A stretch of DNA of 64,000 nucleotides from Giardia intestinalis (lineage: Eukaryota). Both the position numbers and the translations under genes were made by a program. Positions 1-64,000 of the stretch are shown one piece after another (within the stretch, counting starts at the first letter, position 1; every line of letters starts with the position of its first letter). The stretch is from the NCBI GenBank assembly GCA_000002435.2, contig CM018789.1; one strand, written 5' to 3'. The notes under the pieces are model-generated. The model did not search any database, was not told the origin of the DNA, and worked only from the letters and a program-made list of their open reading frames with translations.

Positions 1-1408
1 AGGATATGATGGTTATTAGAGCCCCTGTTACAACAGGGCACACGATGAGCTCTTGCAACTGTTCCACAGACCCTTTGTCCAGAAAGAAGATCCTGTACAG
101 GTACTGCCCGATGATGCTGCCCCTAAAGGTACTCATAATGTGTACCAATAATATGAGCACTATGTGCACTGGTAGAACAGGTGGCATTTTCTGTATGAGT
201 GCCTGATTTGCATCCATTGAAACGGAAACAGAGAGCGACTGTCCTCCGTTATAGCTACTGTCCAATATCATGCTGTCACCCATTACACTGCCTTTGCTTG
301 TATCTACAGAGTCTATGCTTCTAGAACTAAGGGCCAATCCTGTTGATTGCAAGGGTAGAGATGGCGCGCCAAGCTGTCCTCCTTGCGGATTAGAGTCTGT
401 ATCTGCTTTTTCATCATTATTGCTGAGACATCCTCTCACGGAAAAGCTGTATATCGGCCAACTAATGTTGTGCTGGGCAACCTTCTCGAAGCGACAATGC
501 TGAAGAGATACTAAGATTACAGGACCAATCACCAGCTCAATAAGGCGCTGAGTAATGATCCTCGACACCTCCATGCATTGCTCCTCGTGTCGCACAGAGC
601 TCAAGTCAAGGAAGAAGTCTAAAATATCTGAGATCTTCTCATGAAGCTCTTTTATCTGAGATCTTTTCGCTGGGTCATGCGGTGGGCAGTATGGTCCGTC
701 GCTCAGATTGGCTAAGTCGACAGACATCACCAATAGCTCGTAGCACATATAAGAGATAAATGGCCCCAGCAACACGCGATTTATCCACTCTAGGAGCTCT
801 GGCAATTGGCCTCTGTGAGTCTGGCTGTGCTGCAGTGAGGCCAGTATTAACCCTTTAACAGCCATCTGCTGGTCCTTCTCACCTGTGGCGTAGCAGTTGG
901 TAATCTTCACTAAAAATGGATATTCGCCGCCAACACTCAGTAAATTAAGCTGCTTAACTGTAATTGACGAGGCTATGAACTTGAGGCTTGCAGTTGCGTA
1001 GCCGCGGATGTCCGGATTTGGCGATGACAGGGCGGAGGTGAGCACGTCCTGCATAGGCTCAGACTGCAAAAGCAAGCTAAGCATGTCCTCCGTTAGATTC
1101 TGAAGGAGATAGGCATAGGACATAACAACCTGTGTCTTTATTTCTAAGAAGTTGTCTGCCTTGCAGTACACCACCTTTAGAAATTCAAGGTTGTCACTTG
1201 TAATGGCACTCTGGACATTTTCAAGCCCTGAGATGCTTCCCCTATGAAGTAACGTCGCAAAGAGCTCTATATTTTCTCTAATATCCGAGCTGTTCTTAGA
1301 TGTAGCTGGGAAGGCGTTACAGATAACAGAACGTACATACATTATGTTCTCCAAGCTATTCTTATCCTTGGGGGCTCGAATACGGCGAGTGGCTACCTCA
1401 GGAAACAT
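1..1408 (-). CDS. hypothetical protein, partial (start ATG at 1408; 3' end lies beyond the left window edge)
   Basis: Not in the ORF track because no stop falls inside the window. Reverse-complement translation from the ATG (complement of 1406-1408) reads MFPEVATRRIRAPKDKNSLENIMYVRSVICNAFPAT... and stays open for >460 codons to position 1. The ATG is directly preceded by a strongly AT-rich initiator (gtcgaaaaaacatattttaatttagagATG). Confidence 0.5.
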   Translation of the reverse strand, partial: MFPEVATRRIRAPKDKNSLENIMYVRSVICNAFPATSKNSSDIRENIELFATLLHRGSISGLENVQSAITSDNLEFLKVVYCKADNFLEIKTQVVMSYAYLLQNLTEDMLSLLLQSEPMQDVLTSALSSPNPDIRGYATASLKFIASSITVKQLNLLSVGGEYPFLVKITNCYATGEKDQQMAVKGLILASLQHSQTHRGQLPELLEWINRVLLGPFISYMCYELLVMSVDLANLSDGPYCPPHDPAKRSQIKELHEKISDILDFFLDLSSVRHEEQCMEVSRIITQRLIELVIGPVILVSLQHCRFEKVAQHNISWPIYSFSVRGCLSNNDEKADTDSNPQGGQLGAPSLPLQSTGLALSSRSIDSVDTSKGSVMGDSMILDSSYNGGQSLSVSVSMDANQALIQKMPPVLPVHIVLILLVHIMSTFRGSIIGQYLYRIFFLDKGSVEQLQELIVCPVVTGALITIIS

Positions 1409-1415
1409 CTCTAAA

Positions 1416-3832
1416 TTAAAATATGTTTTTTCGACATTCTTCAAGAACAGACAAGACCTGAGACCTAACGCTTGGCTTGGGGGCAATGGAGCGTGCAGCC
1501 CAGTAGAAGACGTCCTTCTTTTTTGCAGTTAAAAGCTCTGCTTCATGAGGATAAAGTTTCCTCACTATATCTGAGTGTCCATGGTATGCAGCAAACATGA
1601 GTGCAGACCACCCGCTATCTGTCTGCATCCCTGCCTCCTGCTTAATGAGGAACTTCACCGCTATACTATTTCCTATGGCGGCTCCAATCATCAGCGCTGT
1701 GTAGCCCCCCACTGTCCGCTGTCCTGCCTGTGGTTGTGTCTTGAAGAACAGCGAATAGTTCCGAGTTGCTACTGAGTACATGAGCCGAGTAAAGTTCCAC
1801 TTCTCGTTTCCATAGTCCATGAGCGAAGAAACTATATCTTTTCGACCATATTGCGCAGCAAGAGCTAGTGCGCAAAGTCCGTGCTTCTTTTGCAGCCCAT
1901 GTTCTTTCTCAGCTAACAGCCGTGCGACATCGGCATGCCCATTTTCCACTGCAAACATCAGGGCACTCATTCCATGCTTAGTTTGGAGCCCTGCTTCAAC
2001 ATCTATTAATGCCTCAACTACTTCGACGAACCCTTGGTTTGCTGCTATCATCAATGCTGTTTCTCCGTTGCTTGTGACTAGCCCGCCCTCGTGTGGCAGC
2101 AAAAGCTGCACTACTTCATGTCTTCTGTACTGTGCGGCTAGCATCATGGCTGTTCTTCCTTCCTGATCCTGGAGTCCTGCTTCTTCTAACAGAAGCTTGC
2201 AGACATCTGTATGACCATACCGTGCTGCGATCATAAGTGCTGTTCTCCCCGTGCTTGTTCTGATGCCCCGCTCTATCAGGAGCATCTTAACATTGTCTAT
2301 TTCACCTGTGTATGCCGCGATCATCAGAGCCGTGCTCCCTGTGATCTGGCATTTACTCCGTCTATCTGTAGAATGAAACTCTAGCTGCTGTGTGTATATA
2401 TGCCCAAGAGTATCCAAGTAACCTATAAGGTCGTGTGCATTCCTATTACATACACTCATCATTAGCCTGGTTTGTTTGTCTACACGCTTGTGAAGGGGGG
2501 AAGAGAGGGTGATGGGGAGTTCATCAGCCGCTATTTTATGGCATAGCAGCGATAATATGAGGGTGTTTCCTCTGCGTAATGCCTCTTCAAAAATGCCAGA
2601 GTCTAGAGCGTCAATGTTGTCTAAAACCGTATCAATTTTCGAACATTGCACTGCATGCATAAGTCTTTCCCACGGGCTGCTTACGCAGTCTTTGTCCTCC
2701 AACAGTAACATACATTCATGTCGCCTCATTGTGCGAGCAATATCAAGTGCGCTCTTTCCTGTCTTTGTTCTCAGCCCTGCCTCGAACTCCAACAGCGCTT
2801 CCACACACTCGAAGTGATTGTTCTCCACAGCAAGCATTAGAGCGGTATACCCATCATTATCTTGCATCCGTGCCTCATGAGGAGCCAAAAGCCGAACAAA
2901 CTCTAACTTTCCGGCAGAGGATGCCAACATTAGGGCAGTCCTGCCATCCTCTGTTGTATGCCTCTTTTCTGTGGGCAGATACTTGGCCACTTCGTGCAGA
3001 CAATCCAGCAGGACACACTCCATCAGCGTCGTCCTTCCCTGGGGCATGTCGGGTTCTGAAAGAGTTTCTGAAGAATCTAAATTATGCTTTTCTGTAAATA
3101 GTGACGGAGGAACTATGGATGTGGGTTGACCAAATTGAAGATAAGAAAACACACACTGCAGGGTTTCAGGTGTATAAATAGACGATTCCGCCAGCACGGC
3201 TGCACGGCTGACGTACTCTGAAGTCTCACTGCATTGCAAAGTACATAGCTCAAGAAGAACAAGGCCAAGGCAATGCTTCAGAGATATGACATCTGTTAAA
3301 GGCGCTTCGGTCGCTATGCTCATAGATCTAGTCTCCAATCCCAACAGGAACAGAGGATCCAGTAAGACTGGCCCCTCCAGATTGTAATTAGAGATGATAT
3401 CTGCGGCACCAAACCTTACAGGAAGCTCAGAGAACTCCGCTAGATTGGAAGAGAGGTAGTCAATGGCCTTTTCAATGCTTTCTGCAACTCGAAGAACAAT
3501 TGCTTCACTAATGTGGGTACAAGCGTGCGCCTGGCTATTAAGAAGTACAGCTAGTTGTAGGGGAACGACGTTAAACTCTAAAAGAGCTTCAGAGTCCGAT
3601 AGGACAATTATCTTGTAGGCAAGTATGCTCGGGTGGCATAGTTTCTCGATTGCATGAATAAGTCGAGTGAAAGGTTTGGCAGATCTTCCCTCCAGTCTGG
3701 TAAAGTTTATGTGTCGGACAAAGACCTGCTCGTTGTGTTTTACAGAGAATGCGCGATATGTAACAATATCCCTACCTTCAAATATCACGAGACAGTCTCG
3801 ATAGTGGGTATTGATAAGAGAGTCAGACATTA
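1416..3832 (-). CDS. NEK-like degenerate pseudokinase domain fused to ankyrin repeats (Protein 21.1-type)
   Basis: ORF track 1416..3959 begins at GTG. The first ATG with an AT-rich initiator (ggaaaaaataaatcgaccttaATG) is at 3832 (MSDSLINTHYRD...). The N-terminal ~250 aa have kinase-like remnants (HPSILAYK, FGAAD, ...DVISLKHCLGLVLLEL) but no intact catalytic motifs. The C-terminal half is made of reiterated G(R/E)TALM(I/L)AA ankyrin repeats. Confidence 0.6.
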
Positions 3833-3840
3833 AGGTCGAT

Positions 3841-4491
3841 TTATTTTTTCCTTTCCCCTCCTGAGGACCGGAAACGGAGTGAGTTACGATAGGCCTTGCA
3901 GAAAGAGGAGATAGATCCATGCCATGTCCACGCATAGCATCTTTGTGGTCGGCACACACAGAGCCTTGTCTTGGATCCCTTCAGTCTAACAGACCGGGGA
4001 GTCTGATGAAGCCTTTCTTCTATGCGTGCAAGAACGTGACGCATATCATCTTCAGTCTTGTGAGTGAAAGTTATAACTCGCCGCTGGTCGAAATCTGCGA
4101 CTGCGTCCTCTGCAACCCCCATTATCTCGGCCTCGATGTTTTCTAGGATCTTTTTCGATGAATACCCACGCAAAACCAGTCGATCATACAGTTCCTCAGT
4201 GCCTAGACGCAGAAGAACGACGATGTCAAACCAGCGAATCGGGAAGCGTTCGCAGGAATGGTGGTCCACCAGGATGTTCTTATTCCTCTGGATGAGTACC
4301 TCAAGAGTGTCCAGAAGCCGCTCCTCATCCGGAACTACGGAGTTGAAGACTTCGTCGTAGCTCTCTATTAGTCCAGAGCTGTGGACAAGATCGCTTACAT
4401 TGACATATCTATAATCTGGATGGAGCTCCAAGAAGCGCTTAGCAAGGGTCGTCTTCCCAACCCCAGGGGTTCCTGTGACCAATATCCTCAT
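3841..4491 (-). CDS. AK6: adenylate kinase isoenzyme 6 (AK6 / Fap7 / hCINAP family) with ~50-aa C-terminal extension
   Basis: MRILVTGTPGVGKTTLAKRFLE is a P-loop, followed by YVNVSDLV...YDE, ILVDHHSCERFPIRWFDIVVLLR and LYDRLVLRGYSSKKILENIEAEI. These align residue-for-residue with human AK6 blocks (ILLTGTPGVGKTTLGK / YINVGDLA / [23 protein letters not shown] / [23 protein letters not shown]). The ORF-track start is TTG; the first ATG (MRIL) is at 4491. Confidence 0.8.
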   Translation of the reverse strand: MRILVTGTPGVGKTTLAKRFLELHPDYRYVNVSDLVHSSGLIESYDEVFNSVVPDEERLLDTLEVLIQRNKNILVDHHSCERFPIRWFDIVVLLRLGTEELYDRLVLRGYSSKKILENIEAEIMGVAEDAVADFDQRRVITFTHKTEDDMRHVLARIEERLHQTPRSVRLKGSKTRLCVCRPQRCYAWTWHGSISSFCKAYRNSLRFRSSGGERKK

Positions 4492-4522
4492 CGATGCTGA
4501 TAGTCTGTTTAGTCCCAACGCC

Positions 4523-4705
4523 TCAAAAGTAGCTTTTTCGAAAATGCCTCAACTGATCTCCGCGGACTCCGTCACAAACCTTGTCCAGTGTGCGATTTAC
4601 AGATAAATTGAGCCGGAAGTAAGAACGGAACACAAACCCCTGGCTTAAGAGAAACACGACCACCAAATAGGTAATCACACTTTCAGTCTTGTCACCTATG
4701 TACAT
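4523..4705 (-). CDS. possible small ORF (60 aa) with one hydrophobic segment, inside an unusually long intergenic gap
   Basis: ATG (complement of 4703-4705) with a moderately AT-rich upstream initiator (ccaaatatttacgc...ATG). Product: MYIGDKTESVITYLVVVFLLSQGFVF.... There is no homology support. It is retained only because the 525-bp gap 4492-5016 is atypically long for this genome. Confidence 0.15.
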   Translation of the reverse strand: MYIGDKTESVITYLVVVFLLSQGFVFRSYFRLNLSVNRTLDKVCDGVRGDQLRHFRKSYF

Positions 4706-5016
4706 GTCCGTGCGTAAATATTTGGTAAGGATTGCTTCACAAAACACCAACGCGTATCAAAGACAACGTCCTCGAATTGAATGATGATGCCACCCTGATG
4801 GACATTTTTTCGAGAAAAAACTACAGATGAGATCCAATAAGTATCACATACCAGCAACTATAGACGTGCACTGCAGGATATGCAACTTTTTATACTACCA
4901 GTTTGAAGTCTTCGAAGTGTGGCTTTTCTGCCATGCTTTCAGACCTCTGTAGGCCAATCTACCAATGAAAAGATGCTAACTGTGATTATGAGTCCCAACA
5001 ATATGCAACATAAATA

Positions 5017-5826
5017 CTACCAGATTGCCGTCTCAGTCAGAAATGGTGGGCCTTGGAAACTCCCTGCTCCATCCTCGTCACAAGAGGGTGCAATCATATG
5101 GCAACTAGTGGCCAGTATCGAGAGGGTGTGGAGCCTTGGGAGGAACTCAACGGCCATATCATGGACTTTCTCAACGAGATGAGAAGGAAGGTCATAAAGA
5201 ATCAGTCTCTGCAACGACTGATGAAGGAGTCGGAAGTCTGGAACAGTTGTCAAATAGGTCAGAGGGCCAATTGTAAGACTTACTACCTCGTCAAGTCGCT
5301 CTAAAAGATCTGCAAGCAACTTATTTGTAAATGGCTGAGACTCATTGTAAAGTTCCACAATCTGCTGTGGGTAGTCCATGTTGCCTACTGCCTGTTCGCC
5401 AGGCTTCTTCACGACTTGGAACTGTAGGTTTCGTAGAGCTTGCAGACATAATGTCTCCTCTTTCTTCTGTGTAAAAAGGATGTCCGGTATAGTTGCAAGC
5501 TTGTCGGACAGCTTGGCACTCATAGATCGTCGCTCTAGATAAGATACTGAAGGGTTGGTTGGGGTATGCAGGGCAGCGAGCGCTGAAAGAGACTCATACG
5601 GCTGAATATATTGCTGATACTTTTTTTTCAGCATAGAGGAGGCAGAGGTCGCTGATTTCGACAGTCCAAGTGCTCGAGAAACAGCTGCCCAGGAGAAGTT
5701 GGACGATTGGGTTTTCAGTTGTTGCACCGCGTGACAAAGAGACTCCACGGTCACAGAGACCCCTCCAATGGTCCACTGCACTCCAGGATTTTTCTGAACA
5801 CATAGCTCACATATATTGTTGTCCAT
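5017..5826 (-). CDS. hypothetical protein; N-terminus weakly resembles a single Myb/SANT-like helix-turn-helix
   Basis: 269-aa ORF with an ATG start at 5826 and an AT-rich initiator (ggtagtttttcaaaaggatATG). The N-terminal W...L..AV...NFSWAAVSRALGLSK spacing is Myb/SANT-like, but this is not diagnostic. Confidence 0.45.
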   Translation of the reverse strand: MDNNICELCVQKNPGVQWTIGGVSVTVESLCHAVQQLKTQSSNFSWAAVSRALGLSKSATSASSMLKKKYQQYIQPYESLSALAALHTPTNPSVSYLERRSMSAKLSDKLATIPDILFTQKKEETLCLQALRNLQFQVVKKPGEQAVGNMDYPQQIVELYNESQPFTNKLLADLLERLDEVVSLTIGPLTYLTTVPDFRLLHQSLQRLILYDLPSHLVEKVHDMAVEFLPRLHTLSILATSCHMIAPSCDEDGAGSFQGPPFLTETAIW

Positions 5827-5840
5827 ATCCTTTTGAAAAA

Positions 5841-6709
5841 CTACCGATTGTGTTTACATCTGTTTACAACTCTGCAGAGCCGACTGGGGGTTGCCGCATA
5901 TGCACCGTATGCTTCCCTGAGCATATATGTGTCGAACTCTGCCTCTGCTAGCTGGATGTTGAAGACACTCGTTGTCTTGTCGGTTGAGGTGCAACCATCT
6001 GCTCCCTTCTGCAGTTGACTGCACAGCTGGCACGTCCTTGCCACGTAGATGGCCTGGATGGTCTTCTCCGGCAGCGCTACTTGATAGATGAAGGGGTACT
6101 GCTCCAGCCTCCCGTTGTCTCCGTACCTAATTCTGCCGCGAACCGCCTCCTCGTCGACATGGAGCGCCAGCCTCCCGAAGTCCTCGAACGTCAGCTCTCG
6201 GATGCTGTGCCTTGGGTTGCAGAACGTGCTGCTGTCCGACAACAGCTTCACGGTTATCGCAGAGTATATCTCGGCCAGGCTGTGATACGACTTTACCCAG
6301 AGGTAGCCGAGGCTGCACACCGGCGCGAGGAGGGTGCTACACAGGAAAAGCGTCCCGGTGTCGTATCTGTGCATGATGTTTCCAAGGACCACCCCGTGGA
6401 GCATCATGTTGATGCACTCGTTGAGCGTCTGGAAGGAGAGAGAGGAGTCCTTCTGGCTCTTGTTCGCCATGAGTTCTCTGAAGTACCGCATCTTCTTGTC
6501 CTTGGCAGTCCTGTCGACGTAGAAGGACGCCTGGATGCAGGGCAGGTGGTGGTAGTAGCTGCATGTCACGAGGGCGAAGATGAACTCGCAGAGAAACAGC
6601 CTTACCCCTACAACATGATCCACTTTACCCCCTGATTGTTTCCAGTGTTGTGTTGTTAGGGCACGCCTATAGATGTGGTTCAAAGATTTTACAAATAGAC
6701 TTACTTCAT
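5841..6709 (-). CDS. hypothetical multi-pass membrane protein; candidate two-exon gene (exon 1 6705-6709 ATGAA; intron 6601-6704; exon 2 5841-6600)
   Basis: The minus-strand ORF (track 5841..6683, TTG start) has extreme GC3 bias (~85% G/C at codon position 3) from ~6600 down to the stop. This establishes the coding strand: the overlapping plus-strand ORF 6015..6635 has unbiased third positions. There is no in-frame ATG until 6491, although the GC3-biased, hydrophobic segment (KLFLCEFIFALVTCSYYHH...) begins at 6600. Upstream there is an AT-rich initiator plus ATGAA|GTAAGT...CCTAAC...GTAAG|GCTG. Splicing this way joins ATG in frame exactly where the GC3 bias starts, giving MKLFLCEFIFALVTC.... 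Confidence 0.4.
6601..6704 (-). other. candidate 104-nt spliceosomal intron (5' GTAAGT, internal CCTAACAACACAAC branch-like motif, 3' AG)
   Basis: Minus-strand sequence: GTAAGTCTATTTGTAAAATCTTTGAACCACATCTATAGGCGTGCCCTAACAACACAACACTGGAAACAATCAGGGGGTAAAGTGGATCATGTTGTAGGGGTAAG. Of the four AG dinucleotides downstream of the CTAAC motif, this is the only acceptor that keeps ATGAA in frame with the high-GC3 ORF. The canonical Giardia 3' motif ACTAACACACAG is only approximated, and it lies 54 nt from the proposed acceptor. Confidence 0.35.
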
Positions 6710-7009
6710 TTATAACTGTATTTAGAGATGGAGGTAGCTAGTGGTTATGAATGTAGAGCTTTTCTGACACCTTTGCTTATCAAATCTGGTGCGCTCTCTA
6801 AGAGACTTTTATATTTAACCAATACGCGCGCATCGGTTACCGCTCGACCGTAGCCCTCCTCCTCTTGCCCCCTGCGAGGACGCCGCCACTGGCTAGACGC
6901 GGGCGTCGTTGCTGCCCGGCCTTCTCGTGACCTCCTTCCTTCATGAGGTGTGCTCACCCCTCTCCGTCAGCACCACTCTCTGACGCATACACAGCTTGTC
7001 CATCCGGCC

Positions 7010-8230
7010 CTTGAGAAGAGCCACATCACACGAGGAAGGGCGCCGTTTACTCGAGGAGAGAGGCGATTGCGTCGTGGCCATGCCTCCTTGCGATGTCGAG
7101 GGCGGTGGTGCCGGGCGGGAAGCCGAGCCACTCACGGGTGGTCTGCATGCCTTTCTCCTTGTCCATCAGGAGCCTCGCACACTCCAGGTGACCACCCTGC
7201 GCTGCATGCATGAGCGCTGTCCATCCGTTGTTAGTCTTCATGCCGTCTTCTTTGTCTACTAGAAGCCTCACGCAGTCCGAGCAACCGTTGTCGGCTGCGT
7301 GCATGAGGGCAGTCCACCCACTGTTGGCCCTCATCCCGCCTTCCTTGTCCAGTAGAGCCTCCGCACACTCGCGGCGCCCATACTGTGCTGCATACATTAG
7401 GGCGGTCTTCCCATCATCCGTTTTCATGCCACCCTCCCTCTCCAGGAGGAGCTGCACGGACTCCAGTTTGCCGCGCCGTGCTGCGTACATAAGGGCGGTG
7501 GTGCCGTTGTTCCTCCGTTTGCCGCCTTCCCTCTTCAGCAGGAACTTCACGCATTCCGGGTGGCCCCCGTACGCCGCCCGCATGAGCGCGGTCTCTCCAA
7601 GCTTATTCTGTGTGCTACCTTTCATCTTCAGCAGAACCTTCACGGCTCTCAGGTTTCCATACTCTGCTGCTGACATGATGTCGGTCTCGACGAAGCCGTA
7701 TTTCAGCAACAAAAAAGACGAGAGACTCAGCCCGCTCCTCCCTTGTTGGTGGTAAAACTCTGCGGCTTCATCGATGCTCCTATCAGAAGCAGACCCCTCG
7801 GTGTCCTGAGGGCGACGACTCGCCTCCGAATCCCTGAGCACACCACTCGACATTTTTAACTTCGTCTGCTTGCAGGAAGACACTGCCACGGAAACACACA
7901 CTTTGCTCTCTGCTTCACTGAAAACGGTTTGTCAACTGCTGTCCGAGCATCTCCGTGAGAGCCGCCGCGCTGGGTGGGCCGCCCGCTCACCGTCCGGGGT
8001 CCAAGGTTCAGATCTTGAAGCTCGAACTCGTGCCCTCATACAAGGCCTCCTCCCCTGTGGGTAGGCGGGTCTCACGCTCGTTCACTTCTCCAATCCAGGA
8101 CTCAGAACTCGAAGCTTGAGCGTCGAATGTCATGATGATTTACTCCACCCACCGGTTGCTTCCAGTGGTGTGCTGCTGGGGCCTGCCTGCAGGTATGGTC
8201 CAGAGATCCCACGGGCAAGCTCTTGCTCAG
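7010..8230. repeat. left arm of perfect inverted repeat (palindrome); partner 11142..12352
   Basis: The reverse complement of 11142-12352 matches 7010-8230 base for base. The ORF-track proteins are identical: 7047..7901(-) = 11461..12315(+), 7210..7755(+) = 11607..12152(-), 7870..8064(+) = 11298..11492(-). The outer boundary is sharp, at cttgagaagag (7010) / ctcttctcaag (12352). Confidence 0.85.
7047..7853 (-). CDS. ankyrin-repeat protein (Protein 21.1 family), palindrome copy A
   Basis: ORF track 7047..7901 starts at GTG. The first ATG with an initiator (gaagttaaaaATG) is at 7853 (MSSGVLRDSEAS...). Five or six TALM-type ankyrin repeats (GETALMRAAYGGH, GTTALMYAARRG, GKTALMYAAQYG, GWTALMHAADNG, GWTALMHAAQGG). 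It is identical at the nucleotide level to copy B at 11509..12315. Confidence 0.7.
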   Translation of the reverse strand: MSSGVLRDSEASRRPQDTEGSASDRSIDEAAEFYHQQGRSGLSLSSFLLLKYGFVETDIMSAAEYGNLRAVKVLLKMKGSTQNKLGETALMRAAYGGHPECVKFLLKREGGKRRNNGTTALMYAARRGKLESVQLLLEREGGMKTDDGKTALMYAAQYGRRECAEALLDKEGGMRANSGWTALMHAADNGCSDCVRLLVDKEDGMKTNNGWTALMHAAQGGHLECARLLMDKEKGMQTTREWLGFPPGTTALDIARRHGHDAIASLLE

Positions 8231-8658
8231 TCCCTGACTAGTCCGGAGACGAGGGTTGGTCGTGTATCAATATAAGGACCACAGTGGTAGTAGGAGGAGC
8301 TATTGCGTTCCTCAGCTGTTCTACGGGCGTGTGCTCGGTCTAGGTGTGCACATAGGTCCTTTTGGAGATCAAGCCATCTCATGGACTCACTGGTCTACTA
8401 GGGTGCCTCTCCTTGCTCTCCCCTCACGGTGAGTGAAGCTCTGGTCTTTGTTGTCATTCTCAATACTGTCCATGTAGATCAGCAGCAGCTAGCGGGGCTT
8501 TCTCTTCTGGTTGGGATTCAACTCGGTTGTGTGTCCAGTCTTTGCACCTTCTCGGTCGTTGTCGACAGGTCCCAGGGGTGGATTCATTCAGCTGTCAGAA
8601 GTAGGATGACAGGAGACGGTCGCTCTGGGTGACCAGGCTTTCGGCCCGGCCCGTCTGA

Positions 8659-9474
8659 TCAGCTTCGTCGGGTGCTCGTTCGCCTCTGCAGCCATGTGGG
8701 CGATGGCGAAGGCAGCCCGGACAGAGAGCTTCTCAACGTCCACGTGGAGCTCCTCGAGGTGCCCCTTGGACTGGGGTGGAGGGATCCGTCTGTCCCGTAG
8801 ATGATCGGGAGCGTCCCGTCCCTGTACTTCTTGACCTTCTCGTTGTAGTAGGCATCCATCTGGCGGAGCTGGATGACACCCACATCTATCGCCTTGCACT
8901 TGTCGACAAGCCAGATGTCGGGCTTCTGGTTCTGGTCGCTGAGGTGGCTGTGGGTCTCGACTTCCAGTTCCGGTTGAGCTTCCCCGAGACGCGGAGGCAC
9001 AGGCACGCGACGATCATGTCGTGCCTCGTGGTCGAGGGTCCACGCCGTGTGGCAGCCCGGGCAGGTGCCTCTTGTCTGCGCCATGATCGAGCCGCCCTTC
9101 TCCTTCAGGGCCCTTTCCTCCTCGGTCAGCACGCCGCCGCTCTGTCCGGAAGCTGGTGTGCGCGTGAGGAGGCGGTTGAAGTAGGCCCCTTCCCCTGCAG
9201 TGCCTGGCCGTTCACCGGCAGCTCCACCGGGTCTCTGGTCCCCTTGTTGACGTCCAGGGAGGCCCATACCCTCCGCAGCTCGTCGTGGTAGGATCCAGGC
9301 ATGAGCAGGCCCAGGCCGCCCTTCTCCTTCGGGTACGCCAGGAAGTCGACCAGGCGATCGCAGCTTCTGTTGGTTAGTGCTGAAGCCTTGTGCGACGCGT
9401 CTGTTGAGCTCCTCGTAGTCCGCCTTGTCCGATGTTACTTCGACCAGGGGGGCGTAGCTCACCATCGGGACCAC
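8659..9474 (-). pseudogene. CCHC zinc-finger / REL-endonuclease-like C-terminal fragment of retroelement ORF
   Basis: CPGCHTAWTLDHEARHD, then KPDIWLVDKCKAIDVG and LPIIYGTDGS. The position 3' of the RT fragments is as in R2/GilM-type elements. Confidence 0.4.
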
Positions 9475-9604
9475 GCAGTGACATCAGGATGAGCTTCTGG
9501 TGGGTGGTTATGGGGGCGTTCTCAATCTTCCTCAGGGCAGTCACAGCACCTGCGATGACCTTTGGAGCTTGCAGGAGTGGGGGACGCCGGGTGGTTGAGG
9601 AAGG

Positions 9605-10039
9605 TCACCTCCTCGCCCGCCATGGTGGACTTGCATTGTCGCTCCTGATCGTCAGGCCCATGGCGGCAGCCTCTGCTGTGGCCAGCTGTGTTATCACACC
9701 TGCTGGGTACCCTTCGTCGTGGAACGCCACGATGTCGTCCGCTAGGCAAGGAAGGTGATGCCCCTCTCCCTGAGGCGTCTCAGGAGGCGCTCGATGGCCA
9801 TGCAGAAGAGGAGCGTGCTGAGCGGGCTGCCCTGGGGGACGCCACAGACCTCGCACTTCACGTCCCGGCTGTGCCTCAGATCGAGGAAGTTCCTGATGTA
9901 GTCGATCAGGACCTTCAGGATGCCCGCCTCGTTCAGGGCTCTGATGACCTCCGCCTTCGGGAGCGAGTTGAAGGCATTCTTTGTGTCGAGGGAGACGGCG
10001 TGCTCCTGTCCTGCTGATGAGCTCGTGGGCCCTCCTCAC
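9605..10039 (-). pseudogene. reverse-transcriptase fragment containing motif C (LADD)
   Basis: HHLPCLADDIVAFHDEGYPAGV matches the RT active-site xADD motif context. The surrounding sequence is degenerate. Confidence 0.4.
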
Positions 10040-10104
10040 ACCTACCGCGTACGCGTTCTGCTTGAAGGCGATCTGCTCGCATGAGAGGTAGTTGGCATGC
10101 TTGA

Positions 10105-10524
10105 TCAGCCCTTCAGCAGGACGCGGTGGAAGATGTTCGTGACCATCCGCCTATCGCGATCGGGGTATCCGTCGGACTCTTTCGGGATGAGGATCGCCCG
10201 GAACTCGAACATGGCCATCACGTCGGACATCGCCTCGGGGTGGGTGGTCAGCTCGTTGTACGCCTGCGTGAGGTACTTCACGAAGCTGTCGTTCTGCTTC
10301 ATCGCCTTGAGCTGGACCGGCCCGAGGCCAGACACGCCTGAGGCCTTCTTGTTGAGAGTCCTAACAGGGCCTTCCTCATTTCCTCCTCGGTTGCCGCTCC
10401 AGCCCGTCGAGCTCATCGATGGAGGGTAGTCAAGGCCAACGTAGCCTTCGGGGGGACGCACGGGTGTCTCATCAAGGGCGCGGAGAGCCTTAGCAACTGC
10501 TCCGAAGCTCAGCGCGTTGTTCAC
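10105..10524 (-). pseudogene. reverse-transcriptase N-terminal fragment (fingers/palm motifs 1-2), frameshifted
   Basis: ILIPKESDG...RRMV resembles the non-LTR RT IPK...RPI block. The ORF is truncated on both sides. Confidence 0.4.
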
Positions 10525-11508
10525 CCTGTTTGCTATCCGGCGTCTCGCCTTCTCGGGGTCTGGGTCTGCCTTACTCTGGGCCTGCTCTACTGTGTTGCTT
10601 GAGTCCTCTGGGGCTTCCCACCAGGGCGTTCAGGCCCCTGATAGCAGGGAGCGCGACCCCAGTCCCGGCCTGTTCGATGCTCGCGATCATGCGTGCCCCC
10701 TGGTGGATGAGCATAGCGAGCTCTGTCTGGTTCGGTACTGGGCCGGAATGATCAACTTGTCGTCGCCCAGCACTCTGTGTCTGTCATCGTTTGCTTCTCT
10801 CAGGTGCTCGGTTGGTTGCTTGGCGCTCTCGCACGGTAGGCCACAGAGCCAGCGTGTGTGTCCTGCTGAGAGAGTAAACGTCTTTGGAGTGGTCCCCCGA
10901 GTAGAGACTCACGGCTTGCTCTCTGGGTGTCCCTGAGGTACGATTTTGCATTCGTAGTGCAGATCTGGTCCTCGCGGGCTCTCCTTCGCCTCAGGTCCAG
11001 CTGTGCGCACGCCCACGGAACAGCCGAGGAACGCACAGACCCCAGATCCACAAACGGAGGGAGCTCCTCCTATCACCGTTGTGGCTATCGTTACGACCCG
11101 CGGCCAACCCTCATCTCCAGACTGGCCGGGAATTGAGCGAGGCTTGCCCGTGGGATCTCTGGACCATACCTGCAGGCAGGCCCCAGCAGCACACCACTGG
11201 AAGCAACCGGTGGGTGGAGTAAATCATCATGACATTCGACGCTCAAGCTTCGAGTTCTGAGTCCTGGATTGGAGAAGTGAACGAGCGTGAGACCCGCCTA
11301 CCCACAGGGGAGGAGGCCTTGTATGAGGGCACGAGTTCGAGCTTCAAGATCTGAACCTTGGACCCCGGACGGTGAGCGGGCGGCCCACCCAGCGCGGCGG
11401 CTCTCACGGAGATGCTCGGACAGCAGTTGACAAACCGTTTTCAGTGAAGCAGAGAGCAAAGTGTGTGTTTCCGTGGCAGTGTCTTCCTGCAAGCAGACGA
11501 AGTTAAAA

Positions 11509-12315
11509 ATGTCGAGTGGTGTGCTCAGGGATTCGGAGGCGAGTCGTCGCCCTCAGGACACCGAGGGGTCTGCTTCTGATAGGAGCATCGATGAAGCCGC
11601 AGAGTTTTACCACCAACAAGGGAGGAGCGGGCTGAGTCTCTCGTCTTTTTTGTTGCTGAAATACGGCTTCGTCGAGACCGACATCATGTCAGCAGCAGAG
11701 TATGGAAACCTGAGAGCCGTGAAGGTTCTGCTGAAGATGAAAGGTAGCACACAGAATAAGCTTGGAGAGACCGCGCTCATGCGGGCGGCGTACGGGGGCC
11801 ACCCGGAATGCGTGAAGTTCCTGCTGAAGAGGGAAGGCGGCAAACGGAGGAACAACGGCACCACCGCCCTTATGTACGCAGCACGGCGCGGCAAACTGGA
11901 GTCCGTGCAGCTCCTCCTGGAGAGGGAGGGTGGCATGAAAACGGATGATGGGAAGACCGCCCTAATGTATGCAGCACAGTATGGGCGCCGCGAGTGTGCG
12001 GAGGCTCTACTGGACAAGGAAGGCGGGATGAGGGCCAACAGTGGGTGGACTGCCCTCATGCACGCAGCCGACAACGGTTGCTCGGACTGCGTGAGGCTTC
12101 TAGTAGACAAAGAAGACGGCATGAAGACTAACAACGGATGGACAGCGCTCATGCATGCAGCGCAGGGTGGTCACCTGGAGTGTGCGAGGCTCCTGATGGA
12201 CAAGGAGAAAGGCATGCAGACCACCCGTGAGTGGCTCGGCTTCCCGCCCGGCACCACCGCCCTCGACATCGCAAGGAGGCATGGCCACGACGCAATCGCC
12301 TCTCTCCTCGAGTAA
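11509..12315 (+). CDS. ankyrin-repeat protein (Protein 21.1 family), palindrome copy B
   Basis: Identical to copy A. ATG at 11509 with gaagttaaaaATG. The stop TAA is embedded in the poly(A) signal AGTAAAC (12311-12317). Confidence 0.7.
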   Translation: MSSGVLRDSEASRRPQDTEGSASDRSIDEAAEFYHQQGRSGLSLSSFLLLKYGFVETDIMSAAEYGNLRAVKVLLKMKGSTQNKLGETALMRAAYGGHPECVKFLLKREGGKRRNNGTTALMYAARRGKLESVQLLLEREGGMKTDDGKTALMYAAQYGRRECAEALLDKEGGMRANSGWTALMHAADNGCSDCVRLLVDKEDGMKTNNGWTALMHAAQGGHLECARLLMDKEKGMQTTREWLGFPPGTTALDIARRHGHDAIASLLE

Positions 12316-12317
12316 AC
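12311..12317 (+). promoter_or_regulatory. poly(A) signal AGTAAAC (AGTRAAY consensus) overlapping stop codon of 21.1 copy B
   Basis: ctcgAGTAAACggc: the TAA stop sits inside the signal. The mirror copy gtttact lies at 7045-7051 for copy A. Confidence 0.5.
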
Positions 12318-12899
12318 GGCGCCCTTCCTCGTGTGATGTGGCTCTTCTCAAGAGGCAGAGAGAAAATGTCAGATAGGTGGGTTTGTGTGTGCCGGAAAGC
12401 AGTACAATGGAAATGGTAGCATATAGATATATGGAGATAGCGATATTATTAATGGAGTATGGCGGCAATGCAGAGAATGACGGTGAATACTGGTAATCCA
12501 TAGGTCAGATTCTTAAAGGCTGAAAATCTAAGAGCTCTACTAGGACTGCTTAGCATAGTAGTACGAAGCTCGGATAAGAAATTATAAAGTAATTGATAAG
12601 AGTATAGAAATGAAGATTTACAGACAAGAAGAATAAACTAACGTAATAGCAAATACTACAGGACCATAAGCTGAGTGTATAGCATCATTAAGCAACAGAG
12701 TTCTGTTGGAAGCCAAGTCTACGCCATCACTATAATTTAATCAAGTGTGCTGCTACACATTATAAAAGGAAAGGAGACCTTTGTAGAACCTCCATTATTA
12801 TCACAGCGATCATGACAGTGAGATATCAGGTATTCTAGATCCACAAAGACTCACCAGACGAGTTGAACCTTTGAATGAATGATTTGCAAACACAGACCT

Positions 12900-14060
12900 T
12901 TATAAACGTCTACTAAGGCAAAGAGGCTCTGATAAGAGCGGGTATGCGTCACAGAAGCCAATGCTCTGTGCATACTCCAAACAACTCATCACTCCTTTGC
13001 CATTCCACCGAGAAGCAATGTTACGCTCATCAGGCCTATGTAGTGAAAAGTTCTGGTAGTGAGCTTCGTTGTATGCAGATAACAATGTGACACAAGCCAC
13101 AGATTTCATTAGCGTCGCATAACAGAGCGCGTTGTTATCAAAAACATCATGCTTGCTCAATTCCAACGTGCGAAACTGTTCAGGGCAGTATCGTATCAAG
13201 GCCCGTATGGAGTCCACTTGATCTTTGCAGCAAGCTATCATTATTGCCGTCTGTCCTAATCCGTTCGTTTTACCGAGAAAGCCAGGAGCCATTTCTATAA
13301 GTCTAGCAATGTCCTTAGTAACTGCAGCGCGCATCCAGCGATCGAGATCTAGTGCGTCAGATAGATTCTTGGCATGAGGATCATTTTCTAAATCTTGAGA
13401 AATACTCTCGAGGATGTCTAGTGCAAACAGGTGGTCGATAAAAACAGTTTTTGTACGATCTGTGTTTCGGACATGCCTTTCCAGAACAAAGAACATTCCT
13501 GATTCGTAAGTAGACAAGAACAAGGCCACATCAAAGTGCCGTGCCTCAACGGCAAGCATCAGAGCCGTCTTCCCAGATACCCAGCTCGACGGTTTAGTTC
13601 CGGAGCATTTTATGTGTGCTTCGGAATGCATTTGCAGGCATGCTTCATAAGGAGCAAGGCTTCTCACTAGCTCCAAGAACCCTCCTTGCGCTGCTAGCAT
13701 GAGCGCAGACATTCCATTAGAGTCCTGAAGGCCCAGAAGACATCTTCCGGCGGCTCCTTCTTCTGTCATTGCCCAATTTAGAAGTGTGCTGGCTAGCAAT
13801 TCCTTCTTGGCGCGTAGTAAATACATTAGTGCGCTAGTTCCTCGAGGAAACTCTTCGCCACCAAGGAGAGAATCATCGGTACGGACGGAAAGGTCGAAAG
13901 CGGAGACTCCTGCGAGCAAGTCAGCAGGGGTGGACACTTCTTTAAGATATAGAAAGAGATCGTTTTCACTGGCTAGTGCATCCAAGTGCCCGGTAGCTGG
14001 TAGAGCTTGCGCTGCTATTGCCATGTCCAAACATTCCAGAAAGTCTTCTTTGTCCTCCAT
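12900..14060 (-). CDS. ankyrin-repeat protein (Protein 21.1 family)
   Basis: TALM-type repeats (GMSALMLAAQGG, GKTALMLAVEARH, GQTAIMIACCKD). Two candidate ATGs, at 14075 and 14060. I prefer 14060 (MEDKEDFLE...) because it has a textbook initiator ttggattttaaaATGg. Confidence 0.6.
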   Translation of the reverse strand: MEDKEDFLECLDMAIAAQALPATGHLDALASENDLFLYLKEVSTPADLLAGVSAFDLSVRTDDSLLGGEEFPRGTSALMYLLRAKKELLASTLLNWAMTEEGAAGRCLLGLQDSNGMSALMLAAQGGFLELVRSLAPYEACLQMHSEAHIKCSGTKPSSWVSGKTALMLAVEARHFDVALFLSTYESGMFFVLERHVRNTDRTKTVFIDHLFALDILESISQDLENDPHAKNLSDALDLDRWMRAAVTKDIARLIEMAPGFLGKTNGLGQTAIMIACCKDQVDSIRALIRYCPEQFRTLELSKHDVFDNNALCYATLMKSVACVTLLSAYNEAHYQNFSLHRPDERNIASRWNGKGVMSCLEYAQSIGFCDAYPLLSEPLCLSRRL

Positions 14061-14073
14061 TTTAAAATCCAAC
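14061..14073. promoter_or_regulatory. 13-bp AT-rich spacer (tttaaaatccaac) between divergent start codons; shared/bidirectional initiator region
   Basis: The minus-strand gene ATG is at 14058-14060 and the plus-strand gene ATG at 14074-14076. An AT-rich element sits immediately upstream of both. Confidence 0.4.
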
Positions 14074-14583
14074 ATGCAGACACACTCAGTGGGATTTTCC
14101 TACCAGAATGACCCGTACAGCCTTTCCTCCCGCGCTCTAGCAACCAAAGCGGTAGCAACAATGGATGTTCCCGGTCAGCACCGAAAGCTCGCTGTCCCAG
14201 AACCCATAGATCTGGCGTCTGTAGACGAATGGGTAACTGTCTATGGGATTACTCCATCCAATCTTTCGCTGGCTCTTCACGCCCTTATGAACTTTGGGAC
14301 CATTATGAGGGTCAATTACGCCAATCACCATTTTATTCATGTCCGTTTCAGAGACGCCCTCTCCGCACAAGCCGCGGTTTCTGCGAGAGTAATCTGTCTC
14401 AGCAAGATCTCCATCATCGGCCTTATCCCCTGTCTTGTTAAGGACTTAGACAACGACATAACACTTTGTCACGAGCTTGACCTACCTCCTTATGTGTTGA
14501 CAAAAAAGACGCCCCCAGTGGTCAGTAATGGAATACTCGAGCGGATAATAAATTGGTTTGCGACGCTTCTTAAATCTGATTAA
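14074..14583 (+). CDS. Nup35/Nup53-type RRM (MPPN) domain mini-protein
   Basis: Only the 3' part of ORF 13786..14583 is credible; its 5' part is antisense to the 21.1 gene. WVTVYGITPSNLSLALHALMNFGTIMRVNYANHHFIHVRFRDALSAQAAVSARVICLSKISIIGLIPCLVKDLDND aligns with the human NUP35 RRM ([74 protein letters not shown]). Conserved positions include W-V-T-V-x-G, F..G.I, H(I/V)R(Y/F), A..A.S and IG(V/L)xPC. The start could alternatively be the ATG at 14161. Confidence 0.55.
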   Translation: MQTHSVGFSYQNDPYSLSSRALATKAVATMDVPGQHRKLAVPEPIDLASVDEWVTVYGITPSNLSLALHALMNFGTIMRVNYANHHFIHVRFRDALSAQAAVSARVICLSKISIIGLIPCLVKDLDNDITLCHELDLPPYVLTKKTPPVVSNGILERIINWFATLLKSD

Positions 14584-14748
14584 ATTGGGCCATTTATTTG
14601 CTACCTGCTCACACTATCTGCTTGTACTCAGCTAACGTACTCAACTAACGTATTCAGTTGATTGCTGTATGATCAGTGATGCGAAAGAGTTGGATTACAT
14701 GCCCGTCATGCTCATAGCGGAACATCAGATTTGGAGATTAAAAAACTA

Positions 14749-17700
14749 ATGCGTGCGAAGTCACTGTCACATCACAAACGGCCTGTTTCTGTGTTGAGCA
14801 CTCGAAGTGTGTCGCGCGCACCTCGCAGATTAGTGCGGGGCAGAGATCGCGATCCAAATCAAGATTACGTTCGATCCTTGGTGGCCAATCTCGAGTGCAA
14901 GAATCCTCTCGAGCTGACCACGGCGATTCGAGAGCTAACAGATATTTATGTGTCTAACAAGTATTCAGAGGTCTTTTTCTCCCGCGACGTGCCTACTAAA
15001 GTCTTTAAAGCAACCCTCCAAAACAGTCACAACGCTAAGATATTTGCTCTTGGGAAAACGTTTTTAAAATGCTTCATGGAGTCTTGCGCCTCGCAGTCTT
15101 CTTATATATTTGCGAACCTCAGTATTGATTCTAAAGAATATAGTAGAACCAAGTGTCTAGATTCTCTTCTCAATTACATTATTTCACAGCTCAGTGATAG
15201 TGAAATGTTATATAGTATTTATTTCTATGTGCTTGTGGGGGACATAATCTCAACACATCACGCTTGTGTGCCATTCGTGCACACACTATCACCAATTCAC
15301 TTCATTCAGGTGTATCTCAACAAGGTGTGTAACAACCTCGATATGTGCTCGCAGACAACCAACTCTCTCTCCATTGTGCAGTTGAATCAAATACATAGGG
15401 GCCGCGGCAATGCCAAGGACGGTGACACCAGCGATGGTAACGAATCGACCAACTCCGGGATGACAGTAGCCTCCAGTCTTTCTCTCGACGAGGATTGCAC
15501 TATGCCTACGGTTTGTAAGCAGTTGGATGATGCGCTATCGGAGATCTCGTCAGCACGGAGCATTCTCTCTAACTTTGCTGAGACGGTGTTTAGTAATTCT
15601 GTTCCAGGACAAAAAAGAAAACTGCGAAAAGAGACCGCCTCATATGGCAAGCTTCCTTTGATTAATACTGTTCGCTCGGAGGGTAGCAGTATGGTGTCCG
15701 ACCGCTCATCCATCGAAATTAACAACAGTCAGCACTTGGACTCTGATGATAACGAGGAAGAAAGTGGCTATTATTCTCAGTCTAACAATGGTGACTCTAA
15801 TACCAACTTAAATAGTGACAGATCAAGAGACTTTGGCGAGGATTTGTTCGACGAAAACGATAGGGAGGAGCGACAACCCACTCCACTTGACCACCAAGAA
15901 TCAGCAGTCTTTGTCTCACCACGTACCTGCAATCAAGAACCTAGTCTACACGGCACACAGGCATCCACTGAATTGGCTAAAGACTTACAAAAACAAAGTC
16001 ATGCAGGAGTGAAAGAGCCATCTCAAGATGTGAATATAAGAAATCACTCAAGGTCTTCTTGCAGCAGAAGCAGCGCGTCATTTTGTGAGAAGGATCGCTT
16101 GCTAGAGCTCCCAGCGCTAGGTGATTGCATTCCTGAGATCCCACAACCAGAGCATAAGGATGAGAGCGTCAGGGGACGACCACCTGTCACGAGAGGAGTC
16201 AAGGTCAGACTCCCCCCTATGGTGCATGACCAACGGAATACCTCGAAAGAAACTGGAGCTTACGACCCATTACTAAATGACGCGCTTACCCAGGAATCAT
16301 CTGCGTCTGCGATTCTAACGCCATTTAACTTGGGAACTATATCGGAGGCCAAAGTCTCGTCTGCCGAGCTACAGATGGTGCAAGGAGAAGAGGCTCAATC
16401 CGTCCTAGGCTCTGCAGTCCCCGTTCTTAACCTTCACTTGCCGTTAGCTGTCAATCCTGAACGAGATCCTGTTAATGAGAGCTCGTCTCCTGCACGGCAA
16501 GTGCTCACAACCGCGCGGCGACAGTCTAGGTATATGATTCACAGCACTCAAGCTGGTAAGGGGCGAACGAATGCTGTTGCCTATGGGCAAGCTTCACACA
16601 ACAGAGCCGTCGCTCCTGGGGTCAAGAATCGCTCCTCCTCAAACCTCCTCATCCCGCCTTCCACACCAAATGGAACTCTTTCTAACATCGGGGAGCCATT
16701 TTCTGGAGCAGCTCGTCAATTTTACCCGCAAAAGGACAAGTCTGCTGACTTTACACATGCGGAGCAAATTGAGAAGGTCGAAAGACGTGCAATCTGTGGC
16801 CCATTGGCTTTGGCATCTAAAACGAAACCTTGCAGGCCCTCTATCGTTCCGCTTCTATCACTGAGTTGTCCAGCTCAACAAGAGAAAGACCCTCCTGAAA
16901 TTACCACCCAATCAACACCAAAGCTTTCTCAACAAAAGTTTCCCGGTCTCAGTCTAGGATTATCCTTAGATTTGAAGTCTGTTCACAATCGGGAGAGTAC
17001 AGCACCTTCTATGAGTCATCGAGGACATCCAGGACGATTCGGTGACACAGATTCTCCTGCCACTGGTCAGTCCTACACCGGACTTAATCAGGAGACGGCC
17101 GATTTTGTGTTTGATAAGTATCTTCAGGTTCTTTCTGAACGGCGGAAGGGAATTCCGGAACTCGTGGATGTTGCTAACCGTATTGGCGAGTATACCTTTA
17201 TGCGGGACTATCCCCTGCTATGTTCTCTCAGTCGCGATAAAACCTATTCACACGGGTCCGCGAACTTAACAGCGCGTTCCACACACAGTAGCCTTTCAGT
17301 GTTGACTACATCTACTTCCCAAGCTGTTCAGGCGAATTACATCGTCAATCACCTCTATGTAACCCATAACTATTACACTTATTTAAAGGAACACAAAAGA
17401 CGATACCTTCTCTACAAGCTATTTGGTTCCACTCATACCAGGGATTTGTCTGACTATGAATTTAACTTCTCTATTATGTCAACCGAGCTTTTGCCCCTGG
17501 TGCGTCTTCAGAGAGTGGATCTATCTAGGGAGGATGTCATTCGCCTCGGTGTTAGCTATATTCTCTACCACTGCATCAGGAACCTTTCAAATATAACGCT
17601 GAGGTACTTCCCCAATATCCTGCCAAGCATATGCACAGACCTTATTTCACTGCATCAGCGTAAGACTGGCTTCATACCTGCAGTGGTTCTAGCGTTGTCA

Positions 17701-20700
17701 ACCCTCGTCAACCAAATACACAGCGCAAGCCAAACGCGCATAAGATCAGACTGGATGCGACTATTGTTTAAGATGTATAAGTATGCTAAGCTTACCTATG
17801 ACTACATAGATGTGGACACGGGGGAGTGTGTGCCTGAAAGTGAGCTGAATGTCTGCCACGGGGGCGTAGAAGTCACAACTGAAACTATGCAGGAAAACTT
17901 TCTAGTGGAGAACACTGTTTCCCCGGCAACAGGCCTGCCAAAGCGAAAGATTGGAAAGAGGCATGCAGTAACTCTTCCAGACGACATGTTCTTACTCCAA
18001 CGCCTCGAGGCTCAGCGGCGCATGTACTGCATAGATATGTATACTCTGTCTTTGCGGTTAAGTACTTTAGTATTGATGCCTTATTCCATCTCTGCTTGTG
18101 ATGATATCGCATGTTACTTGGCAGTCATTGCTGACCGGCTGGCCACTTCGCATGCAAACCCGATGGTGCGGGGGCTTGTGACAACGGCGCTTCTTCCATC
18201 GCTTCTAAAAGTCGTGGAACTCTTTCAGACAAGACGAATCAATTCTCGCCTTCACTATATTCTTATTGTCCAACGAATCCTTGAAGTTATGAGCCTGCTA
18301 GCGTCGGACTCTTTTGTTCGTGCCCCTAGCCTTGTGACATCCCCTGAGCCTCCGGTGGTTAGAGCATTGGTCAATAACAACGTCTGCTACACCACCGATC
18401 GATCAATGCAGAACATTGATAACATGCTGTGCGACGCGCTGGTGTTCAACGAGACTAATCTTAAGTGGCTAAGACGCTATAGCTGTCTGATTTTCCTAAA
18501 CACACGCATAAAGGATGAGCTCTCGGGAATGTATTACAGCAAGCCTCAGTGTCAGCACTCCTTTGAGGTCTACAAGATTAAGTTCTCCAAGTATATTATC
18601 ACCATGATTAGACTTCTCCGGTACCACTTCCTCAAGGTGGCTCAGCAGCTCTCCACAAACACAAAATTAGAGACCACAAAGATGTTCACTGCTGCAACTC
18701 ATAATAGCACCCACAGCTCTCACATCGCTTCGCGCCTGGTTGATAGTACGAGAAGGCAAAGCTTTAAGCTAGCAACGAGCTCGTTCCATGCTCCAATATA
18801 TATCACCAAATATGCCAATCTACCAGAGAATGACTATCCACGAGGATTGAAGGAGATTGCAGAGTACACTCAGGAGACACGGCTGAAGAATTTACCTATG
18901 ACTTCGCTGGCTACCTTGTGCACTCTAGAGAGCCATGCCAATATTTTCACAACGGCACGACTGGACCACATCCCCCTAACGCGCTGTGATGAAAGTCATC
19001 GTTTTAATGTGAAGGAGCTTCTCAGAAACAACGACTGCCACAGTATCATCGGCACATGGTCATTCTTATTTGACTTCGAAACAGGAGTTTTCCCACAGTA
19101 TCTTATGCTGGCCAAAAATGGCTCGGATGTTCAGGTTCAGACAGGTGGTGTCAACTTCTCCAAACACTTGGGGCTTTTTGACGATTCTGACCTTCTCAAG
19201 GCTATGCCAACCGCAGAGACGGTGGCAGAGGCCCGAACTCAGCACACGTCAGCAAAGGAGCTCCTGACAGAGCTTTCCAAAAATGCGCTCTCTGCACCTA
19301 CAAGCAGAAAGTCTGTCCTCTACGTCCTTTATACGCTCGCTGAGTTCTTCGCCATTGAAAACGTTGATCTTTATATAAAGCCTACAGACTTGCGAAAATT
19401 CATATCGTTTCATTACAAGTCGTTCTTGAAGCTGTACAACGACTGTGAGGTAGATCTGATTGAATGTATTTTAAGTACCAACAACAGCGTGAGTCTTCTC
19501 GACCTGTGCAATGGGCACCTCAATGTACTTTGCTCTCTCATTCAGATGGATTCTCCAAACACCCGGCAATATTTCTATGAACTTCGCATCATGCAATTTC
19601 TTATTCTGCAGCTGTCAGTCGACAATATTGATCAGAATAGTGGCTGGCAGAGAACAATTGCAGAAAGCGACGCTTCTACACTCCAGAAGATAAACCTTGC
19701 TAAGGCAGAGGCCGATAGAGAATGGGCTATAAAGGTGGCATCTGCACAAGCCCAAAAATTGCTACCTCCTATCTCTATGCCATATTTACGGTCTGATAAC
19801 CCCACAGCCACTCAAGATCAGGCCAAGAAACCTTCGGGAACCAGCCCCACCAAGACTAGTGTGTTCTTCAGCACACCGACACGTCCTTTGAAGCAAACTG
19901 CTCATAGTACCGGATCTCACATTCTAGCGAATAAGGATTATGAACTGGGTGATCTCAGAGCCAATGCTAACGCAGTATCTAGTATGATAGAGGAAGATGT
20001 GGAAGACAAGGTAGTAACTACCGTAAATGGGAGTCAGGAGTCCAAGAAGAGTGCTGCAACGTCACTTTCCACTAAGCCATCAGTGTCTGCAATCTTAACC
20101 CCTGGATTGGAAACCAAGCTGATCACAGACAACAGCTCCACAATGGACCTATTGGAAAAGTCAGAGATCACCGACTGCAACATCAGCGATCAGCTGCAAG
20201 CGACAGCAAAGCAAAAGCAACCAGTTGAGGTAATTAATGGAGATGCCATTCCATCTATAGACACTCTATTTGACTATCATGGATCTGCTGTCATACACCC
20301 CCTAAAGCTCCCCAGCACGGAATCTGAATTGATGGGCTCTCAGCAGTGTACTGACAGAAAAACACCATTAGAGGGCATCAAGCACAAGAGTAGTCTGGTG
20401 ATCACTGCAGTTCCAAAGCGCTCAACCCACATTTACGACGACGATGACAGCGATAGTTGTTGGGACGACGAGGCACAGAAACGCGGCATAGAGTTGCCAA
20501 AACGAGACTCTAAACAGCGGAGGGCTAACGAGCTGGAGCCACCTAAGGCTGATAAGCCCAGTGACGCCTACTCATCTCATGGAGACTCAAGTTTTAGTGA
20601 CTCTAGTGACCTACCACGAGCTCCTCCTGCCACTGTGCCCAAGACCTTCGGATTCACTCTCAAATTACCAGCCGTTAAGGTTTCAATCGATAAGCAGAAC

Positions 20701-23700
20701 GTAGTACTGGAAAAGGAGTCCAATTCTCAGAACATAGCTGGTGGCATTTCACAGTTTGAAGCCGCTGCCGATTCCCTAAACCCCAAATTCCATTTAGTTT
20801 TAGGGAATAGAATCGCAGCCAAACTAGAAACTGCACACTCTCTTCCACTAGCCACGGAAGGTTGCCAGGCTCCGGAGCCGGTTTTAGAAGTGGAGCAAAC
20901 AGATACTGAGGGTTTGAAACAGGGCAAGCAGAGGCAAAAGCAGCCAAAGGCAACCAAGTCAGTGCTTAAGAGGACCAAGTCCACCTTTTCTAGCAGTATC
21001 AGCCTGGCTGGCTTTACCTCTGAATTTGTTCGCGATACCGATGCGAAAAATAACAAGGAACAGCAGCGCTTTCTTACTCACAGCGCAACCGTGGCAAAGC
21101 TCAGTGCTCAAAATCGGCAGACGAGCACTGCCCAGGGTAGTCCAGACAAATGTCGCATCCAGCCGGTTTTACAGCATGGAGTACAGGATCCTCTCCTCGT
21201 TGCTCAAGAGTCGACGCTCTCCACGCTCTCCGGTTACAGAGACTTTGAGCATGGAAATCCATCAGAGCTGGAGGCCTCTGATCTTTTGGAGTACTCTCAG
21301 GCCAGCGCTTCAATAGAAAAGGCGCTTCACCGACCATTATATATCCACGAGGAGCTACACTATACTATTCTGCGAATTGTTTTGCTATTGATCATTGTCC
21401 CCGAGACTGGTACTCTCGATCCGATGTACTGTTCCCAGTTTCCAGCCAATGATGGCATGCCAAACATTCTATGGATCCTTCACCACCATCTTAATCATCC
21501 GAGAAACGAGAAATTCGCCCTTAGGTTAATATCTTCCGACATTTCACCTGCTGCTAAGCGTCTCTTACGCCTCACCTGCTATACTCTGTTTGACTCTACC
21601 TTGTATCCCATCAAGGACGCCACTAAGTTTTCACTCATGGCACAGGGTGCCTATGGATCTGTTTATTCTGGGAATGTATCGCTGGTTACAGAGGACAATC
21701 AGACCAACCAATCATTCCTGACTCCAGTAGCGGTCAAAATCCAGGACAGATCGAAGTCAATTTATGACCGGTGCGTCCTTCACGATATCTTTAACGAAAT
21801 AACTGTAATGGAACGGTTAGCCAATTATAGCGGAGTTAGTCGAATGTATGATTACGGAGTTACGAAGGATGGATACTACATCATCATGCACAAGTACGTT
21901 ACCAGTCTCAGGGATCTCCGTCTCAAACTCTTCGACGACCCAGCCACACTGCAATCCAACCAATTGCTGTATCATCCGGAGCCAAAGTATAAGCATCTGC
22001 CTATATACGGCCACGAACTGTCTTACATGAAGTACATCAGAATCTATCTTCTGATATTCATAAAATTCCTCCGACACCTTGAGTACCTACATACTGCTGG
22101 AGTCAATCACTATGATATAAAGGCCGACAACGTATTCTTTGATCCCAGAACAGTTCAGTGGTACTCTAAACTAGCTAGACTGGATGAAAATAGCAGGCCT
22201 GCCGGTACTGTTGACACTGGGACGCCTATTACAAAGATTTTCCTTGATAAGATCTTCACCGATTACCAGGCTGTACCATCGTACGAACTGCTTCCTTTTC
22301 GCATTGCAATAGCGGACTTTGGAGAGTCGATGGTCTTTTCAGATGAAGAGAGCTCCTACACACTCATCAATAAGGGGACAGAATATAATAAATCGCCAGA
22401 GATGCTGCTCTCGGCAAACATGGTAGCCCAAACCCGGTCTAACTTTGATCGGCGTCGTCCAAAGGGCGCTGGAAGCTCTTCAGACATCTGGTCTGCTGCA
22501 TGCTTCCTTTACGAGCTATTGACAGGTGACATCTTGTTCTTTGACTCTGACTGGATCCGCTTCTTTATCAGAGTCACGAAGGATAGCTATCAGAGCAACG
22601 TGCGAGCAAGGGCACGTGACAAGTCAGCTGCCCAATCATTTACATTTGATCATTCAGGCAAGTTTGCTCAGCTTTACAGGGGAGTTTCGCTTTCTCCAGA
22701 GAAGAAGGCCATGTTGGGGAACTGCCAGCCAATAATAGACCTTCTTGAGTTTTGCTTGGTACCAAACCCTACTCTGCGCCCCCAAATAAGAGACGTTATC
22801 GCCATGACCGAGCACATATTAAAGGTCTATTTTCCAGAAACCTACATGTATAAGCCCGAGTGTTACTATGTGGAGCCGGCGAAGGCGGAGCCATTCATCA
22901 GTAGCAGCTTTTGTTTCAGCATTATCGGAAGTGTTAATGACTGCCTGGTCAATCCTAGCGATGCCCTTGCACCAAAGCTTTCTATTGTCAAAAAGCAATG
23001 CGAACAATCCCCGAACTCTGTACAGAAGCAATTGGAGAGCCATGCTGCTATACCCAGCTACCTTCTTGCGACGGCTCAGCTCACTAGCCCTGTGTTGGGT
23101 CAACCCTGTGCCACGCTTCCTGTCAAAGTGATGCCTCCTGCCACTAATATTATAGATGGGTTTCTGTGGATAGGGTCTGTTTCCGTCTTGCGGCATGCAG
23201 AGCATCTTCTGGCATATAACGTTACGTCTGTGATTGATTGCCTAACGACCTCTCTAGAGCAGTCCATGGAGACCAAGCGAGTTATAGAAATGACCACTAT
23301 CCACTATTATAAGCTCCCCCTTGTTCTCACACAAATTATTAATCCCACGTCCAACAAGACGCTCTTTCTGGGTTCTCCTCGCGAAAGTACTCCGGGTTTA
23401 CCTAAGGCAGAGTTCCTGCGATACTCAGCCGCCCTGGACAGCGTGCTGGACTTCCTGCGCAGAACGGTCACCCATGGAGGCAGGTGCCTGCTTTACGACG
23501 AGAACGGTACCGGCCTCTCTGCTGCAGTGGCAATAGCCATGCTCGTGGAATTTAGATCTCTGTCTCTGTTTGCTGCTTACCTCCACGTCAGGAACCTCAG
23601 GCCTCACATTGCACCTCCCCTTCCGTTCTTAGATTTCCTGCACTACTGGTTCTTATTCAGAGTTCGACCAGGAATTAAGAACAAAGACTTTCTCTATGCG

Positions 23701-24291
23701 AACTCTTCGTACTTCAGACAAATTCTTTTCAAGCCTACACCGACATTTGAGCAACTTATTAATCTAAGGATCAGTAAGGCGCGATATCAGTGTCTTTGTG
23801 GCAAGATCTTCTTTATAGTCAAGCCAGACGTGAAGCGGATGCCGACATTTGTGCTTTGCAACTGTGCATATACACCGCAGCTTTCCAAGGACTCCCCAGG
23901 AACACCTGGAAAGGCCCTGAGCCAACCAGCCTGTCCTACTCTATCGTGCCGATCCATAATCAATCTATTCATGTCTATTTACGGATTGCGTCTCGGACGA
24001 ATCCTTTGGGCCTTTCTTCCTGCTCGAGACGTTGTCTCTAATTGGAAGACAGACACGATGGGAATAAGGAACATTCCCTCAACACCCCACGCCATCGAGA
24101 GAGCCTCAGCAGACATGTATAACAAGTTTACGGGCCTCGACAATATGCGCGCTCCAATCAATCGCATACCCCGACAGAGAAATTGGGAGCTCTATTACTG
24201 CAAGATTTGCGGGCTGGTGACCCATGCTGCTGATGCTTCCTCTCCAGATGCAGTACAGCTGGCTATTCTGGCAAACTTTTCCCCGAAGTGA
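14749..24291 (+). CDS. giant (3181 aa) protein with C-terminal Ser/Thr protein-kinase domain followed by a catalytically inactive dual-specificity-phosphatase-like domain
   Basis: The ORF-track start at 14731 is TTG; the ATG is at 14749 with gagattaaaaaactaATG. Kinase motifs in order: AQGAYGSVY (Gly loop), VAVKIQ (beta3 Lys), HYDIKADN (catalytic loop), ADFGES (DFG), NKSPEMLL (APE-like), SDIWSAACFLYELLTG. About 200 aa later a DUSP fold: IDGFLWIGSVSV...AYNVTSVIDCL...CLLYDENGTGLSAAVAIAMLV aligns to the VLVHCQAGVSRSAT signature with Cys->Asp and Arg->Leu. Confidence 0.75.
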   Translation: MRAKSLSHHKRPVSVLSTRSVSRAPRRLVRGRDRDPNQDYVRSLVANLECKNPLELTTAIRELTDIYVSNKYSEVFFSRDVPTKVFKATLQNSHNAKIFALGKTFLKCFMESCASQSSYIFANLSIDSKEYSRTKCLDSLLNYIISQLSDSEMLYSIYFYVLVGDIISTHHACVPFVHTLSPIHFIQVYLNKVCNNLDMCSQTTNSLSIVQLNQIHRGRGNAKDGDTSDGNESTNSGMTVASSLSLDEDCTMPTVCKQLDDALSEISSARSILSNFAETVFSNSVPGQKRKLRKETASYGKLPLINTVRSEGSSMVSDRSSIEINNSQHLDSDDNEEESGYYSQSNNGDSNTNLNSDRSRDFGEDLFDENDREERQPTPLDHQESAVFVSPRTCNQEPSLHGTQASTELAKDLQKQSHAGVKEPSQDVNIRNHSRSSCSRSSASFCEKDRLLELPALGDCIPEIPQPEHKDESVRGRPPVTRGVKVRLPPMVHDQRNTSKETGAYDPLLNDALTQESSASAILTPFNLGTISEAKVSSAELQMVQGEEAQSVLGSAVPVLNLHLPLAVNPERDPVNESSSPARQVLTTARRQSRYMIHSTQAGKGRTNAVAYGQASHNRAVAPGVKNRSSSNLLIPPSTPNGTLSNIGEPFSGAARQFYPQKDKSADFTHAEQIEKVERRAICGPLALASKTKPCRPSIVPLLSLSCPAQQEKDPPEITTQSTPKLSQQKFPGLSLGLSLDLKSVHNRESTAPSMSHRGHPGRFGDTDSPATGQSYTGLNQETADFVFDKYLQVLSERRKGIPELVDVANRIGEYTFMRDYPLLCSLSRDKTYSHGSANLTARSTHSSLSVLTTSTSQAVQANYIVNHLYVTHNYYTYLKEHKRRYLLYKLFGSTHTRDLSDYEFNFSIMSTELLPLVRLQRVDLSREDVIRLGVSYILYHCIRNLSNITLRYFPNILPSICTDLISLHQRKTGFIPAVVLALSTLVNQIHSASQTRIRSDWMRLLFKMYKYAKLTYDYIDVDTGECVPESELNVCHGGVEVTTETMQENFLVENTVSPATGLPKRKIGKRHAVTLPDDMFLLQRLEAQRRMYCIDMYTLSLRLSTLVLMPYSISACDDIACYLAVIADRLATSHANPMVRGLVTTALLPSLLKVVELFQTRRINSRLHYILIVQRILEVMSLLASDSFVRAPSLVTSPEPPVVRALVNNNVCYTTDRSMQNIDNMLCDALVFNETNLKWLRRYSCLIFLNTRIKDELSGMYYSKPQCQHSFEVYKIKFSKYIITMIRLLRYHFLKVAQQLSTNTKLETTKMFTAATHNSTHSSHIASRLVDSTRRQSFKLATSSFHAPIYITKYANLPENDYPRGLKEIAEYTQETRLKNLPMTSLATLCTLESHANIFTTARLDHIPLTRCDESHRFNVKELLRNNDCHSIIGTWSFLFDFETGVFPQYLMLAKNGSDVQVQTGGVNFSKHLGLFDDSDLLKAMPTAETVAEARTQHTSAKELLTELSKNALSAPTSRKSVLYVLYTLAEFFAIENVDLYIKPTDLRKFISFHYKSFLKLYNDCEVDLIECILSTNNSVSLLDLCNGHLNVLCSLIQMDSPNTRQYFYELRIMQFLILQLSVDNIDQNSGWQRTIAESDASTLQKINLAKAEADREWAIKVASAQAQKLLPPISMPYLRSDNPTATQDQAKKPSGTSPTKTSVFFSTPTRPLKQTAHSTGSHILANKDYELGDLRANANAVSSMIEEDVEDKVVTTVNGSQESKKSAATSLSTKPSVSAILTPGLETKLITDNSSTMDLLEKSEITDCNISDQLQATAKQKQPVEVINGDAIPSIDTLFDYHGSAVIHPLKLPSTESELMGSQQCTDRKTPLEGIKHKSSLVITAVPKRSTHIYDDDDSDSCWDDEAQKRGIELPKRDSKQRRANELEPPKADKPSDAYSSHGDSSFSDSSDLPRAPPATVPKTFGFTLKLPAVKVSIDKQNVVLEKESNSQNIAGGISQFEAAADSLNPKFHLVLGNRIAAKLETAHSLPLATEGCQAPEPVLEVEQTDTEGLKQGKQRQKQPKATKSVLKRTKSTFSSSISLAGFTSEFVRDTDAKNNKEQQRFLTHSATVAKLSAQNRQTSTAQGSPDKCRIQPVLQHGVQDPLLVAQESTLSTLSGYRDFEHGNPSELEASDLLEYSQASASIEKALHRPLYIHEELHYTILRIVLLLIIVPETGTLDPMYCSQFPANDGMPNILWILHHHLNHPRNEKFALRLISSDISPAAKRLLRLTCYTLFDSTLYPIKDATKFSLMAQGAYGSVYSGNVSLVTEDNQTNQSFLTPVAVKIQDRSKSIYDRCVLHDIFNEITVMERLANYSGVSRMYDYGVTKDGYYIIMHKYVTSLRDLRLKLFDDPATLQSNQLLYHPEPKYKHLPIYGHELSYMKYIRIYLLIFIKFLRHLEYLHTAGVNHYDIKADNVFFDPRTVQWYSKLARLDENSRPAGTVDTGTPITKIFLDKIFTDYQAVPSYELLPFRIAIADFGESMVFSDEESSYTLINKGTEYNKSPEMLLSANMVAQTRSNFDRRRPKGAGSSSDIWSAACFLYELLTGDILFFDSDWIRFFIRVTKDSYQSNVRARARDKSAAQSFTFDHSGKFAQLYRGVSLSPEKKAMLGNCQPIIDLLEFCLVPNPTLRPQIRDVIAMTEHILKVYFPETYMYKPECYYVEPAKAEPFISSSFCFSIIGSVNDCLVNPSDALAPKLSIVKKQCEQSPNSVQKQLESHAAIPSYLLATAQLTSPVLGQPCATLPVKVMPPATNIIDGFLWIGSVSVLRHAEHLLAYNVTSVIDCLTTSLEQSMETKRVIEMTTIHYYKLPLVLTQIINPTSNKTLFLGSPRESTPGLPKAEFLRYSAALDSVLDFLRRTVTHGGRCLLYDENGTGLSAAVAIAMLVEFRSLSLFAAYLHVRNLRPHIAPPLPFLDFLHYWFLFRVRPGIKNKDFLYANSSYFRQILFKPTPTFEQLINLRISKARYQCLCGKIFFIVKPDVKRMPTFVLCNCAYTPQLSKDSPGTPGKALSQPACPTLSCRSIINLFMSIYGLRLGRILWAFLPARDVVSNWKTDTMGIRNIPSTPHAIERASADMYNKFTGLDNMRAPINRIPRQRNWELYYCKICGLVTHAADASSPDAVQLAILANFSPK

Positions 24292-24442
24292 CCATGATAA
24301 TAGACTGGCCCCACGCAGGTGTTCTATGACTTACTGAATGTTCTTTTGGGGTAAAATTTACAAAGATGAACAACAGAGTGCAAAAGTTAGAGGAAGACAA
24401 TGCAGGATTGCGGCGCGCTCTTTGAGCCCTACTGCTGCTAAT

Positions 24443-26530
24443 CTAGACACCGCGTAAGGATATAGCCCTAGCCAAAGTGCCGCACTGAGGACACTTGGTG
24501 ATTGACTCAGGGTTAGATGTGGCAATCCTGTGGCCACACGGCGAACATACAGCAGCCTCGCCCAAGATCGGAGACACAGTTGCAGAGCAGGAGCGAAGAA
24601 TGGTCGGGTCACTGGATATAACGTCGATGATCGCCACCTTGAGGTCCTCCGGGTCTGCGGCTTTAGCGCCAATCTTAGTGCGAAGTAGGCTAGCTTCGTT
24701 TTTCGCACTTAGTATATCTTTTCCCATAGAAAACTGCTGTCTTTTAATTTGTTCCAGCTCCTTTCTCACCTTTGCAAACTCCCTGAGAATCTGCCTAATC
24801 GTGCCGCTGTCGGCTCCACCGCTACCAAGTTCAGAGGGTTCTTGGAAGAATGAGTTCAGGGATTTATCCTCGTAATACGAGATATTTTTGCTTACATCTG
24901 TATTTAACTGCTGGAGTGGCTTTGTGTCCACAGAAGCAAGCGCCTCTGTGCCAGTTTTATTGAGGATATGAGGTTGCGGGACATACGTTGATGGATTGCT
25001 AGTTTGATAGAAGTCATCACTGTCCTGTGAAGGCGTTTGAATGGCAACAGGACCGCTGGGAATAGCAGGAAACTGAGAAATAGACTTCTTTCTAACACCA
25101 CGAGGTATGTTAGTAGGTAGAATAACTGCATTAGCCACATGGGCTTCTATGTCAGAGCACTCGTCAATTGACACTCTAAGGCCTCCAGAGTGTCTTCTGG
25201 GAGCACCAGACACAGAGTTAAGTCTTTTGAAGCGGTGCTTCTTTTCCCTAGACAAAGATGGAGCCTTAGGAGGGACAGTCGTCATAGCCTTGTATTCAGC
25301 GCACTCTCGCTTCAAGGCATCTATCTCTCTATCCTTTCTTGTTACAATGTCGCTTAATCGCTGTACTTCTGCAGTAAGCTTCACCATCTCATGGTCCTCA
25401 GAACTGGCGAGAAGGGCATCCAGTACTGATTGGGATTGCTGCTGCTCGTTTTTCACGCGGTCTATTTCCTCTTTCATAAGCCTCACTGTCTTGTTCAGGG
25501 CTTCAACTTCATGTCTGGCGTCATCATACTTTTCTGCTCTGCTTTTATATGTAGCTCCCTCTTCCTTAAGGCGCTCGATTTCCATAGCGAGACCCTTATC
25601 ATTTTCCAAGTGACTCTTATCAACTAAGGCCTCTAGCTTTTTAATTGTATCGTGTGCCACCATTAGTTCATGCTTAAGTTTCTCAATTGTATCTGTGTCG
25701 GCTGCTTCTCCTAAAATAGGACTAGCCTCGGTGTCTGCTGAGATGCATTGTTGGAACGAGGCATCGGGGTCAACAATTGTATGCACAACAGACTTAGAGT
25801 AAAGGTAATCTTGTTGACCGGTTGGGAAGGTAATGCTGTCATTTTTGCGTGCAACAGAAACCATGCGCATGACCTTGGCGTTCTCCAAAATCAGAGGACC
25901 CTCTGTGTCTATTAGCAGCTCAGCGACCGAGCCGTGATTGTTCCAGACAGCCGACATTAGAGCTGTCCACCCATATGGATCCATGACACGTGCCTCAGCG
26001 CCCATGAGAAATTTAACCACAGAATAGTGTCCATTCCACGCTGCAGACATGAGTGCGGTCCACCCCTTCTGATCGACCATGCCCTTTTCCCGTTCGTAAA
26101 GGAGCTTCACAACATCTAGGTGTCCATTCCAGGCCGCACACATTAACGCAGTCCAGCCATCTACATCTTGCATCCCCACTTCCTCGCTGTAAAGATAATT
26201 CACCACTTCTAGGTGTCCGTTCCACGCAGCGGACATGAGTGCGGTCCAACCACTGCAATCACGCATGCGGATTTCCTGGTGGGATAGGTAGCGAACACAG
26301 TCCCAGTTCCCAGACCACGACGCATACATCAGCGCAGTCCAGCCGTCTTCATCAGCCTGCCCAAGCTCGTAAGGCGCGAGCATCTCCACGATCTCAACGT
26401 GACCTTCCTGGGCCGCCAACATCAACGCTGTGCGTCCCTCTTGGTCCCGCTGTCTAGCATACTCCTCCAAAAGCTCTGCAACTAGCTCGGTGTTCCCCGC
26501 AAACGCGGCCTCCATGAGCCTAGTGGTCAT
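24443..26530 (-). CDS. ankyrin-repeat (21.1-type) + central coiled-coil protein with C-terminal CxxC...CxxC motif
   Basis: ATG at 26530 with tctataaaatttattgggcggATG. N-terminal repeats GRTALMLAAQEGH, GWTALMYASWSG, GWTALMSAAWNGH (x3). A long heptad-rich middle. C-terminus CSPCGHRIATSNPESITKCPQCG. Confidence 0.7.
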   Translation of the reverse strand: MTTRLMEAAFAGNTELVAELLEEYARQRDQEGRTALMLAAQEGHVEIVEMLAPYELGQADEDGWTALMYASWSGNWDCVRYLSHQEIRMRDCSGWTALMSAAWNGHLEVVNYLYSEEVGMQDVDGWTALMCAAWNGHLDVVKLLYEREKGMVDQKGWTALMSAAWNGHYSVVKFLMGAEARVMDPYGWTALMSAVWNNHGSVAELLIDTEGPLILENAKVMRMVSVARKNDSITFPTGQQDYLYSKSVVHTIVDPDASFQQCISADTEASPILGEAADTDTIEKLKHELMVAHDTIKKLEALVDKSHLENDKGLAMEIERLKEEGATYKSRAEKYDDARHEVEALNKTVRLMKEEIDRVKNEQQQSQSVLDALLASSEDHEMVKLTAEVQRLSDIVTRKDREIDALKRECAEYKAMTTVPPKAPSLSREKKHRFKRLNSVSGAPRRHSGGLRVSIDECSDIEAHVANAVILPTNIPRGVRKKSISQFPAIPSGPVAIQTPSQDSDDFYQTSNPSTYVPQPHILNKTGTEALASVDTKPLQQLNTDVSKNISYYEDKSLNSFFQEPSELGSGGADSGTIRQILREFAKVRKELEQIKRQQFSMGKDILSAKNEASLLRTKIGAKAADPEDLKVAIIDVISSDPTILRSCSATVSPILGEAAVCSPCGHRIATSNPESITKCPQCGTLARAISLRGV

Positions 26531-26769
26531 CCGCCCAATAAATTTTATAGAAAGGATGATTTATAGACTCGGAGATCTCCTCTTAGCCTCAACACTTTTC
26601 ATCAACGCAGGTGCAATACTAAACTTCGCGGTGGAAAAACAGGATGGGTTAACAGCCAAGGCAAAGCTCTTTGAGTGCATCCGTGCCCTTCAGGTGTTTC
26701 GCTTTGTGATTTGTCTCTGGAATATTCTCATGCTCATCATGCTTATCATCTAAGGTCCCATGTGTTCTT

Positions 26770-27477
26770 TTATAGAGTAAATACCCACCCTATGAGTGTG
26801 TCATCATTTTCAAAGATGGGTATTAGGATGTCGTTGTTGGCCCTAAGGAGTCGTACAGTGTCGGAGGAATCAATGAACTTATCCATGCCAGACAGTGACA
26901 GTAGGTTTCGTAGGTCTGCCGTGGTAAGAACTCGGTGAGCGTAGTGGCTTCTGAGAAACTGACCTATCTGCCCTAGCTGGTCGCGAAATATACGTACAAA
27001 CACCCATTCGGTATCAGGGTCTTCTACAATATTATCTGGGACAGATTTCTTCCACCACAACAGTTTCTGTAGAAACGTTCTATCATCATTGATTCCAAAC
27101 CGTGAGTACGGCGTCACGACCCCCTTAGCACAGAGCTTTCGCATTGCAACGGCAATATTCCGCGGACAAGTCTTGAAGAGTTCAACTAGCTCGCGGCCTC
27201 GCATGATCATGGCAGAACTATAATTGGCATATCGAGGAATTTGCTGAACATAGAATTCTAAGCGAACATCCCAGTCACAAGGATCAATATCTCGTTGGTC
27301 CTTGAATGGCTCCCTGATAAAGAGCTTGAACTCGGGCCTGCTCCACTCCGAGATGTCATTCAAAAAGCCAGCCATTTTTGACGGCCTATTCCCTCTTCGT
27401 CTACTAACGTTCGCAGGGTCCGCACCAGTGGATGTTGCCAAGGGAAAGAAAATTGACGTCTCCACTTCAGAAGCCAT
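26770..27477 (-). CDS. hypothetical protein
   Basis: 235-aa ORF with an ATG at 27477 and an AT-rich initiator. Divergently paired with the next gene across a 62-bp spacer. No family confidently recognised. Confidence 0.5.
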   Translation of the reverse strand: MASEVETSIFFPLATSTGADPANVSRRRGNRPSKMAGFLNDISEWSRPEFKLFIREPFKDQRDIDPCDWDVRLEFYVQQIPRYANYSSAMIMRGRELVELFKTCPRNIAVAMRKLCAKGVVTPYSRFGINDDRTFLQKLLWWKKSVPDNIVEDPDTEWVFVRIFRDQLGQIGQFLRSHYAHRVLTTADLRNLLSLSGMDKFIDSSDTVRLLRANNDILIPIFENDDTLIGWVFTL

Positions 27478-27539
27478 ACACTAATCTAACTAAAGATTTC
27501 GGCAAAATTTACCTAGTATTCTGCTTCTAAAAACGCAGC
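27478..27539. promoter_or_regulatory. 62-bp AT-rich divergent intergenic region (bidirectional promoter)
   Basis: Lies between ATG(-) 27477 and ATG(+) 27540 (acactaatctaactaaagatttcggcaaaatttacctagtattctgcttctaaaaacgcagc). Confidence 0.45.
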
Positions 27540-29336
27540 ATGGCTAGTGAGGATCCGGTTAAGGACTATCTTACCAAGATATCGGCCTTGCAAGCCAACA
27601 TTGGAACGCTTCAGGCGCAGCTACGGCAGAGCACCGACCAAATAGAGCGCCTTCATCGTCTACAGAGTGCCATAGTAGGAATGTATCTGGAATTCAAAGA
27701 TCGATCGCATGAGGATGCCTCGACACGCCGCAATATTGACGAGGAGAAGGCCGAGCTTTTGGGGGAATCTCCTCTCGTGATTCTTGATAAACTGCGGGCT
27801 TCCCTCCGCGTCCTGTTGGCCTTCAAAGAGGATTTCGAGTGCGAGCTCAAGGCAGCTATTTCACGACAAATTTCAGAAAAGGACGCTACAGCGAAGGATC
27901 TGTCTGCTCGACTGGTGGCTGCGCAAGAGAAGATTCGAGATCTTACTAGTCAGTTAAACAACATCCGCAAATATCAAGAGGACTCTATGGATAGGGAGAG
28001 GAGCATCAAGAAGCGAGCAGATGAGCGAAATTCTCAAATGGAAACAGAAATAGCACAGCTCAAGGCTAAGCTCGATGAAAAGAATACCCAGATCCAAGGG
28101 ATGAAGGATCTCGTTGCAGAGAGAGATGATCTGTTACGGAACAGGGATACTCGTCTCTCCCGAATCTCTCAATTGGAGTCTCAATTGCAGCTCAACCGCC
28201 TCCAGTCTCAGTTCGACCTATCAAAAGTCCAAACGGCAAGCCGCCAGAAGATCATTCAATTGGAAAAAGAAGCTCTTAAGTTCAACCGTTTAGAAGCAGA
28301 AAATGCAGAGCTTCGCGAGCGTGTTCGGACGATGTCCACTCAGTTGGGATCTTACCAGACAAACATGCAGGTCAAAAAGACCAATTTACTGGAGCAGGAA
28401 CTTGCACGCTGCAAGCAAGAGCTAGAGGGTTATAAGAGCAAGTTGGCTCTGAAAGAAGAGAGACTTCGGACAACGGAAGCAAATCTGGCTCAATCAAAGC
28501 TGCAAGTGGCCAACTTACATCAAAAGATATCAGCCCTGGCCGGGGATACAACTACTTCACAGCCCATTCAAGGAAAATCAACCCCCAAGGGGAACACTTC
28601 TTCCCCGGTACGTGGAAGTATGAGCGCACGCGCTGCAAAGCAAACGCGCATCTCTCCAGGTATCGACACAACGGGTGATCCCCATGATGTAGAGACATCA
28701 ATAGCAGAGGCTTCACAGCAACACATCATTTCCAGTTACAAGGATAAGCTCAAGGAAAAGGACTTAGAGATAGAGGAATTAGCAAAGAGAGTTCGGAGAC
28801 TATTGACACTGCAGCACAGATCTGCACTGTCTCAGCGTGCCTGGGAAGAGGAGAGGACCAGACTAGAGAAGCAAATAAGTGGGCTACGAGATGATGTGAC
28901 TCAACTGCGCAAGATTATAGGCAATAAGGCCATGGGGCAGCTTACCCTCTCAGAAGATAGACAAGATGCTAAAGACGATGCCGCACGAGACATCCAAAAC
29001 CTTCGGGCCTTTGCCATAACCACGAGTCATGCTTTCAATCAGTTGCAGTCTGGCGACAAAGGTGTTTCGAATAACTTCAAACGCCTAAATATTCAGCAGC
29101 TTGATCCGGTCATTGATCCACGGGGGTCCAGGCCCTTGACAAGCAGACCAATCTCCAGCGGAGGGGCCGGTAGCAAGAGTATGGTAACTGAATATGGGGC
29201 CTCATCCCCCAACCGAGCCCGGCCAGTAAGTGCTGCTCAATCAAACAAAACAGGCCGCGGGGCCGGGTACGGTCGTGGGACAATGCTTGGGCGGACGGCT
29301 CGCATGGGGACTACGTATAATTTTGGGCTAGACTAG
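27540..29336 (+). CDS. coiled-coil protein (598 aa) with Gly/Arg-rich C-terminal tail
   Basis: ATG start at 27540. Long heptad-rich E/K/R/L/Q-rich sequence throughout. C-terminal GRGAGYGRGTMLGRTARMG. Confidence 0.6.
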   Translation: MASEDPVKDYLTKISALQANIGTLQAQLRQSTDQIERLHRLQSAIVGMYLEFKDRSHEDASTRRNIDEEKAELLGESPLVILDKLRASLRVLLAFKEDFECELKAAISRQISEKDATAKDLSARLVAAQEKIRDLTSQLNNIRKYQEDSMDRERSIKKRADERNSQMETEIAQLKAKLDEKNTQIQGMKDLVAERDDLLRNRDTRLSRISQLESQLQLNRLQSQFDLSKVQTASRQKIIQLEKEALKFNRLEAENAELRERVRTMSTQLGSYQTNMQVKKTNLLEQELARCKQELEGYKSKLALKEERLRTTEANLAQSKLQVANLHQKISALAGDTTTSQPIQGKSTPKGNTSSPVRGSMSARAAKQTRISPGIDTTGDPHDVETSIAEASQQHIISSYKDKLKEKDLEIEELAKRVRRLLTLQHRSALSQRAWEEERTRLEKQISGLRDDVTQLRKIIGNKAMGQLTLSEDRQDAKDDAARDIQNLRAFAITTSHAFNQLQSGDKGVSNNFKRLNIQQLDPVIDPRGSRPLTSRPISSGGAGSKSMVTEYGASSPNRARPVSAAQSNKTGRGAGYGRGTMLGRTARMGTTYNFGLD

Positions 29337-29471
29337 GCGAGACATAGTTATGGCTGGACGATGAAGAGAATGCGCAAATGGCCGTGATGTAGCGCAGGGT
29401 GAGTCAATGGGAAGGAAAAACAAATCAATTTCAAAAACATTTGACTTCTTAATTTGTGCTAAAGAAGTGTT

Positions 29472-30704
29472 ATGTCGAAGCCTCTCCCTGGTGCACTTGC
29501 AGATACAAAGATTCGTACGCGAAAGCGCAACATAGTGGTCCAAAAGGATCCAGAGTCTTTTCTTGAGGCCTTGGAGCACCTGTTTGTGGGCGACAGTCTA
29601 GAGGAGGTCTTTAAGAATTTGGATTCAGCCACGGACATAGATTATAAGACCTACCACGAGTTCTTCTTTGACAGATTTATTTCCGGGTCTATTGGAGTTT
29701 GCTTTGGTCGCGTTGACAAGAGGAAGACCCCTCGATCCCCGTCAATATTTGCTGATAGTCTCAGCAAGGTGGATGCGTGGATCTCTATACTAGAGCGGTT
29801 TATGAGGAAGCGGCCTTACATGCGTATAGGGATAGGCGAGGTGATCGGGAGGGCCATGCTCACGATTGATAACATCCCTCAATATCTTGACCATGTTATG
29901 TCCATATGCTCTCATCTGGCCAATCTGGACATACTTAAATATGAAAAGACCACCGAGTTCTTCCTCCTCAAGTTACTAAGAATCAACCACCTCGTTGTCT
30001 CTGGAGAGGCTCTCAGCATCCTGTCAAAGTTTACAAACTTATATGCTACCTTGTCCAGTCAGCAGAAGGCGTGGGAGTACCTCATTGCAGGCGAAGTCGT
30101 TGATAAGCTCTTTGACTTCTGCCCGGAGCACTGCAGCGATGTCTTGAAGCTTCTAGAAGACTCGTATGGTATGCAATGGTTTGTCGAGCTTTATCGCACC
30201 AATCAGACGAAGAACAATATAACGACGTGGGAGCAGAAGATCATTCAGTTTATGCAGAAAGACCCAGAGGGGGAAGAAGAGACCCTCGAGGCTCTTCGCG
30301 AGGACGCGCTCAGACAGGTGAAGCAGTGCAAGGAGGAGTGCGGCATGTCTGCCGAAGAGTCAGTCATGTTCATGTGGCGCTGTATTGTTTCTCTTTCTAA
30401 GACAATGTCAAAGGACATTGTTGGGGCATTGAAAAAGTGGGGGCCGTGCTTGTATACTTTAGTAGGAGATGACTTAGTCATGCAAGGCAAGCTCCTATCC
30501 ACTGTCCAGACCACATGTTATAACAATCCCAACATCATTAACAGCTTTAAGCCTATTGTCGTGCAGCTTTATGATCTAGAAATCTTGGAGGCCGACGTTA
30601 TCATCGCATGGGCCAACGGGAATAGTGGCCCTGGCAGGTCTCTGTTTGGAGAACAGCTAGCTGAGTTCGTCACCTGGCTTGAGGCCGACGATGGAGAGGA
30701 CTAG
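29472..30704 (+). CDS. BZW: BZW1/BZW2 (eIF5-mimic protein, 5MP)-like W2-domain protein
   Basis: N-terminus TKIRTRKRNIVVQKDPESFLEALEH...IDYKTYHEFFFDRFISGS parallels human BZW1 [21 protein letters not shown]...LDYRRYAETLFDILVAGG. C-terminal W2 acidic/aromatic box PIVVQLYDLEILEADVIIAWANGNS...LAEFVTWLEADDGED parallels [25 protein letters not shown]...FVEWLKNAEEESE. Confidence 0.7.
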   Translation: MSKPLPGALADTKIRTRKRNIVVQKDPESFLEALEHLFVGDSLEEVFKNLDSATDIDYKTYHEFFFDRFISGSIGVCFGRVDKRKTPRSPSIFADSLSKVDAWISILERFMRKRPYMRIGIGEVIGRAMLTIDNIPQYLDHVMSICSHLANLDILKYEKTTEFFLLKLLRINHLVVSGEALSILSKFTNLYATLSSQQKAWEYLIAGEVVDKLFDFCPEHCSDVLKLLEDSYGMQWFVELYRTNQTKNNITTWEQKIIQFMQKDPEGEEETLEALREDALRQVKQCKEECGMSAEESVMFMWRCIVSLSKTMSKDIVGALKKWGPCLYTLVGDDLVMQGKLLSTVQTTCYNNPNIINSFKPIVVQLYDLEILEADVIIAWANGNSGPGRSLFGEQLAEFVTWLEADDGED

Positions 30705-30802
30705 CGAGACGTGGCCCTGCAATCGATTGGCCTTGATTTTGCGTTGCACATATGTTAGTACTCTGGGGTAAATTTTTGTGGCTTTTTAGAGAACACTGTA
30801 CA

Positions 30803-31237
30803 ATGAATCGAGGAGGCACTCAGACCCTCGTGATATCGCGGTCTCAATCTCCACAGGATCTAGGGTCTGCTGCTGACGAATATCTGGCCCCGTCACCAAC
30901 CCACCACCTGAACGCTCTGCAAAACCACACGATGTCAACCCATTCCACATTTACTGCAGAACCATCAGAGACATCATCCCGTTTTCCCGGACAGCCGAGT
31001 ACACTAACAAAGGATGAAGAGCTGGGAGAACCCGAGGCAACGCCCACGGCAACAGAGATCAGTACAGTGGATACGGGATTGACGACAACCTCTGCACACG
31101 TCATTCAAGAGTTACTGCAGCGGATAGCCATCTTGGAGAATGAGGTTCTAACCCCTGAGACTTTATCTAAACTAATAGATAATAAGGATACCGTGCTATC
31201 TCTCATACGTAGAACAAGGCTAACAGGCACAATGTAA
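30803..31237 (+). CDS. small Ser/Thr-rich hypothetical protein (144 aa)
   Basis: The ORF track begins at 30752. The ATG at 30803 (MNRGGTQ...) has a better initiator (gtaaatttttgtggctttttagagaacactgtacaATG). Low-complexity S/T/P-rich sequence, then a short C-terminal helix (IQELLQRIAILENEV). Confidence 0.35.
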   Translation: MNRGGTQTLVISRSQSPQDLGSAADEYLAPSPTHHLNALQNHTMSTHSTFTAEPSETSSRFPGQPSTLTKDEELGEPEATPTATEISTVDTGLTTTSAHVIQELLQRIAILENEVLTPETLSKLIDNKDTVLSLIRRTRLTGTM

Positions 31238-31268
31238 ACTCAGATTCTTCTAGGACACATGCACGGTC

Positions 31269-32717
31269 CTAGTCGTAATATGATGAACTGCGGCGCTGGA
31301 CGCGGTCCTGCGCAAGGGCAGCTGAAAGACGATCTTCTGGGAGCTTTCCATTCGTGACCATATCGATAAGACGAGAGTTCTCATAATCTGCCTTGGGCGA
31401 AGAAAGGGTAGGCGAAAGCGTGGTTTTAATCGCCTGTGGCTCAAACTTGCTATGCTCAACGTGGCCTCGGAGAGATTGTTGCGAGACATGTGGAGGTGGC
31501 CTAGCTGCATTCATAGAGGCACCTCTACTGGAAGAGCGATCCTCTATTACGTCCTCGGTCAAGGCAATCAGATTCTTCTCTAACTCCGTCAGACGACTTG
31601 TGGCCTCGTCACGCTCCATGCGGAACATCGTAACAGCTCCTTGTAACTCAGAAATCTGGTCGTCCTTCACCGAAATGGTGGCCTGAATGGAGGTGTTCTC
31701 TGCTTCAAGGGCCTCTACCTTACGCAGAAGGACATTAACTTCACCCTGGCTCTGTCGTAGTTTATCGCTTAAGGCAGATAGCTCTGCTTTAAGTCCTGAG
31801 TTTTCCGTCTCAAGGCTCTTCATTAGAGGCTTCAAGTGATTAAGCTCCCTAACGGTCACATCAGTATCTGTACGGAGCGTATTCAGTTGCTCACGCAAGC
31901 GCTCGGTCTCGTTTCTATGCTCGTTGTCGTGGAGCCGAGCCGTATCACGCTCCTTGAGAAGCCTGTCTTTGACCATGTTCGCAGTGTCTCTGAAGGCGTC
32001 TGTAACTATTTTGATATCTCCCAGACAAACGTTCAGCTCATAAACCTTCCCATGAATGCCATGAATACACGCCTGTATGTTCTGCGGTATGTTGGGCGCA
32101 GGCATCTCAAGCTGACGAGCGAGAGAGATCAGCCCGCCGCTGGAGATTGATGCAGGGGCATAGGCGGGAAGTATATCTTTACAAAGCTCCCGAACAGCGA
32201 CCACAAAGTCATCGAGGACTGATAGAGAGTATGTTTTTAAAACATCCAGACCAGTGCGAGCTGCAGTAAGATCTTCTTCGGTGCCAATAAGCTTTTCGTT
32301 GAGGGCGTTAAATTGACTTGTTACAGAGTCACGATCTGCCTGGGCCATCTGGAGCCGCAGTTTGAGGTCACCCAGCTCCTTAGAGATTACGCTTGACAGC
32401 TCATCTGTCAGGGAGTTGCTTCTTTTTTCTGTCTCGGCCAGCTGTTCACGCAGGCTAGAGGACTCCACCTTCGCAAGCTGCTCGCGTTCGAGAAGTGATG
32501 CAATCTGCTCTCTGAGGGTCCTATTTTCAATCTCCAGTGTTCGAACCAATATATTCTCTGGATCTCCAACAGAAATCACAGACCCACTTTGCTGTCCCGA
32601 AACGGCGGAGTGTGGCCTGTAGGCATGTGCTGTATGCTCAGTTGGAGAGCTAATGGTAGATTGGCGGAAAGAGCCGTCTATGGACCGCGGCTTATATGAA
32701 ATAGCCACCGGTTTCAT
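31269..32717 (-). CDS. coiled-coil protein (482 aa)
   Basis: ATG at 32717 with ctactaaaaaactaccgccATG. Extended heptad/leucine-rich segments (LREQIASLLEREQLAKVESSSLREQLAETEKR...). Confidence 0.55.
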   Translation of the reverse strand: MKPVAISYKPRSIDGSFRQSTISSPTEHTAHAYRPHSAVSGQQSGSVISVGDPENILVRTLEIENRTLREQIASLLEREQLAKVESSSLREQLAETEKRSNSLTDELSSVISKELGDLKLRLQMAQADRDSVTSQFNALNEKLIGTEEDLTAARTGLDVLKTYSLSVLDDFVVAVRELCKDILPAYAPASISSGGLISLARQLEMPAPNIPQNIQACIHGIHGKVYELNVCLGDIKIVTDAFRDTANMVKDRLLKERDTARLHDNEHRNETERLREQLNTLRTDTDVTVRELNHLKPLMKSLETENSGLKAELSALSDKLRQSQGEVNVLLRKVEALEAENTSIQATISVKDDQISELQGAVTMFRMERDEATSRLTELEKNLIALTEDVIEDRSSSRGASMNAARPPPHVSQQSLRGHVEHSKFEPQAIKTTLSPTLSSPKADYENSRLIDMVTNGKLPEDRLSAALAQDRVQRRSSSYYD

Positions 32718-33018
32718 GGCGGTAGTTTTTTAGTAGGCAAGATAGGGCTTTACCCAACTATCTGGCTGGTTAACACATTGAGTGCCATAGGGGCTTGCGC
32801 AAGCTGTCCCGCAGTCTGCTAGAATGTTATAGAAAAGTGTGTTCGCCTCAAACATGATAGGTCAGAAAAACCTTTTGATGAGGGTCGACATTAGAGATAA
32901 TTAGTAGCATCGTATATGTAGCACGGCCTCGCAGCGCTGGTTGTACTATTCCTTCTTGCAGGCTCAGTGTGAGAGCAAAACCCAGCACGTGGGATAAATA
33001 ATTTCAGTGTATCTGCCT

Positions 33019-33387
33019 ATGTCTAAAACGCCAATCATAACGCAGTACATTGTTCTTCGTAATGATCTCCCTTGGGGCCTTGGTGCCCTTGCAGCTCAGG
33101 TGGCACATGCATCGGTGGCGGCCATCCATGCGTTTCGCGAGCATCCAGATGTCAGGGTCTACTTATCTGATATATCAAACATGCGTAAAGTCGTCTTGTC
33201 TGCCGATGAGCAGCAGATAATCCAGCTTCGCGATGACCTATGTGCTGCCAAGATTGACCACTTCGCTTGGATAGAGCAGCCAGAAAATTTGCTAAGTGCT
33301 ATTGGTCTTAGACCATGTCCCAAGGAATTGGTTCGGCCATATTTGAAGCACTTATCTCTTCTGAAAGAGCTCCCTCGGAGTAAATAA
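33019..33387 (+). CDS. PTRHD1: PTRHD1-like putative peptidyl-tRNA hydrolase (PTH2 superfamily)
   Basis: The ORF-track start is GTG at 33007; the ATG is at 33019. YIVLRNDL...GALAAQVAHASVAAIHAFREHPDVRVYLSDISNMRKVVLSADEQQIIQLRDDLCAAKIDHFAWIEQPENLLSAIGLRPCPKELVRPYLKHLSLLK aligns along its whole length with human PTRHD1 (YLVLRKDL...[22 protein letters not shown]...[63 protein letters not shown]). Confidence 0.8.
   Translation: MSKTPIITQYIVLRNDLPWGLGALAAQVAHASVAAIHAFREHPDVRVYLSDISNMRKVVLSADEQQIIQLRDDLCAAKIDHFAWIEQPENLLSAIGLRPCPKELVRPYLKHLSLLKELPRSK
33379..33385 (+). promoter_or_regulatory. poly(A) signal AGTAAAT overlapping PTRHD1-like stop codon; 17 nt upstream of the next gene's ATG
   Basis: cggAGTAAATaaaatttgcacgatagaggATG. 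The TAA stop (33385-33387) overlaps the signal, and the AT-rich tract doubles as the initiator for the gene at 33405. Confidence 0.45.
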
Positions 33388-33404
33388 AATTTGCACGATA
33401 GAGG

Positions 33405-35228
33405 ATGAAAATACTGCCCCATGACGACCTCTTCTCCGTAGTTACCTTGTACCGCGATGAAGTGTGTGCTGTAACAGGCAGCGCCGTCATTTATCTTCTG
33501 CGCGGAAAAGCACTCATTAACGGTGCCCCAATAATAGCTCCAAGAACTTTGCTCTGTTCGCAGATATATGGCCATGTGACTATAGTTTCTTCTCTACCTG
33601 CAGCATACTATGGGCATGTGCGTGAAGCTGAGAAGGAGTTGAACAAGTTGCATAGGCTCCTAGGAGAACACCCCGCTCTGCTTATCGAACGCTTCGCTGA
33701 AAGGTGTATTGGTCTCACCGAAGACTCTCCCGTAGCTGCAATTTTTGTCTGTGTACCTCTCCAAGCTGAACTCTCAATCGTCTATCGGACAGCAGCGAAA
33801 CTGGACGGCTTTAATCTGTACGGAGTTTCTCTAGATGAAATCTCTCATAGTAAGAAGGCATTTGGCACTCTTTCGTCTTCGGTCAAGGTTGCGTTGGAGT
33901 GGCACGTTGCATGTAAGTCGATATCTGCGCCTAAAAGTATACTAGTTGTTGGGCCCCAAGGAGTAGGAAAGTCTGTCTTTTCACGGCTGCTTGCAAACTT
34001 TAAAACGGGGTACCATCGGTATGTTGTATTTGTTGACGCTGACTGCCGTAATGGGGAGTCTATCTGTCCGTCTGTGCTTCGTGCATCTGTTTTGCAGAGT
34101 GGGCAAAGAAGCGGTAGCGATTTCCCACTTATGGGGTCTGTGTTTACCTACTGTGCCCCTTATGGTTATACGAGCGTGTCGTCGGATCCCGATAGCTTTG
34201 TAGAGTTGGTGCAGGCTCTTCTTCGCATATGTACCGCACATCTATATACATTGGAGGCCTCCAACGAGGACGTGCCCACCATCATCTGCATGCCTGTCTG
34301 GTTCCAAGGAACCATGGATACCATTATTGAGCGCTGTGTCATGCAGCTAGGCTGCGATGGCATTGTTGAAATGTGCACAGATACCTCCATCCAAATCCTT
34401 GCCCCCACAGACTGCACGTTATTCTTGACATCCTGGGAAGACACCAAAAGAAGGTCACGGGAGAATGCCCTCACCTTTCCAGGACTTTACCATTACGTTG
34501 TCCAGGGTCTCCAGGGCTTGCCGGGCATGGATCACTTCCGTACTTTGCGCTTTCTGCAGTCAATCATAGACTTTAAGAAGATTGGTATTACTCCCTCTGG
34601 ATCCGGAGCCCTCTGCTGCAGGATGACCGGCCGTGATCTACTATGTTCCGCGCCCTTTGTTGAACTTGTTTCCCAGGCACGTCCCTTGCAATATCTGCGA
34701 ATCGTAGACCTTGCAACATTAAGAGCTAACGAACCACACTATTCAACAAGCGAACTTTTATACAAGACAACCTATCCAGTGATGGAGCTCTCTGTACATT
34801 TGTCGGATGATGGTGTGCCAGGCACTATATTTCTATCTCAGTCACTGCACAACATAGTGAACAAGTTGCCAGAATCCCGAGTTAGTTGGGCGCTGCGGAC
34901 TATTTTTTCTGCTATGCCCGTTTATTTGTATTCTACTAAGGTTCCAGTCACAAGCGTTGGTAGTGTTAACATTTTAAGGTTTGTCGGGATTGGATTATTA
35001 AGAAACTTCAACGGACTGAATCCGTGCATAGTGTCCACCCTCTCTTCTGCAGACATGGGTGCGGTTTCTGCCATGTGTCTACCATATGGCAGCTCCTTCA
35101 TCTTCAGTCCAAAGCTTTTGAGGGGTAATCTGGAAGGGTTCACTACAAATCAATCCATGTCTAAGGTAGTAGGACATGAAACTTATGGGGGAAAGGGCCC
35201 CAACTTGCTGGCAACAGAGCGGTGCTGA
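33405..35228 (+). CDS. Clp1/Grc3/NOL9-family P-loop polynucleotide kinase-like protein
   Basis: ILVVGPQGVGKSVFSRLLANF...YVVFVDADCRNGE parallels the Clp1 Walker-A block ([21 protein letters not shown]...YVELDVGQGS). Its size (607 aa), with long N- and C-terminal extensions, is closer to Grc3/NOL9 than to Clp1. Confidence 0.6.
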   Translation: MKILPHDDLFSVVTLYRDEVCAVTGSAVIYLLRGKALINGAPIIAPRTLLCSQIYGHVTIVSSLPAAYYGHVREAEKELNKLHRLLGEHPALLIERFAERCIGLTEDSPVAAIFVCVPLQAELSIVYRTAAKLDGFNLYGVSLDEISHSKKAFGTLSSSVKVALEWHVACKSISAPKSILVVGPQGVGKSVFSRLLANFKTGYHRYVVFVDADCRNGESICPSVLRASVLQSGQRSGSDFPLMGSVFTYCAPYGYTSVSSDPDSFVELVQALLRICTAHLYTLEASNEDVPTIICMPVWFQGTMDTIIERCVMQLGCDGIVEMCTDTSIQILAPTDCTLFLTSWEDTKRRSRENALTFPGLYHYVVQGLQGLPGMDHFRTLRFLQSIIDFKKIGITPSGSGALCCRMTGRDLLCSAPFVELVSQARPLQYLRIVDLATLRANEPHYSTSELLYKTTYPVMELSVHLSDDGVPGTIFLSQSLHNIVNKLPESRVSWALRTIFSAMPVYLYSTKVPVTSVGSVNILRFVGIGLLRNFNGLNPCIVSTLSSADMGAVSAMCLPYGSSFIFSPKLLRGNLEGFTTNQSMSKVVGHETYGGKGPNLLATERC

Positions 35229-35255
35229 TAAGCTTTACAGTAGTTGAATAATTAT

Positions 35256-37754
35256 ATGCCATCGCACAGGACGCTTCCTGGCTCGCTTCTCGAAGCCAAT
35301 ACACGAGCAACTGGGGTTATAAAGGACCAACGAGCACTACCTGCTTACTCTACTGGTCACAAAGAGGACCCTTTAAACCATCCAAATCAACTGCTTATCT
35401 CTTCCATGTGCATTCCTCAAGTTAACACACTGAATGAGGCGCTCACTTCAACAATGCCTGCCAACCTAATTTTGCGCATACGAAGCTCTGTAGGGCTGAT
35501 CCCTACTCTGTACAACGAGTACAAGACAGAGTTCGACGCCTTCGCTCAGACACTAGTGGCCAACCTGGAACGAATACCCACACTTCCTGTTTATTGTAAG
35601 GTTGCTGGGTCTTTCAAGAAGCGAGGAATAGTGAAGGTCCTTCAACGGTTGATTGTTGATGGGTACATAGAGCCTATTTCTATCACTAGAGAACAAATAA
35701 AAACGTGGCCAGTCGCTCATAGTAACGTTTACTCTGCGCTACCAGATATTTTAAACAGGCTCTTGCGTCCGGGTCTTCTATCGAGAGCAACGACCCAGTC
35801 CCTGAGTGAGGTAGAAGGAGAGGAAATCATGAAACGCTCCATTGCACTTACTTGCTACCAGCTCAAGCAGGTTACTAATAAGAAGGAGGCACCAGCAAAT
35901 ATCATCGTAGAGAAGCAAAGCATATCCACTACATCCAATACAAATCCGGTAACACAAAAAACCTTGGAGCTAGAAGAAATAGAGCACCATTTCATGGACT
36001 TGGACAATGAGCATGCAGGCTACAGTGCAATCCCAATGGACATGTGCCCATTTGACGATAGTGTTGCCTCTAGTGACGAGTCAAACACTGCAGAGCCTCC
36101 ACTAAAGGCATACTCCAACATTGAGCACTTTTACAGCGATGTCTTTGGCCCACTAGAGAAGCACCCAAGCTCAGAAGGCCAACAAAAAAAGATCTGCACA
36201 AGAGACGAGGCGTCGTCCCACACAGAGGTCTCCACCCCGCTACTATCCATTTCAAGTAGCGTATCAGAGGAAACAATAGCGGCATACGTAATTCCTGTTT
36301 TTAAGAATTGTCCATATTTCAGGAGGTATCCTTCTGTAAAGTTCTACAGAGAGTTTATCAGAGAGCTATATGCATCACTATGCAAAGCACGGCAACGGAA
36401 GTGTCCATCTGTTGTAGCTGTCCCTCCTGAAGTACTAGAAAAACTTGTGGCATCTTACAATTGCAAGAATAAGGAGAAGTTAATCGGAAAGAAAAAGAAG
36501 ATAACCAAAATTGCAGATGTGAGATTGGCGCTGGAAGGATACATTGGTAGAGGAAAGAAGGGAAACGCATTCTATAATATTCAGCCAGAGATAAAGGTTA
36601 ATGAACGATGCTACATATATAGAAGCGAGCTTCTTCAGATGGTGAGCACATACCAGACTGCCCCTCCATTGATGGGTATGCTTGGTCATTACTGTGGAGC
36701 CCAAACCATGACTGCATACATGCAACGTATCTCTACTGTGTTTGAGTTGCCCAGAGAAGAAGTTATTATTTTGGGGATAGAATCATTTAGTTGTCCCCGC
36801 ACAGCACAGGACGATGAAAATTGGGCGGGGTTTTGCTGTATTCACGTCCAAAAAGTAAGTGACGAGGCCACGGCAACCATCCCATACCTACCGATAGGAG
36901 TTTCACGTGTGGGATCCTTCATAGTGACAAGTGACCAGGCTGCCAATATAACACTAGAAGAAATCTATCCTGGCACGGCTGTACGTTCTCCTGTGGCGCG
37001 ATATGATGCATCCCTTGGCGGGATGCAGCTAACGCTCCTACAATCAACAGTGGTTAACGTGAGACAAAACTCGCTGGTTATAGTCGGCATGGATATACGT
37101 GACTCCATCACAGATGCACCCTCTTCAAGGCGACACAATCTTCTTAACGTGCCCCGGGACGGGGAAATCCTCTGTCACAGCGCCAACATTTTTATGCGGA
37201 GCAGATGGGACGTATTCATGGCCTCCAACTCTGAAGATGGCATCATGTTACCCCAGCGTCTATGTGCAAAGTCAGTCTGCGATGTTCAGACGAATAAGAA
37301 TGTGTATATGACCGACTACTTGTATAACAAAAGACTACGGAAAACAAAATTGTTTAGAACGCTAGATTGCACGGTACATGAACTTCTTGGACAGAAGTTC
37401 CAGCTCATGCAGCTTGAGTCTGCGCGCGAAGCTCTCTGTAAGGCCAAAATACAGGACGCTAATGAAGTAGTGGTGTGCGAAAATAGCCTCTTTATATTAT
37501 CCGCCCTCATGATACACCCTGCATTGATCTGTCTTTTAGAAGCGGACGATCGACGAAATGTGCAGACAATCTACGGCCTTGCATCTGATAGTTCAATATA
37601 CACTAATCCAAAGAAGCTAGAAATAGAAGTCAGAAATATCTTCAAACGCTATGAGGCCGAGCAAGAGAACTTGCCACCTGGGTCAGCTCAGGCTCTAGCC
37701 TATGACGCCATAAGGACATACTTTCTGGACCTCATGATACTGTATGCTCTATAA
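35256..37754 (+). CDS. hypothetical protein (832 aa)
   Basis: The ORF-track start at 35244 is TTG; the ATG is at 35256 with gtagttgaataattatATG. No recognisable family. Confidence 0.5.
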   Translation: MPSHRTLPGSLLEANTRATGVIKDQRALPAYSTGHKEDPLNHPNQLLISSMCIPQVNTLNEALTSTMPANLILRIRSSVGLIPTLYNEYKTEFDAFAQTLVANLERIPTLPVYCKVAGSFKKRGIVKVLQRLIVDGYIEPISITREQIKTWPVAHSNVYSALPDILNRLLRPGLLSRATTQSLSEVEGEEIMKRSIALTCYQLKQVTNKKEAPANIIVEKQSISTTSNTNPVTQKTLELEEIEHHFMDLDNEHAGYSAIPMDMCPFDDSVASSDESNTAEPPLKAYSNIEHFYSDVFGPLEKHPSSEGQQKKICTRDEASSHTEVSTPLLSISSSVSEETIAAYVIPVFKNCPYFRRYPSVKFYREFIRELYASLCKARQRKCPSVVAVPPEVLEKLVASYNCKNKEKLIGKKKKITKIADVRLALEGYIGRGKKGNAFYNIQPEIKVNERCYIYRSELLQMVSTYQTAPPLMGMLGHYCGAQTMTAYMQRISTVFELPREEVIILGIESFSCPRTAQDDENWAGFCCIHVQKVSDEATATIPYLPIGVSRVGSFIVTSDQAANITLEEIYPGTAVRSPVARYDASLGGMQLTLLQSTVVNVRQNSLVIVGMDIRDSITDAPSSRRHNLLNVPRDGEILCHSANIFMRSRWDVFMASNSEDGIMLPQRLCAKSVCDVQTNKNVYMTDYLYNKRLRKTKLFRTLDCTVHELLGQKFQLMQLESAREALCKAKIQDANEVVVCENSLFILSALMIHPALICLLEADDRRNVQTIYGLASDSSIYTNPKKLEIEVRNIFKRYEAEQENLPPGSAQALAYDAIRTYFLDLMILYAL

Positions 37755-37786
37755 TCAAAGACTAAACTAACCAACTCTTTAACCCT

Positions 37787-39826
37787 CTACAAGGGTGTGT
37801 GAGAGTCTCCATTAAGGAACTCTTCTTGTGATATAGATGCAATAGATGAGTAAGAATAGTCATAGGAGTACGAGCTATCCTGTGACTGGTGTCCGGATTC
37901 CTCTCCTTTGTCTTTGGTTGCCTTAACTAAGTTAGCCAGGTATCTGGAGTTATCATCAAGCACCTTATCAAGCCCAGAGTTAGCTATTGGCTCACTAAGA
38001 TTCACATCATCCTGGCTGCTGAATGGGTTAAGGTCTTTACTACCTATGTACATTTCTCCCACAAGATTGGACGAATTATGCCCATGATCCTGATTGGTGG
38101 TGGCAGCACTCATAGTGCGGGGCTGAACAAAAGTGTTATTAGCAAATATATCCTCAGGAAACAAATTTATGATAGCTTCCTGCTGTGTTGCCAGTGCCAG
38201 ATCTCGTGCAGAGGTGTTTCCATGTATTACAACGTTCCACTCTGCGTCTCTCAGTACCCTGATCAGCTCTATATCCTTATTTGCTATGGCATACGCAAGT
38301 GCAGTCTTCCCCTGCGAATCAACCATTCTAGCCTCCTCTCTTACAAGCAGCCGCACGCACTTGAGAGAGCCGCCGAGAACAGCGTACATCAGGGCCGTCC
38401 TCCCTTGCACGTCCTGCTTGCGCTTTTGCTGAGAAATAAACTGTTCCACCACATAGCTGAAACCAGATTCAGCGGCCCCCATCAGAATAGTTTTCCCCTC
38501 TGCATTGTCTCCACACTGGAAGCTCATCAATAAATCTGTGACTGATCGCTGCATTTCATAGAGGCGGTCCTCATAACGTTGCGATTGTGAGCTGATAAGG
38601 TCGGTTAGTTGCATATTCTCTTTCTGGAGTATCTCTAGTTCCTTGCTCTTCTCTAGCACGCTCCGATTTAGTTCTGTGAATCTGGACGCGAGTACATCCT
38701 GTGATAGCCGTTGCTGTCCCTTCATCTTCCACGCTATGGGTGTACCGCGTAGTGGCCGCTGTATGGTCGACAAATGGGTGGGTGTTACGGCGTCGCTGTT
38801 GCTATGTGCATTCATGTAACTTGCAGATAAATTGGTGAATAGCTCTGACGATCTCTGTGCAAGCATAGTTTTCAAGTGTGCCTCAGATTGCTTCAGTAAT
38901 TGGAGCTCTCGAGTTCTCAGTTCAAGGAGCCTCTGCATTTGTTCCGGACTATAGCCCTTTGCAGTAGTGTCATAGTCTTGCAGATTAGCAGTGAGCTTGG
39001 GATGGTTAAGGAGGGTCGATACCGAGCTTCTAGCAGATGGATCTGGCTTCAGCATAGCACAGATGAATGCTGACAACTCATCCGAATAGTAGATTGGTAG
39101 GCTCTGTATGCATGCATTCATGATGGCATCCTTTATCTGCTGCCTGTCGTAGCCAGAGAAGGGCCGTTGCTTAGCACACAACTCATAAAGAACGATCCCC
39201 AGCTCCCACACATCACTCTTCTCGCTGTATGCATTATGAAACACGACCTCAGGAGCCATGTATAGGCTTAGCGTACCCTGTGACGCAACAACGTTTCCGC
39301 GAAAATGACAAACCCCGAACAGTGCCAGTTTATACTCACGCTCTCCGACTACTATAATGGAGGACGGGCGAATGTTGCGGTGCAAGATGCCGGAAGGAGA
39401 GCCGGGGTCTGGCTTGCAGAGGAGGTGACAGTAAGAAAGACCAAGGAGTATATGGGCAGCAATACACCATATAGTTTCTTCTGGAATGAAACTATTATTG
39501 TTTCGAGAGAACCGTACAAGATCTCCGGCGGTGGTGAAGCTGCCAGTCTCTGAAATTATATAGTAAGTCTCACGGTCTTTATCGTCAAGGAAGTCCACAA
39601 CGGAAGCTACGTGAGGATGCACGAGGTCCATGATATTGCTAACGTCAGCTTCAATGGCTCTGCGCTCACGTGGAGAGAACCGAGTATATAAAATCTCCTG
39701 ACACAAGAACTCCGTGCGCGTGTCAGCGTGTGCCACTACTGAAACAGTTCCACGATGGTCACGCCACAAAACACGCACAGTGGCATAGGAGTGTGCAAGT
39801 GGCTCGTTCTTGGGCGAATGCCGCAT
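37787..39826 (-). CDS. NEK-like pseudokinase + ankyrin-repeat protein
   Basis: ATG at 39826 with an AT-rich initiator. Kinase fold: SLYMAPEVV, KSDVWELGIVLYEL. The catalytic loop is HRNIRPSS (Asp->Asn, Lys->Arg) and the DFG is replaced by LFG, so it is predicted inactive. Coiled-coil middle. C-terminal GKTILMGAAESG, GRTALMYAVLGG, GKTALAYAIANK ankyrin repeats. Confidence 0.7.
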   Translation of the reverse strand: MRHSPKNEPLAHSYATVRVLWRDHRGTVSVVAHADTRTEFLCQEILYTRFSPRERRAIEADVSNIMDLVHPHVASVVDFLDDKDRETYYIISETGSFTTAGDLVRFSRNNNSFIPEETIWCIAAHILLGLSYCHLLCKPDPGSPSGILHRNIRPSSIIVVGEREYKLALFGVCHFRGNVVASQGTLSLYMAPEVVFHNAYSEKSDVWELGIVLYELCAKQRPFSGYDRQQIKDAIMNACIQSLPIYYSDELSAFICAMLKPDPSARSSVSTLLNHPKLTANLQDYDTTAKGYSPEQMQRLLELRTRELQLLKQSEAHLKTMLAQRSSELFTNLSASYMNAHSNSDAVTPTHLSTIQRPLRGTPIAWKMKGQQRLSQDVLASRFTELNRSVLEKSKELEILQKENMQLTDLISSQSQRYEDRLYEMQRSVTDLLMSFQCGDNAEGKTILMGAAESGFSYVVEQFISQQKRKQDVQGRTALMYAVLGGSLKCVRLLVREEARMVDSQGKTALAYAIANKDIELIRVLRDAEWNVVIHGNTSARDLALATQQEAIINLFPEDIFANNTFVQPRTMSAATTNQDHGHNSSNLVGEMYIGSKDLNPFSSQDDVNLSEPIANSGLDKVLDDNSRYLANLVKATKDKGEESGHQSQDSSYSYDYSYSSIASISQEEFLNGDSHTPL

Positions 39827-40005
39827 GTTGAGTAAAGCAAAAAACGAGACCTCTAAGTTACTTAAATTTTCACTGGAACTTCACCAGAACATCACTGGAA
39901 CAATGGTTTAATTCTCCCCCGCCAGCGGAGAGGGTTGCTAGTTAGTTAGTCTGCAGATAAAGGACCTCAACAACTGCCAGGCATCGGAGCATAAAAAGAA
40001 AAAGC

Positions 40006-40455
40006 ATGCGCGGTGAGGTTCGGGCTGCAGGTGTGATCCCTTATACAGTTAGCAACGGGGTCACTTACTTCCTTATGGTTAAAACAAACAGTAAAGGGTT
40101 TGGGGATTTTGGCGGAAAGATAGAGCATAATGAACTTCCTCACGAGATTGCTGCGCGAGAAGCCGAAGAGGAGTCCAATGGAATTTTTCGTATGAGTGAT
40201 GTTCTGGCCAAGATTGGGACAAACTATATCTATATTCCAGCGGCTAAGTATGCCCTTTTCTTCTACCCTCTTTCCGAACTACCGGACCCACTGTCGTTTG
40301 GAACACGAGAGCTACATACGGGCTACCCTCTAGAGGTTGTTTGCTGTAATAGTGCAAACGGTTTTAATTTACAGCTGCACCCTCGGTTGGTCACTGCACG
40401 AAAATTAATACTGCAAGAGCTCAGGAAACGGGCTAGATGTGAGAGGATGTGGTAA
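40006..40455 (+). CDS. Nudix hydrolase family protein
   Basis: The Nudix box GGKIEHNELPHEIAAREAEEESNGI fits GX5EX7REUXEEXGU with one extra residue. ATG at 40006 with gcataaaaagaaaaagcATG. Confidence 0.6.
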   Translation: MRGEVRAAGVIPYTVSNGVTYFLMVKTNSKGFGDFGGKIEHNELPHEIAAREAEEESNGIFRMSDVLAKIGTNYIYIPAAKYALFFYPLSELPDPLSFGTRELHTGYPLEVVCCNSANGFNLQLHPRLVTARKLILQELRKRARCERMW

Positions 40456-40485
40456 AGAAAAACAGAGCCAAACATGGAGATTGTT

Positions 40486-41082
40486 TCACTGCTTTGCGGT
40501 GGAAGCGCGCTTCCTCTGCTTTACCATGTGCAGAAATAGGATCGGAAACCCTGGGACGTAGAGAAGCAAAACGATGGAGTATCCCAACCAGAAAACATCG
40601 TATGGTTGGTAGACCATCCGAGCAAGGTAGATGATAGGAACCTCCCCAGCAAGAACACCCACAGGATACAGTAAATGAAACGCGTTATAGCGCAACCACT
40701 TCAGCCACTTGGGTGGCTTGTTCTTCTTGAGGTAGTAGGAGTAGCGGATGATCTCTGCAAAGGCCCAGGATGAGTACATTAGTATAAAACATGAGTGTGC
40801 CCAGGAATATGACCTCGCAGCAATTGTGGTCCGAGAATCATGCACTGCGAACCATACGACAACAAGGCGGGAGAGGATCTGGAGAGTCGTCGTTAAAAGT
40901 CCTCCCCGGGTAAGCCCCAAAGCCACGTGCACAATGTCCAAAACCATCATGCTCTGAGCCATGCAGATGTAAAGGTCTAGGCTATCTGGCTTTGGTAGTG
41001 CCCACGCGCCTAGAAGTAGAAGACCCAGTGACCACAACGCTAGCTGGATAGCATTGTAAATGGAGAGGTACACTAGTGTCAT
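40486..41082 (-). CDS. HACD: very-long-chain 3-hydroxyacyl-CoA dehydratase (PTPLA/HACD/Phs1 family)
   Basis: LSIYNAIQLALWSL, TTLQILSRLVVVW, WAFAEIIRYSYY and WLRYNAFHLLYPVGVLAGE match the PTPLA domain signature blocks, including the conserved Tyr and Glu. Four predicted TM segments. Confidence 0.8.
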   Translation of the reverse strand: MTLVYLSIYNAIQLALWSLGLLLLGAWALPKPDSLDLYICMAQSMMVLDIVHVALGLTRGGLLTTTLQILSRLVVVWFAVHDSRTTIAARSYSWAHSCFILMYSSWAFAEIIRYSYYLKKNKPPKWLKWLRYNAFHLLYPVGVLAGEVPIIYLARMVYQPYDVFWLGYSIVLLLYVPGFPILFLHMVKQRKRASTAKQ

Positions 41083-41116
41083 CGCTGTCTTCTTAAAAAC
41101 CGATTATCTACAGTGG
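41083..41116. promoter_or_regulatory. 34-bp divergent intergenic region (bidirectional promoter) between HACD and ITPA genes
   Basis: cgctgtcttcttaaaaaccgattatctacagtgg lies between ATG(-) 41082 and ATG(+) 41117. Confidence 0.4.
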
Positions 41117-41701
41117 ATGGCGCCTCTTCCTCTCTGCTTTGTCACGAGCAGCAAGAAAAAACTAGCTGAATTCTTGCATGCAGTAGGAGACAACACCATT
41201 GCCCACGTGAGCATGGATCTCCCGGAGCTGCAGGGAGACCCCGAAACTGTCGCCCGTGAAAAGGCACGCGCTGCCTCGCGGATCTATGGAGGTCCCGTGC
41301 TTGTTGAAGACGTCAGTCTCTGCTTCAACGCTTACAAAGGCCTGCCAGGTGTATATGTGAAATCCTTTTTAACAGCTGTGGGGCCATCTGGTCTCTGTAA
41401 TATGCTCTTGCCCTACGAGGACAAGAGTGCCTATGCGCTTTGCATTTATGCATTCTGCGACGTGACTGTAGACGATAAACCGGCACTATTTACGGGACGT
41501 GCAGACGGAAGAATTGTCCCTCCCAGAGGGCCGCAAACCTTTGGCTGGGATTGCATATTTGAGCCACTGGAGGGCGGCGGTAAGACGTACGCTGAAATGG
41601 AAATGGTAGAAAAGAGCGCAATTTCGCACAGAGGCAAGGCTCTAGAGAAGGTTAAAGCGTTTTTGACTAACTCGGGGGTCAAAGTACCTTGTGTAAAATA
41701 G
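41117..41701 (+). CDS. ITPA: inosine triphosphate pyrophosphatase (ITPA / Ham1)
   Basis: MAPLPLCFVTSSKKKLAEF, DLPELQGDPE, GPVLVEDVSLCFNAYKGLPGVYVKSF, EDKSAYALCIYAF, GRIVPPRGPQTFGWDCIFEP, KTYAEM..EKSAISHRGKAL. These are colinear with the human ITPA blocks KIVFVTGNAKKLEEV / DLPEYQGEPD / [26 protein letters not shown] / EDKSAYALCTFAL / [20 protein letters not shown] / QTYAEM..EKNAVSHRFRAL. The upstream ATG at 41060 would overlap the HACD start and adds a non-conserved leader. Confidence 0.8.
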   Translation: MAPLPLCFVTSSKKKLAEFLHAVGDNTIAHVSMDLPELQGDPETVAREKARAASRIYGGPVLVEDVSLCFNAYKGLPGVYVKSFLTAVGPSGLCNMLLPYEDKSAYALCIYAFCDVTVDDKPALFTGRADGRIVPPRGPQTFGWDCIFEPLEGGGKTYAEMEMVEKSAISHRGKALEKVKAFLTNSGVKVPCVK

Positions 41702-41901
41702 ACACACAAGCAAGGGAGAAGAGCTAATATAATAAAAAGATGCTATACAAAGTGTCTGACACCGGATGCACCCCTTCAAACTACGCCGTTCACAGAGAGG
41801 GAGTTAGAGTCGTGCACCCAAGCAGCAGACATCTAGTAAAAAATTATAAAAAATGTTTGTCATAATTTCACATTAGTGTGGCAAAACCCAAAAGAGAAAT
41901 T

Positions 41902-42621
41902 ATGAGTGCCGGGAACATTTATGCGCTCTACGCCTATCGCCAACGCGATTACCGCCTTTTGGGGTCTGCAATCTACGTAGATGCAAAACGCCAGGAGGTT
42001 TCTCTGTCAGTGTCCAAGCTTGTCGACTCCTTCAGAGAGAAAAATACAGCATTAACTGTGGCAAACTCCCGACTTTGTATTAAAACGAAGGACGGCTTTT
42101 CTCTCCACCTTCTTTATCGCGAATTCGCGGTCGTCGGGGTCCCGCTGGGAATAGTCTTCATCGCAGCTGCAAGAGAAACACACAGAACGACACTCGTCAA
42201 CAGCTTTCTCAACGACATCACTTCCGACCTAGATGGCAACATGACAGCAATAAAACTGGCAGATTCACGTGATGAGCCGGACACACTTTCCCGCGCACTT
42301 TTGTCAGCCAGCCAACTTCCTTTAAAGAAGTACGACCAGGTAGCAGGAGATATGCTTGGTCAAATTCAGAGTGACATGGCTTCTATTCGCGACAATGCGG
42401 CACGGAACATAGACAAGCTCAGGGTCAACACGGACACGCTCAACACCATAGAGCAGAACGCAGGACAGCTTGCCACCAGTGCAGACGCCTTTAAGTCGGA
42501 AGCAAAACGCGTGGAGAAGGCAGCAAAGTGCCGCAAGATTAAGATGTACGCGATCATAGCCGCGATTATACTGGTCATTCTCCTCATAATCATCGTTCCC
42601 ATCGCGATCAAGTTTTCTTAA
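41902..42621 (+). CDS. longin-domain SNARE (VAMP/synaptobrevin-like, C-terminal TM anchor)
   Basis: The ORF-track start is GTG 41878; the ATG is at 41902. C-terminal SNARE heptads plus membrane anchor RVNTDTLNTIEQNAGQLATSADAFKSEAKRVEKAAKCRKIKMYAIIAAIILVILLIIIVPIAIKFS parallel VAMP2 [69 protein letters not shown]. The N-terminal ~120 aa are longin-like. Confidence 0.65.
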   Translation: MSAGNIYALYAYRQRDYRLLGSAIYVDAKRQEVSLSVSKLVDSFREKNTALTVANSRLCIKTKDGFSLHLLYREFAVVGVPLGIVFIAAARETHRTTLVNSFLNDITSDLDGNMTAIKLADSRDEPDTLSRALLSASQLPLKKYDQVAGDMLGQIQSDMASIRDNAARNIDKLRVNTDTLNTIEQNAGQLATSADAFKSEAKRVEKAAKCRKIKMYAIIAAIILVILLIIIVPIAIKFS

Positions 42622-45600
42622 TGGTTCGACGGGTTAAGGCCCCCTGAAAGAAGATTCTGTTGTACAGAGATATTAAGTGAACTGTATGAATGTTGGCCGA
42701 TACTGTTCTTTACTGACTCTGGGAGAACTGGAGAGATGTTGGGGAGCTGATGAAGTTGATGTGCTTCTGAAGGGATGACGGCACATGATGACGGCAGATA
42801 GGGCCCTGGTTGCACCATGGGCAACACGGGACCTTGTACAACGGGCGGAGGATAAGGCAATGGGAGCCCACCCTGACCTGCTTGAGGCGGCAGGCGTGGG
42901 CTCAGTCCCGGCGGGACAGCTGGAGTCACAGGGAGCTCGGAAGGAGTAGGAGGAAATATACCGGGTGGTGGCCTGCTGGAGGCCTGCGACGTCTTGAGAG
43001 GAGGGAAGGACGGAAGAGCTGGTGCGACCGGAGGCGGAATGGCACCGGGAGCCGCAGGCATGGTCGTAGGCGGACGCACATGGCCTTGATGTACTGGTTT
43101 TGGTGCTGAAAGAATCTTCTGGACCCGCTTGGCCTTCTCGTCCCGCCAAAACGATAGTACAGTCTGCGTTTCAATACTAACCTTCAGGACACTCTTGGTG
43201 TAAGTGCTTCTTGCCGGGAAACCTGAGGAAGGATGGTACATATATTGATGGGATAGATTAGAGTGTTGCTCATGGTTTGATGATCCAAGAGAGTTAGACG
43301 CCGCTGCTCGATAGTCTTGATTGAAATGGCTCTGCAGAAATATCGAGCGATAGCTTCGAATCGCTTTATCTAGACTATCCTTATCAATGATTTCGTTTGC
43401 CTTCTGGAGCAGCGTAGCTGGAATATTGAGACTATCGACAGACATGATATTGGGCTCAAACTTAGCCTTTGGTAGACGAAGGTTGCTAATTGTGCTTATC
43501 TCCCGAGTGCCGTAGGTCAGCTTTATGTCTGTGTGGGCTGTTATCTCCGTCGAGACATTCTCATCTCTGGCCTGACGATCTCCCAGGGTGTTGAGAAATA
43601 GGTGGTAGGGTGTACAGTGAGCCCACTCCACAGAATAGTCTATCTTAGTATTATCGAATGAGTTCATCATAGGAACAGTAGAGTATGCACTCTGGCTGCA
43701 CAGAGCGCTGATGACCAAGATGGCCATGATCTCGCATGCCCCGGGTCTGCAATCAAAGACAGAAAAGATAGTACGGGTTATTATGTATCCGCTAGCTATG
43801 AACGACTCCTTGGCAAAGAGATATGTCTCTATGTCTATCTCTGAAAGAGCCAGAAAGATTACCTCTCCTCGTGTCAGATAACGCGAACAAAATTCATTAT
43901 GACTCATCAAATCTGTTGCGGTGCCGACTGAAGAATGCAGGTAGCGCATCTGATGTGGCTTAACCATCCGCGGGCGCATGTTGATAGGGAGAATAGCAGA
44001 TGGCCTGTTTTGGCTGTCAGCCTGAATGTAGCTTTTCCGAGGCATGACAGGCCCGAAGAGGTATTCTTTTGGTTCAATAATATAATAAGTAGAGGGGTCA
44101 AGACCCTGTAGCTTGAGCTTCTCAGAGATCGTCCGGGATTTGGCAGACGATTCGCTGCATCCGCGAGGGGCGTCGCCCGGGTTATCATATCGAAGAAGAA
44201 AGTGATCGTGCGCCATGAAGGCATCGAACTGCGATGTTATAAGAGCTATATTGGAGTGATTGAATGCGTCGATGATATTTCGCCCTGCCTGGCCTGGAGT
44301 TGTGCGCTTGCTCTGACGAACGTTAGTCTGGTCCCGATAGAAGGGGTCGTTCGCCAGAAGATACCGATTCTGCTCTACAAGGATGTTCAGCTTCTGCTGC
44401 GTAAGGGTCAGAAGCGTGTCACAGATCTTAAAGAACATGTCCCGGCTGTAATCTCGTAACGTATACAGGACGATCTTTCTATCTGTTGTGCACAAACGTA
44501 TCCGTAGATCTTTGTACTCAGCTTTCGAAAGCTTTGCAATCTGATACTCAGACGCCATGATAGTGACAGGATTGATATTAGCGCACTTGCTAGCTATCTT
44601 CTTGAGCTTCTGAGTAGCCTTGTAGTATGGAGCATCTGTGTCTGCAACACTCGGCAAATATCGAAGAGAAAGCCAAAGGTGGGTTGTACACATTTCGTAT
44701 GGAACAAGATGCTCCTGCAGCGAAAACTGTTTGAACGAGCCGTAAAACATGTACAAATTCTTATCTCGATAATGCATTTCCTGCTCCGTGCATGCTATTA
44801 AGTAAGATGCCTGGCGATACGCCTCGAAAATCTTCTTCCGGTGAGGCTGGGGAGCAGAGGAGATGAAGAGTCCATAAGCGGCAGAGGGGAGCCAAATAGA
44901 AGATCTAATTGCGTCTGGATCCAGCCCCTCCTTATCGGTGTAGGAGTGCGTTGATTTCAAGAAGTGTATTAGACCATTGGCCATGCGGTCTGCTTCCCCC
45001 ACATCTCCTTGCATAGCCTTATCTGCATATCTGAAGTCAGGGTGAACCAAGTACTCCGGATAGCCTATACACACCTCGAAGGAGATTTCAGAACGCCGAT
45101 CTGTGAGGAGTTTCAGCAAGGACGCAACAAACGGAGACTTCAGACCATAAGCCATAATTGTATGAGGAAGAATAGATGCCAGAAGAGAGCACAAGAGAGA
45201 CGACATAGGTGCGACCTGCAGACAAAACGAAATATTAGAGAATACATGCACATTGTTGAAGCCCACCCTGTCCGACCTTAGGGTCGTGTATGTGACGTGT
45301 CCCAGTGCTCGTGCATTGAAAAACGTATCCCAGGACGTTGACTGATGCATTAGGCTGCGGTACTTCTGTATGGTGTAGTCTACAATAGCACCTGTTGCGC
45401 AGACTGTTTCCTTTAGCTCTATGTCAGCAGACGTTACATCGGACCCCGTGTCCAGGAATGATGAAGTAAAGGAGCGCAAGAAGGGCCGAAGCTGGGTAGA
45501 GTCTTTGAAGATATTAATTAGCATTTGGAGCATTGTTGCCTGGGCTCCTCCTATTTGGGCATATATAGAGTTCTCATACTGTGTTTGTTGTTCGGTCGAG

Positions 45601-57000: not shown

Positions 57001-58232
57001 CCAAGATTGTTGAGGTAGTAGAGCTCAATCGCATTATCAGCGTCAAAAGTGATCAGCTCGAGTGGGTGGCTGACGCTGCCCTCAAGGCGCACTTAAGTGG
57101 CACTGACGTCCGTGATAGAGCAAAGATCCTCCAATTGACGAAAGCTCAGAACATTAAGGTAGACATAGAACAGCATCAAGGTGCCATTCTGACCATTCGA
57201 GATCGTGTTCTGAACTATATCCTATCGTCTCTCCCCGAGAAGCAATTAGAAAGTGGTCAGATAGCAGAGGAGCTGACGCACTTCATTAAGACTTTGGAGG
57301 ATGAGCTCTCTGACACCATGAACACTCACTTACGGACCCTTGCTCAAACAAAAGACTTTGGAATCTCTGCGGTGGATCAGCACGATTCAGCAAACTTTAG
57401 AGGGCGACTTAATAAAGCAATTCAAACTACATCAAACTCACACGAGAATGCAACCCTCCAGGAACTTCACTCGCTGCAGAACGACTTCGATGTCTTGAAT
57501 GTTTCATACTCTAACACCACCGCGGCCCTGAATGAGGCAATGCTCAAGAATCACGAGCTTGAAAGAGAACATTCTGATATTAAAATGGCCTTTCTGGGTC
57601 TTCAGGAAGAAAACAAAAAGCTGTTACAGGAGCAAGAGAGTCTCCATAAAGACATTATCAACCTACGTGCTAACTTCAAGGAAATTCACAACAATAATTC
57701 ACGAAATCGCGCCTCCGATGCTCGTGACTCTGCCTTGCAAGGGAGCACTCACAAGCTTTCACCGTCCATTCCGCCAATCAACGAATCAATCTCTCATGGG
57801 ATAGATCTGTTCACTAGTGTATTTACCAAGGGCTCATTTAACACTCAAGAACTACGGAAGATGGCATTTGAACATGCCGAGCCTATAAGTGACTGCCTGA
57901 AATGGTTAAAGACAGCACGCAGCACTTTTGATCCTACACTCGTCAGCTCTGCACAACGGCCTCTGAATGCCAGCATCGTCGCTGTGACGTCATCTATTTT
58001 AGAATCTAGTATCATTGGGCCTGCTGGGACAGCTGCCTTCAATCTTTCACCCGAGCATATGGTGCGTGACACTTCACTGACAAAATCTCCAAGACCGAAG
58101 GAAACTCCAGTGAAGCTACACTCGTCTTTGACAACCAGTACGCAGGGGAGAAAGAGCGAAGTGTCTCCTAGACCCAGATTTACATCTAGCAGCAATGTAT
58201 CGCGCTCCCAGCGAACCAAGGATACGGCCTGA
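51090..58232 (+). CDS. giant (2380 aa) N-terminal ankyrin-repeat + long coiled-coil protein
   Basis: The ORF-track start is GTG 51051; the ATG is at 51090 with caattcgtcataaaaatttcgATG, only ~90 nt after the tRNA. N-terminal ETAMMFAAQAGH and GDTALMLAARQNN ankyrin repeats. About 2000 aa of heptad-rich E/K/L/Q sequence. Confidence 0.7.
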   Translation: MANREDWFKAAASGDSAYIAQHLEAGKGSLTDRQETAMMFAAQAGHEAVVRILLNYETLYVNQDGDTALMLAARQNNATICKLLATRERTILNSANRDACVEAVLAGAYQAFTVLYEQAELSSDHNGMTVLDYSSRMKDLRYLRALLSRSDLPIGCVSNTLALALNEQSLQAAHLLEAYLANPRSVSPSRKASVPAEPASPTRCTLEEDDRASTSPHMHAMPIVSAADARTGVQIPVTIPSTITPLVVDPPSILASAPTSVPSDPNYTPAYEGLPSNANDLRIQLFNRLSLEGLTHISDETILFLEALCDQASKAQQYRDQLEIEMNSFEQDRAALLQQLDDMRLLVSQYAEEESARPAVDCSAAQVQAYEPKSPIHLDINAKLQRAREALRLSYRRLNIRKAEAATYKAMKDVAVHSLGPLLDAYGFVSAVSLQPFMKNVREFEKYIETALSSSEKVEEVIPPLIKKGTCCLEDLNEIFLSILESTPNASDFLSLDAHRKGAIKPLAVDLSVGSSLSSSSQRVVSPQTNSPPARLQLSAYTAEKERDMIEKMIVSKITPTSVGLTVTDLHNERDGSSSMKQSANVGTDEPEKRSINLDTSNLLGSARASASKREDEPCVECQSLKIQLAKVRNDHVMIQNEYMILEAKLDEVQKASVRELSDLAEKLSASNETIQNLNNDLDALKDISNRDHITIADLRTQLAEKQQELDDAHTDYELSKEKITSLTSRLAALDTTFTAPTFLEANNGSFNTRMSEAIKQPDHVSKDNFFSLISMNGGSRRESDASELCIQIESPQGPKRIDSATSPGHATSLSNALDSDSALKFATIPRIPDMRQRPHRLNTDVSDATSSQNTHHTNPLRDSEDNVNTETVAMDIQAVLSPQQVVVSRSRSRVPDAVPRVPTASSRKSVKLDSLEQDVSRLTQELRDAREAGKVATGKLQEIGAFSRRVSLQYGCVPPEMPAPIAGAGINGLGESIIRDIVSLEARLNQVSLYNLYDEELRTIYAELKVGGYLSSSAGDLVLEDFVRSRGLSKAVSISLKTVSDMKTALENKDRILSEISTGMSDLDAIISSQQKTISEDKVQIEECTKTLAAQESLVSSLKVYLQDLGAAIFSIDSIERETVDMSEFPKNASEIFTCLTSTVEAHSAICKENALTAQEKLCKLQELLDKKEEELLWMSQASKKSEETVAALTTEVAALKDSERNAILQEKNLAISLDEALEKIKDLERITSLPQKPDINVEALQFEARQVAEQPYLNLIKHITSSSIFSKAVTPKSLQMFKDADGSEKLSPKLLASVLDELSQAVTTSGKALADMRRQLRETTEDLQAAEEEISHKNIRIQTLEREMQRATDHVAELESMPTPEPAIDRELYIEKELYLALESKVSGLSKELSASSQLTTQLKSQLSSKEELITNLQTRNSSLLTAKTEIEATISDQRVQLSDLELQLANSKHDASHFKTLLEDVKLELSNAKSELETRKKEIVSTKRNAEKVLAETHENLSHAESRIMILTKELRETQAEIEDKEEEIARLHSKLREQRVSLSKQNVDATVGAGDPAEAAKAKQEMILKLEMALDDLSSKTSECSKKTKTIETLETQLAELTNKIALLEVTKTDTELRSAQTADAWSKQTDGIVMQCTQLKDFLSSSNAEIHSKFEAVTKKLLYFSMHAQQLVSLHHTFIQEQMEHKAEIETLHKQESLLRNLRAQDSGSINMLNTELADAKRYYSAQLEYKDMELNSLRDQLSVKSNEHNELALSFVALKESLQKAESLRLEQQNMINAEVNATESVAMLSVEVDAAADVTSMKRTEIMQSPNRMVNASVEVCNNEEINQLKVTIHSLQEEIQALQAAREELVNEKQTLLQQNILYKEEIFTTHTLITNKLEPNSVLPTSNQDLSVIALVQRMIAKMKKLEEASLQPVTNYISPSIDAPAVEVSGNRRERPTGDHQRSEPRTSLDTLPIISNLLATKIVEVVELNRIISVKSDQLEWVADAALKAHLSGTDVRDRAKILQLTKAQNIKVDIEQHQGAILTIRDRVLNYILSSLPEKQLESGQIAEELTHFIKTLEDELSDTMNTHLRTLAQTKDFGISAVDQHDSANFRGRLNKAIQTTSNSHENATLQELHSLQNDFDVLNVSYSNTTAALNEAMLKNHELEREHSDIKMAFLGLQEENKKLLQEQESLHKDIINLRANFKEIHNNNSRNRASDARDSALQGSTHKLSPSIPPINESISHGIDLFTSVFTKGSFNTQELRKMAFEHAEPISDCLKWLKTARSTFDPTLVSSAQRPLNASIVAVTSSILESSIIGPAGTAAFNLSPEHMVRDTSLTKSPRPKETPVKLHSSLTTSTQGRKSEVSPRPRFTSSSNVSRSQRTKDTA

Positions 58233-58362
58233 AGAGTTTGAAAAAGCACATTGATATTTCAGTTGGTTGATATGATAAGCAAATGTCGAGGATGTAACTA
58301 TACGATTTTAAAACGCCGTCCAGAGAAAGACTCACAGGTTACTCAAAGCTGGGCGGAAAAAA

Positions 58363-61300
58363 ATGGATGCCAGTAAATGGTTCAGTTACGCTCGTTCATG
58401 CAACTATGTTGAGCTAGAGAGGCACATGGATGAATATGCAGGGCAGACGGATGCCGAGGGATCGACTGCGCTTATGATAGTCGCCGAAATGGGGGCCGTG
58501 GAGTGTGTCCGCCTTCTGGCATCGAAGGAGATCTGCATCGTGAATTCTGCGGGTCATACTGCTCTATTTCTCGCAGCTGTCAACGGACACGGTGATGTAG
58601 TGGATATTTTGGGTCCCCTAGAGGCCAAAACGCTAACCAGTAACGGGGAGGACGCTTTGATGTTGGCCGCGCGCACAGGATCTTCTGCGGCGGTTCCTCT
58701 GCTCAGTCCCTACATTGATCTGCTTCCAAACAAAGATGGGCTCACTGCCCTCGAGCTAGCTATCAATAACGACGCCGCTGGCTTCGTTCTTGCTCTAATT
58801 GAGGCCCGATCTCTGCCTCCTTCTACGGTATCTTCAGCCCTTCAATATGCTATTTCTAAACATGCTCAGAGATGTACGGATGTCCTTAAGAGGGCAATGT
58901 CTATTAAAGCAGGGCAGCTGAACATAGGAATTGGTAAGCCTTCTTCCAGAGGACAAGCTCTTCAGCCAATGGCCCCCTTGTCCGATAGTCCTGCGAAAGG
59001 TTATATAGATACTGACGATCCGACCACTATAATGAAAGCGCTGAGCAAGACTGCGCGACCTATGTCTGCCGGGAGCATATATGCAGGAGTGGGTTCTGAC
59101 AGAAACTTTTCCGGTGTTACAGCAGCTGATATGAACATGGTTCGCAGTCAACAACGACCGGCTTCGTCTTCGGCCGCTCGCTACCGAGCTGGCAAAAGCG
59201 TGGCACAAGAGGCGGGTAACGATGTAAGCATGTCTACTGACACTTCTGTCCTGCAACGAGGGCTCGCTGCGGCTCAAAGGAAGATTGCTATGCTGGAAGA
59301 ACAAATACTTGAGCGAAACGTTGCCGACTCTAGGGCTCATCTCAACGAATACGCATTACAGATTAAGCAGCTCACAGATTTGAAGAATAGAAACGCTAAA
59401 ATGTTGGACGACATGCAGAACCATCTGGCAGACGCTATTGCCGCCACGAAGCGAGTGGAGTGCAAGCTCATGGTTGCGGAGAGGCTCGCTGGCGAGAATG
59501 CTGAGTCTGCCATGGAGGCACATAACACTAACGAGATTGCCTTGCGCGATAGCTTGGCATATTTGCAACAACAGCAAGCCTTCATGGAGGCGCGATCAGA
59601 GCGCCAGGGCATACAGCTTGAGTCTCTCTGCGACACATATCACAAGATGTCTGTGCAGCTCGTCAACCTATGGTACCAGTTGCCCCCAAGCAAGAACCCC
59701 ATAAACGTGGTCGAACTTTTGTCAAAACCTGACTTTCTTCCCAGCAAAGACGAGTTGCCGGTTATGGAGAGGTCTGGTACCGTCACAGACGAGCTGTTCA
59801 CTTGGCTTTACCATAAGATCTGCTTGTTGGCTGACAGTCTAGTCATGGTCATCACAGACGCGATACCTATGGTGGAGGCCAGCTCTTTGAATCATGAGAT
59901 GATAACTGGTGCTTCCGAGGCTGCCTTTTATCGCCAGTCCTTAGCAGCTTTGAAGGCAGAGCTGTTGGGCGCCAGGGCTATTATTACTGAAAGAGAAAGC
60001 ATGTTGGAGAAAGAGCGTGCCTCCGTAAAACAGCTTCAACTTAGAATGCAAGAGCTCAGCACTTTTGGACTATCTAATGAGCAGCACGAGCCAGATCTCA
60101 TCGCACGTGCGTTTCAACTTGAAGCGCAATGCACTGACCTTCAAGCAGAGAATATGTCTTTGAAGCAGGATTTGGCTCATCAAGCTGCGCTGCTCAAACA
60201 CTCAGCAAAGAATGTTTCAGCAAGCGATGTGATTACACGCGCAAATGTCAAGATGTACACACAAGACAGCGATTTAGAACGTCTTCTAGCAGAGAAGGAT
60301 ATTGAAATACAGAAGCTTCGTGAAGAGATTGAGATACTAAACGGGCGCTCAAAGACTTTGAAAGGAGATGCTCATGAAGAGCGACAGAAGCTCCTAAACG
60401 AGATCTATTGCCTAAGAGACATCCTTTATGGAGAACAAGGCGAGATTAATGAGGTCTTGAAAGATGCTGCTAGTAATCTCAAAGACCCAGACCTTTCAGA
60501 CCCGTTGGACAATAAGAGACTTATCAAGACTCTTCGGGAAACCGTTATCTCATTGGCACGTACGCTTCGTCAAGAATCCCTGAAGCGGATAACTGTGTCC
60601 CCAGACTCTCTAGAGTTGCAGGACAGAATTTTGGCTCTTGAGCGTGAGAAGACGGCATTGATGAAGGACCAAGCAAAGTTGAGAAAGGATCTACATGCGT
60701 GTGAACAAGGCGCTGAGGAGGCCAGAAGAGCAGCAGAAGCTCAGGACAAACATAATTCCATGACCATTCAGACACTCCGGTCTGATTACGACGGTCTTCA
60801 GAGGAGATGTGCAGAACTCTTAAAGGCCAAAGGCGTTCCTCTTCCAACTGACGCAAGGGGCATCCCGAAATCTGCGACAGACGTTTTGTCTTCTCTCCAC
60901 AATGCTACGGCTTCTGGTGACTTTTTAGGGCCATCATTCACGTCCCTGGTCCTTGACGCAGCGACAGAGCCTCCCAGATATGACCATCATAACTTGATGG
61001 TAACAGAAATGGGGATAGTCGAAAGTGTCTCTGCTACCCGCGGACACTACGCATACACTGTTGCTGCGGTGCAGACCGACCCCTGTGTTATAGACAAGCA
61101 CGCAGAGTCAGTGATCGCTGAGCTGGATCGGAAGAATTTAGAGTTGTCCAAAAAGCTGTTAGGACTGGATCAAGAGCTAAATGATGCTAAACGCGCCCTC
61201 GGAGCCGTTAATGACATTGACCTGAATGGAATGACCCTAAGAGAATACGTAGAAGCACATAAAAAGCAGGATCAATCCCTAACAGAGGCAAAAGCTAAGT

Positions 61301-62877
61301 TGGCTGCACTTCAAAAGTTAGAAAAGGACCATGACAAAACTCTCAATGAGAATCGCACGCTTGAAGCAAAGTGCCAGGAACTGCAAGCAGAGCTGGGGTC
61401 TCTTCGCGCAAGGATCGACAATGCAAGGTCTGAAGATTCAAATAAACTCACCATCAAGTCGACCTCCATAGTCCCAAATGTGGGTAGCACAGGGCAAGCA
61501 CCGTTACCTCTTACCCCTCTTAATGCGAACATACTGGCACAGTCGAGTTCCAAGCCATTGGCAACTTCTATTGCTGATGCTGGCACAGACGATCATACAG
61601 AAGTGCCTCACAGGTCATTCAACTCTAGCATGCTGGTACCATCGTCGCGACTTGGCGAAAGCATGACAAGGACGCGCCCGAGCTCGTCAAAAATGGGCGC
61701 CATGATTAATAATATGGAGCACAATATGTTAGCGATGGCATCGTTGCAGAGTAGTAGAAACGGGTCCAGGGCTAATTCTAGGACAAATTCGCGCTCGAAT
61801 TCTCGTGGTGGAACCCAGTCTCGTCCTCTGTCTGGCTCTGCATTTGGTAGGTCGTCTATGCAGAGCACCGCCAAAATGGATGGAAGCATGGTCAACTCTT
61901 CTACATTGACATCGTCCAATGCACGAATGTACATTCGCTCCAATTCCAACAGAAGGTATAGCTCAACTGCGTTCGGCGGTCCAGGACACATTTCCGAGTT
62001 TTGTGCACGCCCAGAGCGTCCTCGGTCCCCTGCCGCAGTCGCGGCTAATAAGCTCCATTCTAGGGAGGTTGCTCTCAACCTTGGTCCCAACAGTAGGACC
62101 CCCTACTCGACCCCTCTTATGGATGCTGTGGTTCGACGCGACATGTTTGGGGTGGAGTCGGAGATGGGCCACGCAGGGATGCAGAAGACCGATGGTACCA
62201 CTGCTCTCATGCTAGCCATAACGTGTAATTTTCCCGAGGCAATACCGTTACTAATGAATGTGGAAGCAGGCATGAAAAAAGACAACGGAGACACAGCACT
62301 GTCCCTTGCAGTCCGGGCAGAGATGTACGACATTGCTCGTCTCTTAACTCCTAGAGAAGGCTTGGACATCTCTGGCTACTCCAAGGAGAACAATAGGATC
62401 ACGGAGTTAATGGTCGCTGCGGCCAAAAACGACGTGTATACGGTTTGGTGTCTACGCTCGCTACAGGGCGGACTTACTGATCTCAGTGGACGCACAGCCC
62501 TTATGTACGCAGCTAAAAGAAGCGCTGTCAATTGTCTGAAAATACTGGATGCTGAGGTCGGACTTAAGGACAACAACGGGGAGACAGCCCTTATGATGGC
62601 TGCATCGATGGGATTGGTAGAGGTGGTGAAGGTCTTAGCGCCACTGGAGCATTCCATTCAAACACCGGTCCACCATCCTAGTGGCCACAAATGTACGGCG
62701 CTCATGCTTGCGATACTAAACAACCACCTCCATGTTTGCCATTACCTTGCACCTTATGAGGGTGGTCTGAGGGATGAAGATAATCAATCAGCGCTCGACT
62801 ATCTATTGGCCAACAAGAGTGCTGCAGACAGCGACACGTTCCAGCGTGTTAGAGCCCTCCTGATGCAATGTTGTTGA
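58363..62877 (+). CDS. ankyrin-repeat + coiled-coil protein (1504 aa) with ankyrin blocks at both termini
   Basis: ATG at 58363 with gggcggaaaaaaATG. N-terminal GSTALMIVAEMG, GHTALFLAAVNGH, GEDALMLAARTG. Central coiled coil. C-terminal GTTALMLAITCN, GDTALSLAVRAE, GRTALMYAAKRS, GETALMMAASMG. Confidence 0.7.
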   Translation: MDASKWFSYARSCNYVELERHMDEYAGQTDAEGSTALMIVAEMGAVECVRLLASKEICIVNSAGHTALFLAAVNGHGDVVDILGPLEAKTLTSNGEDALMLAARTGSSAAVPLLSPYIDLLPNKDGLTALELAINNDAAGFVLALIEARSLPPSTVSSALQYAISKHAQRCTDVLKRAMSIKAGQLNIGIGKPSSRGQALQPMAPLSDSPAKGYIDTDDPTTIMKALSKTARPMSAGSIYAGVGSDRNFSGVTAADMNMVRSQQRPASSSAARYRAGKSVAQEAGNDVSMSTDTSVLQRGLAAAQRKIAMLEEQILERNVADSRAHLNEYALQIKQLTDLKNRNAKMLDDMQNHLADAIAATKRVECKLMVAERLAGENAESAMEAHNTNEIALRDSLAYLQQQQAFMEARSERQGIQLESLCDTYHKMSVQLVNLWYQLPPSKNPINVVELLSKPDFLPSKDELPVMERSGTVTDELFTWLYHKICLLADSLVMVITDAIPMVEASSLNHEMITGASEAAFYRQSLAALKAELLGARAIITERESMLEKERASVKQLQLRMQELSTFGLSNEQHEPDLIARAFQLEAQCTDLQAENMSLKQDLAHQAALLKHSAKNVSASDVITRANVKMYTQDSDLERLLAEKDIEIQKLREEIEILNGRSKTLKGDAHEERQKLLNEIYCLRDILYGEQGEINEVLKDAASNLKDPDLSDPLDNKRLIKTLRETVISLARTLRQESLKRITVSPDSLELQDRILALEREKTALMKDQAKLRKDLHACEQGAEEARRAAEAQDKHNSMTIQTLRSDYDGLQRRCAELLKAKGVPLPTDARGIPKSATDVLSSLHNATASGDFLGPSFTSLVLDAATEPPRYDHHNLMVTEMGIVESVSATRGHYAYTVAAVQTDPCVIDKHAESVIAELDRKNLELSKKLLGLDQELNDAKRALGAVNDIDLNGMTLREYVEAHKKQDQSLTEAKAKLAALQKLEKDHDKTLNENRTLEAKCQELQAELGSLRARIDNARSEDSNKLTIKSTSIVPNVGSTGQAPLPLTPLNANILAQSSSKPLATSIADAGTDDHTEVPHRSFNSSMLVPSSRLGESMTRTRPSSSKMGAMINNMEHNMLAMASLQSSRNGSRANSRTNSRSNSRGGTQSRPLSGSAFGRSSMQSTAKMDGSMVNSSTLTSSNARMYIRSNSNRRYSSTAFGGPGHISEFCARPERPRSPAAVAANKLHSREVALNLGPNSRTPYSTPLMDAVVRRDMFGVESEMGHAGMQKTDGTTALMLAITCNFPEAIPLLMNVEAGMKKDNGDTALSLAVRAEMYDIARLLTPREGLDISGYSKENNRITELMVAAAKNDVYTVWCLRSLQGGLTDLSGRTALMYAAKRSAVNCLKILDAEVGLKDNNGETALMMAASMGLVEVVKVLAPLEHSIQTPVHHPSGHKCTALMLAILNNHLHVCHYLAPYEGGLRDEDNQSALDYLLANKSAADSDTFQRVRALLMQCC

Positions 62878-64000
62878 TGCTTCCGCACAGCATACTGTAT
62901 GTGATTGGGCGACGCACTGCAGTGGTTGCTCCATCGCTGTAAATATACACCAGCTCCTTGTCTAGAATGCCCGCCTCACGCTTATTCATTGCTTCGAGCT
63001 CGTTTTCGACTCTCTCATATAGGCTAAGGACACTAGAATCTATGTCTGCATATGATTTCCACTGAGCGGGACTGGAGAGGAGACGATCCCGCATGCTCTC
63101 AAGGATCTGCAGGCTGTTAGTAGGCACACTCCGGTAAACGGTATCCCATATTTGCGTACTTGAAAGAGTAAAGTTGTGTCCAAAGCTATCAGTTCCAAAT
63201 GGCGTGGGAGCTCTCTGGGAGTTGAGGGTGCTTGAATTGGTGTGAGACATACGCCCCTGCGGATCGTCAGGCTCTTGTGTTAAGTTTATAGAAAGCCCAA
63301 TATCATAGATAATGGAAGCAAGAGTGATTGATGAAAGACGTGCAGCAGGCGGCATTATAAGAACGTTGCCAATATCAGGCGTTCCTAAGCTGACCATTGC
63401 AACAGACAGTGGGAGCAGTTCGCTCGCAAAGAGAAGGCTGCGGGCCCCAATACTAGCCAAACAGAGGGGGGAGGCAGTGGTGTAATACGTATCTAAAGGC
63501 AAAGTATTTCGTTGTGACAGGGTTCCGAGACGGATTGCCGAAGGATAGAGCAATGAGGTGTAGATGTTATCATGTGTTCTTAAAGGTAATGGTGAGTAAA
63601 GAAGATCAGTGTTCAGCTGCACCAAGGCAGCCAGCACTAACCTCTTAGTAACGTTGATTACACTCTGCTGATAGATGGAGGAGATTGTAGTTAAAAAATT
63701 AATGTAAACATGATTGGATACATGATTATCAATGTCAAATTTTTGAAGCAATCCGATTTCTGCTGCATGATCTTCTAAGCGGTGTACTGCCTTTTCAAGT
63801 TCATCGTCGCTATAGTTCAAGAATGAAAGCATAGCAATCATAATGGCAGTGGACCGAACTGAGCGATCCAATGGGTTCAAATTGTTTGAGTGGAGGAACT
63901 TGGTCAGGATCTGATCAGAGGAGTCATCGTGACGAGTGTGGTGTGTAGATATTAGATACTTGTAGTTCTGCGTGGCCACAGCTCGTGCCAGGTCAATATA
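62849..64000 (-). CDS. hypothetical protein, partial (5' end beyond right window edge); 3' end overlaps convergent gene by 29 bp
   Basis: The minus-strand ORF is open from the window edge to the stop at 62849. The ORF-track 'M' at 63979 is GTG, so the true start is presumably outside the window. No recognised family. Confidence 0.4.
   Translation of the reverse strand, partial: YIDLARAVATQNYKYLISTHHTRHDDSSDQILTKFLHSNNLNPLDRSVRSTAIMIAMLSFLNYSDDELEKAVHRLEDHAAEIGLLQKFDIDNHVSNHVYINFLTTISSIYQQSVINVTKRLVLAALVQLNTDLLYSPLPLRTHDNIYTSLLYPSAIRLGTLSQRNTLPLDTYYTTASPLCLASIGARSLLFASELLPLSVAMVSLGTPDIGNVLIMPPAARLSSITLASIIYDIGLSINLTQEPDDPQGRMSHTNSSTLNSQRAPTPFGTDSFGHNFTLSSTQIWDTVYRSVPTNSLQILESMRDRLLSSPAQWKSYADIDSSVLSLYERVENELEAMNKREAGILDKELVYIYSDGATTAVRRPITYSMLCGSINNIASGGL

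What the first reader, a model, noticed from the sequence alone, without database searches (positions are those of the whole stretch)
7010..12352. 5.3-kb palindrome: two 100%-identical inverted 1.2-kb arms, each with a complete 21.1 ankyrin gene, bracketing a dead retroelement
Arms 7010-8230 and 11142-12352 are exact reverse complements. The outer boundaries are sharp. The inner ends continue as a diverged, indel-containing inverted similarity for ~200 bp more. The centre is a GC-rich, frameshifted non-LTR retrotransposon remnant. Perfect arm identity next to a decayed centre implies recent arm-to-arm homogenisation (gene conversion) or a very recent inverted duplication. Alternatively it is an assembly artefact, since long palindromes are hard to assemble. 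Either way the locus duplicates a protein-coding gene in head-to-head orientation around a mobile-element relic, which is a classic substrate for hairpin/cruciform formation and rearrangement.
Basis: seen in the sequence. Interest (0 to 1): 0.8.

Follow-up and report, generated by a model that had tools for sequence, protein, structure and literature searches.

The report
Identical inverted ankyrin genes around dead retroelement
This is a real 5.3-kb palindrome in a Giardia chromosome: two identical copies of an ankyrin-repeat gene point away from a dead retrotransposon that has its own inverted ends, an arrangement already described for Giardia surface-antigen (VSP) genes and seen here with a different gene.

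Summary
The arms 7010-8220 and 11142-12352 are exact reverse complements (1211 bp, no mismatch) and form the only long repeat in the 64-kb window. Each arm carries an intact 268-aa ankyrin-only gene, and the two genes lie head-to-head.

The centre is a full-length but dead GilD/Genie-2-type non-LTR retroelement (8139-11223, minus strand). It is not a truncated relic. It has its own imperfect terminal inverted repeats (TIRs) of about 200 bp. The perfect arms begin 82 bp inside these TIRs.

An assembly artefact is unlikely. Independent short-read contigs stop exactly 30 nt (k-1) inside the right arm, the spacer is asymmetric, and other copies of the element show the same design.

An isolate 0.62% diverged from the window has the same arm boundary and shares two variants there. 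Ongoing arm-to-arm gene conversion therefore fits better than a single very recent duplication.

The architecture is published: identical inverted VSP pairs (Adam 2010) and a dead RT (psiRT) between divergent VSP pairs (Xu 2020). This locus is a new member of a known kind, with ankyrin cargo.

A decayed solo TIR copy sits at a gene-truncating synteny breakpoint on the left flank that differs between isolates.

Interest is moderate to low.

The parts
5841..6616 (-). C-terminal ~258 codons of a gene that is 642 aa long in other assemblage-A isolates. It is truncated here at a synteny breakpoint at about 6609-6616.
   Evidence: Contigs L006 and L007 are 99.97% identical to window 1-6616. They then continue into the rest of a 642-aa ORF, a 1459-aa gene and VPS13, none of which occurs in the window. 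L008 and 19 similar contigs follow the window through the breakpoint as far as 6901.
6615..6760 (+). Solo, heavily decayed copy of the outer end of the retroelement's terminal inverted repeat. It has the same orientation as the left TIR and starts at the synteny breakpoint.
   Evidence: 6615-6687 matches 8135-8207 at 72.6%. The alignment extends to about 6760, with z=17-20 against shuffles. Over 86 ungapped nt there are 26 transitions and 3 transversions, and 21 of the 26 transitions are C>T or G>A.
7010..8220 (.). Left perfect arm (1211 bp): 1129 bp of non-element DNA that includes the ankyrin gene, plus the outer 82 bp of the element's TIR.
   Evidence: arm identity; element boundary at 8139.
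7047..7853 (-). Ankyrin-repeat-only gene, copy 1 (268 aa plus stop), of the Protein 21.1 / ARP-1 type.
   Evidence: Pfam Ank_2 1.9e-51 and Ank 7.7e-41, with no kinase domain. The nearest proteins are Giardia ankyrin / Protein 21.1 entries at 39-48% identity.
8139..11223 (-). Dead GilD/Genie-2-type non-LTR retroelement, a full family-length unit of 3085 bp. Its 5' end is on the right and its 3' end on the left.
   Evidence: It is 84-85% nt identical end to end with three ~3.1-kb copies in the Giardia DH assembly (L010, L011, L012). The conceptual translation is 62% identical to DHA2_154256 at E=3.7e-194.
8139..8334 (+). Terminal inverted repeat at the element's 3' end. The outer 82 bp lie inside the perfect arm and the inner ~115 bp are diverged.
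8587..10391 (-). Reverse transcriptase / CCHC / restriction-enzyme-like endonuclease pseudo-ORF, broken by frameshifts and stop codons.
   Evidence: The six-frame view shows the motifs AVSLDTKNAF, GVPQGSPLS, LADDIVAF, CPGCH and KPDIW...IDVGV. RVT_1 scores E=1.4e-18. tblastn shows the frame changes. Group II intron and retron-type RTs give weak PDB hits.
11005..11223 (-). Terminal inverted repeat at the element's 5' end. The outer 82 bp lie inside the perfect arm and the inner ~137 bp are diverged.
11142..12352 (.). Right perfect arm (1211 bp), the exact reverse complement of the left arm.
   Evidence: Short-read contigs L001 and L002, plus 19 contigs similar to L002, end at 12323, which is 30 nt inside the arm.
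11509..12315 (+). Ankyrin-repeat-only gene, copy 2, identical to copy 1.

Best explanation
This is a genuine Giardia 'identical inverted gene pair', built on a dead GilD/Genie-2-type non-LTR retroelement.

Shown:
- The element is a 3.1-kb unit that carries imperfect terminal inverted repeats (TIRs) of about 200 bp.
- The 1211-bp perfect arms begin 82 bp inside those TIRs and run 1129 bp outward.
- Each arm therefore holds the 285-bp upstream region, the complete ankyrin gene and 37 bp of 3' flank.

Inferred origin: a break or collapsed replication fork at the element allowed a 3' end in one TIR to pair with the other TIR in inverted orientation. The end was rejoined non-homologously at the sharp outer boundary.

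Maintenance, supported indirectly: the arms have since been kept identical by intrachromosomal arm-to-arm gene conversion. The strongly diverged inner part of the TIRs acts as a barrier that fixes the inner boundary.

Consequences: two copies of one ankyrin gene in divergent orientation, and a recombination-prone locus.
For: Palindrome:
- The arms are perfect and form the only long repeat in the window.

Element and TIRs:
- The element limits 8139/11223 come from end-to-end homology with three other copies and from the TIR alignment.
- A 'naked' copy between ordinary genes (L011) has just a 170-nt, 98% identical TIR. The TIR is therefore part of the element and the long arms are an add-on.
- L012, from the independent DH assembly, has a psiRT flanked by inverted arms of at least 890 bp that reach a VSP gene pointing toward the centre. 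The arms thus copy whatever lies next door, in either orientation.

Real rather than artefact:
- Short-read contigs from other runs match the window 100% (L002, L008).
- L002 plus 19 similar contigs end at 12323, exactly k-1 = 30 nt inside the right arm. That is expected for a sequence present in two contexts.
- The spacer is asymmetric.

Conversion:
- L001 (SRR3177919, genotype 'Ay' in PMC9618722) differs from the window at 73 of 11,753 positions. It ends at the same position and carries two variants within the last 30 nt of the arm.
- The boundary therefore predates the split, and both arms in that isolate share the variants.
- Without conversion about 7.5 arm-to-arm differences are expected. 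None is observed, P=5e-4.

Literature:
- 14 identical inverted VSP pairs, with 2190-3847 bp between the ORFs and abrupt divergence points (PMC2996952).
- A psiRT lies between 4 of the 7 '<- ->' VSP pairs (PMC7000408).
- GilD elements lie next to VSP genes (PMC2861651).
Against: - No read-level data were available. Perfect identity could be partly a product of consensus polishing of multi-mapping reads.
- The concerted-evolution argument rests on where one contig ends and on two variants in 30 nt.
- Neither the arm gene nor the centre's ORFs exist anywhere in the protein collection, although both flanking genes occur in more than 120 short-read assemblies. The inner junctions and the left outer junction therefore have no independent support.
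- Left-side contigs stop at 6901, 109 nt before the arm, for no identified reason.
- Most published identical VSP pairs are tail-to-tail and no psiRT is listed between them. A retroelement TIR cannot be the only seed for such palindromes.
- The template-switch step is inference. No informative microhomology was seen at the outer junction.
Confidence: 0.62

Rival explanations
1. A single, very recent inverted duplication with no ongoing gene conversion. The arms are identical only because too little time has passed for them to diverge.
For: There are no differences in 1211 bp, and the step to the diverged sequence is razor-sharp at both ends. One template-switch event explains both boundaries. 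Adam et al. also regarded identical VSP pairs as possibly recent duplications (PMC2996952).
Against: A lineage 0.62% diverged from the window (L001) ends at the identical k-1 position and carries its own variants in the arm end. The duplication is therefore older than that split. About 7.5 arm-to-arm differences would then be expected, P(0)=5e-4. L012 shows that older, partly diverged arms (99->86%) do exist elsewhere, so perfect identity is not automatic.
Confidence: 0.22
2. An assembly or polishing artefact. Either the true locus has one arm (a chimeric or fold-back join), or the arms are real but not strictly identical and were homogenised by consensus polishing.
For: Palindromes are hard to assemble. 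Identical VSP pairs prematurely terminated contigs in the Sanger assembly (PMC2996952). No independent contig covering the arm interior or the centre could be retrieved.
Against: Missed-adapter fold-back artefacts lack a spacer, or have only adapter sequence there. Here the spacer is an asymmetric 2.9-kb element that has homologues elsewhere. Both unique flanks are confirmed at 100% identity by independent short-read contigs, and about 20 contigs break exactly k-1 nt inside the right arm. The same design occurs in an independent 454 assembly (L012). It also occurs in published Sanger and PacBio analyses.
Confidence: 0.08
3. The ankyrin gene and the TIRs belong to one composite mobile unit, a foldback-like element that moves or amplifies as DNA and carries the gene as cargo.
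For: The unit has terminal inverted repeats. A solo TIR fragment lies at a rearrangement breakpoint. The naked copy L011 has no target-site duplication.
Against: Other copies of the element carry no ankyrin gene. Their flanks differ: ordinary genes in L011, a NEK kinase in L010, VSP in L012. The ankyrin protein has no close relative anywhere, best hit 48%, so it has not been spread. From memory of Arkhipova & Morrison 2001, which is not in the library, no transposase is known in Giardia.
Confidence: 0.03

Closest known systems
Identical inverted VSP gene pairs of Giardia WB (Adam et al. 2010, PMC2996952; Xu et al. 2020, PMC7000408)
   Same: Two identical ORFs in inverted orientation. The ORFs are 3655 bp apart here, against the published 2190-3847 bp. 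The flanks are identical up to an abrupt divergence point. Here the genes lie head-to-head with a dead RT between them, as in 4 of the 7 published '<- ->' VSP pairs. Contigs break at such loci.
   Different: The cargo is an ankyrin-only (21.1/ARP-1) gene, not a VSP. The 3' identity ends only 37 nt after the stop codon, against the published 141-559 nt.
GilD (Arkhipova & Morrison 2001) = Genie 2 (Burke, Malik, Rich & Eickbush 2002), the dead non-LTR family of Giardia
   Same: Only degenerate, frameshifted copies are seen. The ORF combines RT, a CCHC motif and a C-terminal restriction-enzyme-like endonuclease. Copies sit at internal chromosomal sites next to multigene families (PMC2861651). As I recall from Burke et al., every copy has inverted repeats of up to ~172 bp; here L011 has 170 nt.
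   Different: No labelled GilD/Genie 2 reference sequence was available, so the assignment is by properties only. The finding that perfect host-gene arms start inside the element's inverted repeat comes from my own analysis. I could not check whether it is already published.
Ampliconic palindromes of the human Y chromosome (P1-P8)
   Same: Long inverted arms carrying genes, a unique spacer, and near-perfect arm identity maintained by arm-to-arm gene conversion (established knowledge).
   Different: The Y palindromes are a thousand-fold larger. No transposon with its own inverted ends defines their inner boundary. They occur in a different biological setting (testis genes on a non-recombining chromosome).
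Rearrangements mediated by inverted repeats through template switching or break-induced replication (for example DUP-TRP/INV-DUP, fold-back inversions)
   Same: The proposed origin is the same: one homology-driven switch inside an inverted repeat, followed by one non-homologous rejoining. This gives one junction inside the repeat and one sharp junction in unique DNA.
   Different: This is a resemblance in mechanism only. Nothing about the actual event was observed here.

Membership tests
GilD / Genie 2 non-LTR retroelement | Non-LTR-type reverse transcriptase domain | tested here: met
   The frameshift-corrected translation scores RVT_1 at E=1.4e-18 and 67.8 bits, above the cut-off of 29.6. 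It is 62% identical to a Giardia RT-domain protein at E=3.7e-194.
GilD / Genie 2 non-LTR retroelement | C-terminal CCHC motif plus restriction-enzyme-like endonuclease, with no AP endonuclease | tested here: inconclusive
   The motifs CPGCH...H and KPDIW...IDVGV...K are visible in the translation. One homologue is named 'Reverse transcriptase/endonuclease' (P0008). No profile for this domain matched.
GilD / Genie 2 non-LTR retroelement | Only dead copies, with frameshifts, stops and deletions | tested here: met
   Three reading frames and several stop codons are needed to cover the RT. Copies are 84-91% identical to one another.
GilD / Genie 2 non-LTR retroelement | Inverted repeats at the element ends, up to ~172 bp (recalled from Burke et al. 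2002; paper not in the library) | tested here: met
   TIRs are present in all four copies examined (window, L010, L011, L012). L011 has 170 nt at 98%.
GilD / Genie 2 non-LTR retroelement | Sequence identity to the named reference element | not testable with these tools
   No labelled GilD/Genie 2 sequence is held, and the two defining papers are not in the library.
Giardia identical inverted gene pair | Two identical ORFs in inverted orientation, 2-4 kb apart | tested here: met
   The ORFs are identical and 3655 bp apart. The published range is 2190-3847 bp.
Giardia identical inverted gene pair | Flanks identical up to an abrupt divergence point | tested here: met
   Identity ends 367 nt upstream of the ATG and 37 nt beyond the stop codon. 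It then drops to chance level outside the arms and to ~75% inside.
Giardia identical inverted gene pair | The cargo is a VSP gene | tested here: not met
   The cargo has ankyrin repeats only, with no VSP domain. This locus extends the published architecture to another gene family.
Protein 21.1 / ARP-1 ankyrin family | Ankyrin repeats with no kinase or other domain | tested here: met
   Only ankyrin-repeat Pfam families match. The naming rule is given in PMC7000408. The nearest named hits are 'Protein 21.1' and 'Ankyrin repeat protein' at 39-48% identity.
Conversion-maintained palindrome (Y-chromosome type) | The arms evolve in concert: they stay identical within a genome while differing between lineages | tested here: inconclusive
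   Only the outermost 30 nt of one arm in one diverged isolate (L001) could be examined. It shows the same boundary, two variants and a k-mer branch point.

The most novel reading that the evidence does not exclude
The inverted ends of a dead retroelement act as nucleation sites for palindromes that grow outward and are then kept identical by gene conversion. This duplicates whatever gene lies next door: VSP in either orientation, or ankyrin as here. An extinct transposon family would then still shape the copy number and rearrangement of Giardia's most dynamic gene families. The solo TIR at an isolate-polymorphic, gene-truncating breakpoint would be a by-product of the same instability. A further speculative layer rests on the fact that Giardia promoters are bidirectional (the title of PMC1885649, listed): the two head-to-head promoters could drive convergent transcription across the element and yield double-stranded RNA.
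Probability: 0.3. Interest if true: 0.6.

Novelty: new member of a known kind. Interest (0 to 1): 0.35.

Why it matters
This locus shows that the identical-inverted-pair architecture, known for Giardia's antigenic-variation (VSP) genes, is not specific to VSPs. It also gives that architecture a concrete anatomical anchor: the inner end of the perfect arms lies inside the retroelement's own inverted repeat.

If that anchor holds across the genome, the origin of these pairs can be tested with existing long-read assemblies. So can the fragility of the loci, since the left flank here truncates a gene in some isolates but not in others.

In practice, the two ankyrin copies cannot be told apart by short reads, and the spacer may exist in both orientations. 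Expression, knock-out and variant-calling work at this locus has to allow for that.

Tried and rejected
- Exact-protein look-ups found nothing. I tried the arm gene (268-aa ATG form and 284-aa GTG form), its 181-aa antisense ORF and a centre ORF.
- The homologue search with the ankyrin protein found nothing closer than 48% identity. No independent contig of the arm interior or the centre could therefore be fetched.
- Pfam on the individual centre ORFs gave nothing. Only the frameshift-corrected concatenation hit RVT_1.
- Rfam at a permissive threshold over 6000-13000 gave no RNA family, so the TIR terminus is not a known RNA gene.
- The defining papers (Arkhipova & Morrison 2001; Burke et al. 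2002) are not held. Statements from them are from memory and marked as such.
- I looked for a mirror-image solo TIR in the right flank (12353-12899) and for any other TIR-like piece in the window. There is none.
- I tested whether 6761-7009 is decayed element body. It is not, z<2.5.
- I looked for a repeated k-mer that would explain why left-side contigs stop at 6901. None occurs in the held data.
- I looked for a target-site duplication around the naked copy L011. There is none.
- I tried to infer which arm was the donor from 5'-type versus 3'-type TIR differences. The outer 82 nt carry no type-specific sites.
- The reading 'truncated relic' was rejected. All four copies are ~3.1 kb long.


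Full report

A base-by-base walk along the register i+j=19362 finds one perfect run, 7010-8220 against 11142-12352. It is 1211 bp long with no mismatch. The repeat finder reports 6996-8220/11142-12366 because it extends through mismatches.

In the 100 nt outside the arms, in-register identity is 31-33%, which is chance level. Nothing else in the 64-kb window is repeated at this scale.

Each arm carries an intact ORF: minus strand 7853->7047 and plus strand 11509->12315.
- The product is 268 aa from the ATG and matches only ankyrin-repeat Pfam families (Ank_2 1.9e-51).
- TTAAAAATG precedes the ATG and AGTAAAC overlaps the stop codon. From my own knowledge these are the usual Giardia initiator and poly(A) motifs.
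- The genes point away from the centre, so they lie head-to-head.
- The nearest proteins are Giardia 'Protein 21.1' and 'Ankyrin repeat protein' entries at 39-48% identity.

The organism is Giardia duodenalis assemblage A. The flanking genes are found with 100% DNA identity in many short-read assemblies, and the protein hits carry Giardia names.

**2. What is the centre?**

The centre is GC-rich, 0.59-0.67. Its minus strand shows reverse-transcriptase motifs spread over three reading frames: AVSLDTKNAF, GVPQGSPLS and LADDIVAF. These are followed by a CPGCH motif and a KPDIW...IDVGV motif.
- The separate ORFs hit nothing in Pfam.
- The frameshift-corrected concatenation scores RVT_1 at E=1.4e-18.
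- The same translation is 62% identical to the Giardia RT-domain protein DHA2_154256 at E=3.7e-194. It also hits a WB protein named 'Reverse transcriptase/endonuclease'.
- tblastn confirms at least three frame changes.

At the DNA level the window matches three other copies in the Giardia DH assembly (L010, L011, L012) end to end, at 84-85% identity. The match covers window 8139-11223. All four copies are about 3.1 kb long, and the DH copies are 88-91% identical to one another.

The centre is therefore a full-length unit of a dead family, not a truncated remnant. Its outermost 82 bp on each side lie inside the perfect arms.

**3. The element has its own inverted ends.**

The copy in L011 sits between ordinary genes. 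Its only inverted repeat is 170 nt at 98%, plus 34 nt at 79%, at its two termini. A multiple alignment shows the same terminus, (G)TTTACTCCACCCACCGGTTGCTTCC..., at both ends of every copy.

In the window these terminal inverted repeats (TIRs) are 8139-8334 and 11005-11223. Their outer 82 bp are perfect. Their inner 115-137 bp are about 75% identical in aligned blocks and contain four indels.

These properties fit the dead third Giardia retrotransposon family, GilD, also called Genie 2:
- only dead copies;
- RT with a C-terminal endonuclease-like region;
- internal chromosomal sites next to multigene families;
- inverted repeats of about 170 bp.

A held paper states that GilD copies lie next to VSP genes (PMC2861651). 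The inverted-repeat property is from my memory of Burke et al. 2002, which is not in the library. No labelled reference sequence was available.

**4. Real structure or artefact?**

Evidence that it is real:
- Independent short-read (Logan) contigs match both unique flanks at 100% identity: L008 over 1-6901 and L002 over 12323-24075.
- L002, 19 similar contigs and L001 all end at 12323, exactly 30 nt inside the right arm. From my own knowledge those assemblies use k=31. A sequence present in two different contexts would break contigs at exactly this point.
- The spacer is asymmetric and has homologues elsewhere, unlike a missed-adapter fold-back artefact.
- An independent 454 assembly shows the same design. 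L012 has a psiRT flanked by inverted arms of at least 890 bp that reach a VSP gene ending in CRGKA* and pointing toward the centre.

Weaknesses:
- I could not retrieve any independent contig of the arm interior or of the centre. None of their ORFs is in the protein collection. I cannot explain this.
- Left-side contigs stop at 6901, 109 nt short of the arm, for no reason I could find.
- Polishing could have erased a few real differences between the arms.

**5. Conversion or recent duplication?**

L001 comes from SRR3177919, an assemblage-A genotype assignable to none of AI, AII or AIII and labelled 'Ay' in PMC9618722. It differs from the window at 73 of 11,753 positions, or 0.62%. Its contig still ends at the identical position, and it carries two substitutions within the last 30 nt of the arm.

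The branch point shows that the terminal 31-mer, including those variants, occurs in two contexts in that isolate. So the arm boundary predates the split, and both arms there share the variants.

If the arms had diverged freely since the split, about 7.5 differences would be expected in 1211 bp. None is observed, P=5e-4. This favours ongoing arm-to-arm gene conversion. The evidence is thin: one isolate and 30 nt.

L012 shows that such arms can drift. Its arm identity falls from 99% through 97% and 95% to 86% toward the centre.

**6. How it probably arose (inference).**

The perfect tract has one end inside an inverted repeat (8220/11142) and the other in unique DNA (7010/12352). A homology-driven template switch or strand invasion between the two TIRs would leave exactly this pattern. 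Synthesis would then run outward through the neighbouring gene, and the end would be rejoined non-homologously.

Afterwards, the strongly diverged inner TIR would block heteroduplex extension and so fix the inner boundary.

One hint bears on which arm is the copy. L013 comes from a distant assemblage, where the ortholog of the 391-aa neighbour is 61% identical. There, GATGATTTACTCCACC... (the TIR terminus) begins 87 nt after that gene's stop codon, with no ankyrin arm in between (z about 10). The right arm may therefore be the derived copy. The contig ends 150 nt further on, so this is only suggestive.

**7. Rearrangement at the left flank.**

- 6615-~6760 is a third, solo copy of the TIR outer end.
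- It starts at the point (about 6609-6616) where two other assemblage-A assemblies leave the window. These are L006 and L007, which are 99.97% identical up to that point.
- Those contigs continue into the remainder of a 642-aa gene, then a 1459-aa gene and VPS13.
- The window, and about 20 short-read contigs identical to it, retain only the last ~258 codons of that gene.
- The locus is therefore next to a gene-truncating structural difference between very close isolates.
- The solo TIR differs from the arm TIR by 26 transitions and 3 transversions, and 21 of the transitions are C>T or G>A. I cannot explain this bias.

**8. Comparison with what is known.**

Adam et al. 2010 (PMC2996952) described 14 pairs of identical VSP genes in head-to-head or tail-to-tail orientation. 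The ORFs were 2190-3847 bp apart. The flanks were nearly identical up to abrupt divergence points 139-729 bp away. Contigs terminated at these pairs.

Xu et al. 2020 (PMC7000408) list 19 duplicated VSP pairs in the PacBio reference. Of the 7 '<- ->' pairs, 4 have a psiRT between them, with gene distances of 3242-6264 bp.

The present locus has a gene distance of 3655 bp and 5' identity extending 367 nt. It has the same architecture with an ankyrin-only gene as cargo.

Neither paper, as far as I read it, mentions two points from this analysis. One is that the perfect arms begin inside the retroelement's own inverted repeat. The other is that naked copies carry only that repeat. I could not check whether Burke et al. 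or Arkhipova & Morrison already say so.

Most published identical pairs are tail-to-tail with no psiRT listed, so the element cannot be the only seed for such palindromes.

**9. Verdict.**

The feature is a new member of a known kind. Interest is moderate to low (0.35). It is a clean, well-bounded example that makes the origin of Giardia's identical inverted pairs testable, but it would not surprise a Giardia genomicist.

Noticed in passing
window 6615-6760: A solo, decayed copy of the retroelement's TIR outer end. It differs from the arm copy (8135-8220) by 26 transitions and 3 transversions. Of the transitions, 21 are C>T or G>A, and GC content falls from 60% to 41%. The pattern looks like deamination or RIP, and I know of no Giardia mechanism for it.
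   Followed up: partly
window 5841-6616; L006 8058-9986: The window keeps only the last ~258 codons of a gene that is an intact 642-aa ORF in two other assemblage-A short-read assemblies (SRR10063833, SRR10063826; 99.97% identical up to the breakpoint). In those contigs the gene is followed by a 1459-aa gene and VPS13. None of this sequence is in the window. This is a structural polymorphism between very close isolates, and it abuts the solo TIR.
   Followed up: partly
L013 11239-11390 (ERR3333381, distant assemblage): The TIR terminus GATGATTTACTCCACC... begins 87 nt after the stop codon of the ortholog of the window's 391-aa ankyrin gene (12900-14075), with no ankyrin arm in between. This hints that the element is old at this locus and that the right arm was added later. 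The contig ends 150 nt further on.
   Followed up: partly
window 7010-12352: No ORF of the arms or the centre exists in the 5.8-billion-protein collection, in any form. The best hits are 48% (arm gene) and 62% (centre). Both flanking genes, by contrast, occur in 126-167 short-read assembly blocks. Left-side contigs also stop at 6901, 109 nt before the arm, with no repeated k-mer to explain it.
   Followed up: yes
L011 8545-11673: A 'naked' copy of the same dead element lies between ordinary genes in the DH assembly. Its 170-nt TIRs are 98% identical although the element body is degenerate. Its 5' TIR carries the sequence variant seen at the 3' TIR of the window copy. This suggests TIR-to-TIR conversion even without host-gene arms. 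It has no target-site duplication.
   Followed up: partly
L012 1-4773: A palindrome in the DH assembly is centred on the same kind of dead element, but with VSP genes tail-to-tail (CRGKA* pointing toward the centre). Arm identity falls from 99% at the outside to 86% in the TIR. The contig ends inside the arms.
   Followed up: partly
L011/L012 TIR outer 85 nt: The outer 85 nt of the TIRs are 97-100% identical between two different DH loci whose element bodies are only 91% identical. The window's TIR outer part is more diverged from them (76-78%) than its body is (84-85%). The rates are uneven, which could reflect conversion between loci.
   Followed up: no

What the first reader, a model, noticed from the sequence alone, without database searches (positions are those of the whole stretch)
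8400..10950. GC-rich dead non-LTR retrotransposon (RT plus CCHC/REL-endonuclease) at the palindrome centre
Three colinear minus-strand ORF fragments carry RT motif 1/2-like (ILIPKESDG..R..), RT motif C (CLADDIVAF) and a C-terminal CCHC finger plus a PD..D..K endonuclease-like block (CPGCHTAW...KPDIWLVDKCK). This is the domain order of R2/GilM/GilT-type elements, but broken by frameshifts and much shorter (~2 kb) than an intact element. Base composition (~60% GC or more) contrasts with the flanking genes. In Giardia the described families are telomeric (GilM/GilT) or dead (GilD), and Genie elements have been reported associated with repeats. Whether this copy belongs to one of them or to an undescribed lineage cannot be decided from the window.
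Basis: partly seen in the sequence, partly recalled or inferred. Interest (0 to 1): 0.55.

Follow-up and report, generated by a model that had tools for sequence, protein, structure and literature searches.

The report
Dead Giardia retrotransposon inside a palindrome
This is a decayed, non-functional copy of the known "dead" Giardia retrotransposon family (GilD, also called Genie 2); it is ordinary, but its own inverted ends merge into a perfect 1.2-kb inverted duplication of a neighbouring ankyrin gene.

Summary
On the minus strand of window 8139-11223 (wider than the reported 8400-10950) lies a 3,085-bp dead non-LTR retrotransposon. After frame repair it matches Pfam RVT_1 (E 2e-19). A consensus of five copies aligns end to end with intact reverse transcriptase-endonuclease ORFs of diplomonads (E down to 8e-60). 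The C-terminal half of a close relative folds like R2 proteins. The window is Giardia duodenalis assemblage A.

The five other copies recovered from Giardia samples are also frame-broken. The copies differ by microhomology-flanked deletions, some lie next to VSP genes, and they carry terminal inverted repeats of about 170-205 bp. These are the published traits of GilD, the one dead Giardia family. The other Giardia RT family found is only 26-31% identical. I therefore file the element as GilD/Genie 2, which is already known. I could not compare it with the reference sequence.

The new detail concerns the palindrome. Its perfect arms (7010-8220 and 11142-12352, no mismatch) each carry an intact ankyrin gene and run 82 bp into the element's terminal repeats. 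Identity then drops to about 79%. This suggests a recent inverted duplication or gene conversion seeded in those repeats. A second copy (L003) also sits in a palindrome. Reverse transcriptase remnants between divergent identical VSP pairs were already noted by Xu et al. 2020.

The parts
8139..11223 (-). Complete unit of the dead non-LTR retrotransposon (GilD/Genie 2-like), 3,085 bp, from terminus TTTACTCCACC... to ...GGTGGAGTAAA
   Evidence: blastn to three G. duodenalis DH copies (L002, L003 end to end at 84-85%, L001 at 87%). The termini were defined by alignments A1 and A2. It is the only copy in the window.
11000..11223 (-). 5' terminal inverted repeat, about 205-224 bp. The outer 82 bp (11142-11223) lie inside the perfect palindrome arm.
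8139..8345 (-). 3' terminal inverted repeat, about 205 bp. The outer 82 bp (8139-8220) lie inside the perfect palindrome arm.
9594..10197 (-). Reverse transcriptase core (motifs 1/2, A, B, C with LADD, D/E) spread over three reading frames
   Evidence: Pfam RVT_1 E 2e-19 on the repaired protein.
9303..9593 (-). Thumb/linker region including the KEKGGLGLL motif, frame-shifted
8773..9063 (-). CCHC finger and REL (PD-(D/E)xK) endonuclease remnant: CPGC..H, RHD, E, KPD, D.GV, K..KY. The fourth Cys of the finger was lost in a private 38-bp microhomology deletion.
   Evidence: Conserved columns in alignment A3. Deletion shown. Foldseek of relative P0002: the top 7 hits are R2 proteins, E 4e-8 to 3e-6.
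10777..10848 (-). Possible degenerate N-terminal C2H2-like finger (LCGLPCESAKQPTEHLREANDDRH)
   Evidence: Seen by eye against the finger column of P0015, P0020 and P0016 in A3. Weak evidence.
7010..8220 (.). Left arm of the perfect inverted repeat (1,211 nt). It carries an intact ankyrin-repeat ORF (7047-7901, minus strand) plus the outer 82 bp of the element's 3' TIR.
   Evidence: Pfam Ank_2 E 2.6e-51.
11142..12352 (.). Right arm of the perfect inverted repeat. It carries the identical ankyrin ORF (11461-12315, plus strand) plus the outer 82 bp of the 5' TIR.
   Evidence: Short-read contigs from other isolates stop at 12323-12384.
6621..6813 (+). Third, strongly decayed, transition-rich and AT-enriched copy of the terminal repeat. 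It has the same orientation as the 3' TIR and starts about 12 bp beyond a synteny breakpoint at about 6609.
   Evidence: blastn E 7.5e-5 over 61 nt. A local alignment covers about 190 nt.

Best explanation
Window 8139-11223 (minus strand) is a fossil copy of the Giardia non-LTR retrotransposon family described as GilD (Arkhipova & Morrison 2001), which is the same as Genie 2 (Burke et al. 2002). When alive, the element encoded one ORF of about 700-760 aa with a reverse transcriptase followed by a CCHC finger and a restriction-like (PD-(D/E)xK) endonuclease. By analogy with R2, it would have copied itself by target-primed reverse transcription after nicking the target; that step is inferred, not shown. 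This copy cannot do so. It carries at least 14 private frame-shifting indels, several stop codons and three private microhomology-flanked deletions (22, 38 and 53 bp), one of which removes part of the CCHC finger. It is inert DNA. The unit is bounded by terminal inverted repeats of about 170-205 bp, a feature of the whole family. In the window these repeats have served as the inner edge of a much younger event. One flank, carrying a complete ankyrin gene, was copied in inverted orientation to the other side, or the two sides were homogenised by gene conversion. The crossover lies 82 bp inside the repeat. The result is a perfect 1,211-bp palindrome whose spacer is the old element. The most likely route is intrastrand pairing or template switching between the two terminal repeats during repair or replication, followed by a second switch at the outer edge (7010/12352). 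That route is inference. The consequence is an identical, divergently oriented gene pair. This matches the layout already reported for some VSP gene pairs with a reverse transcriptase remnant between them.
For: RT: RVT_1 at E 2e-19 on the repaired window protein and E 1.8e-17 on the 5-copy consensus. The best solved structures by sequence are R2 proteins (9nl2_A at 6.9e-7, 8gh6_A at 3.4e-5). Colinearity with intact RT-endonuclease ORFs: blastp of the consensus over aa ~80-690 gives P0016 8e-60, P0024 4e-59, P0015 5e-52, Hexamita P0022 2e-50 and Spironucleus P0026 8e-50. Endonuclease: the CCHC, RH(D/N), KPD, D.V and K..KY columns are conserved. An AlphaFold model of relative P0002 gives R2 proteins as its top 7 Foldseek hits (E 3.7e-8 to 2.7e-6), followed by the influenza PA-N endonuclease. 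Organism: contigs L010 and L011 are 100% identical to the window over 11.7 kb, and the only named relatives of the element are G. duodenalis proteins. Dead family: all 5 proteins found among 5.8 billion are frame-broken readings. The copies are 90-95% identical with mostly private indels, and the majority consensus still needs at least 4 frame repairs. GilD traits: deletions flanked by 4-10 nt of microhomology, and VSP genes beside L001 and L003; both are stated for GilD in PMC2861651. Terminal repeats: 170 nt at 98% in L002. The family is distinct from the other Giardia RT family, at 26-31% identity to P0015, P0020 and P0027. There are no telomere repeats or tandem arrays. Palindrome: 1,211 nt with 0 mismatches, then identity drops to about 79% (34/43, read off the alignment) beyond a 1-nt indel at 8221. 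The arms abut the element termini with no spacer, and the axis equals the element midpoint. Contig L003 is independently a palindrome around another copy, with flank arms 97-99% identical. Short-read contigs of many isolates end at the outer arm edge. Literature: 4 of 7 '<- ->' duplicated VSP pairs in WB have a psiRT between them (PMC7000408). Identical inverted vsp pairs with 2-4 kb spacers and abrupt divergence points are also described (PMC2996952).
Against: No GilD or Genie 2 reference sequence could be compared, and both primary papers are absent from the library. Family assignment therefore rests on matching published traits and on the statement that Giardia WB has only three RT families. 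That statement, the equation GilD = Genie 2 and the '172 bp inverted repeats' come from my own memory of the abstracts. The window copy lies beside ankyrin genes, not VSP genes. The template-switch route for the palindrome is not demonstrated. Direction (which arm is the original) and mechanism (duplication or repeated gene conversion) cannot be told apart from one sequence. L002 has terminal repeats but no flank palindrome, so the repeats alone do not force one. The AlphaFold model has only moderate confidence (pLDDT 65) and TM-scores to R2 are low (0.33-0.37).
Confidence: 0.8

Rival explanations
1. The element belongs to a fourth, undescribed Giardia non-LTR lineage, not to GilD/Genie 2.
For: No direct comparison with a GilD or Genie 2 reference was possible. 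The nearest intact relatives (P0016, P0024) are unnamed sequences from public read sets at only 28-31% identity.
Against: The window is WB-like assemblage A, the genome in which only three RT families were reported (own memory of Arkhipova & Morrison 2001). Every trait published for GilD that could be tested is met. Xu et al. annotate comparable psiRT remnants between inverted gene pairs in WB.
Confidence: 0.07
2. The palindrome existed first, as one of Giardia's many inverted identical gene pairs, and the retrotransposon later inserted into its centre.
For: Twelve tail-to-tail VSP pairs with 2.5-2.8 kb spacers have no RT remnant, so inverted pairs can exist without the element.
Against: The element is old: about 10% diverged from other copies, with inner terminal repeats only about 79% alike. 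The arms have 0 differences in 1,211 nt, so the arms are younger than the insertion. Perfect identity runs 82 bp into the element's own terminal repeats and there is no residual spacer between arm and terminus. An insertion into a pre-existing palindrome would not produce that.
Confidence: 0.08
3. The 1.2-kb perfect inverted repeat is an assembly artefact (a fold-back chimeric long read or a mis-join), and only one ankyrin gene exists.
For: Identity is exactly 100%. Palindromic chimeras occur in long-read libraries. No contig recovered here spans a whole arm together with its outer flank.
Against: Short-read contigs from many independent runs stop at 12323-12384, at the outer arm edge. That is expected for a true repeat. 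With a single-copy arm, contigs from one side would read through. An independent 454-based DH contig (L003) shows the same layout around another copy. The same architecture is reported repeatedly in Giardia, including an experimentally described pair.
Confidence: 0.05

Closest known systems
GilD (Arkhipova & Morrison 2001), the same as Genie 2 (Burke, Malik, Rich & Eickbush 2002); Giardia lamblia dead non-LTR family
   Same: Same host. All copies are dead, with substitutions, frameshifts and microhomology-flanked internal deletions. Some copies lie beside VSP genes. The unit is about 3 kb. Terminal inverted repeats reach about 170 bp at high identity. The domain order is RT followed by a C-terminal restriction-like endonuclease.
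   Different: No difference was demonstrated. This copy is flanked by ankyrin (ARP-1/protein 21.1-type) genes and not by VSP genes. Sequence identity to the reference was not testable here.
GilM/GilT (Genie 1/1A), telomere-associated Giardia non-LTR elements
   Same: Same host, the same broad clade of endonuclease-bearing non-LTR elements, and the same RT-CCHC-endonuclease order.
   Different: The Giardia proteins named 'Reverse transcriptase/endonuclease' (P0020, P0027), together with their unnamed close relative P0015, are only 26-31% identical to this family. They are intact ORFs of 880-1,130 aa. GilM is 5.5 kb and lies in arrays near chromosome ends (PMC7000408). The window has no telomere repeat and no tandem array.
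R2 elements of animals (solved structures 8gh6, 8ibw, 9nl2, 9dou)
   Same: RT core, thumb, CCHC finger and PD-(D/E)xK endonuclease in the same order. They are the best structural and sequence matches in the PDB.
   Different: There is no 28S rDNA target and no clear N-terminal zinc-finger/Myb domains. The ORF is shorter (about 700-760 aa against about 1,100). Identity is about 16% in the structural alignments. R2 lacks terminal inverted repeats.
Identical inverted gene pairs of Giardia (Adam et al. 2010; Xu et al. 2020, '<- ->' VSP pairs with psiRT between)
   Same: Two identical genes point away from each other, separated by 3.2-6.3 kb that contains a reverse transcriptase remnant. Here the ORFs are 3,559 bp apart. 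Identity ends abruptly a few hundred bp upstream of the start codon and shortly after the stop codon.
   Different: The duplicated gene here is an ankyrin-repeat gene, not a VSP gene. The inner divergence point is shown here to lie inside the element's own terminal repeat, a detail not stated in the parts of those papers that I read.

Membership tests
Restriction-like-endonuclease (R2-type) non-LTR retrotransposons | Reverse transcriptase domain with the canonical motifs | tested here: met
   RVT_1 E 2e-19 and 1.8e-17 on the consensus. Motifs A, B and C (LADD) are located.
Restriction-like-endonuclease (R2-type) non-LTR retrotransposons | CCHC finger and PD-(D/E)xK endonuclease C-terminal to the RT | tested here: met
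   The conserved C..C..H..C, RH(D/N), KPD, D.V and K..KY columns are shared with intact elements. Foldseek puts R2 proteins as the top 7 hits, followed by the PA-N endonuclease. In the window copy itself the fourth Cys is deleted.
Restriction-like-endonuclease (R2-type) non-LTR retrotransposons | No N-terminal AP-type endonuclease; single ORF | tested here: met
   RVT_1 is the only Pfam hit on the repaired protein and on the consensus protein. One colinear reading is recoverable after frame repair.
Restriction-like-endonuclease (R2-type) non-LTR retrotransposons | N-terminal zinc-finger/Myb DNA-binding domain | tested here: inconclusive
   There is only a degenerate C..C...H...H-like string at 10777-10848, judged by eye against A3. 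No Pfam hit.
GilD / Genie 2 | Resident in the Giardia duodenalis (lamblia) genome | tested here: met
   The window is 100% identical to Giardia read-set contigs. The named homologs are G. duodenalis DH proteins.
GilD / Genie 2 | Only dead copies: substitutions, frameshifts, internal deletions | tested here: met
   All six copies examined are broken. No intact ORF of the family appears among 1.84 billion representatives; the closest intact ORFs are 28-34% identical.
GilD / Genie 2 | Deletions mediated by microhomology (stated in PMC2861651) | tested here: met
   Deletions of 22, 38, 53, 53, 27 and 18 nt are each flanked by 4-10 nt of direct microhomology. The statement is read.
GilD / Genie 2 | Located in gene-poor regions next to VSP genes (PMC2861651) | tested here: inconclusive
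   Met for L001 and L003. The window copy lies between ankyrin genes, and L002 lies among housekeeping-type genes.
GilD / Genie 2 | Inverted repeats of up to about 172 bp in all copies (own memory of the Burke et al. 2002 abstract) | tested here: met
   L002 has 170 nt at 98%. L003 and the window have about 205 nt at lower identity.
GilD / Genie 2 | High nucleotide identity to the deposited GilD/Genie 2 consensus | not testable with these tools
   The reference sequences and both primary papers are not available.
GilM / GilT (Genie 1 / 1A) | Head-to-tail arrays next to telomeric repeats | tested here: not met
   No (TAGGG)n in the window, no tandem repeat in 6000-13000, and a single copy in the window.
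GilM / GilT (Genie 1 / 1A) | Close sequence similarity to the intact Giardia RT/endonuclease ORFs | tested here: not met
   26-31% identity to P0015, P0020 and P0027, which are 59-70% identical to one another. That these represent GilM/GilT is inferred from their names.

The most novel reading that the evidence does not exclude
The terminal inverted repeats of the dead GilD/Genie 2 elements may act as recurrent seeds for fold-back or template-switch inverted duplications. Such events would create and homogenise identical divergent gene pairs in Giardia, not only VSP pairs but also ankyrin genes, and would mark structural breakpoints that differ between closely related isolates. On this reading a fossil retrotransposon is an active driver of gene-family duplication and genome plasticity in an organism with no demonstrated meiosis.
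Probability: 0.35. Interest if true: 0.5.

Novelty: already known. Interest (0 to 1): 0.22.

Why it matters
As a retrotransposon this is a textbook fossil of a family described in 2001-2002, so it adds nothing new about mobile-element biology. The modest value lies in the context. The perfect palindrome arms end inside the element's own terminal repeats. A second copy shows the same layout, and a decayed third repeat sits at a breakpoint that truncates a gene in this genome but not in two other assemblage-A read sets. Together these give a concrete, testable mechanism for the long-noted identical inverted gene pairs of Giardia, including VSP genes involved in antigenic variation. They also flag such loci as places where assemblies break and isolates differ.

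Tried and rejected
- Pfam on the raw ORF fragments found nothing; frame repair was needed.
- phmmer of the C-terminal 193 aa against the PDB gave only spurious armadillo-repeat hits; the endonuclease was recognised only by alignment and by fold.
- Rfam and tRNA scans of 6000-13000 were empty, so the terminal repeat is not a known RNA gene.
- Both primary papers (PMID 11734649 / PMC64710 and PMID 11961096) and PMC1151983 are not held. A search for 'Genie 2' returned only laboratory vortexers.
- Two metagenome scans (terminal-repeat pattern; protein P0002) found no further copies.
- Four encoding-contig look-ups found nothing. Two failed because I cut the start codon instead of the stop codon on minus-strand ORFs. 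Two simply had no exact match.
- No target-site duplication is visible at the L002 termini.
- No similarity was found between the left outer flank (6600-7009) and the right outer flank (12353-12900).
- I could not tell which arm is the original, because the family's 5' and 3' terminal repeats have no fixed differences.
- Names for the more distant ~1,000-aa hits were unavailable, so no formal RT tree with labelled clades was built.
Full report
**Observation.** A three-frame translation of 8200-11160 shows further reverse-transcriptase motifs between them in other frames. GC content is 0.60-0.65 across 8500-11000, against 0.42-0.49 in most of the surrounding sequence. The raw ORF pieces gave no Pfam hit. 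A 619-aa protein stitched across about eight frame changes matches RVT_1 at E 2e-19.

**Extent and copies.** A search of 5.8 billion proteins returned five relatives. Three are 'hypothetical proteins' of Giardia duodenalis DH, and two come from an ENA metagenome and from a public read set. All five are themselves frame-broken readings. I fetched their contigs (L001-L005). blastn then shows that homology to the window runs from 11223 down to 8139, a span of 3,085 bp. The termini are sharply defined as TTTACTCCACCCACCGGTTGCTTCC... and ...GGAAGCAACCGGTGGGTGGAGTAAA. These termini are the outer ends of a terminal inverted repeat. The repeat is 170 nt at 98% identity in L002, and about 205 nt at lower identity in L003 and in the window. 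The window holds only this one copy.

**Identity of the protein.**
- The copies are 90-95% identical, and the window copy is the most decayed. It has at least 14 private frame-shifting indels plus private deletions of 22, 38 and 53 bp.
- A majority consensus of five copies still needs at least four frame repairs.
- The repaired 704-aa consensus matches RVT_1 (E 1.8e-17). Its best PDB hits by sequence are R2 proteins (9nl2_A at 6.9e-7, 8gh6_A at 3.4e-5).
- An exhaustive HMMER search with P0001 found 426 relatives.
- The consensus aligns colinearly over aa ~80-690 with intact ORFs:

| Protein | Source | E-value |
|---|---|---|
| P0016 | unnamed, public read set | 8e-60 |
| P0024 | unnamed, public read set | 4e-59 |
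| P0015 | unnamed, ENA | 5e-52 |
| P0022 | Hexamita inflata | 2e-50 |
| P0026 | Spironucleus salmonicida | 8e-50 |

- In the multiple alignment, the CCHC finger and the RH(D/N), KPD, D.V and K..KY columns of the restriction-like endonuclease are conserved.
- An AlphaFold model of P0002, which is intact from RT motif E to the C-terminus, has pLDDT 65 overall and 80-90 in the nuclease core. Its top seven Foldseek hits in the PDB are all R2 retrotransposon proteins (E 3.7e-8 to 2.7e-6), followed by the influenza PA-N PD-(D/E)xK endonuclease.

**Organism and family.** Contigs L010 and L011 from Giardia read sets are 100% identical to the window over 11.7 kb, so the window is G. duodenalis assemblage A of the WB type.

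The other Giardia RT family recovered consists of P0020 and P0027, named 'Reverse transcriptase' and 'Reverse transcriptase/endonuclease', plus the unnamed P0015. These are 59-70% identical to one another but only 26-31% identical to this element. I infer that they represent the telomeric GilM/GilT type. The window has no (TAGGG)n repeat and no tandem array.

[quoted passage not shown] Both traits are seen here. Six deletions among the copies are flanked by 4-10 nt of direct microhomology. One example is GACCACGA at the 38-bp deletion that removes the last Cys of the window copy's CCHC finger. L001 and L003 lie next to VSP genes.

From my own memory of the abstracts (the papers are not held):
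- Arkhipova & Morrison found only three RT families in WB, one of them exclusively dead (GilD).
- Burke et al. described Genie 2, the same family as GilD, as about ten degenerate copies that all carry inverted repeats of up to 172 bp.

The 170-nt repeat of L002 fits this description. I therefore file the element as GilD/Genie 2 with about 0.85 confidence. The direct sequence comparison could not be made.

**The palindrome.** The perfect inverted repeat is 7010-8220 against 11142-12352, 1,211 nt with no mismatch. The slightly wider ends reported include mismatches. Each arm holds an intact ankyrin-repeat ORF pointing away from the centre (Ank_2 E 2.6e-51). The arms abut the element termini directly and continue 82 bp into the terminal repeats. 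Beyond a 1-nt indel at 8221, arm-to-arm identity falls to about 79% (34 of 43 positions, read off the alignment). The symmetry axis (9681) is the midpoint of the element.

The element is old: about 10% diverged from its relatives, with its inner repeats about 21% diverged from each other. The arms are identical. The arms are therefore much younger than the insertion. This argues against insertion into a pre-existing palindrome. It favours an inverted duplication, or a gene-conversion tract, whose inner end was set by homology between the two terminal repeats. That mechanism is inference.

Three things support the palindrome being real and not an assembly artefact:
- Short-read contigs from many runs end at 12323-12384, at the outer arm edge.
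- The whole DH contig L003 is an independent palindrome around another copy. Its flank arms are 97-99% identical, falling to 86% about 45 bp inside the terminal repeat.
- The literature reports the same layout. Adam et al. 2010 describe 14 identical inverted vsp pairs with 2-4 kb spacers and abrupt divergence points. Xu et al. 2020 list four '<- ->' VSP pairs with a psiRT between them, 3.2-6.3 kb apart.

The ankyrin pair here, with ORFs 3,559 bp apart, is the same architecture with a different gene family.

**Side observations.**
- Two read-set contigs (L014, L015) match window 1-6609 at 99.97% and then continue into different sequence with an intact 642-aa gene. The window keeps only its last 256 codons. 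Twenty other contigs share the window's junction.
- About 12 bp beyond this breakpoint lies a third, transition-rich and AT-enriched copy of the terminal repeat (6621-6813).
- Similar solo 3'-end fragments lie near the full copies in L003 and L001.
- These points suggest, but do not prove, that ends of this family mark rearrangement sites.

**Verdict.** This is a correctly recognised but ordinary dead retrotransposon of a known family. The only mildly new point is that the perfect gene-bearing palindrome arms end inside the element's own terminal repeats, which offers a testable mechanism for Giardia's identical inverted gene pairs.

Noticed in passing
window 5841-6683 and ~6609; L014:8058-9986, L015: There is a structural difference between near-identical isolates. 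Contigs from SRR10063833 and SRR10063826 match window 1-6609 at 99.97% and then continue into other sequence with an intact 642-aa gene (followed by a 1,459-aa gene and a VPS13_N gene). The window and 20 other contigs keep only the last 256 codons of that gene (100% identical).
   Followed up: partly
window 6621-6813: A third, heavily decayed copy of the element's terminal repeat starts about 12 bp beyond the breakpoint above. It has the same orientation as the 3' repeat and differs mostly by C>T and G>A transitions, so it is AT-enriched.
   Followed up: partly
L003:280-561 and 4379-4656; L001:8866-8936: Solo 3'-end fragments of the same family lie 260-325 bp from full copies in two DH loci. 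In L003 the fragment is part of the palindrome arms. L001's fragment lies upstream in inverted orientation, which hints that L001 is also palindromic, but the contig ends inside the 3' repeat.
   Followed up: no
L003 (whole contig AHGT01000170.1, 1-4773): The entire 4.8-kb DH contig is a palindrome around another dead copy, with a VSP gene fragment at its edge. Arm identity declines stepwise from 99% at the outside to 81% in the inner terminal repeat.
   Followed up: partly
window 12353-12900: An unusually long (about 550 bp) AT-rich intergenic stretch (GC 0.38) lies directly outside the right arm. It has no detectable similarity to the left outer flank or to the element.
   Followed up: partly
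window 6901-7009: Short-read contigs coming from the left stop at 6901 (20 contigs) or 5958, about 109 bp before the perfect arm begins at 7010. The reason was not established; it could be another short repeat or heterozygosity in the GC-rich stretch 6830-7009.
   Followed up: no
L005:1648-2670 (SRR3177862): A copy from a more divergent Giardia sample (about 70% nt identity) is also frame-broken. It shows no terminal repeat upstream; a RING-finger gene ends only about 90 bp before its ORF. The family may therefore predate the split of assemblages, and this copy may be 5'-truncated.
   Followed up: no
literature, PMC7000408 Table 2: Twelve tail-to-tail identical VSP pairs in WB share a very uniform spacer of 2.5-2.8 kb with no annotated gene. 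Whether that spacer is another repeated element was not examined, and none lies in this window.
   Followed up: no

What the first reader, a model, noticed from the sequence alone, without database searches (positions are those of the whole stretch)
14074..14583. Stand-alone Nup35/Nup53-type RRM (MPPN) domain protein in a parasite with a poorly defined nuclear pore complex
A ~75-residue stretch aligns position by position with the atypical RRM of vertebrate NUP35 (WVTV-G, F..G.I, H-I/V-R-Y/F, A..A.S, IG-x-x-PC-x-x-K). The predicted protein (141-170 aa) is little more than this dimerisation domain. It lacks the N-terminal region and the C-terminal amphipathic membrane-binding helix of canonical Nup53. 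It is transcribed divergently from a 21.1 ankyrin gene, with only 13 bp between the two ATGs.
Basis: partly seen in the sequence, partly recalled or inferred. Interest (0 to 1): 0.6.

Follow-up and report, generated by a model that had tools for sequence, protein, structure and literature searches.

The report
Giardia's minimal Nup35/Nup53 nucleoporin homologue

Summary
The ORF at 14074-14583 (+) is real. It encodes a 169-aa protein whose residues 51-124 are a Nup35/Nup53-type atypical RRM.
- Pfam PF05172 gives 41.3 bits against a cut-off of 24.
- hhalign against a canonical Nup35 profile gives 99.3% probability.
- The AF2 core matches human NUP35 (4LIR) at 1.4 Å.

The 13-bp divergent arrangement with an ankyrin gene is also real, and it is conserved in other Giardia assemblages.

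1. The protein is not a stand-alone RRM. Its last 17 residues (GILERIINWFATLLKSD) form the strongest amphipathic helix in the protein. [quoted passage not shown] Between G. intestinalis and G. muris they are as conserved as the RRM.
2. It is not new. The protein is GL50803_3598, listed as the Giardia Nup35 candidate by Neumann et al. 2010. NCBI and UniRef already name it by this domain.

What remains is a very compact Nup35: a short N-terminus without the canonical N-terminal motifs seen in this alignment, the RRM, a short linker and the tail helix. I found no experimental localisation. Verdict: already known, modest interest.

The parts
14074..14583 (+). CDS of the Giardia Nup35/Nup53 homologue (169 aa plus TAA stop), identical to GL50803_3598 / XP_001706400.1 / ESU36926.1 apart from the 17-residue N-terminal extension of the annotated model
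   Evidence: Searches show the ORF. Searches show 100% identity to P0001 and give its names. One search finds the same C-terminus in the Nup35 alignment of Neumann et al. 2010.
14074..14223 (+). N-terminal 50 residues, predicted disordered. They carry a short motif (M1, G7, Y10 invariant; H-x-x-G-x-x-Y-x-x-D) conserved among the diplomonad-type orthologues. The canonical Nup35 N-terminal motifs are not seen.
   Evidence: AF2 pLDDT is 44-52. Alignment A4 gives the invariant columns. In alignment A3 the FLPGFLMG-like and PPxxSLxD-like blocks of canonical Nup35 have no Giardia counterpart.
14224..14445 (+). Nup35-type atypical RRM (MPPN) domain, residues 51-124, beta-alpha-beta-beta-alpha-beta-beta; the putative homodimerisation module
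   Evidence: Pfam PF05172, 41.3 bits, E 1.5e-10. PDB phmmer E about 4e-6. hhalign 99.3%. AF2 pLDDT 83-90. Foldseek 4lir_A TM 0.82, rmsd 1.4 Å.
14446..14529 (+). Linker, residues 125-152, predicted disordered. It is 82-100% identical among G. intestinalis assemblages (ITLCHEL.LPPY.L..KTPPVV) but poorly conserved to G. muris. It ends in P148, which is invariant in all 18 aligned Nup35 proteins. It is a candidate site for a scaffold-nucleoporin contact (inference).
14530..14580 (+). C-terminal amphipathic helix GILERIINWFATLLKSD (residues 153-169; helix 155-166 in the model), counterpart of the membrane-binding C-terminal motif of Nup53/Nup35
   Evidence: It has the highest hydrophobic moment in the protein, muH 0.69; only 0.24% of 14-mers and 1 of 93 ORF tails in the window reach that value. 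A PSSM built from 36 non-Giardia Nup35 tails scores it best in the protein, and 0 of 328 ORF tails reach its score. It aligns in register in ClustalX, MAFFT and hhalign, P 4.8e-4. AF2 predicts a helix. It is 50% identical to G. muris, against 21% for the linker.
14061..14073 (.). 13-bp intergenic spacer TTTTAAAATCCAA C between the divergent ATGs. It is part of the invariant AT-rich element CATTTTAAAATC, the likely shared bidirectional initiator (inference from known Giardia promoter architecture).
   Evidence: columns 69-80 invariant in 4 assemblies. Searches show 13-16 bp spacing in L001-L005.
12900..14060 (-). Divergently transcribed ankyrin-repeat gene (386 aa from the conserved ATG at 14060). 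The upstream ATG at 14075 is not conserved in L004. It is a neighbour, not functionally linked by any evidence here.
   Evidence: Pfam Ank_2 E 1e-18. Synteny. Alignment. The family name '21.1' was not tested.
14023..14073 (+). 17-codon N-terminal extension used by the public 186-aa gene model. It lies inside the ankyrin CDS on the opposite strand and is probably not translated.
   Evidence: P0001 and P0002 are 186 aa, while P0003 and P0004 are 167 aa. G. muris and the other orthologues begin within a few residues of M1. The AT-rich element lies downstream of 14023. This is not decisive: the ATG at 14023 is itself conserved.

Best explanation
This is the single-copy Giardia orthologue of the inner-ring nucleoporin Nup35/Nup53, reduced to its core. 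That core is a short disordered N-terminus, the atypical RRM, a 28-residue linker and a C-terminal amphipathic helix.

Proposed mechanism:
1. The RRM forms a homodimer through its beta-sheet face. The vertebrate Phe/Trp pocket plus inserted Met is replaced here by Tyr57/Phe87 plus Ile114.
2. The dimer presents two C-terminal amphipathic helices to the pore membrane. Their hydrophobic face (I154, L155, I158, I159, W161, F162, L165, L166) inserts into one leaflet. This gives avidity-dependent anchoring and possibly curvature.
3. The short flanking segments tether a scaffold nucleoporin, most plausibly the Nup155/Nup170 candidate.

Shown here: family membership of the RRM, its fold, the presence, conservation and amphipathicity of the tail helix, and the compact architecture in related diplomonad-type proteins.

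Inferred: dimerisation, membrane binding, partners and nuclear-pore localisation. These come from work on vertebrate and yeast Nup53 (PMC3474928, PMC8700311).

Retention of the tail helix fits Giardia's mitosis, which from my own knowledge leaves the envelope largely intact. In Xenopus, the C-terminal site is the one required for pore insertion into an intact envelope (PMC3474928).
For: **RRM**
- Pfam PF05172 scores above its gathering cut-off.
- Only NUP35/Nup53 chains are hit in PDB by sequence.
- A profile of the Giardia family recovers canonical Nup35 proteins among 1.84 billion representatives.
- hhalign gives 99.3%, E 2e-20.
- The AF2 core has pLDDT 83-90, and the nine best PDB matches are all Nup35/Nup53 RRMs.

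**Tail helix**
- A published alignment, MAFFT and hhalign on tails alone (P 4.8e-4) all place it in the same register.
- The upstream Pro148 is invariant in all 18 aligned sequences.
- The PSSM test is; the hydrophobic-moment tests are.
- Identity to G. muris is 50% in the helix, 49% in the RRM, 31% in the N-terminus and 21% in the linker.

**Dimer residues.** Replacements are conservative: Y57, F87, I114.

**Orthology**
- Only orthologues, and no paralogue, turned up in either protein search.
- Synteny is conserved.
- G. muris and two unnamed compact-genome organisms have proteins with the same architecture, 172-190 aa.

**Prior identification.** Neumann et al. 2010.
Against: - There is no experimental localisation, interaction or membrane-binding evidence for this protein in the searchable literature.
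- The terminal F-G-W of the canonical motif is replaced by A-T-L-L(KSD). That includes the last Trp, which is needed in Xenopus for interphase assembly.
- AF2 confidence for the helix is only about 60-64, and hhalign probability on the tails alone is 32%.
- The canonical N-terminal motifs seen in other Nup35 proteins are not detectable.
- A Nup35-type RRM does not by itself guarantee pore membership. T. brucei LAP73 has one and is not regarded as a nucleoporin orthologue.
- Homodimerisation could not be modelled with the tools available.
Confidence: 0.8

Rival explanations
1. It is a Nup35-type RRM protein that is not an inner-ring nucleoporin. It would be a nuclear-envelope or lamina-associated factor, or another membrane-associated factor that shares only the domain, as proposed for T. 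brucei LAP73.
For: LAP73 shows that the domain occurs outside bona fide Nup53 orthologues. The Giardia protein lacks the recognisable N-terminal motifs of canonical Nup35. No localisation data were found.
Against: LAP73 was set apart partly because it lacks an obvious membrane anchor. The Giardia protein keeps the family's C-terminal motif in register, with the invariant proline. It is the only Nup35-type RRM protein recovered for Giardia, so it is also the only candidate for the orthologue.
Confidence: 0.13
2. It is an ordinary RNA-binding RRM protein whose resemblance to Nup35 is superficial.
For: The fold is a general RRM fold, and many RNA-binding RRMs appear lower in the structural hit list.
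Against: Pfam RRM_1 gives no hit up to E = 10, whereas RRM_Nup35 passes its cut-off. The nine best structural and all sequence hits are Nup35/Nup53. The beta1 and beta3 strands read WVTVYGI and HHFIHVRF rather than the RNP2/RNP1 consensus (direct reading). hhalign gives 99.3% against the Nup35 profile.
Confidence: 0.04
3. The ORF is not expressed, or is a chance ORF in the shadow of neighbouring genes.
For: Long antisense ORFs are common in this window. The upstream part of the 265-aa ORF (13786-14073) overlaps the ankyrin gene.
Against: The ORF from 14074 lies in its own intergenic space. It is conserved at 80-93% protein identity across assemblages and at 39% to G. muris, with a domain-shaped conservation pattern. 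It also has a significant family match.
Confidence: 0.01

Closest known systems
Vertebrate NUP35 / Xenopus Nup53 (PDB 4LIR, 1WWH; PMC3474928)
   Same: Both have the atypical RRM: 30% identity, rmsd 1.4 Å, with the motifs WVTV(F/Y)G, H(I/V)R(Y/F), A..A.S and IG..PC..K. Both have a proline-preceded C-terminal amphipathic helix at the extreme C-terminus. The dimer-pocket positions are aromatic and hydrophobic in both.
   Different: The Giardia protein is 169 aa against about 320-326 aa. Its N-terminal region is 50 residues instead of about 170, and it lacks the FLPGFLMG-like and PPxxSLxD-like blocks. The linker between RRM and helix is 28 residues instead of about 65. The terminal F-G-W is replaced by A-T-L-L-K-S-D. 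The pocket is F/W/M in vertebrates and Y/F/I here.
S. cerevisiae Nup53 / Nup59
   Same: The C-terminal motifs are very similar: SWLNRLNNWLFGWNDL against GILERIINWFATLLKSD, sharing L, R, N and W in register, and both carry a short extension after the hydrophobic block. Both have the RRM. According to the Entamoeba preprint, ScNup53 also lacks recognisable R1-R3 motifs.
   Different: The yeast proteins are much longer and are duplicated. Giardia appears to have a single copy.
Giardia muris TNJ27575.1 (Nup53/35/40-type RRM-containing protein, 172 aa)
   Same: It has the same compact architecture: an N-terminal HxxGxxYxxD motif, the RRM and the tail TIFERVVNWLSSLL. It is the direct orthologue.
   Different: Overall identity is 39%. 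Position 87 is Leu rather than Phe, and there is a three-residue insertion in the beta2-beta3 loop.
Trypanosoma brucei TbNup65 and LAP73 (PMC11018031)
   Same: Both are divergent-protist proteins with a Nup35/53-type RRM at the nuclear envelope.
   Different: TbNup65 anchors through a transmembrane domain rather than an amphipathic helix. LAP73 has no obvious anchor and is not considered a Nup53 orthologue. Giardia keeps the ancestral amphipathic helix.
Entamoeba histolytica EhNup53-like EHI_026310 (bioRxiv 10.64898/2026.09.13.750810)
   Same: It is a reduced or divergent Nup53 in an anaerobic parasite. Its RRM is retained and is needed for its peripheral nuclear localisation.
   Different: The Entamoeba protein is undetectable by profile searches. 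[quoted passage not shown] The Giardia protein is readily detected, keeps aromatic pocket residues and keeps the tail helix.

Membership tests
Nup35/Nup53/Nup40 nucleoporin family (Pfam PF05172, RRM_Nup35 / MPPN) | Sequence match to the Nup35-type atypical RRM above the curated threshold | tested here: met
   Pfam gives 41.3 bits against a cut-off of 24, E 1.5e-10. PDB phmmer gives E 3.7e-6 to 1e-5, to NUP35/Nup53 chains only. hhalign gives 99.3%.
Nup35/Nup53/Nup40 nucleoporin family | RRM fold closest to solved Nup35/Nup53 RRM structures | tested here: met
   The AF2 core has pLDDT 83-90. The nine best Foldseek hits in PDB are all Nup35/Nup53; 4lir_A has TM 0.82 and rmsd 1.4 Å.
Nup35/Nup53/Nup40 nucleoporin family | Degenerate RNP1/RNP2 motifs (an atypical RRM, not a canonical RNA binder) | tested here: met
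   By direct reading, beta1 is WVTVYGI and beta3 is HHFIHVRF. Pfam RRM_1 gives no hit up to E = 10.
Nup35/Nup53/Nup40 nucleoporin family | Homodimer interface: aromatic pocket (Xenopus F172/W203) that receives a Met from the partner | tested here: inconclusive
   The aligned positions are Y57, F87 and I114. These replacements are conservative. The dimer itself could not be modelled or measured.
Nup35/Nup53/Nup40 nucleoporin family | C-terminal amphipathic helix at the extreme C-terminus (membrane-binding motif) | tested here: met
   The motif is in register in three alignments. AF2 predicts a helix at 155-166. It is conserved to G. muris. The terminal FGW is not conserved, and actual membrane binding was not tested.
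Nup35/Nup53/Nup40 nucleoporin family | N-terminal linear motifs of the kind that bind Nup93/Nic96 and Nup205/Nup192 in opisthokonts (R1/R2) | tested here: not met
   Giardia has no counterpart of the FLPGFLMG-like or PPxxSLxD-like blocks in alignment A3, and its N-terminus is only 50 residues. This is not a universal family feature: ScNup53 is reported to lack recognisable R1-R3.
Nup35/Nup53/Nup40 nucleoporin family | Binding of Nup155/Nup170 (and Ndc1) next to the C-terminal helix | not testable with these tools
   A Giardia Nup155 candidate (GL50803_112408) is listed by Neumann et al. 2010, and their NDC1 table has no Giardia entry. The linker 125-152 is conserved among assemblages, but no interaction test was possible.
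Nup35/Nup53/Nup40 nucleoporin family | Localisation to nuclear pore complexes | not testable with these tools
   No localisation study was found in the held literature.

The most novel reading that the evidence does not exclude
The diplomonad protein may be the natural minimal Nup53: a dimerising RRM plus one amphipathic helix that is sufficient, with almost no linker motifs, to couple the pore membrane to a reduced inner ring. In Neumann et al. 2010, as I read their tab-delimited Table 2, Giardia has no candidate for Nup93, Nup205/188 or Ndc1. If that reading holds, the conserved diplomonad-specific N-terminal motif (HxxGxxYxxD) and the linker would bind lineage-specific partners. The protein would then be a small bait for defining the still uncharacterised Giardia pore.
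Probability: 0.3. Interest if true: 0.5.

Novelty: already known. Interest (0 to 1): 0.22.

Why it matters
The Giardia nuclear pore has not been characterised biochemically in the literature I could search, and few of its components are recognisable by sequence. This 169-aa protein is one of the few clear inner-ring markers.

The useful correction here is that it is not a bare domain. It keeps the family's membrane-binding tail, so a C-terminal tag would probably disable it, and tagging should be N-terminal. Its small size makes it a convenient bait for proximity labelling.

As a discovery it adds little. The gene was assigned to Nup35 in 2010, and the databases already name it by the domain.

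Tried and rejected
- **Literature search for the gene.** I searched for GL50803_3598, 'Giardia + Nup53/Nup35' and 'Giardia + nucleoporin + localization/GFP'. Only comparative-genomics mentions turned up, and no experiments.
- **The 141-aa alternative start (M30).** Rejected, because M30 is T or G in other assemblages.
- **The annotated 186-aa start at 14023.** Judged unlikely but not excluded. The ATG is conserved, but it lies inside the ankyrin CDS, so its conservation says nothing. The G. muris and other orthologue N-termini and the position of the AT-rich element favour 14074.
- **Ankyrin start at 14075, overlapping the Nup35 ATG.** Rejected, because that ATG is absent in L004.
- **hhalign on full-length profiles.** It aligned only the RRM, so the tails were compared separately. 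That gave only 32% probability, although P was 4.8e-4.
- **N-terminal basic membrane site.** I looked for a counterpart of Xenopus R105/K106. Giardia has H36-R37-K38, but this is not conserved in P0004 (QNMK), so it was left as speculation.
- **Identity of P0008 and P0034.** The organisms could not be established; the samples are unnamed Logan assemblies.

Full report
**What is in the sequence**

On the + strand an ATG at 14074 opens a 169-codon reading frame that ends with TAA at 14581-14583. The mechanical ORF list extends this frame upstream to 13786. That extension runs antisense through the neighbouring gene.

On the - strand an ankyrin-repeat gene (Pfam Ank_2, E 1e-18) begins at the ATG at 14060.

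The window is Giardia. The protein is 100% identical over all 169 residues to P0001, which is XP_001706400.1 'Hypothetical protein GL50803_3598 [Giardia lamblia ATCC 50803]' and ESU36926.1 'Putative NUP-type RNA recognition protein [Giardia duodenalis]'.

**Is the Nup35 resemblance real?**

Yes.
- Residues 51-124 hit Pfam RRM_Nup35 (PF05172) at 41.3 bits, above the curated cut-off of 24, with E 1.5e-10. The ordinary RRM family does not appear even at E = 10.
- Against all PDB sequences, the only matches are NUP35/Nup53 RRM chains (4lir, 7tbj, 1wwh, 8ozb, 7r5j, 9hcj).
- A profile of four Giardia orthologues, searched against 1.84 billion representative proteins, found G. muris (E 6e-30), two unnamed short relatives and then canonical Nup35 proteins of 220-410 aa.
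- A profile-profile comparison of the diplomonad-type set against twelve canonical Nup35 proteins gives 99.3% probability, E 2e-20, over 80 columns.
- An AlphaFold2 model from an 18-sequence alignment gives a beta-alpha-beta-beta-alpha-beta-beta core at pLDDT 83-90.
- The nine best Foldseek matches in PDB are all Nup35/Nup53 RRMs. Human NUP35 (4lir_A) has TM 0.82, rmsd 1.4 Å and 30% identity.

**The C-terminal helix is present**

The evidence says otherwise.

The last 17 residues are GILERIINWFATLLKSD.
- At window lengths of 11, 14 and 18 residues, this segment has the highest helical hydrophobic moment in the protein. The value is muH 0.69 for ILERIINWFATLLK on the Eisenberg scale.
- Only 0.24% of all 14-mers, and 1 of 93 ORF tails, in the six-frame translation of this window reach that value.
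- On a helical wheel, I154, L155, I158, I159, W161, F162, L165 and L166 fill one face. G153, E156, R157, N160, A163, T164 and K167 fill the other.
- I built a position-specific matrix from the C-terminal motifs of 36 non-Giardia Nup35 proteins. It scores GILERIINWFATL as the best 13-mer in the protein, at 9.4 bits. That score is reached by 5 of 41,181 six-frame 13-mers, 0 of 328 ORF tails and 23 of 200,000 random peptides.
- Three independent alignments put the segment in the same register against the canonical motif (human SLVSKAMEYMFGW, yeast SWLNRLNNWLFGWNDL). They are the published ClustalX alignment of Neumann et al., my MAFFT alignment of 18 proteins, and hhalign on the isolated tails (P 4.8e-4, though only 32% probability for so short a profile).
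- In the MAFFT alignment, the proline five residues upstream of the segment (P148) is invariant in all 18 sequences.
- AlphaFold2 predicts a helix at 155-166, at modest confidence (pLDDT about 60-64).
- Between G. intestinalis and G. muris the helix is 50% identical and the RRM 49%. The N-terminus is 31% and the linker 21%. Selection therefore acts on the tail as strongly as on the domain.

The real difference from the canonical motif is at the very end. F-G-W is replaced by A-T-L-L, followed by K-S-D or R.

**What is reduced**

The region before the RRM is 50 residues, against roughly 170 in animals, and it is predicted disordered. In the 18-sequence alignment, two blocks shared by canonical Nup35 proteins have no Giardia counterpart. 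One is FLPGFLMG-like. The other is PPxxSLxD-like and sits just before the RRM.

The diplomonad-type proteins instead share a short N-terminal motif, with M1, G7 and Y10 invariant. The linker between RRM and helix is 28 residues.

The same compact plan (172-190 aa) is found in G. muris and in two unnamed organisms from Logan assemblies.

**Dimer interface**

The Xenopus mutations F172E/W203E make the RRM monomeric and abolish function (PMC3474928). The contact has been described as a Met inserting into a Phe/Trp pocket.

An offset of 7 between Xenopus and human numbering places both mutated residues on an F and a W of the human sequence aligned. With that offset, the Giardia equivalents are Y57, F87 and I114. 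These replacements are conservative and are kept as aromatic or aliphatic residues in the relatives. In Entamoeba, by contrast, the pocket residues are Ser and Gly. Dimerisation is therefore plausible but untested.

**Gene model and context**

- The order ankyrin gene (-), this gene (+), giant kinase gene (+) is conserved in five contigs from other Giardia assemblages, with 13-16 bp between the divergent starts.
- The element CATTTTAAAATC between the starts is invariant. From established knowledge of Giardia promoters (short AT-rich initiators next to the ATG, very short 5' UTRs, frequent bidirectionality), this is the likely shared initiator.
- The public 186-aa model starts at an ATG at 14023, inside the ankyrin CDS. 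That ATG is conserved, but its conservation is uninformative because of the overlap.
- Gene calls in other assemblages (167 aa) and the N-termini of G. muris and the other relatives favour 14074.
- The 141-aa option (M30) is not conserved.

**Most likely function**

By homology, this is the Giardia inner-ring nucleoporin Nup35/Nup53. The RRM would dimerise, the two tail helices would insert into the pore membrane with avidity, and the short flanks would tether a scaffold nucleoporin.

In vertebrates and yeast the Nup155/Nup170 site lies next to the tail helix (PMC8700311). Neumann et al. list a Giardia Nup155 candidate, GL50803_112408.

In Xenopus, the C-terminal site is the one strictly needed for inserting pores into an intact envelope. 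That fits an organism whose envelope stays largely intact in mitosis (my own knowledge, not tested here).

The family, fold, tail helix and conservation are shown. Dimerisation, membrane binding, partners and localisation are inferred.

**Rivals**

- A non-pore Nup35-RRM protein, like T. brucei LAP73, cannot be excluded without localisation. It is disfavoured by the retained family-specific tail and by the absence of any other Giardia candidate.
- A generic RNA-binding RRM is effectively excluded.
- A chance ORF is effectively excluded.

**Novelty**

The assignment is not new.
- Neumann, Lundin and Poole 2010 (PMC2951903) list GL50803_3598 (gi:159112342) as the Giardia Nup35 candidate in their Table S1.
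- Their alignment file contains this very C-terminus, aligned to the canonical motif.
- Their Table 3 credits Nup35 in excavates to two earlier screens as well.
- NCBI, UniRef and the G. muris annotation all name the protein by the domain.

I found no experimental study of the Giardia protein.

The finding is therefore a correct recognition of a known gene, with one wrong anatomical claim. Residual interest lies in the protein's use as a small, well-defined handle on an uncharacterised pore.

Noticed in passing
window 14023-14073 (+): The public 186-aa gene models (WB GL50803_3598, P15 GLP15_127) start 17 codons upstream, inside the divergent ankyrin CDS. The orthologue N-termini and the position of the AT-rich element suggest the true start is 14074.
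   Followed up: partly
window 14749-24291 (+): A giant ORF of about 3180 aa lies immediately downstream and is syntenic in other assemblages. Its protein kinase domain is stretched over 365 residues (aa 2321-2685), so it carries large inserts. Near the C-terminus there is a sub-threshold dual-specificity phosphatase match (DSPc, 25.6 against 33.5 bits). Where the HCxxGxxR signature is expected, it reads LLYDENGTGLSAA, so it looks like a pseudophosphatase module.
   Followed up: partly
L006:96-641 (P0008), P0034, P0007: Unnamed Logan assemblies (SRR31929897 and others) encode 181-190-aa Nup35-type proteins with the same compact plan and a C-terminal amphipathic tail (TLLDKLMRGLKTLAAPR; GLLGRVAGAVSGLLRRLV). 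They are probably other diplomonads or fornicates, but the organisms were not identified.
   Followed up: partly
window 14074-14120 (+), residues 1-16: A short N-terminal motif (M1, G7, Y10 invariant; HxxGxxYxxD) is conserved from G. intestinalis to G. muris and the unnamed relatives. It has no counterpart in canonical Nup35. It may be a lineage-specific linear binding motif.
   Followed up: partly
window 11607-12152 (-), 7210-7755 (+), 8776-9291 (+), 6015-6635 (+): Long ORFs of 170-206 aa run antisense inside the ankyrin-repeat genes. They look like non-coding shadow ORFs of the repeat codon pattern rather than genes.
   Followed up: no
window 42618-48482 (-): A 1953-aa ORF has ADA2-type ZZ and TADA2A-like domains confined to its first ~400 residues. 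The remaining ~1500 residues are unassigned, which is unusually large for an ADA2-like adaptor.
   Followed up: no
window 29472-30704 (+); 33405-35228 (+); 37787-39826 (-); 48907-50838 (-): The other recognisable genes are a 5MP/BZW-like protein (HEAT_5MP1_2 plus W2), a CLP1/Grc3-type P-loop protein, a kinase with C-terminal ankyrin repeats, and an amino-acid permease. Several ORFs of 480-840 aa have no Pfam match (27540-29336, 31269-32717, 35244-37754).
   Followed up: no

What the first reader, a model, noticed from the sequence alone, without database searches (positions are those of the whole stretch)
21600..23650. Protein kinase fused to a catalytically dead DUSP-like (pseudophosphatase) domain inside a 3181-aa protein
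The kinase domain retains Gly-loop, VAVK, HYD-I-K-ADN, DFG and APE-like motifs and is plausibly active. About 200 aa downstream a dual-specificity-phosphatase fold is recognisable (IDGFLWIGS...AYNVTSVIDCL...). Its signature aligns to VHCxxGxxRS as LYDENGTGLS: the catalytic Cys is replaced by Asp and the Arg by Leu, a STYX-like arrangement. A kinase plus pseudophosphatase in one chain suggests a phospho-substrate trapping or scaffolding module. About 2200 aa upstream have no recognisable domains.
Basis: partly seen in the sequence, partly recalled or inferred. Interest (0 to 1): 0.65.

Follow-up and report, generated by a model that had tools for sequence, protein, structure and literature searches.

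The report
Giardia Uni1 kinase with dead phosphatase domain
This is the already-catalogued Giardia gene "Kinase, Uni1": an apparently active protein kinase followed by a phosphatase-shaped domain that has lost its catalytic residues (as in all its relatives) and a zinc-binding end domain.

Summary
The ORF 14749-24291 (+), 3180 aa, is 100% identical to Giardia intestinalis WB XP_001706398.1, "Kinase, Uni1" (GL50803_16436).

Manning et al. [quoted passage not shown]

- **Kinase:** Pfam Pkinase, E=1e-16. Every catalytic residue is invariant in about 100 homologues. It is a non-RD kinase (H-Y-D).
- **DSP fold:** the AlphaFold model matches DUSP28, DUSP5, DUSP9 and DUSP14 with probability 1.0.
- **Dead active site:** Asp2917 replaces the Cys and Leu2923 replaces the Arg. 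I found no candidate general-acid Asp and no other CX5R in the domain.

Three points go beyond the finding:
- The dead site is family-wide. None of 138 relatives has an intact CX5R.
- An unannotated GFA/CENP-V-like (beta-tent) zinc domain with eight conserved Cys follows the DSP domain in the complete sequences.
- Both domains are as conserved between Giardia assemblages as the kinase.

STYX-like phospho-trapping is unlikely in Giardia, because the Arg is lost and the pocket is acidic. A non-catalytic regulatory or docking cassette is the better reading.

Novelty: already known. The pseudophosphatase status and the zinc domain are incremental additions.

The parts
14749..24291 (+). Complete ORF, 3180 aa plus stop. 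It is Giardia intestinalis WB GL50803_16436 / XP_001706398.1 / UniProt A8BL13, 'Kinase, Uni1'.
   Evidence: ORF list and translation. 100% identity over all regions to P0282, which NCBI and UniRef name 'Kinase, Uni1 [Giardia intestinalis]'. The N-terminal sequence is identical to GL50803_16436 as printed in Additional file 1 of PMC3218828.
17986..19848 (+). N-terminal conserved, hydrophobic-rich (probably helical) region, aa ~1080-1700. It has no Pfam family and is flanked by long polar, probably disordered stretches (aa ~200-800 and ~1650-2190).
   Evidence: phmmer matches to Carpediemonas P0003 (query aa 1080-1291 and 1552-1625), P0032 (aa 1543-1697) and P0001 (aa 1521-1626), plus composition by 100-aa bins. 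No Pfam hit.
21319..21618 (+). Family-specific ~100-aa extension just before the kinase domain (aa 2191-2290: LHYTILRIV...TGTLD...QFP...NI..ILHHHLNH...RLLRL).
   Evidence: Found in 88 of 103 kinase homologues by jackhmmer. 96% identical between Giardia WB and P15.
21619..22848 (+). Protein kinase domain, aa 2291-2700. Ser/Thr-type and non-RD (H-Y-D), with all catalytic residues present.
   Evidence: Pfam Pkinase E=1.2e-16. Invariance in homologues: K2330 97/97, E2350 98/98, H2454/D2456/K2458/N2461 101/101, D2523 99/100, G2525 100/100, P2550-E2551 104/104, R2677 97/97. Manning 2011 lists it as 'Active (K,D,D present)'.
22132..22308 (+). Insert of ~59 aa between the catalytic loop (HYDIKADN) and DFG (aa 2462-2520).
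   Evidence: Read directly from the sequence. Homologues such as P0004 also carry an insert here.
23140..23727 (+). Dual-specificity-phosphatase-fold domain with no catalytic residues (pseudophosphatase), aa 2798-2993. It includes a low-confidence insert at aa ~2835-2885.
   Evidence: AF2 model pLDDT 79.7. Foldseek PDB top hits are all DUSPs, including DUSP28, DUSP5, DUSP9 and DUSP14; STYX is also in the list. Probability 1.0 and target TM-scores mostly 0.65-0.81 for the standalone DUSP chains. DSPc Pfam hit at 28 bits, and 18/27 homologous domains hit DSPc. 94% identical between WB and P15, against 80-86% in the linker and disordered regions.
23494..23520 (+). Degenerate P-loop Y-D-E-N-G-T-G-L-S (aa 2916-2924), aligned to the H-C-x-x-G-x-x-R-S signature. 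Asp2917 replaces the nucleophilic Cys and Leu2923 replaces the Arg.
   Evidence: phmmer alignment to DUSP28. Column analysis in 55 and then 138 homologues. No CX5R in the domain.
23776..24276 (+). C-terminal Cys-rich zinc-binding domain of the beta-tent (Mss4-like) fold, closest to GFA/CENP-V, aa ~3010-3176. Eight conserved Cys: 3015, 3017, 3037, 3039, 3062, 3067, 3151, 3154. No Pfam family.

Best explanation
**What it is.** The gene is the Giardia member of the Uni1 ('unicellular kinase 1') family. The C-terminal ~1000 aa form a conserved four-part cassette:
- a ~100-aa pre-kinase extension;
- an active, non-RD Ser/Thr kinase;
- a DSP-fold domain that cannot dephosphorylate anything;
- a two-zinc GFA/CENP-V-like beta-tent domain.

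The N-terminal ~2200 aa is a lineage-expanded scaffold. It alternates conserved, probably helical blocks with long disordered stretches.

**Shown.**
- The gene's identity.
- Kinase competence at the sequence level.
- The DSP fold and the loss of the Cys and the Arg, with no candidate general-acid Asp.
- The dead site is ancestral to the family.
- The zinc-domain fold.
- Purifying selection on both non-kinase domains.

**Inferred (most likely mechanism).**
- The pseudo-DSP and zinc domains act together as a non-catalytic regulatory or targeting module. They would either dock substrates or partners, or pack on the kinase to set its activity.
- A non-RD kinase is not expected to be switched by activation-loop phosphorylation, so control has to come from elsewhere. 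This rests on general knowledge of RD versus non-RD kinases.
- In Giardia the pocket is acidic and lacks Arg, so any binding is probably not to phosphate.
For: - **Identity:**
- **Kinase:** Pfam E=1.2e-16. Catalytic K, E, HxDxKxxN, DFG, SPE and R are invariant in ~100 homologues, and Y/F always replaces the R of HRD.
- **DSP fold:**
- **Dead site:**
- **Family-wide loss:** in 138 proteins that carry both the DSP-like and Cys-rich domains, the catalytic-Cys column reads D 59, S 43, E 14, G 9, C 3. None of the three Cys cases has the Arg. By contrast, 72 of 97 DSP-only hits in the same search have Cys.
- **P-loop length varies widely,** from deleted to more than 40 residues inserted.
- **The two domains travel together:** 47 of the 55 DSP-bearing kinases also show the Cys-rich domain. 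Several of the eight exceptions have a DSP match that runs to the last residues of the sequence and so look truncated.
- **Constraint,** WB versus P15 identity: kinase 96%, DSP 94%, zinc domain 96%, disordered regions 84-86%, linker 80%. In more distant relatives (P0153, P0154): kinase 60-63%, zinc domain 43-45%, DSP 36-39%, disordered regions 22-34%.
- **Zinc domain fold and ligands:**
Against: - There are no experimental data for any family member. Manning 2011 calls it 'Uncharacterized', and I found no paper on GL50803_16436.
- I could not obtain inter-domain contacts. Whether the module packs on the kinase is therefore untested.
- A subset of the family keeps a perfect P-loop except for Cys to Ser, for example Y-S-x-x-G-x-S-R-S in Cavenderia and Balamuthia. 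Phosphate or phospho-substrate binding may therefore be the ancestral role and could persist in those members.
- Kinase activity is inferred from motifs only.
Confidence: 0.6

Rival explanations
1. STYX-like phospho-substrate trap. The dead DSP domain binds phosphorylated products of the kinase, or phosphorylated partners, and holds them.
For: - The DSP fold is intact and conserved.
- 43 of 138 relatives have the classical trapping substitution Cys to Ser, and many of these keep G-x-x-R-[SA].
- STYX itself appears among the fold matches (2r0b).
Against: - In Giardia and the other diplomonad-type sequences the Arg is replaced (L, V, F, A), and Asp sits at the base of the pocket, where it would repel phosphate.
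- No general-acid Asp candidate.
- The P-loop is deleted or hugely expanded in many members, so phosphate binding is not the family-conserved property.
Confidence: 0.15
2. Ligand- or redox-sensing cassette. The GFA/CENP-V-like zinc domain, alone or with the DSP-like pocket, binds a small molecule (thiol, aldehyde or nucleotide-like) or senses oxidation through its eight Cys, and passes this to the kinase.
For: - The closest folds are ligand-binding beta-tent proteins: GFA, cereblon CULT and MsrB.
- Eight conserved Cys.
- A non-RD kinase needs a control mechanism other than activation-loop phosphorylation (general knowledge).
Against: - There is fold-level similarity only. No Pfam GFA hit in any of 25 members at E<=1.
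- Beta-tent domains are also pure protein-protein modules, such as Mis18, Yippee and Mss4.
- No ligand-site residues could be tested here.
Confidence: 0.15
3. Evolutionary relic. The DSP-like domain is a decaying remnant of a once bifunctional kinase-phosphatase and now has no function beyond acting as a spacer.
For: - All catalytic residues are gone and the P-loop is highly variable.
- The Pfam score is below the gathering threshold.
Against: - The fold is retained in Metamonada (Giardia, Hexamita, Kipferlia, Carpediemonas), Amoebozoa (Cavenderia, Balamuthia) and a green alga (Chloroparvula).
- It is 94% identical between Giardia assemblages, against 80-86% for neighbouring linker and disordered segments, and the P-loop is identical.
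- It co-occurs with the zinc domain in 47 of the 55 DSP-bearing kinases, and several of the exceptions look truncated at the C-terminus.
Confidence: 0.05
4. Residual or altered catalysis. Asp2917 would act as an alternative nucleophile, so the domain would be a weak or unconventional phosphatase.
For: - Asp or Glu is the commonest residue at the Cys position (73 of 138), which suggests selection for an acidic side chain.
- From memory, and not checked here: a PTP1B C215D mutant was reported to keep a native structure and low activity.
Against: - The P-loop Arg that binds and orients phosphate is absent, and no general acid is present.
- In most Asp-type relatives the loop carries long insertions that are incompatible with a phosphate cradle.
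Confidence: 0.03

Closest known systems
Uni1 protein kinase family (kinase.com / Manning et al. [quoted passage not shown] 2006)
   Same: This is the family's Giardia member, not merely a relative. NCBI and UniProt name it 'Kinase, Uni1'. [quoted passage not shown]
   Different: Nothing differs in identity. Three points appear to be unstated in the papers I could read. First, the DSPc domain is catalytically dead in every member sampled. Second, it is followed by a GFA/CENP-V-like zinc domain in the complete sequences. Third, parabasalid, some green-algal and oomycete relatives of the kinase lack this module.
STYX and other DSP-fold pseudophosphatases
   Same: A DSP fold with the nucleophilic Cys replaced, and a presumed non-catalytic role. 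STYX 2r0b is among the fold matches.
   Different: From my own knowledge, STYX has Gly for Cys, keeps the P-loop Arg, binds phosphoproteins and is a small stand-alone protein. Here the substitutions are Cys to Asp and Arg to Leu, no general acid is present, and the domain is fused to a kinase and a zinc domain.
Trypanosomatid 'kinatases' (Brenchley et al. 2007)
   Same: Kinase-like and DSP domains in one protist protein. That paper notes a kinase + phosphatase architecture in Giardia, Tetrahymena and Dictyostelium.
   Different: The logic is reversed. Kinatases have two pseudokinase domains, LRRs and an apparently active DSP. Uni1 has an active-looking kinase, a dead DSP and no LRRs.
Arabidopsis PHS1 (MAP-kinase-phosphatase-like protein with an atypical tubulin kinase domain)
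   Same: One chain with a kinase and a DSP domain. From memory, the phosphatase domain restrains the kinase in cis, which is a precedent for an intramolecular regulatory role. One homologue (P0006) is named 'PHS1 family' by NCBI.
   Different: From memory, not tested here: the PHS1 kinase is actin-fragmin-kinase-like rather than a canonical ePK, and its DSP has an active Cys. Uni1 is a canonical Pkinase with a dead DSP.
GFA / CENP-V domain and other beta-tent (Mss4-like) zinc domains (cereblon CULT, Yippee/Mis18, MsrB, STEEP1)
   Different: No significant sequence match (E=2.3) and no Pfam GFA hit. It carries helical and disordered inserts, and the second zinc site is split by ~23 residues. 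It has not previously been described fused to a kinase and DSP, as far as I could find.
DUSP12 / Yvh1 (DSP + C-terminal zinc-binding domain)
   Same: The same domain order: a DSP fold followed by a Cys-rich zinc domain.

Membership tests
Uni1 protein kinase family | Assignment of this exact sequence to Uni1 by the family's curators | tested here: met
   100% identity to XP_001706398.1 / A8BL13, 'Kinase, Uni1'. GL50803_16436 is listed as Other/Uni1 in PMC3218828 Additional file 1.
Uni1 protein kinase family | Shared kinase-domain signature with relatives (pre-kinase extension, H[YF]D[IL]KxDN, DFGE, GTxxxKSPEML) | tested here: met
   Column counts in ~100 homologues. The pre-kinase region is found in 88 of 103.
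Eukaryotic protein kinase, catalytically competent | Beta3 Lys, alphaC Glu, catalytic Asp and Asn, DFG Asp | tested here: met
   K2330, E2350, D2456, N2461 and D2523 are present and invariant in the family. Pfam Pkinase is above the gathering score. Enzyme activity itself cannot be tested here.
Dual-specificity phosphatase (PTP superfamily, DSPc) | DSP alpha/beta fold | tested here: met
   AF2 model plus Foldseek: 210 PDB hits at E<=1e-3, the top hits all DUSPs, target TM-scores mostly 0.65-0.81 for the standalone DUSP chains.
Dual-specificity phosphatase (PTP superfamily, DSPc) | Active-site signature H-C-x5-R-[ST] with nucleophilic Cys and phosphate-binding Arg | tested here: not met
   The aligned signature is Y-D-E-N-G-T-G-L-S. 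There is no C-x5-R anywhere in aa 2785-2998.
Dual-specificity phosphatase (PTP superfamily, DSPc) | General-acid Asp in the loop upstream of the P-loop | tested here: not met
   No Asp between aa 2831 and 2896, the stretch that holds the corresponding strand and loop. The loop is a low-confidence insert in the model, so the exact alignment is uncertain.
Dual-specificity phosphatase (PTP superfamily, DSPc) | Pfam DSPc score at or above the gathering threshold (33.5 bits) | tested here: not met
   21.1 bits in the whole protein and 28 bits for the isolated domain. Homologous domains reach E=1e-24.
STYX-type pseudophosphatase | Cys replaced (Gly in STYX) while the P-loop Arg and phosphate binding are retained | tested here: not met
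   Cys is replaced by Asp, and the Arg is also lost, to Leu. Phosphate binding is not testable here.
GFA / CENP-V (beta-tent, Mss4-like) zinc domain | Beta-tent fold | tested here: met
GFA / CENP-V (beta-tent, Mss4-like) zinc domain | Cys ligand motifs: CxC plus a distal CxxC, and a second Cys cluster | tested here: met
   C3015/C3017 and C3151/C3154 are invariant. C3037/C3039 and C3062/C3067 are invariant or >=90%. They are collinear with the motifs of 3fac. Zinc binding itself is not testable here.
GFA / CENP-V (beta-tent, Mss4-like) zinc domain | Significant sequence match to the family profile (Pfam GFA) | tested here: not met
   No GFA hit in any of 25 members at E<=1. The PDB profile search gives 3fac only at E=2.3.
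Trypanosomatid kinatase | Pseudokinase domains + LRRs + catalytically intact DSP | tested here: not met
   The kinase is intact, there is no LRR Pfam hit, and the DSP is dead. The definition is taken from PMC2175518.

The most novel reading that the evidence does not exclude
The dead DSP fold plus the GFA/CENP-V-like two-zinc domain would form one ancient cassette. The cassette is found in Metamonada, Amoebozoa and a green alga; per Manning et al. 2011 the kinase family is absent from animals, fungi and plants. It would work as a sensor: it binds a non-phosphate ligand, or responds to thiol oxidation or zinc release, and thereby switches an otherwise constitutively competent non-RD kinase. That would be a kinase-control mechanism with no counterpart in animal or fungal signalling.
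Probability: 0.15. Interest if true: 0.65.

Novelty: already known. Interest (0 to 1): 0.35.

Why it matters
Uni1 is one of the few protein kinase families that Manning et al. 2011 label 'Primordial' and for which no function is known in any organism. Giardia, with its minimal kinome of about 80 core kinases, keeps one copy as a 3180-aa protein.

This analysis does not add the kinase + DSPc fusion, which was recorded in 2006-2011. It adds three things:
- The phosphatase domain is dead in every member sampled, and comes in two flavours. One is a Ser type that keeps the Arg. The other is an Asp/Glu type that does not.
- An unannotated GFA/CENP-V-like zinc domain is an integral part of the cassette.
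- Both non-kinase domains are under constraint comparable to that on the kinase.

These points give concrete constructs and mutants for a first functional study. They also suggest that a dictyostelid could be a tractable model.

For genome annotation, the region should be read as 'kinase, Uni1; pseudophosphatase (DSP fold); GFA-like zinc domain'. It should not be read as a bifunctional kinase/phosphatase.

Tried and rejected
- **Membership of the trypanosomatid 'kinatases':** rejected. Their architecture is the reverse.
- **A hidden CX5R elsewhere in the domain:** none.
- **Active-Cys relatives of the module:** I searched 1.84 billion representatives with a DSP + Cys-rich profile. Only 3 of 138 two-domain proteins have Cys at the site, and none of those has the Arg.
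- **Word-indexed homology search with the Cys-rich alignment:** only 3 fragments returned, uninformative.
- **Pfam on the Cys-rich domain:** nothing above threshold. STEEP1 at E=0.0055 is consistent with the beta-tent fold but is not a membership.
- **Literature searches:** GL50803_16436, '16436 + Giardia', 'Uni1', 'pseudophosphatase + Giardia' and 'kinome + DSPc' found no functional study and no statement that the domain is dead. An EMBO J 2026 Plasmodium paper that matched the terms was irrelevant.
- **Gene-fusion or assembly artefact:** rejected. There is one uninterrupted 9.5-kb ORF, the same protein occurs in other Giardia isolates, and collinear N-terminal matches occur in Carpediemonas and other long relatives.
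- **Inter-domain packing:** not obtainable.
Full report
**1. What is in the sequence**

The window holds one uninterrupted ORF on the + strand, 14731-24291. Its first ATG is at 14749, giving 3180 aa.

Pfam finds a protein kinase domain at aa 2321-2685 (E=1.2e-16, above the gathering score). It also finds a sub-threshold DSPc match at aa 2892-2964 (21.1 bits against a cut-off of 33.5).

A phmmer search of the PDB with the C-terminal 963 aa aligns CLLYDENGTGLSAAV to CLVYSKNGRSRSAAV of human DUSP28.

**2. Identity of the gene**

The N-terminal sequence is identical to GL50803_16436 as printed in Additional file 1 of Manning et al. 2011 (PMC3218828).

The whole 3180-aa translation is 100% identical to XP_001706398.1 / UniProt A8BL13, 'Kinase, Uni1 [Giardia intestinalis]', strain WB.

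[quoted passage not shown] - Goldberg et al. [quoted passage not shown]
- Brenchley et al. 2007 mention a kinase + phosphatase architecture in Giardia, Tetrahymena and Dictyostelium.

The fusion itself is therefore already on record. I found no paper that studies the protein's function, or that says the phosphatase domain is inactive.

**3. The kinase**

I examined about 100 homologues collected from a 5.8-billion-protein database. The catalytic residues are invariant:

| Residue or motif | Conservation |
|---|---|
| beta3 Lys (K2330) | 97/97 |
| alphaC Glu (E2350) | 98/98 |
| His, Asp, Lys and Asn of the catalytic loop H-[YF]-D-[IL]-K-x-D-N | 101/101 each |
| DFG Asp | 99/100 |
| Pro and Glu of the S-P-E motif | 104/104 each |
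| D-x-W-S: Asp and Trp (Ser 98/104) | 104/104 |
| subdomain XI Arg | 97/97 |

- The Lys in the catalytic loop and the G-T of the P+1 loop are the Ser/Thr-kinase pattern (established knowledge of ePK motifs).
- The Arg of HRD is always Tyr or Phe, so this is a non-RD family. By general knowledge such kinases are not usually switched by activation-loop phosphorylation.
- An extension of about 100 aa precedes the kinase in 88 of 103 homologues.
- An insert of about 59 aa separates the catalytic loop from DFG.

**4. The DSP-like domain**

An AlphaFold2 model of aa 2785-2998, built with 27 aligned homologues, has pLDDT 79.7 and pTM 0.75.

- Foldseek against the PDB returns 210 hits at E<=1e-3. The top 50 are essentially all dual-specificity phosphatases: DUSP28, 5, 9, 14, 19, 8, 10, MKPs, PTPMT1 and STYX.
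- 18 of the 27 homologous domains hit Pfam DSPc, best E=1e-24.

The fold, and homology to DSPs, are therefore established.

The active site is gone:
- There is no C-x5-R in the domain. The only one in the protein is part of a zinc motif at aa 3062.
- No Asp lies between aa 2831 and 2896, where the general-acid loop would be. That stretch is a low-confidence insert in the model.

**5. The dead site is ancestral**

In 55 DSP-like domains among the first homologues, the catalytic column is never Cys.

I then searched 1.84 billion representatives with a profile of the DSP + C-terminal module. There were 70 hits at E<=1e-30.

| Set | Residue at the catalytic-Cys column |
|---|---|
| 138 proteins with both domains | D 59, S 43, E 14, G 9, C 3 (none of the three with the Arg) |
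| DSP-only hits in the same search | C in 72 of 97 |

Two flavours stand out.
- **Ser type.** It keeps the whole P-loop (Y-S-x-x-G-x-S-R-[SA]), for example in the amoebozoans Cavenderia and Balamuthia.
- **Asp/Glu type.** It often has the loop expanded by 8 to more than 40 residues. In some members the loop is deleted.

Giardia and its close relatives are Asp-type with a canonical loop length but no Arg: CLLYDENGTGLS, CLFYDDTGNGFA and VLVYDEHGDNLA.

Because the phosphate cradle is not conserved, phosphate binding cannot be the conserved function of the domain. It may survive in the Ser-type members.

**6. An overlooked third domain**

After the DSP fold comes a Cys-rich region, aa ~3010-3176.

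- C3015, C3017, C3151 and C3154 are invariant. C3037, C3039, C3062 and C3067 are invariant or at least 90% conserved.
- It has no Pfam family.
- The AF2 model has pLDDT 81.1.
- A profile search of PDB sequences is not significant (E=2.3). It nevertheless aligns the three Cys motifs collinearly with 3fac: CxCG, CxC and CxxCGxxTH.

I read it as a divergent GFA/CENP-V-like domain with two zinc sites.

The DSP-like and zinc domains travel together. Of the 55 kinases with the DSP-like domain, 47 also show the zinc domain, and several of the eight exceptions look truncated at the C-terminus. Kinase relatives from Trichomonas and Tritrichomonas, some green algae and oomycetes show little or none of the module: no DSP-like domain, and only a marginal C-terminal Cys-rich match in the Saprolegnia sequences.

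**7. Constraint**

| Region | WB vs P15 identity | WB vs distant relatives (P0153, P0154) |
|---|---|---|
| Kinase | 96% | 60-63% |
| Pre-kinase extension | 96% | 47-51% |
| Zinc domain | 96% | 43-45% |
| DSP-like domain | 94% (P-loop identical) | 36-39% |
| Disordered stretches | 84-86% | 22-34% |
| Kinase-DSP linker | 80% | 29-35% |

The dead domain is therefore maintained by selection, which argues against a mere relic.

**8. The N-terminal 2200 aa**

There are no Pfam domains. The region is not featureless, however.
- aa 1-200 and ~800-1650 are hydrophobic-rich.
- aa ~1080-1700 match Carpediemonas and other long family members.
- aa ~200-800 and ~1650-2190 are polar and probably disordered.
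- Long relatives exist in Kipferlia (3405 aa) and in unnamed metagenomic sequences of 2726 and 3518 aa.

**9. Most likely mechanism**

- **Shown:** an intact kinase catalytic core, a dead DSP fold, a zinc beta-tent domain, and co-inheritance of and constraint on the last two.
- **Inferred:** the DSP-like and zinc pair is a non-catalytic regulatory or targeting cassette for a non-RD kinase. It would act either by docking partners or by packing on the kinase.

STYX-like phospho-trapping is improbable in Giardia, because the Arg is lost and the pocket is acidic.

Rivals and the experiments that would separate them are given in the structured fields.

**10. Verdict**

'Dead DSP fused to a live kinase' holds. 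'STYX-like phospho-trap' does not fit.
- The gene and its kinase + DSPc architecture are already catalogued, so the finding is not new.
- The family-wide pseudophosphatase status, its two flavours and the GFA-like zinc domain are modest additions. They make an uncharacterized, deeply conserved kinase family easier to attack experimentally.

Noticed in passing
window 6996-8220 and 11142-12366 (spacer 8221-11141): A perfect 1225-nt inverted repeat. Each arm carries an identical 284-aa ankyrin-repeat ORF (7047..7901 on the - strand, 11461..12315 on the + strand). It encloses 2921 nt of GC-rich DNA (about 0.60 against about 0.48 elsewhere, with strongly negative AT skew). The spacer has only broken ORFs, and no Pfam, Rfam or tandem-repeat hits. 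It could be a degenerate mobile or foreign insertion flanked by a duplicated gene, or an assembly artefact.
   Followed up: partly
window 1416-3959(-), 12900-14075(-), 24443-26530(-), 51051-58232(+), 58363-62877(+): The large ORF sits among ankyrin-repeat protein genes of the kind that are abundant in Giardia. Other neighbours are a 5MP/BZW-like gene (29472-30704, HEAT_5MP1_2 + W2), an ADA2-like gene (42618-48482) and a small ARID-domain ORF (5017-5826).
   Followed up: no
window 14749 versus about 14809 (start codon of the big ORF): RefSeq and UniProt use the ATG at 14749 (3180 aa). Many automated gene calls on Logan assemblies give a 3160-aa product, 100% identical across the aligned part and lacking about 20 N-terminal residues. 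Other isolates are annotated at 3182-3186 aa. The true start has not been verified.
   Followed up: no
homologues P0142 (Cavenderia fasciculata), P0150 (Balamuthia mandrillaris), P0021, P0019, P0074: A subfamily keeps a canonical P-loop in which only the nucleophile is changed (Y/V-S-x-x-G-x-S-R-[SA]). This is a natural equivalent of the laboratory Cys-to-Ser substrate-trapping mutant. These members, unlike the Giardia one, may still bind phospho-ligands.
   Followed up: partly
homologues P0006 and P0150 (database names): Two source names look wrong. P0006 is labelled 'MAG: dual specificity protein phosphatase PHS1 family protein [archaeon]', but it is a eukaryote-type Uni1 kinase with a dead DSP, probably from a mis-binned contig. 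The Balamuthia homologue P0150 is labelled 'NEK protein kinase'.
   Followed up: no
aa 2835-2885 of the ORF (window about 23251-23403): The DSP-like domain carries an insert: a helix at aa ~2836-2853 followed, after a short strand, by a roughly 25-residue low-confidence loop. It sits where the general-acid loop of active DSPs lies. It is longer than in most homologues, and its role is unknown.
   Followed up: no
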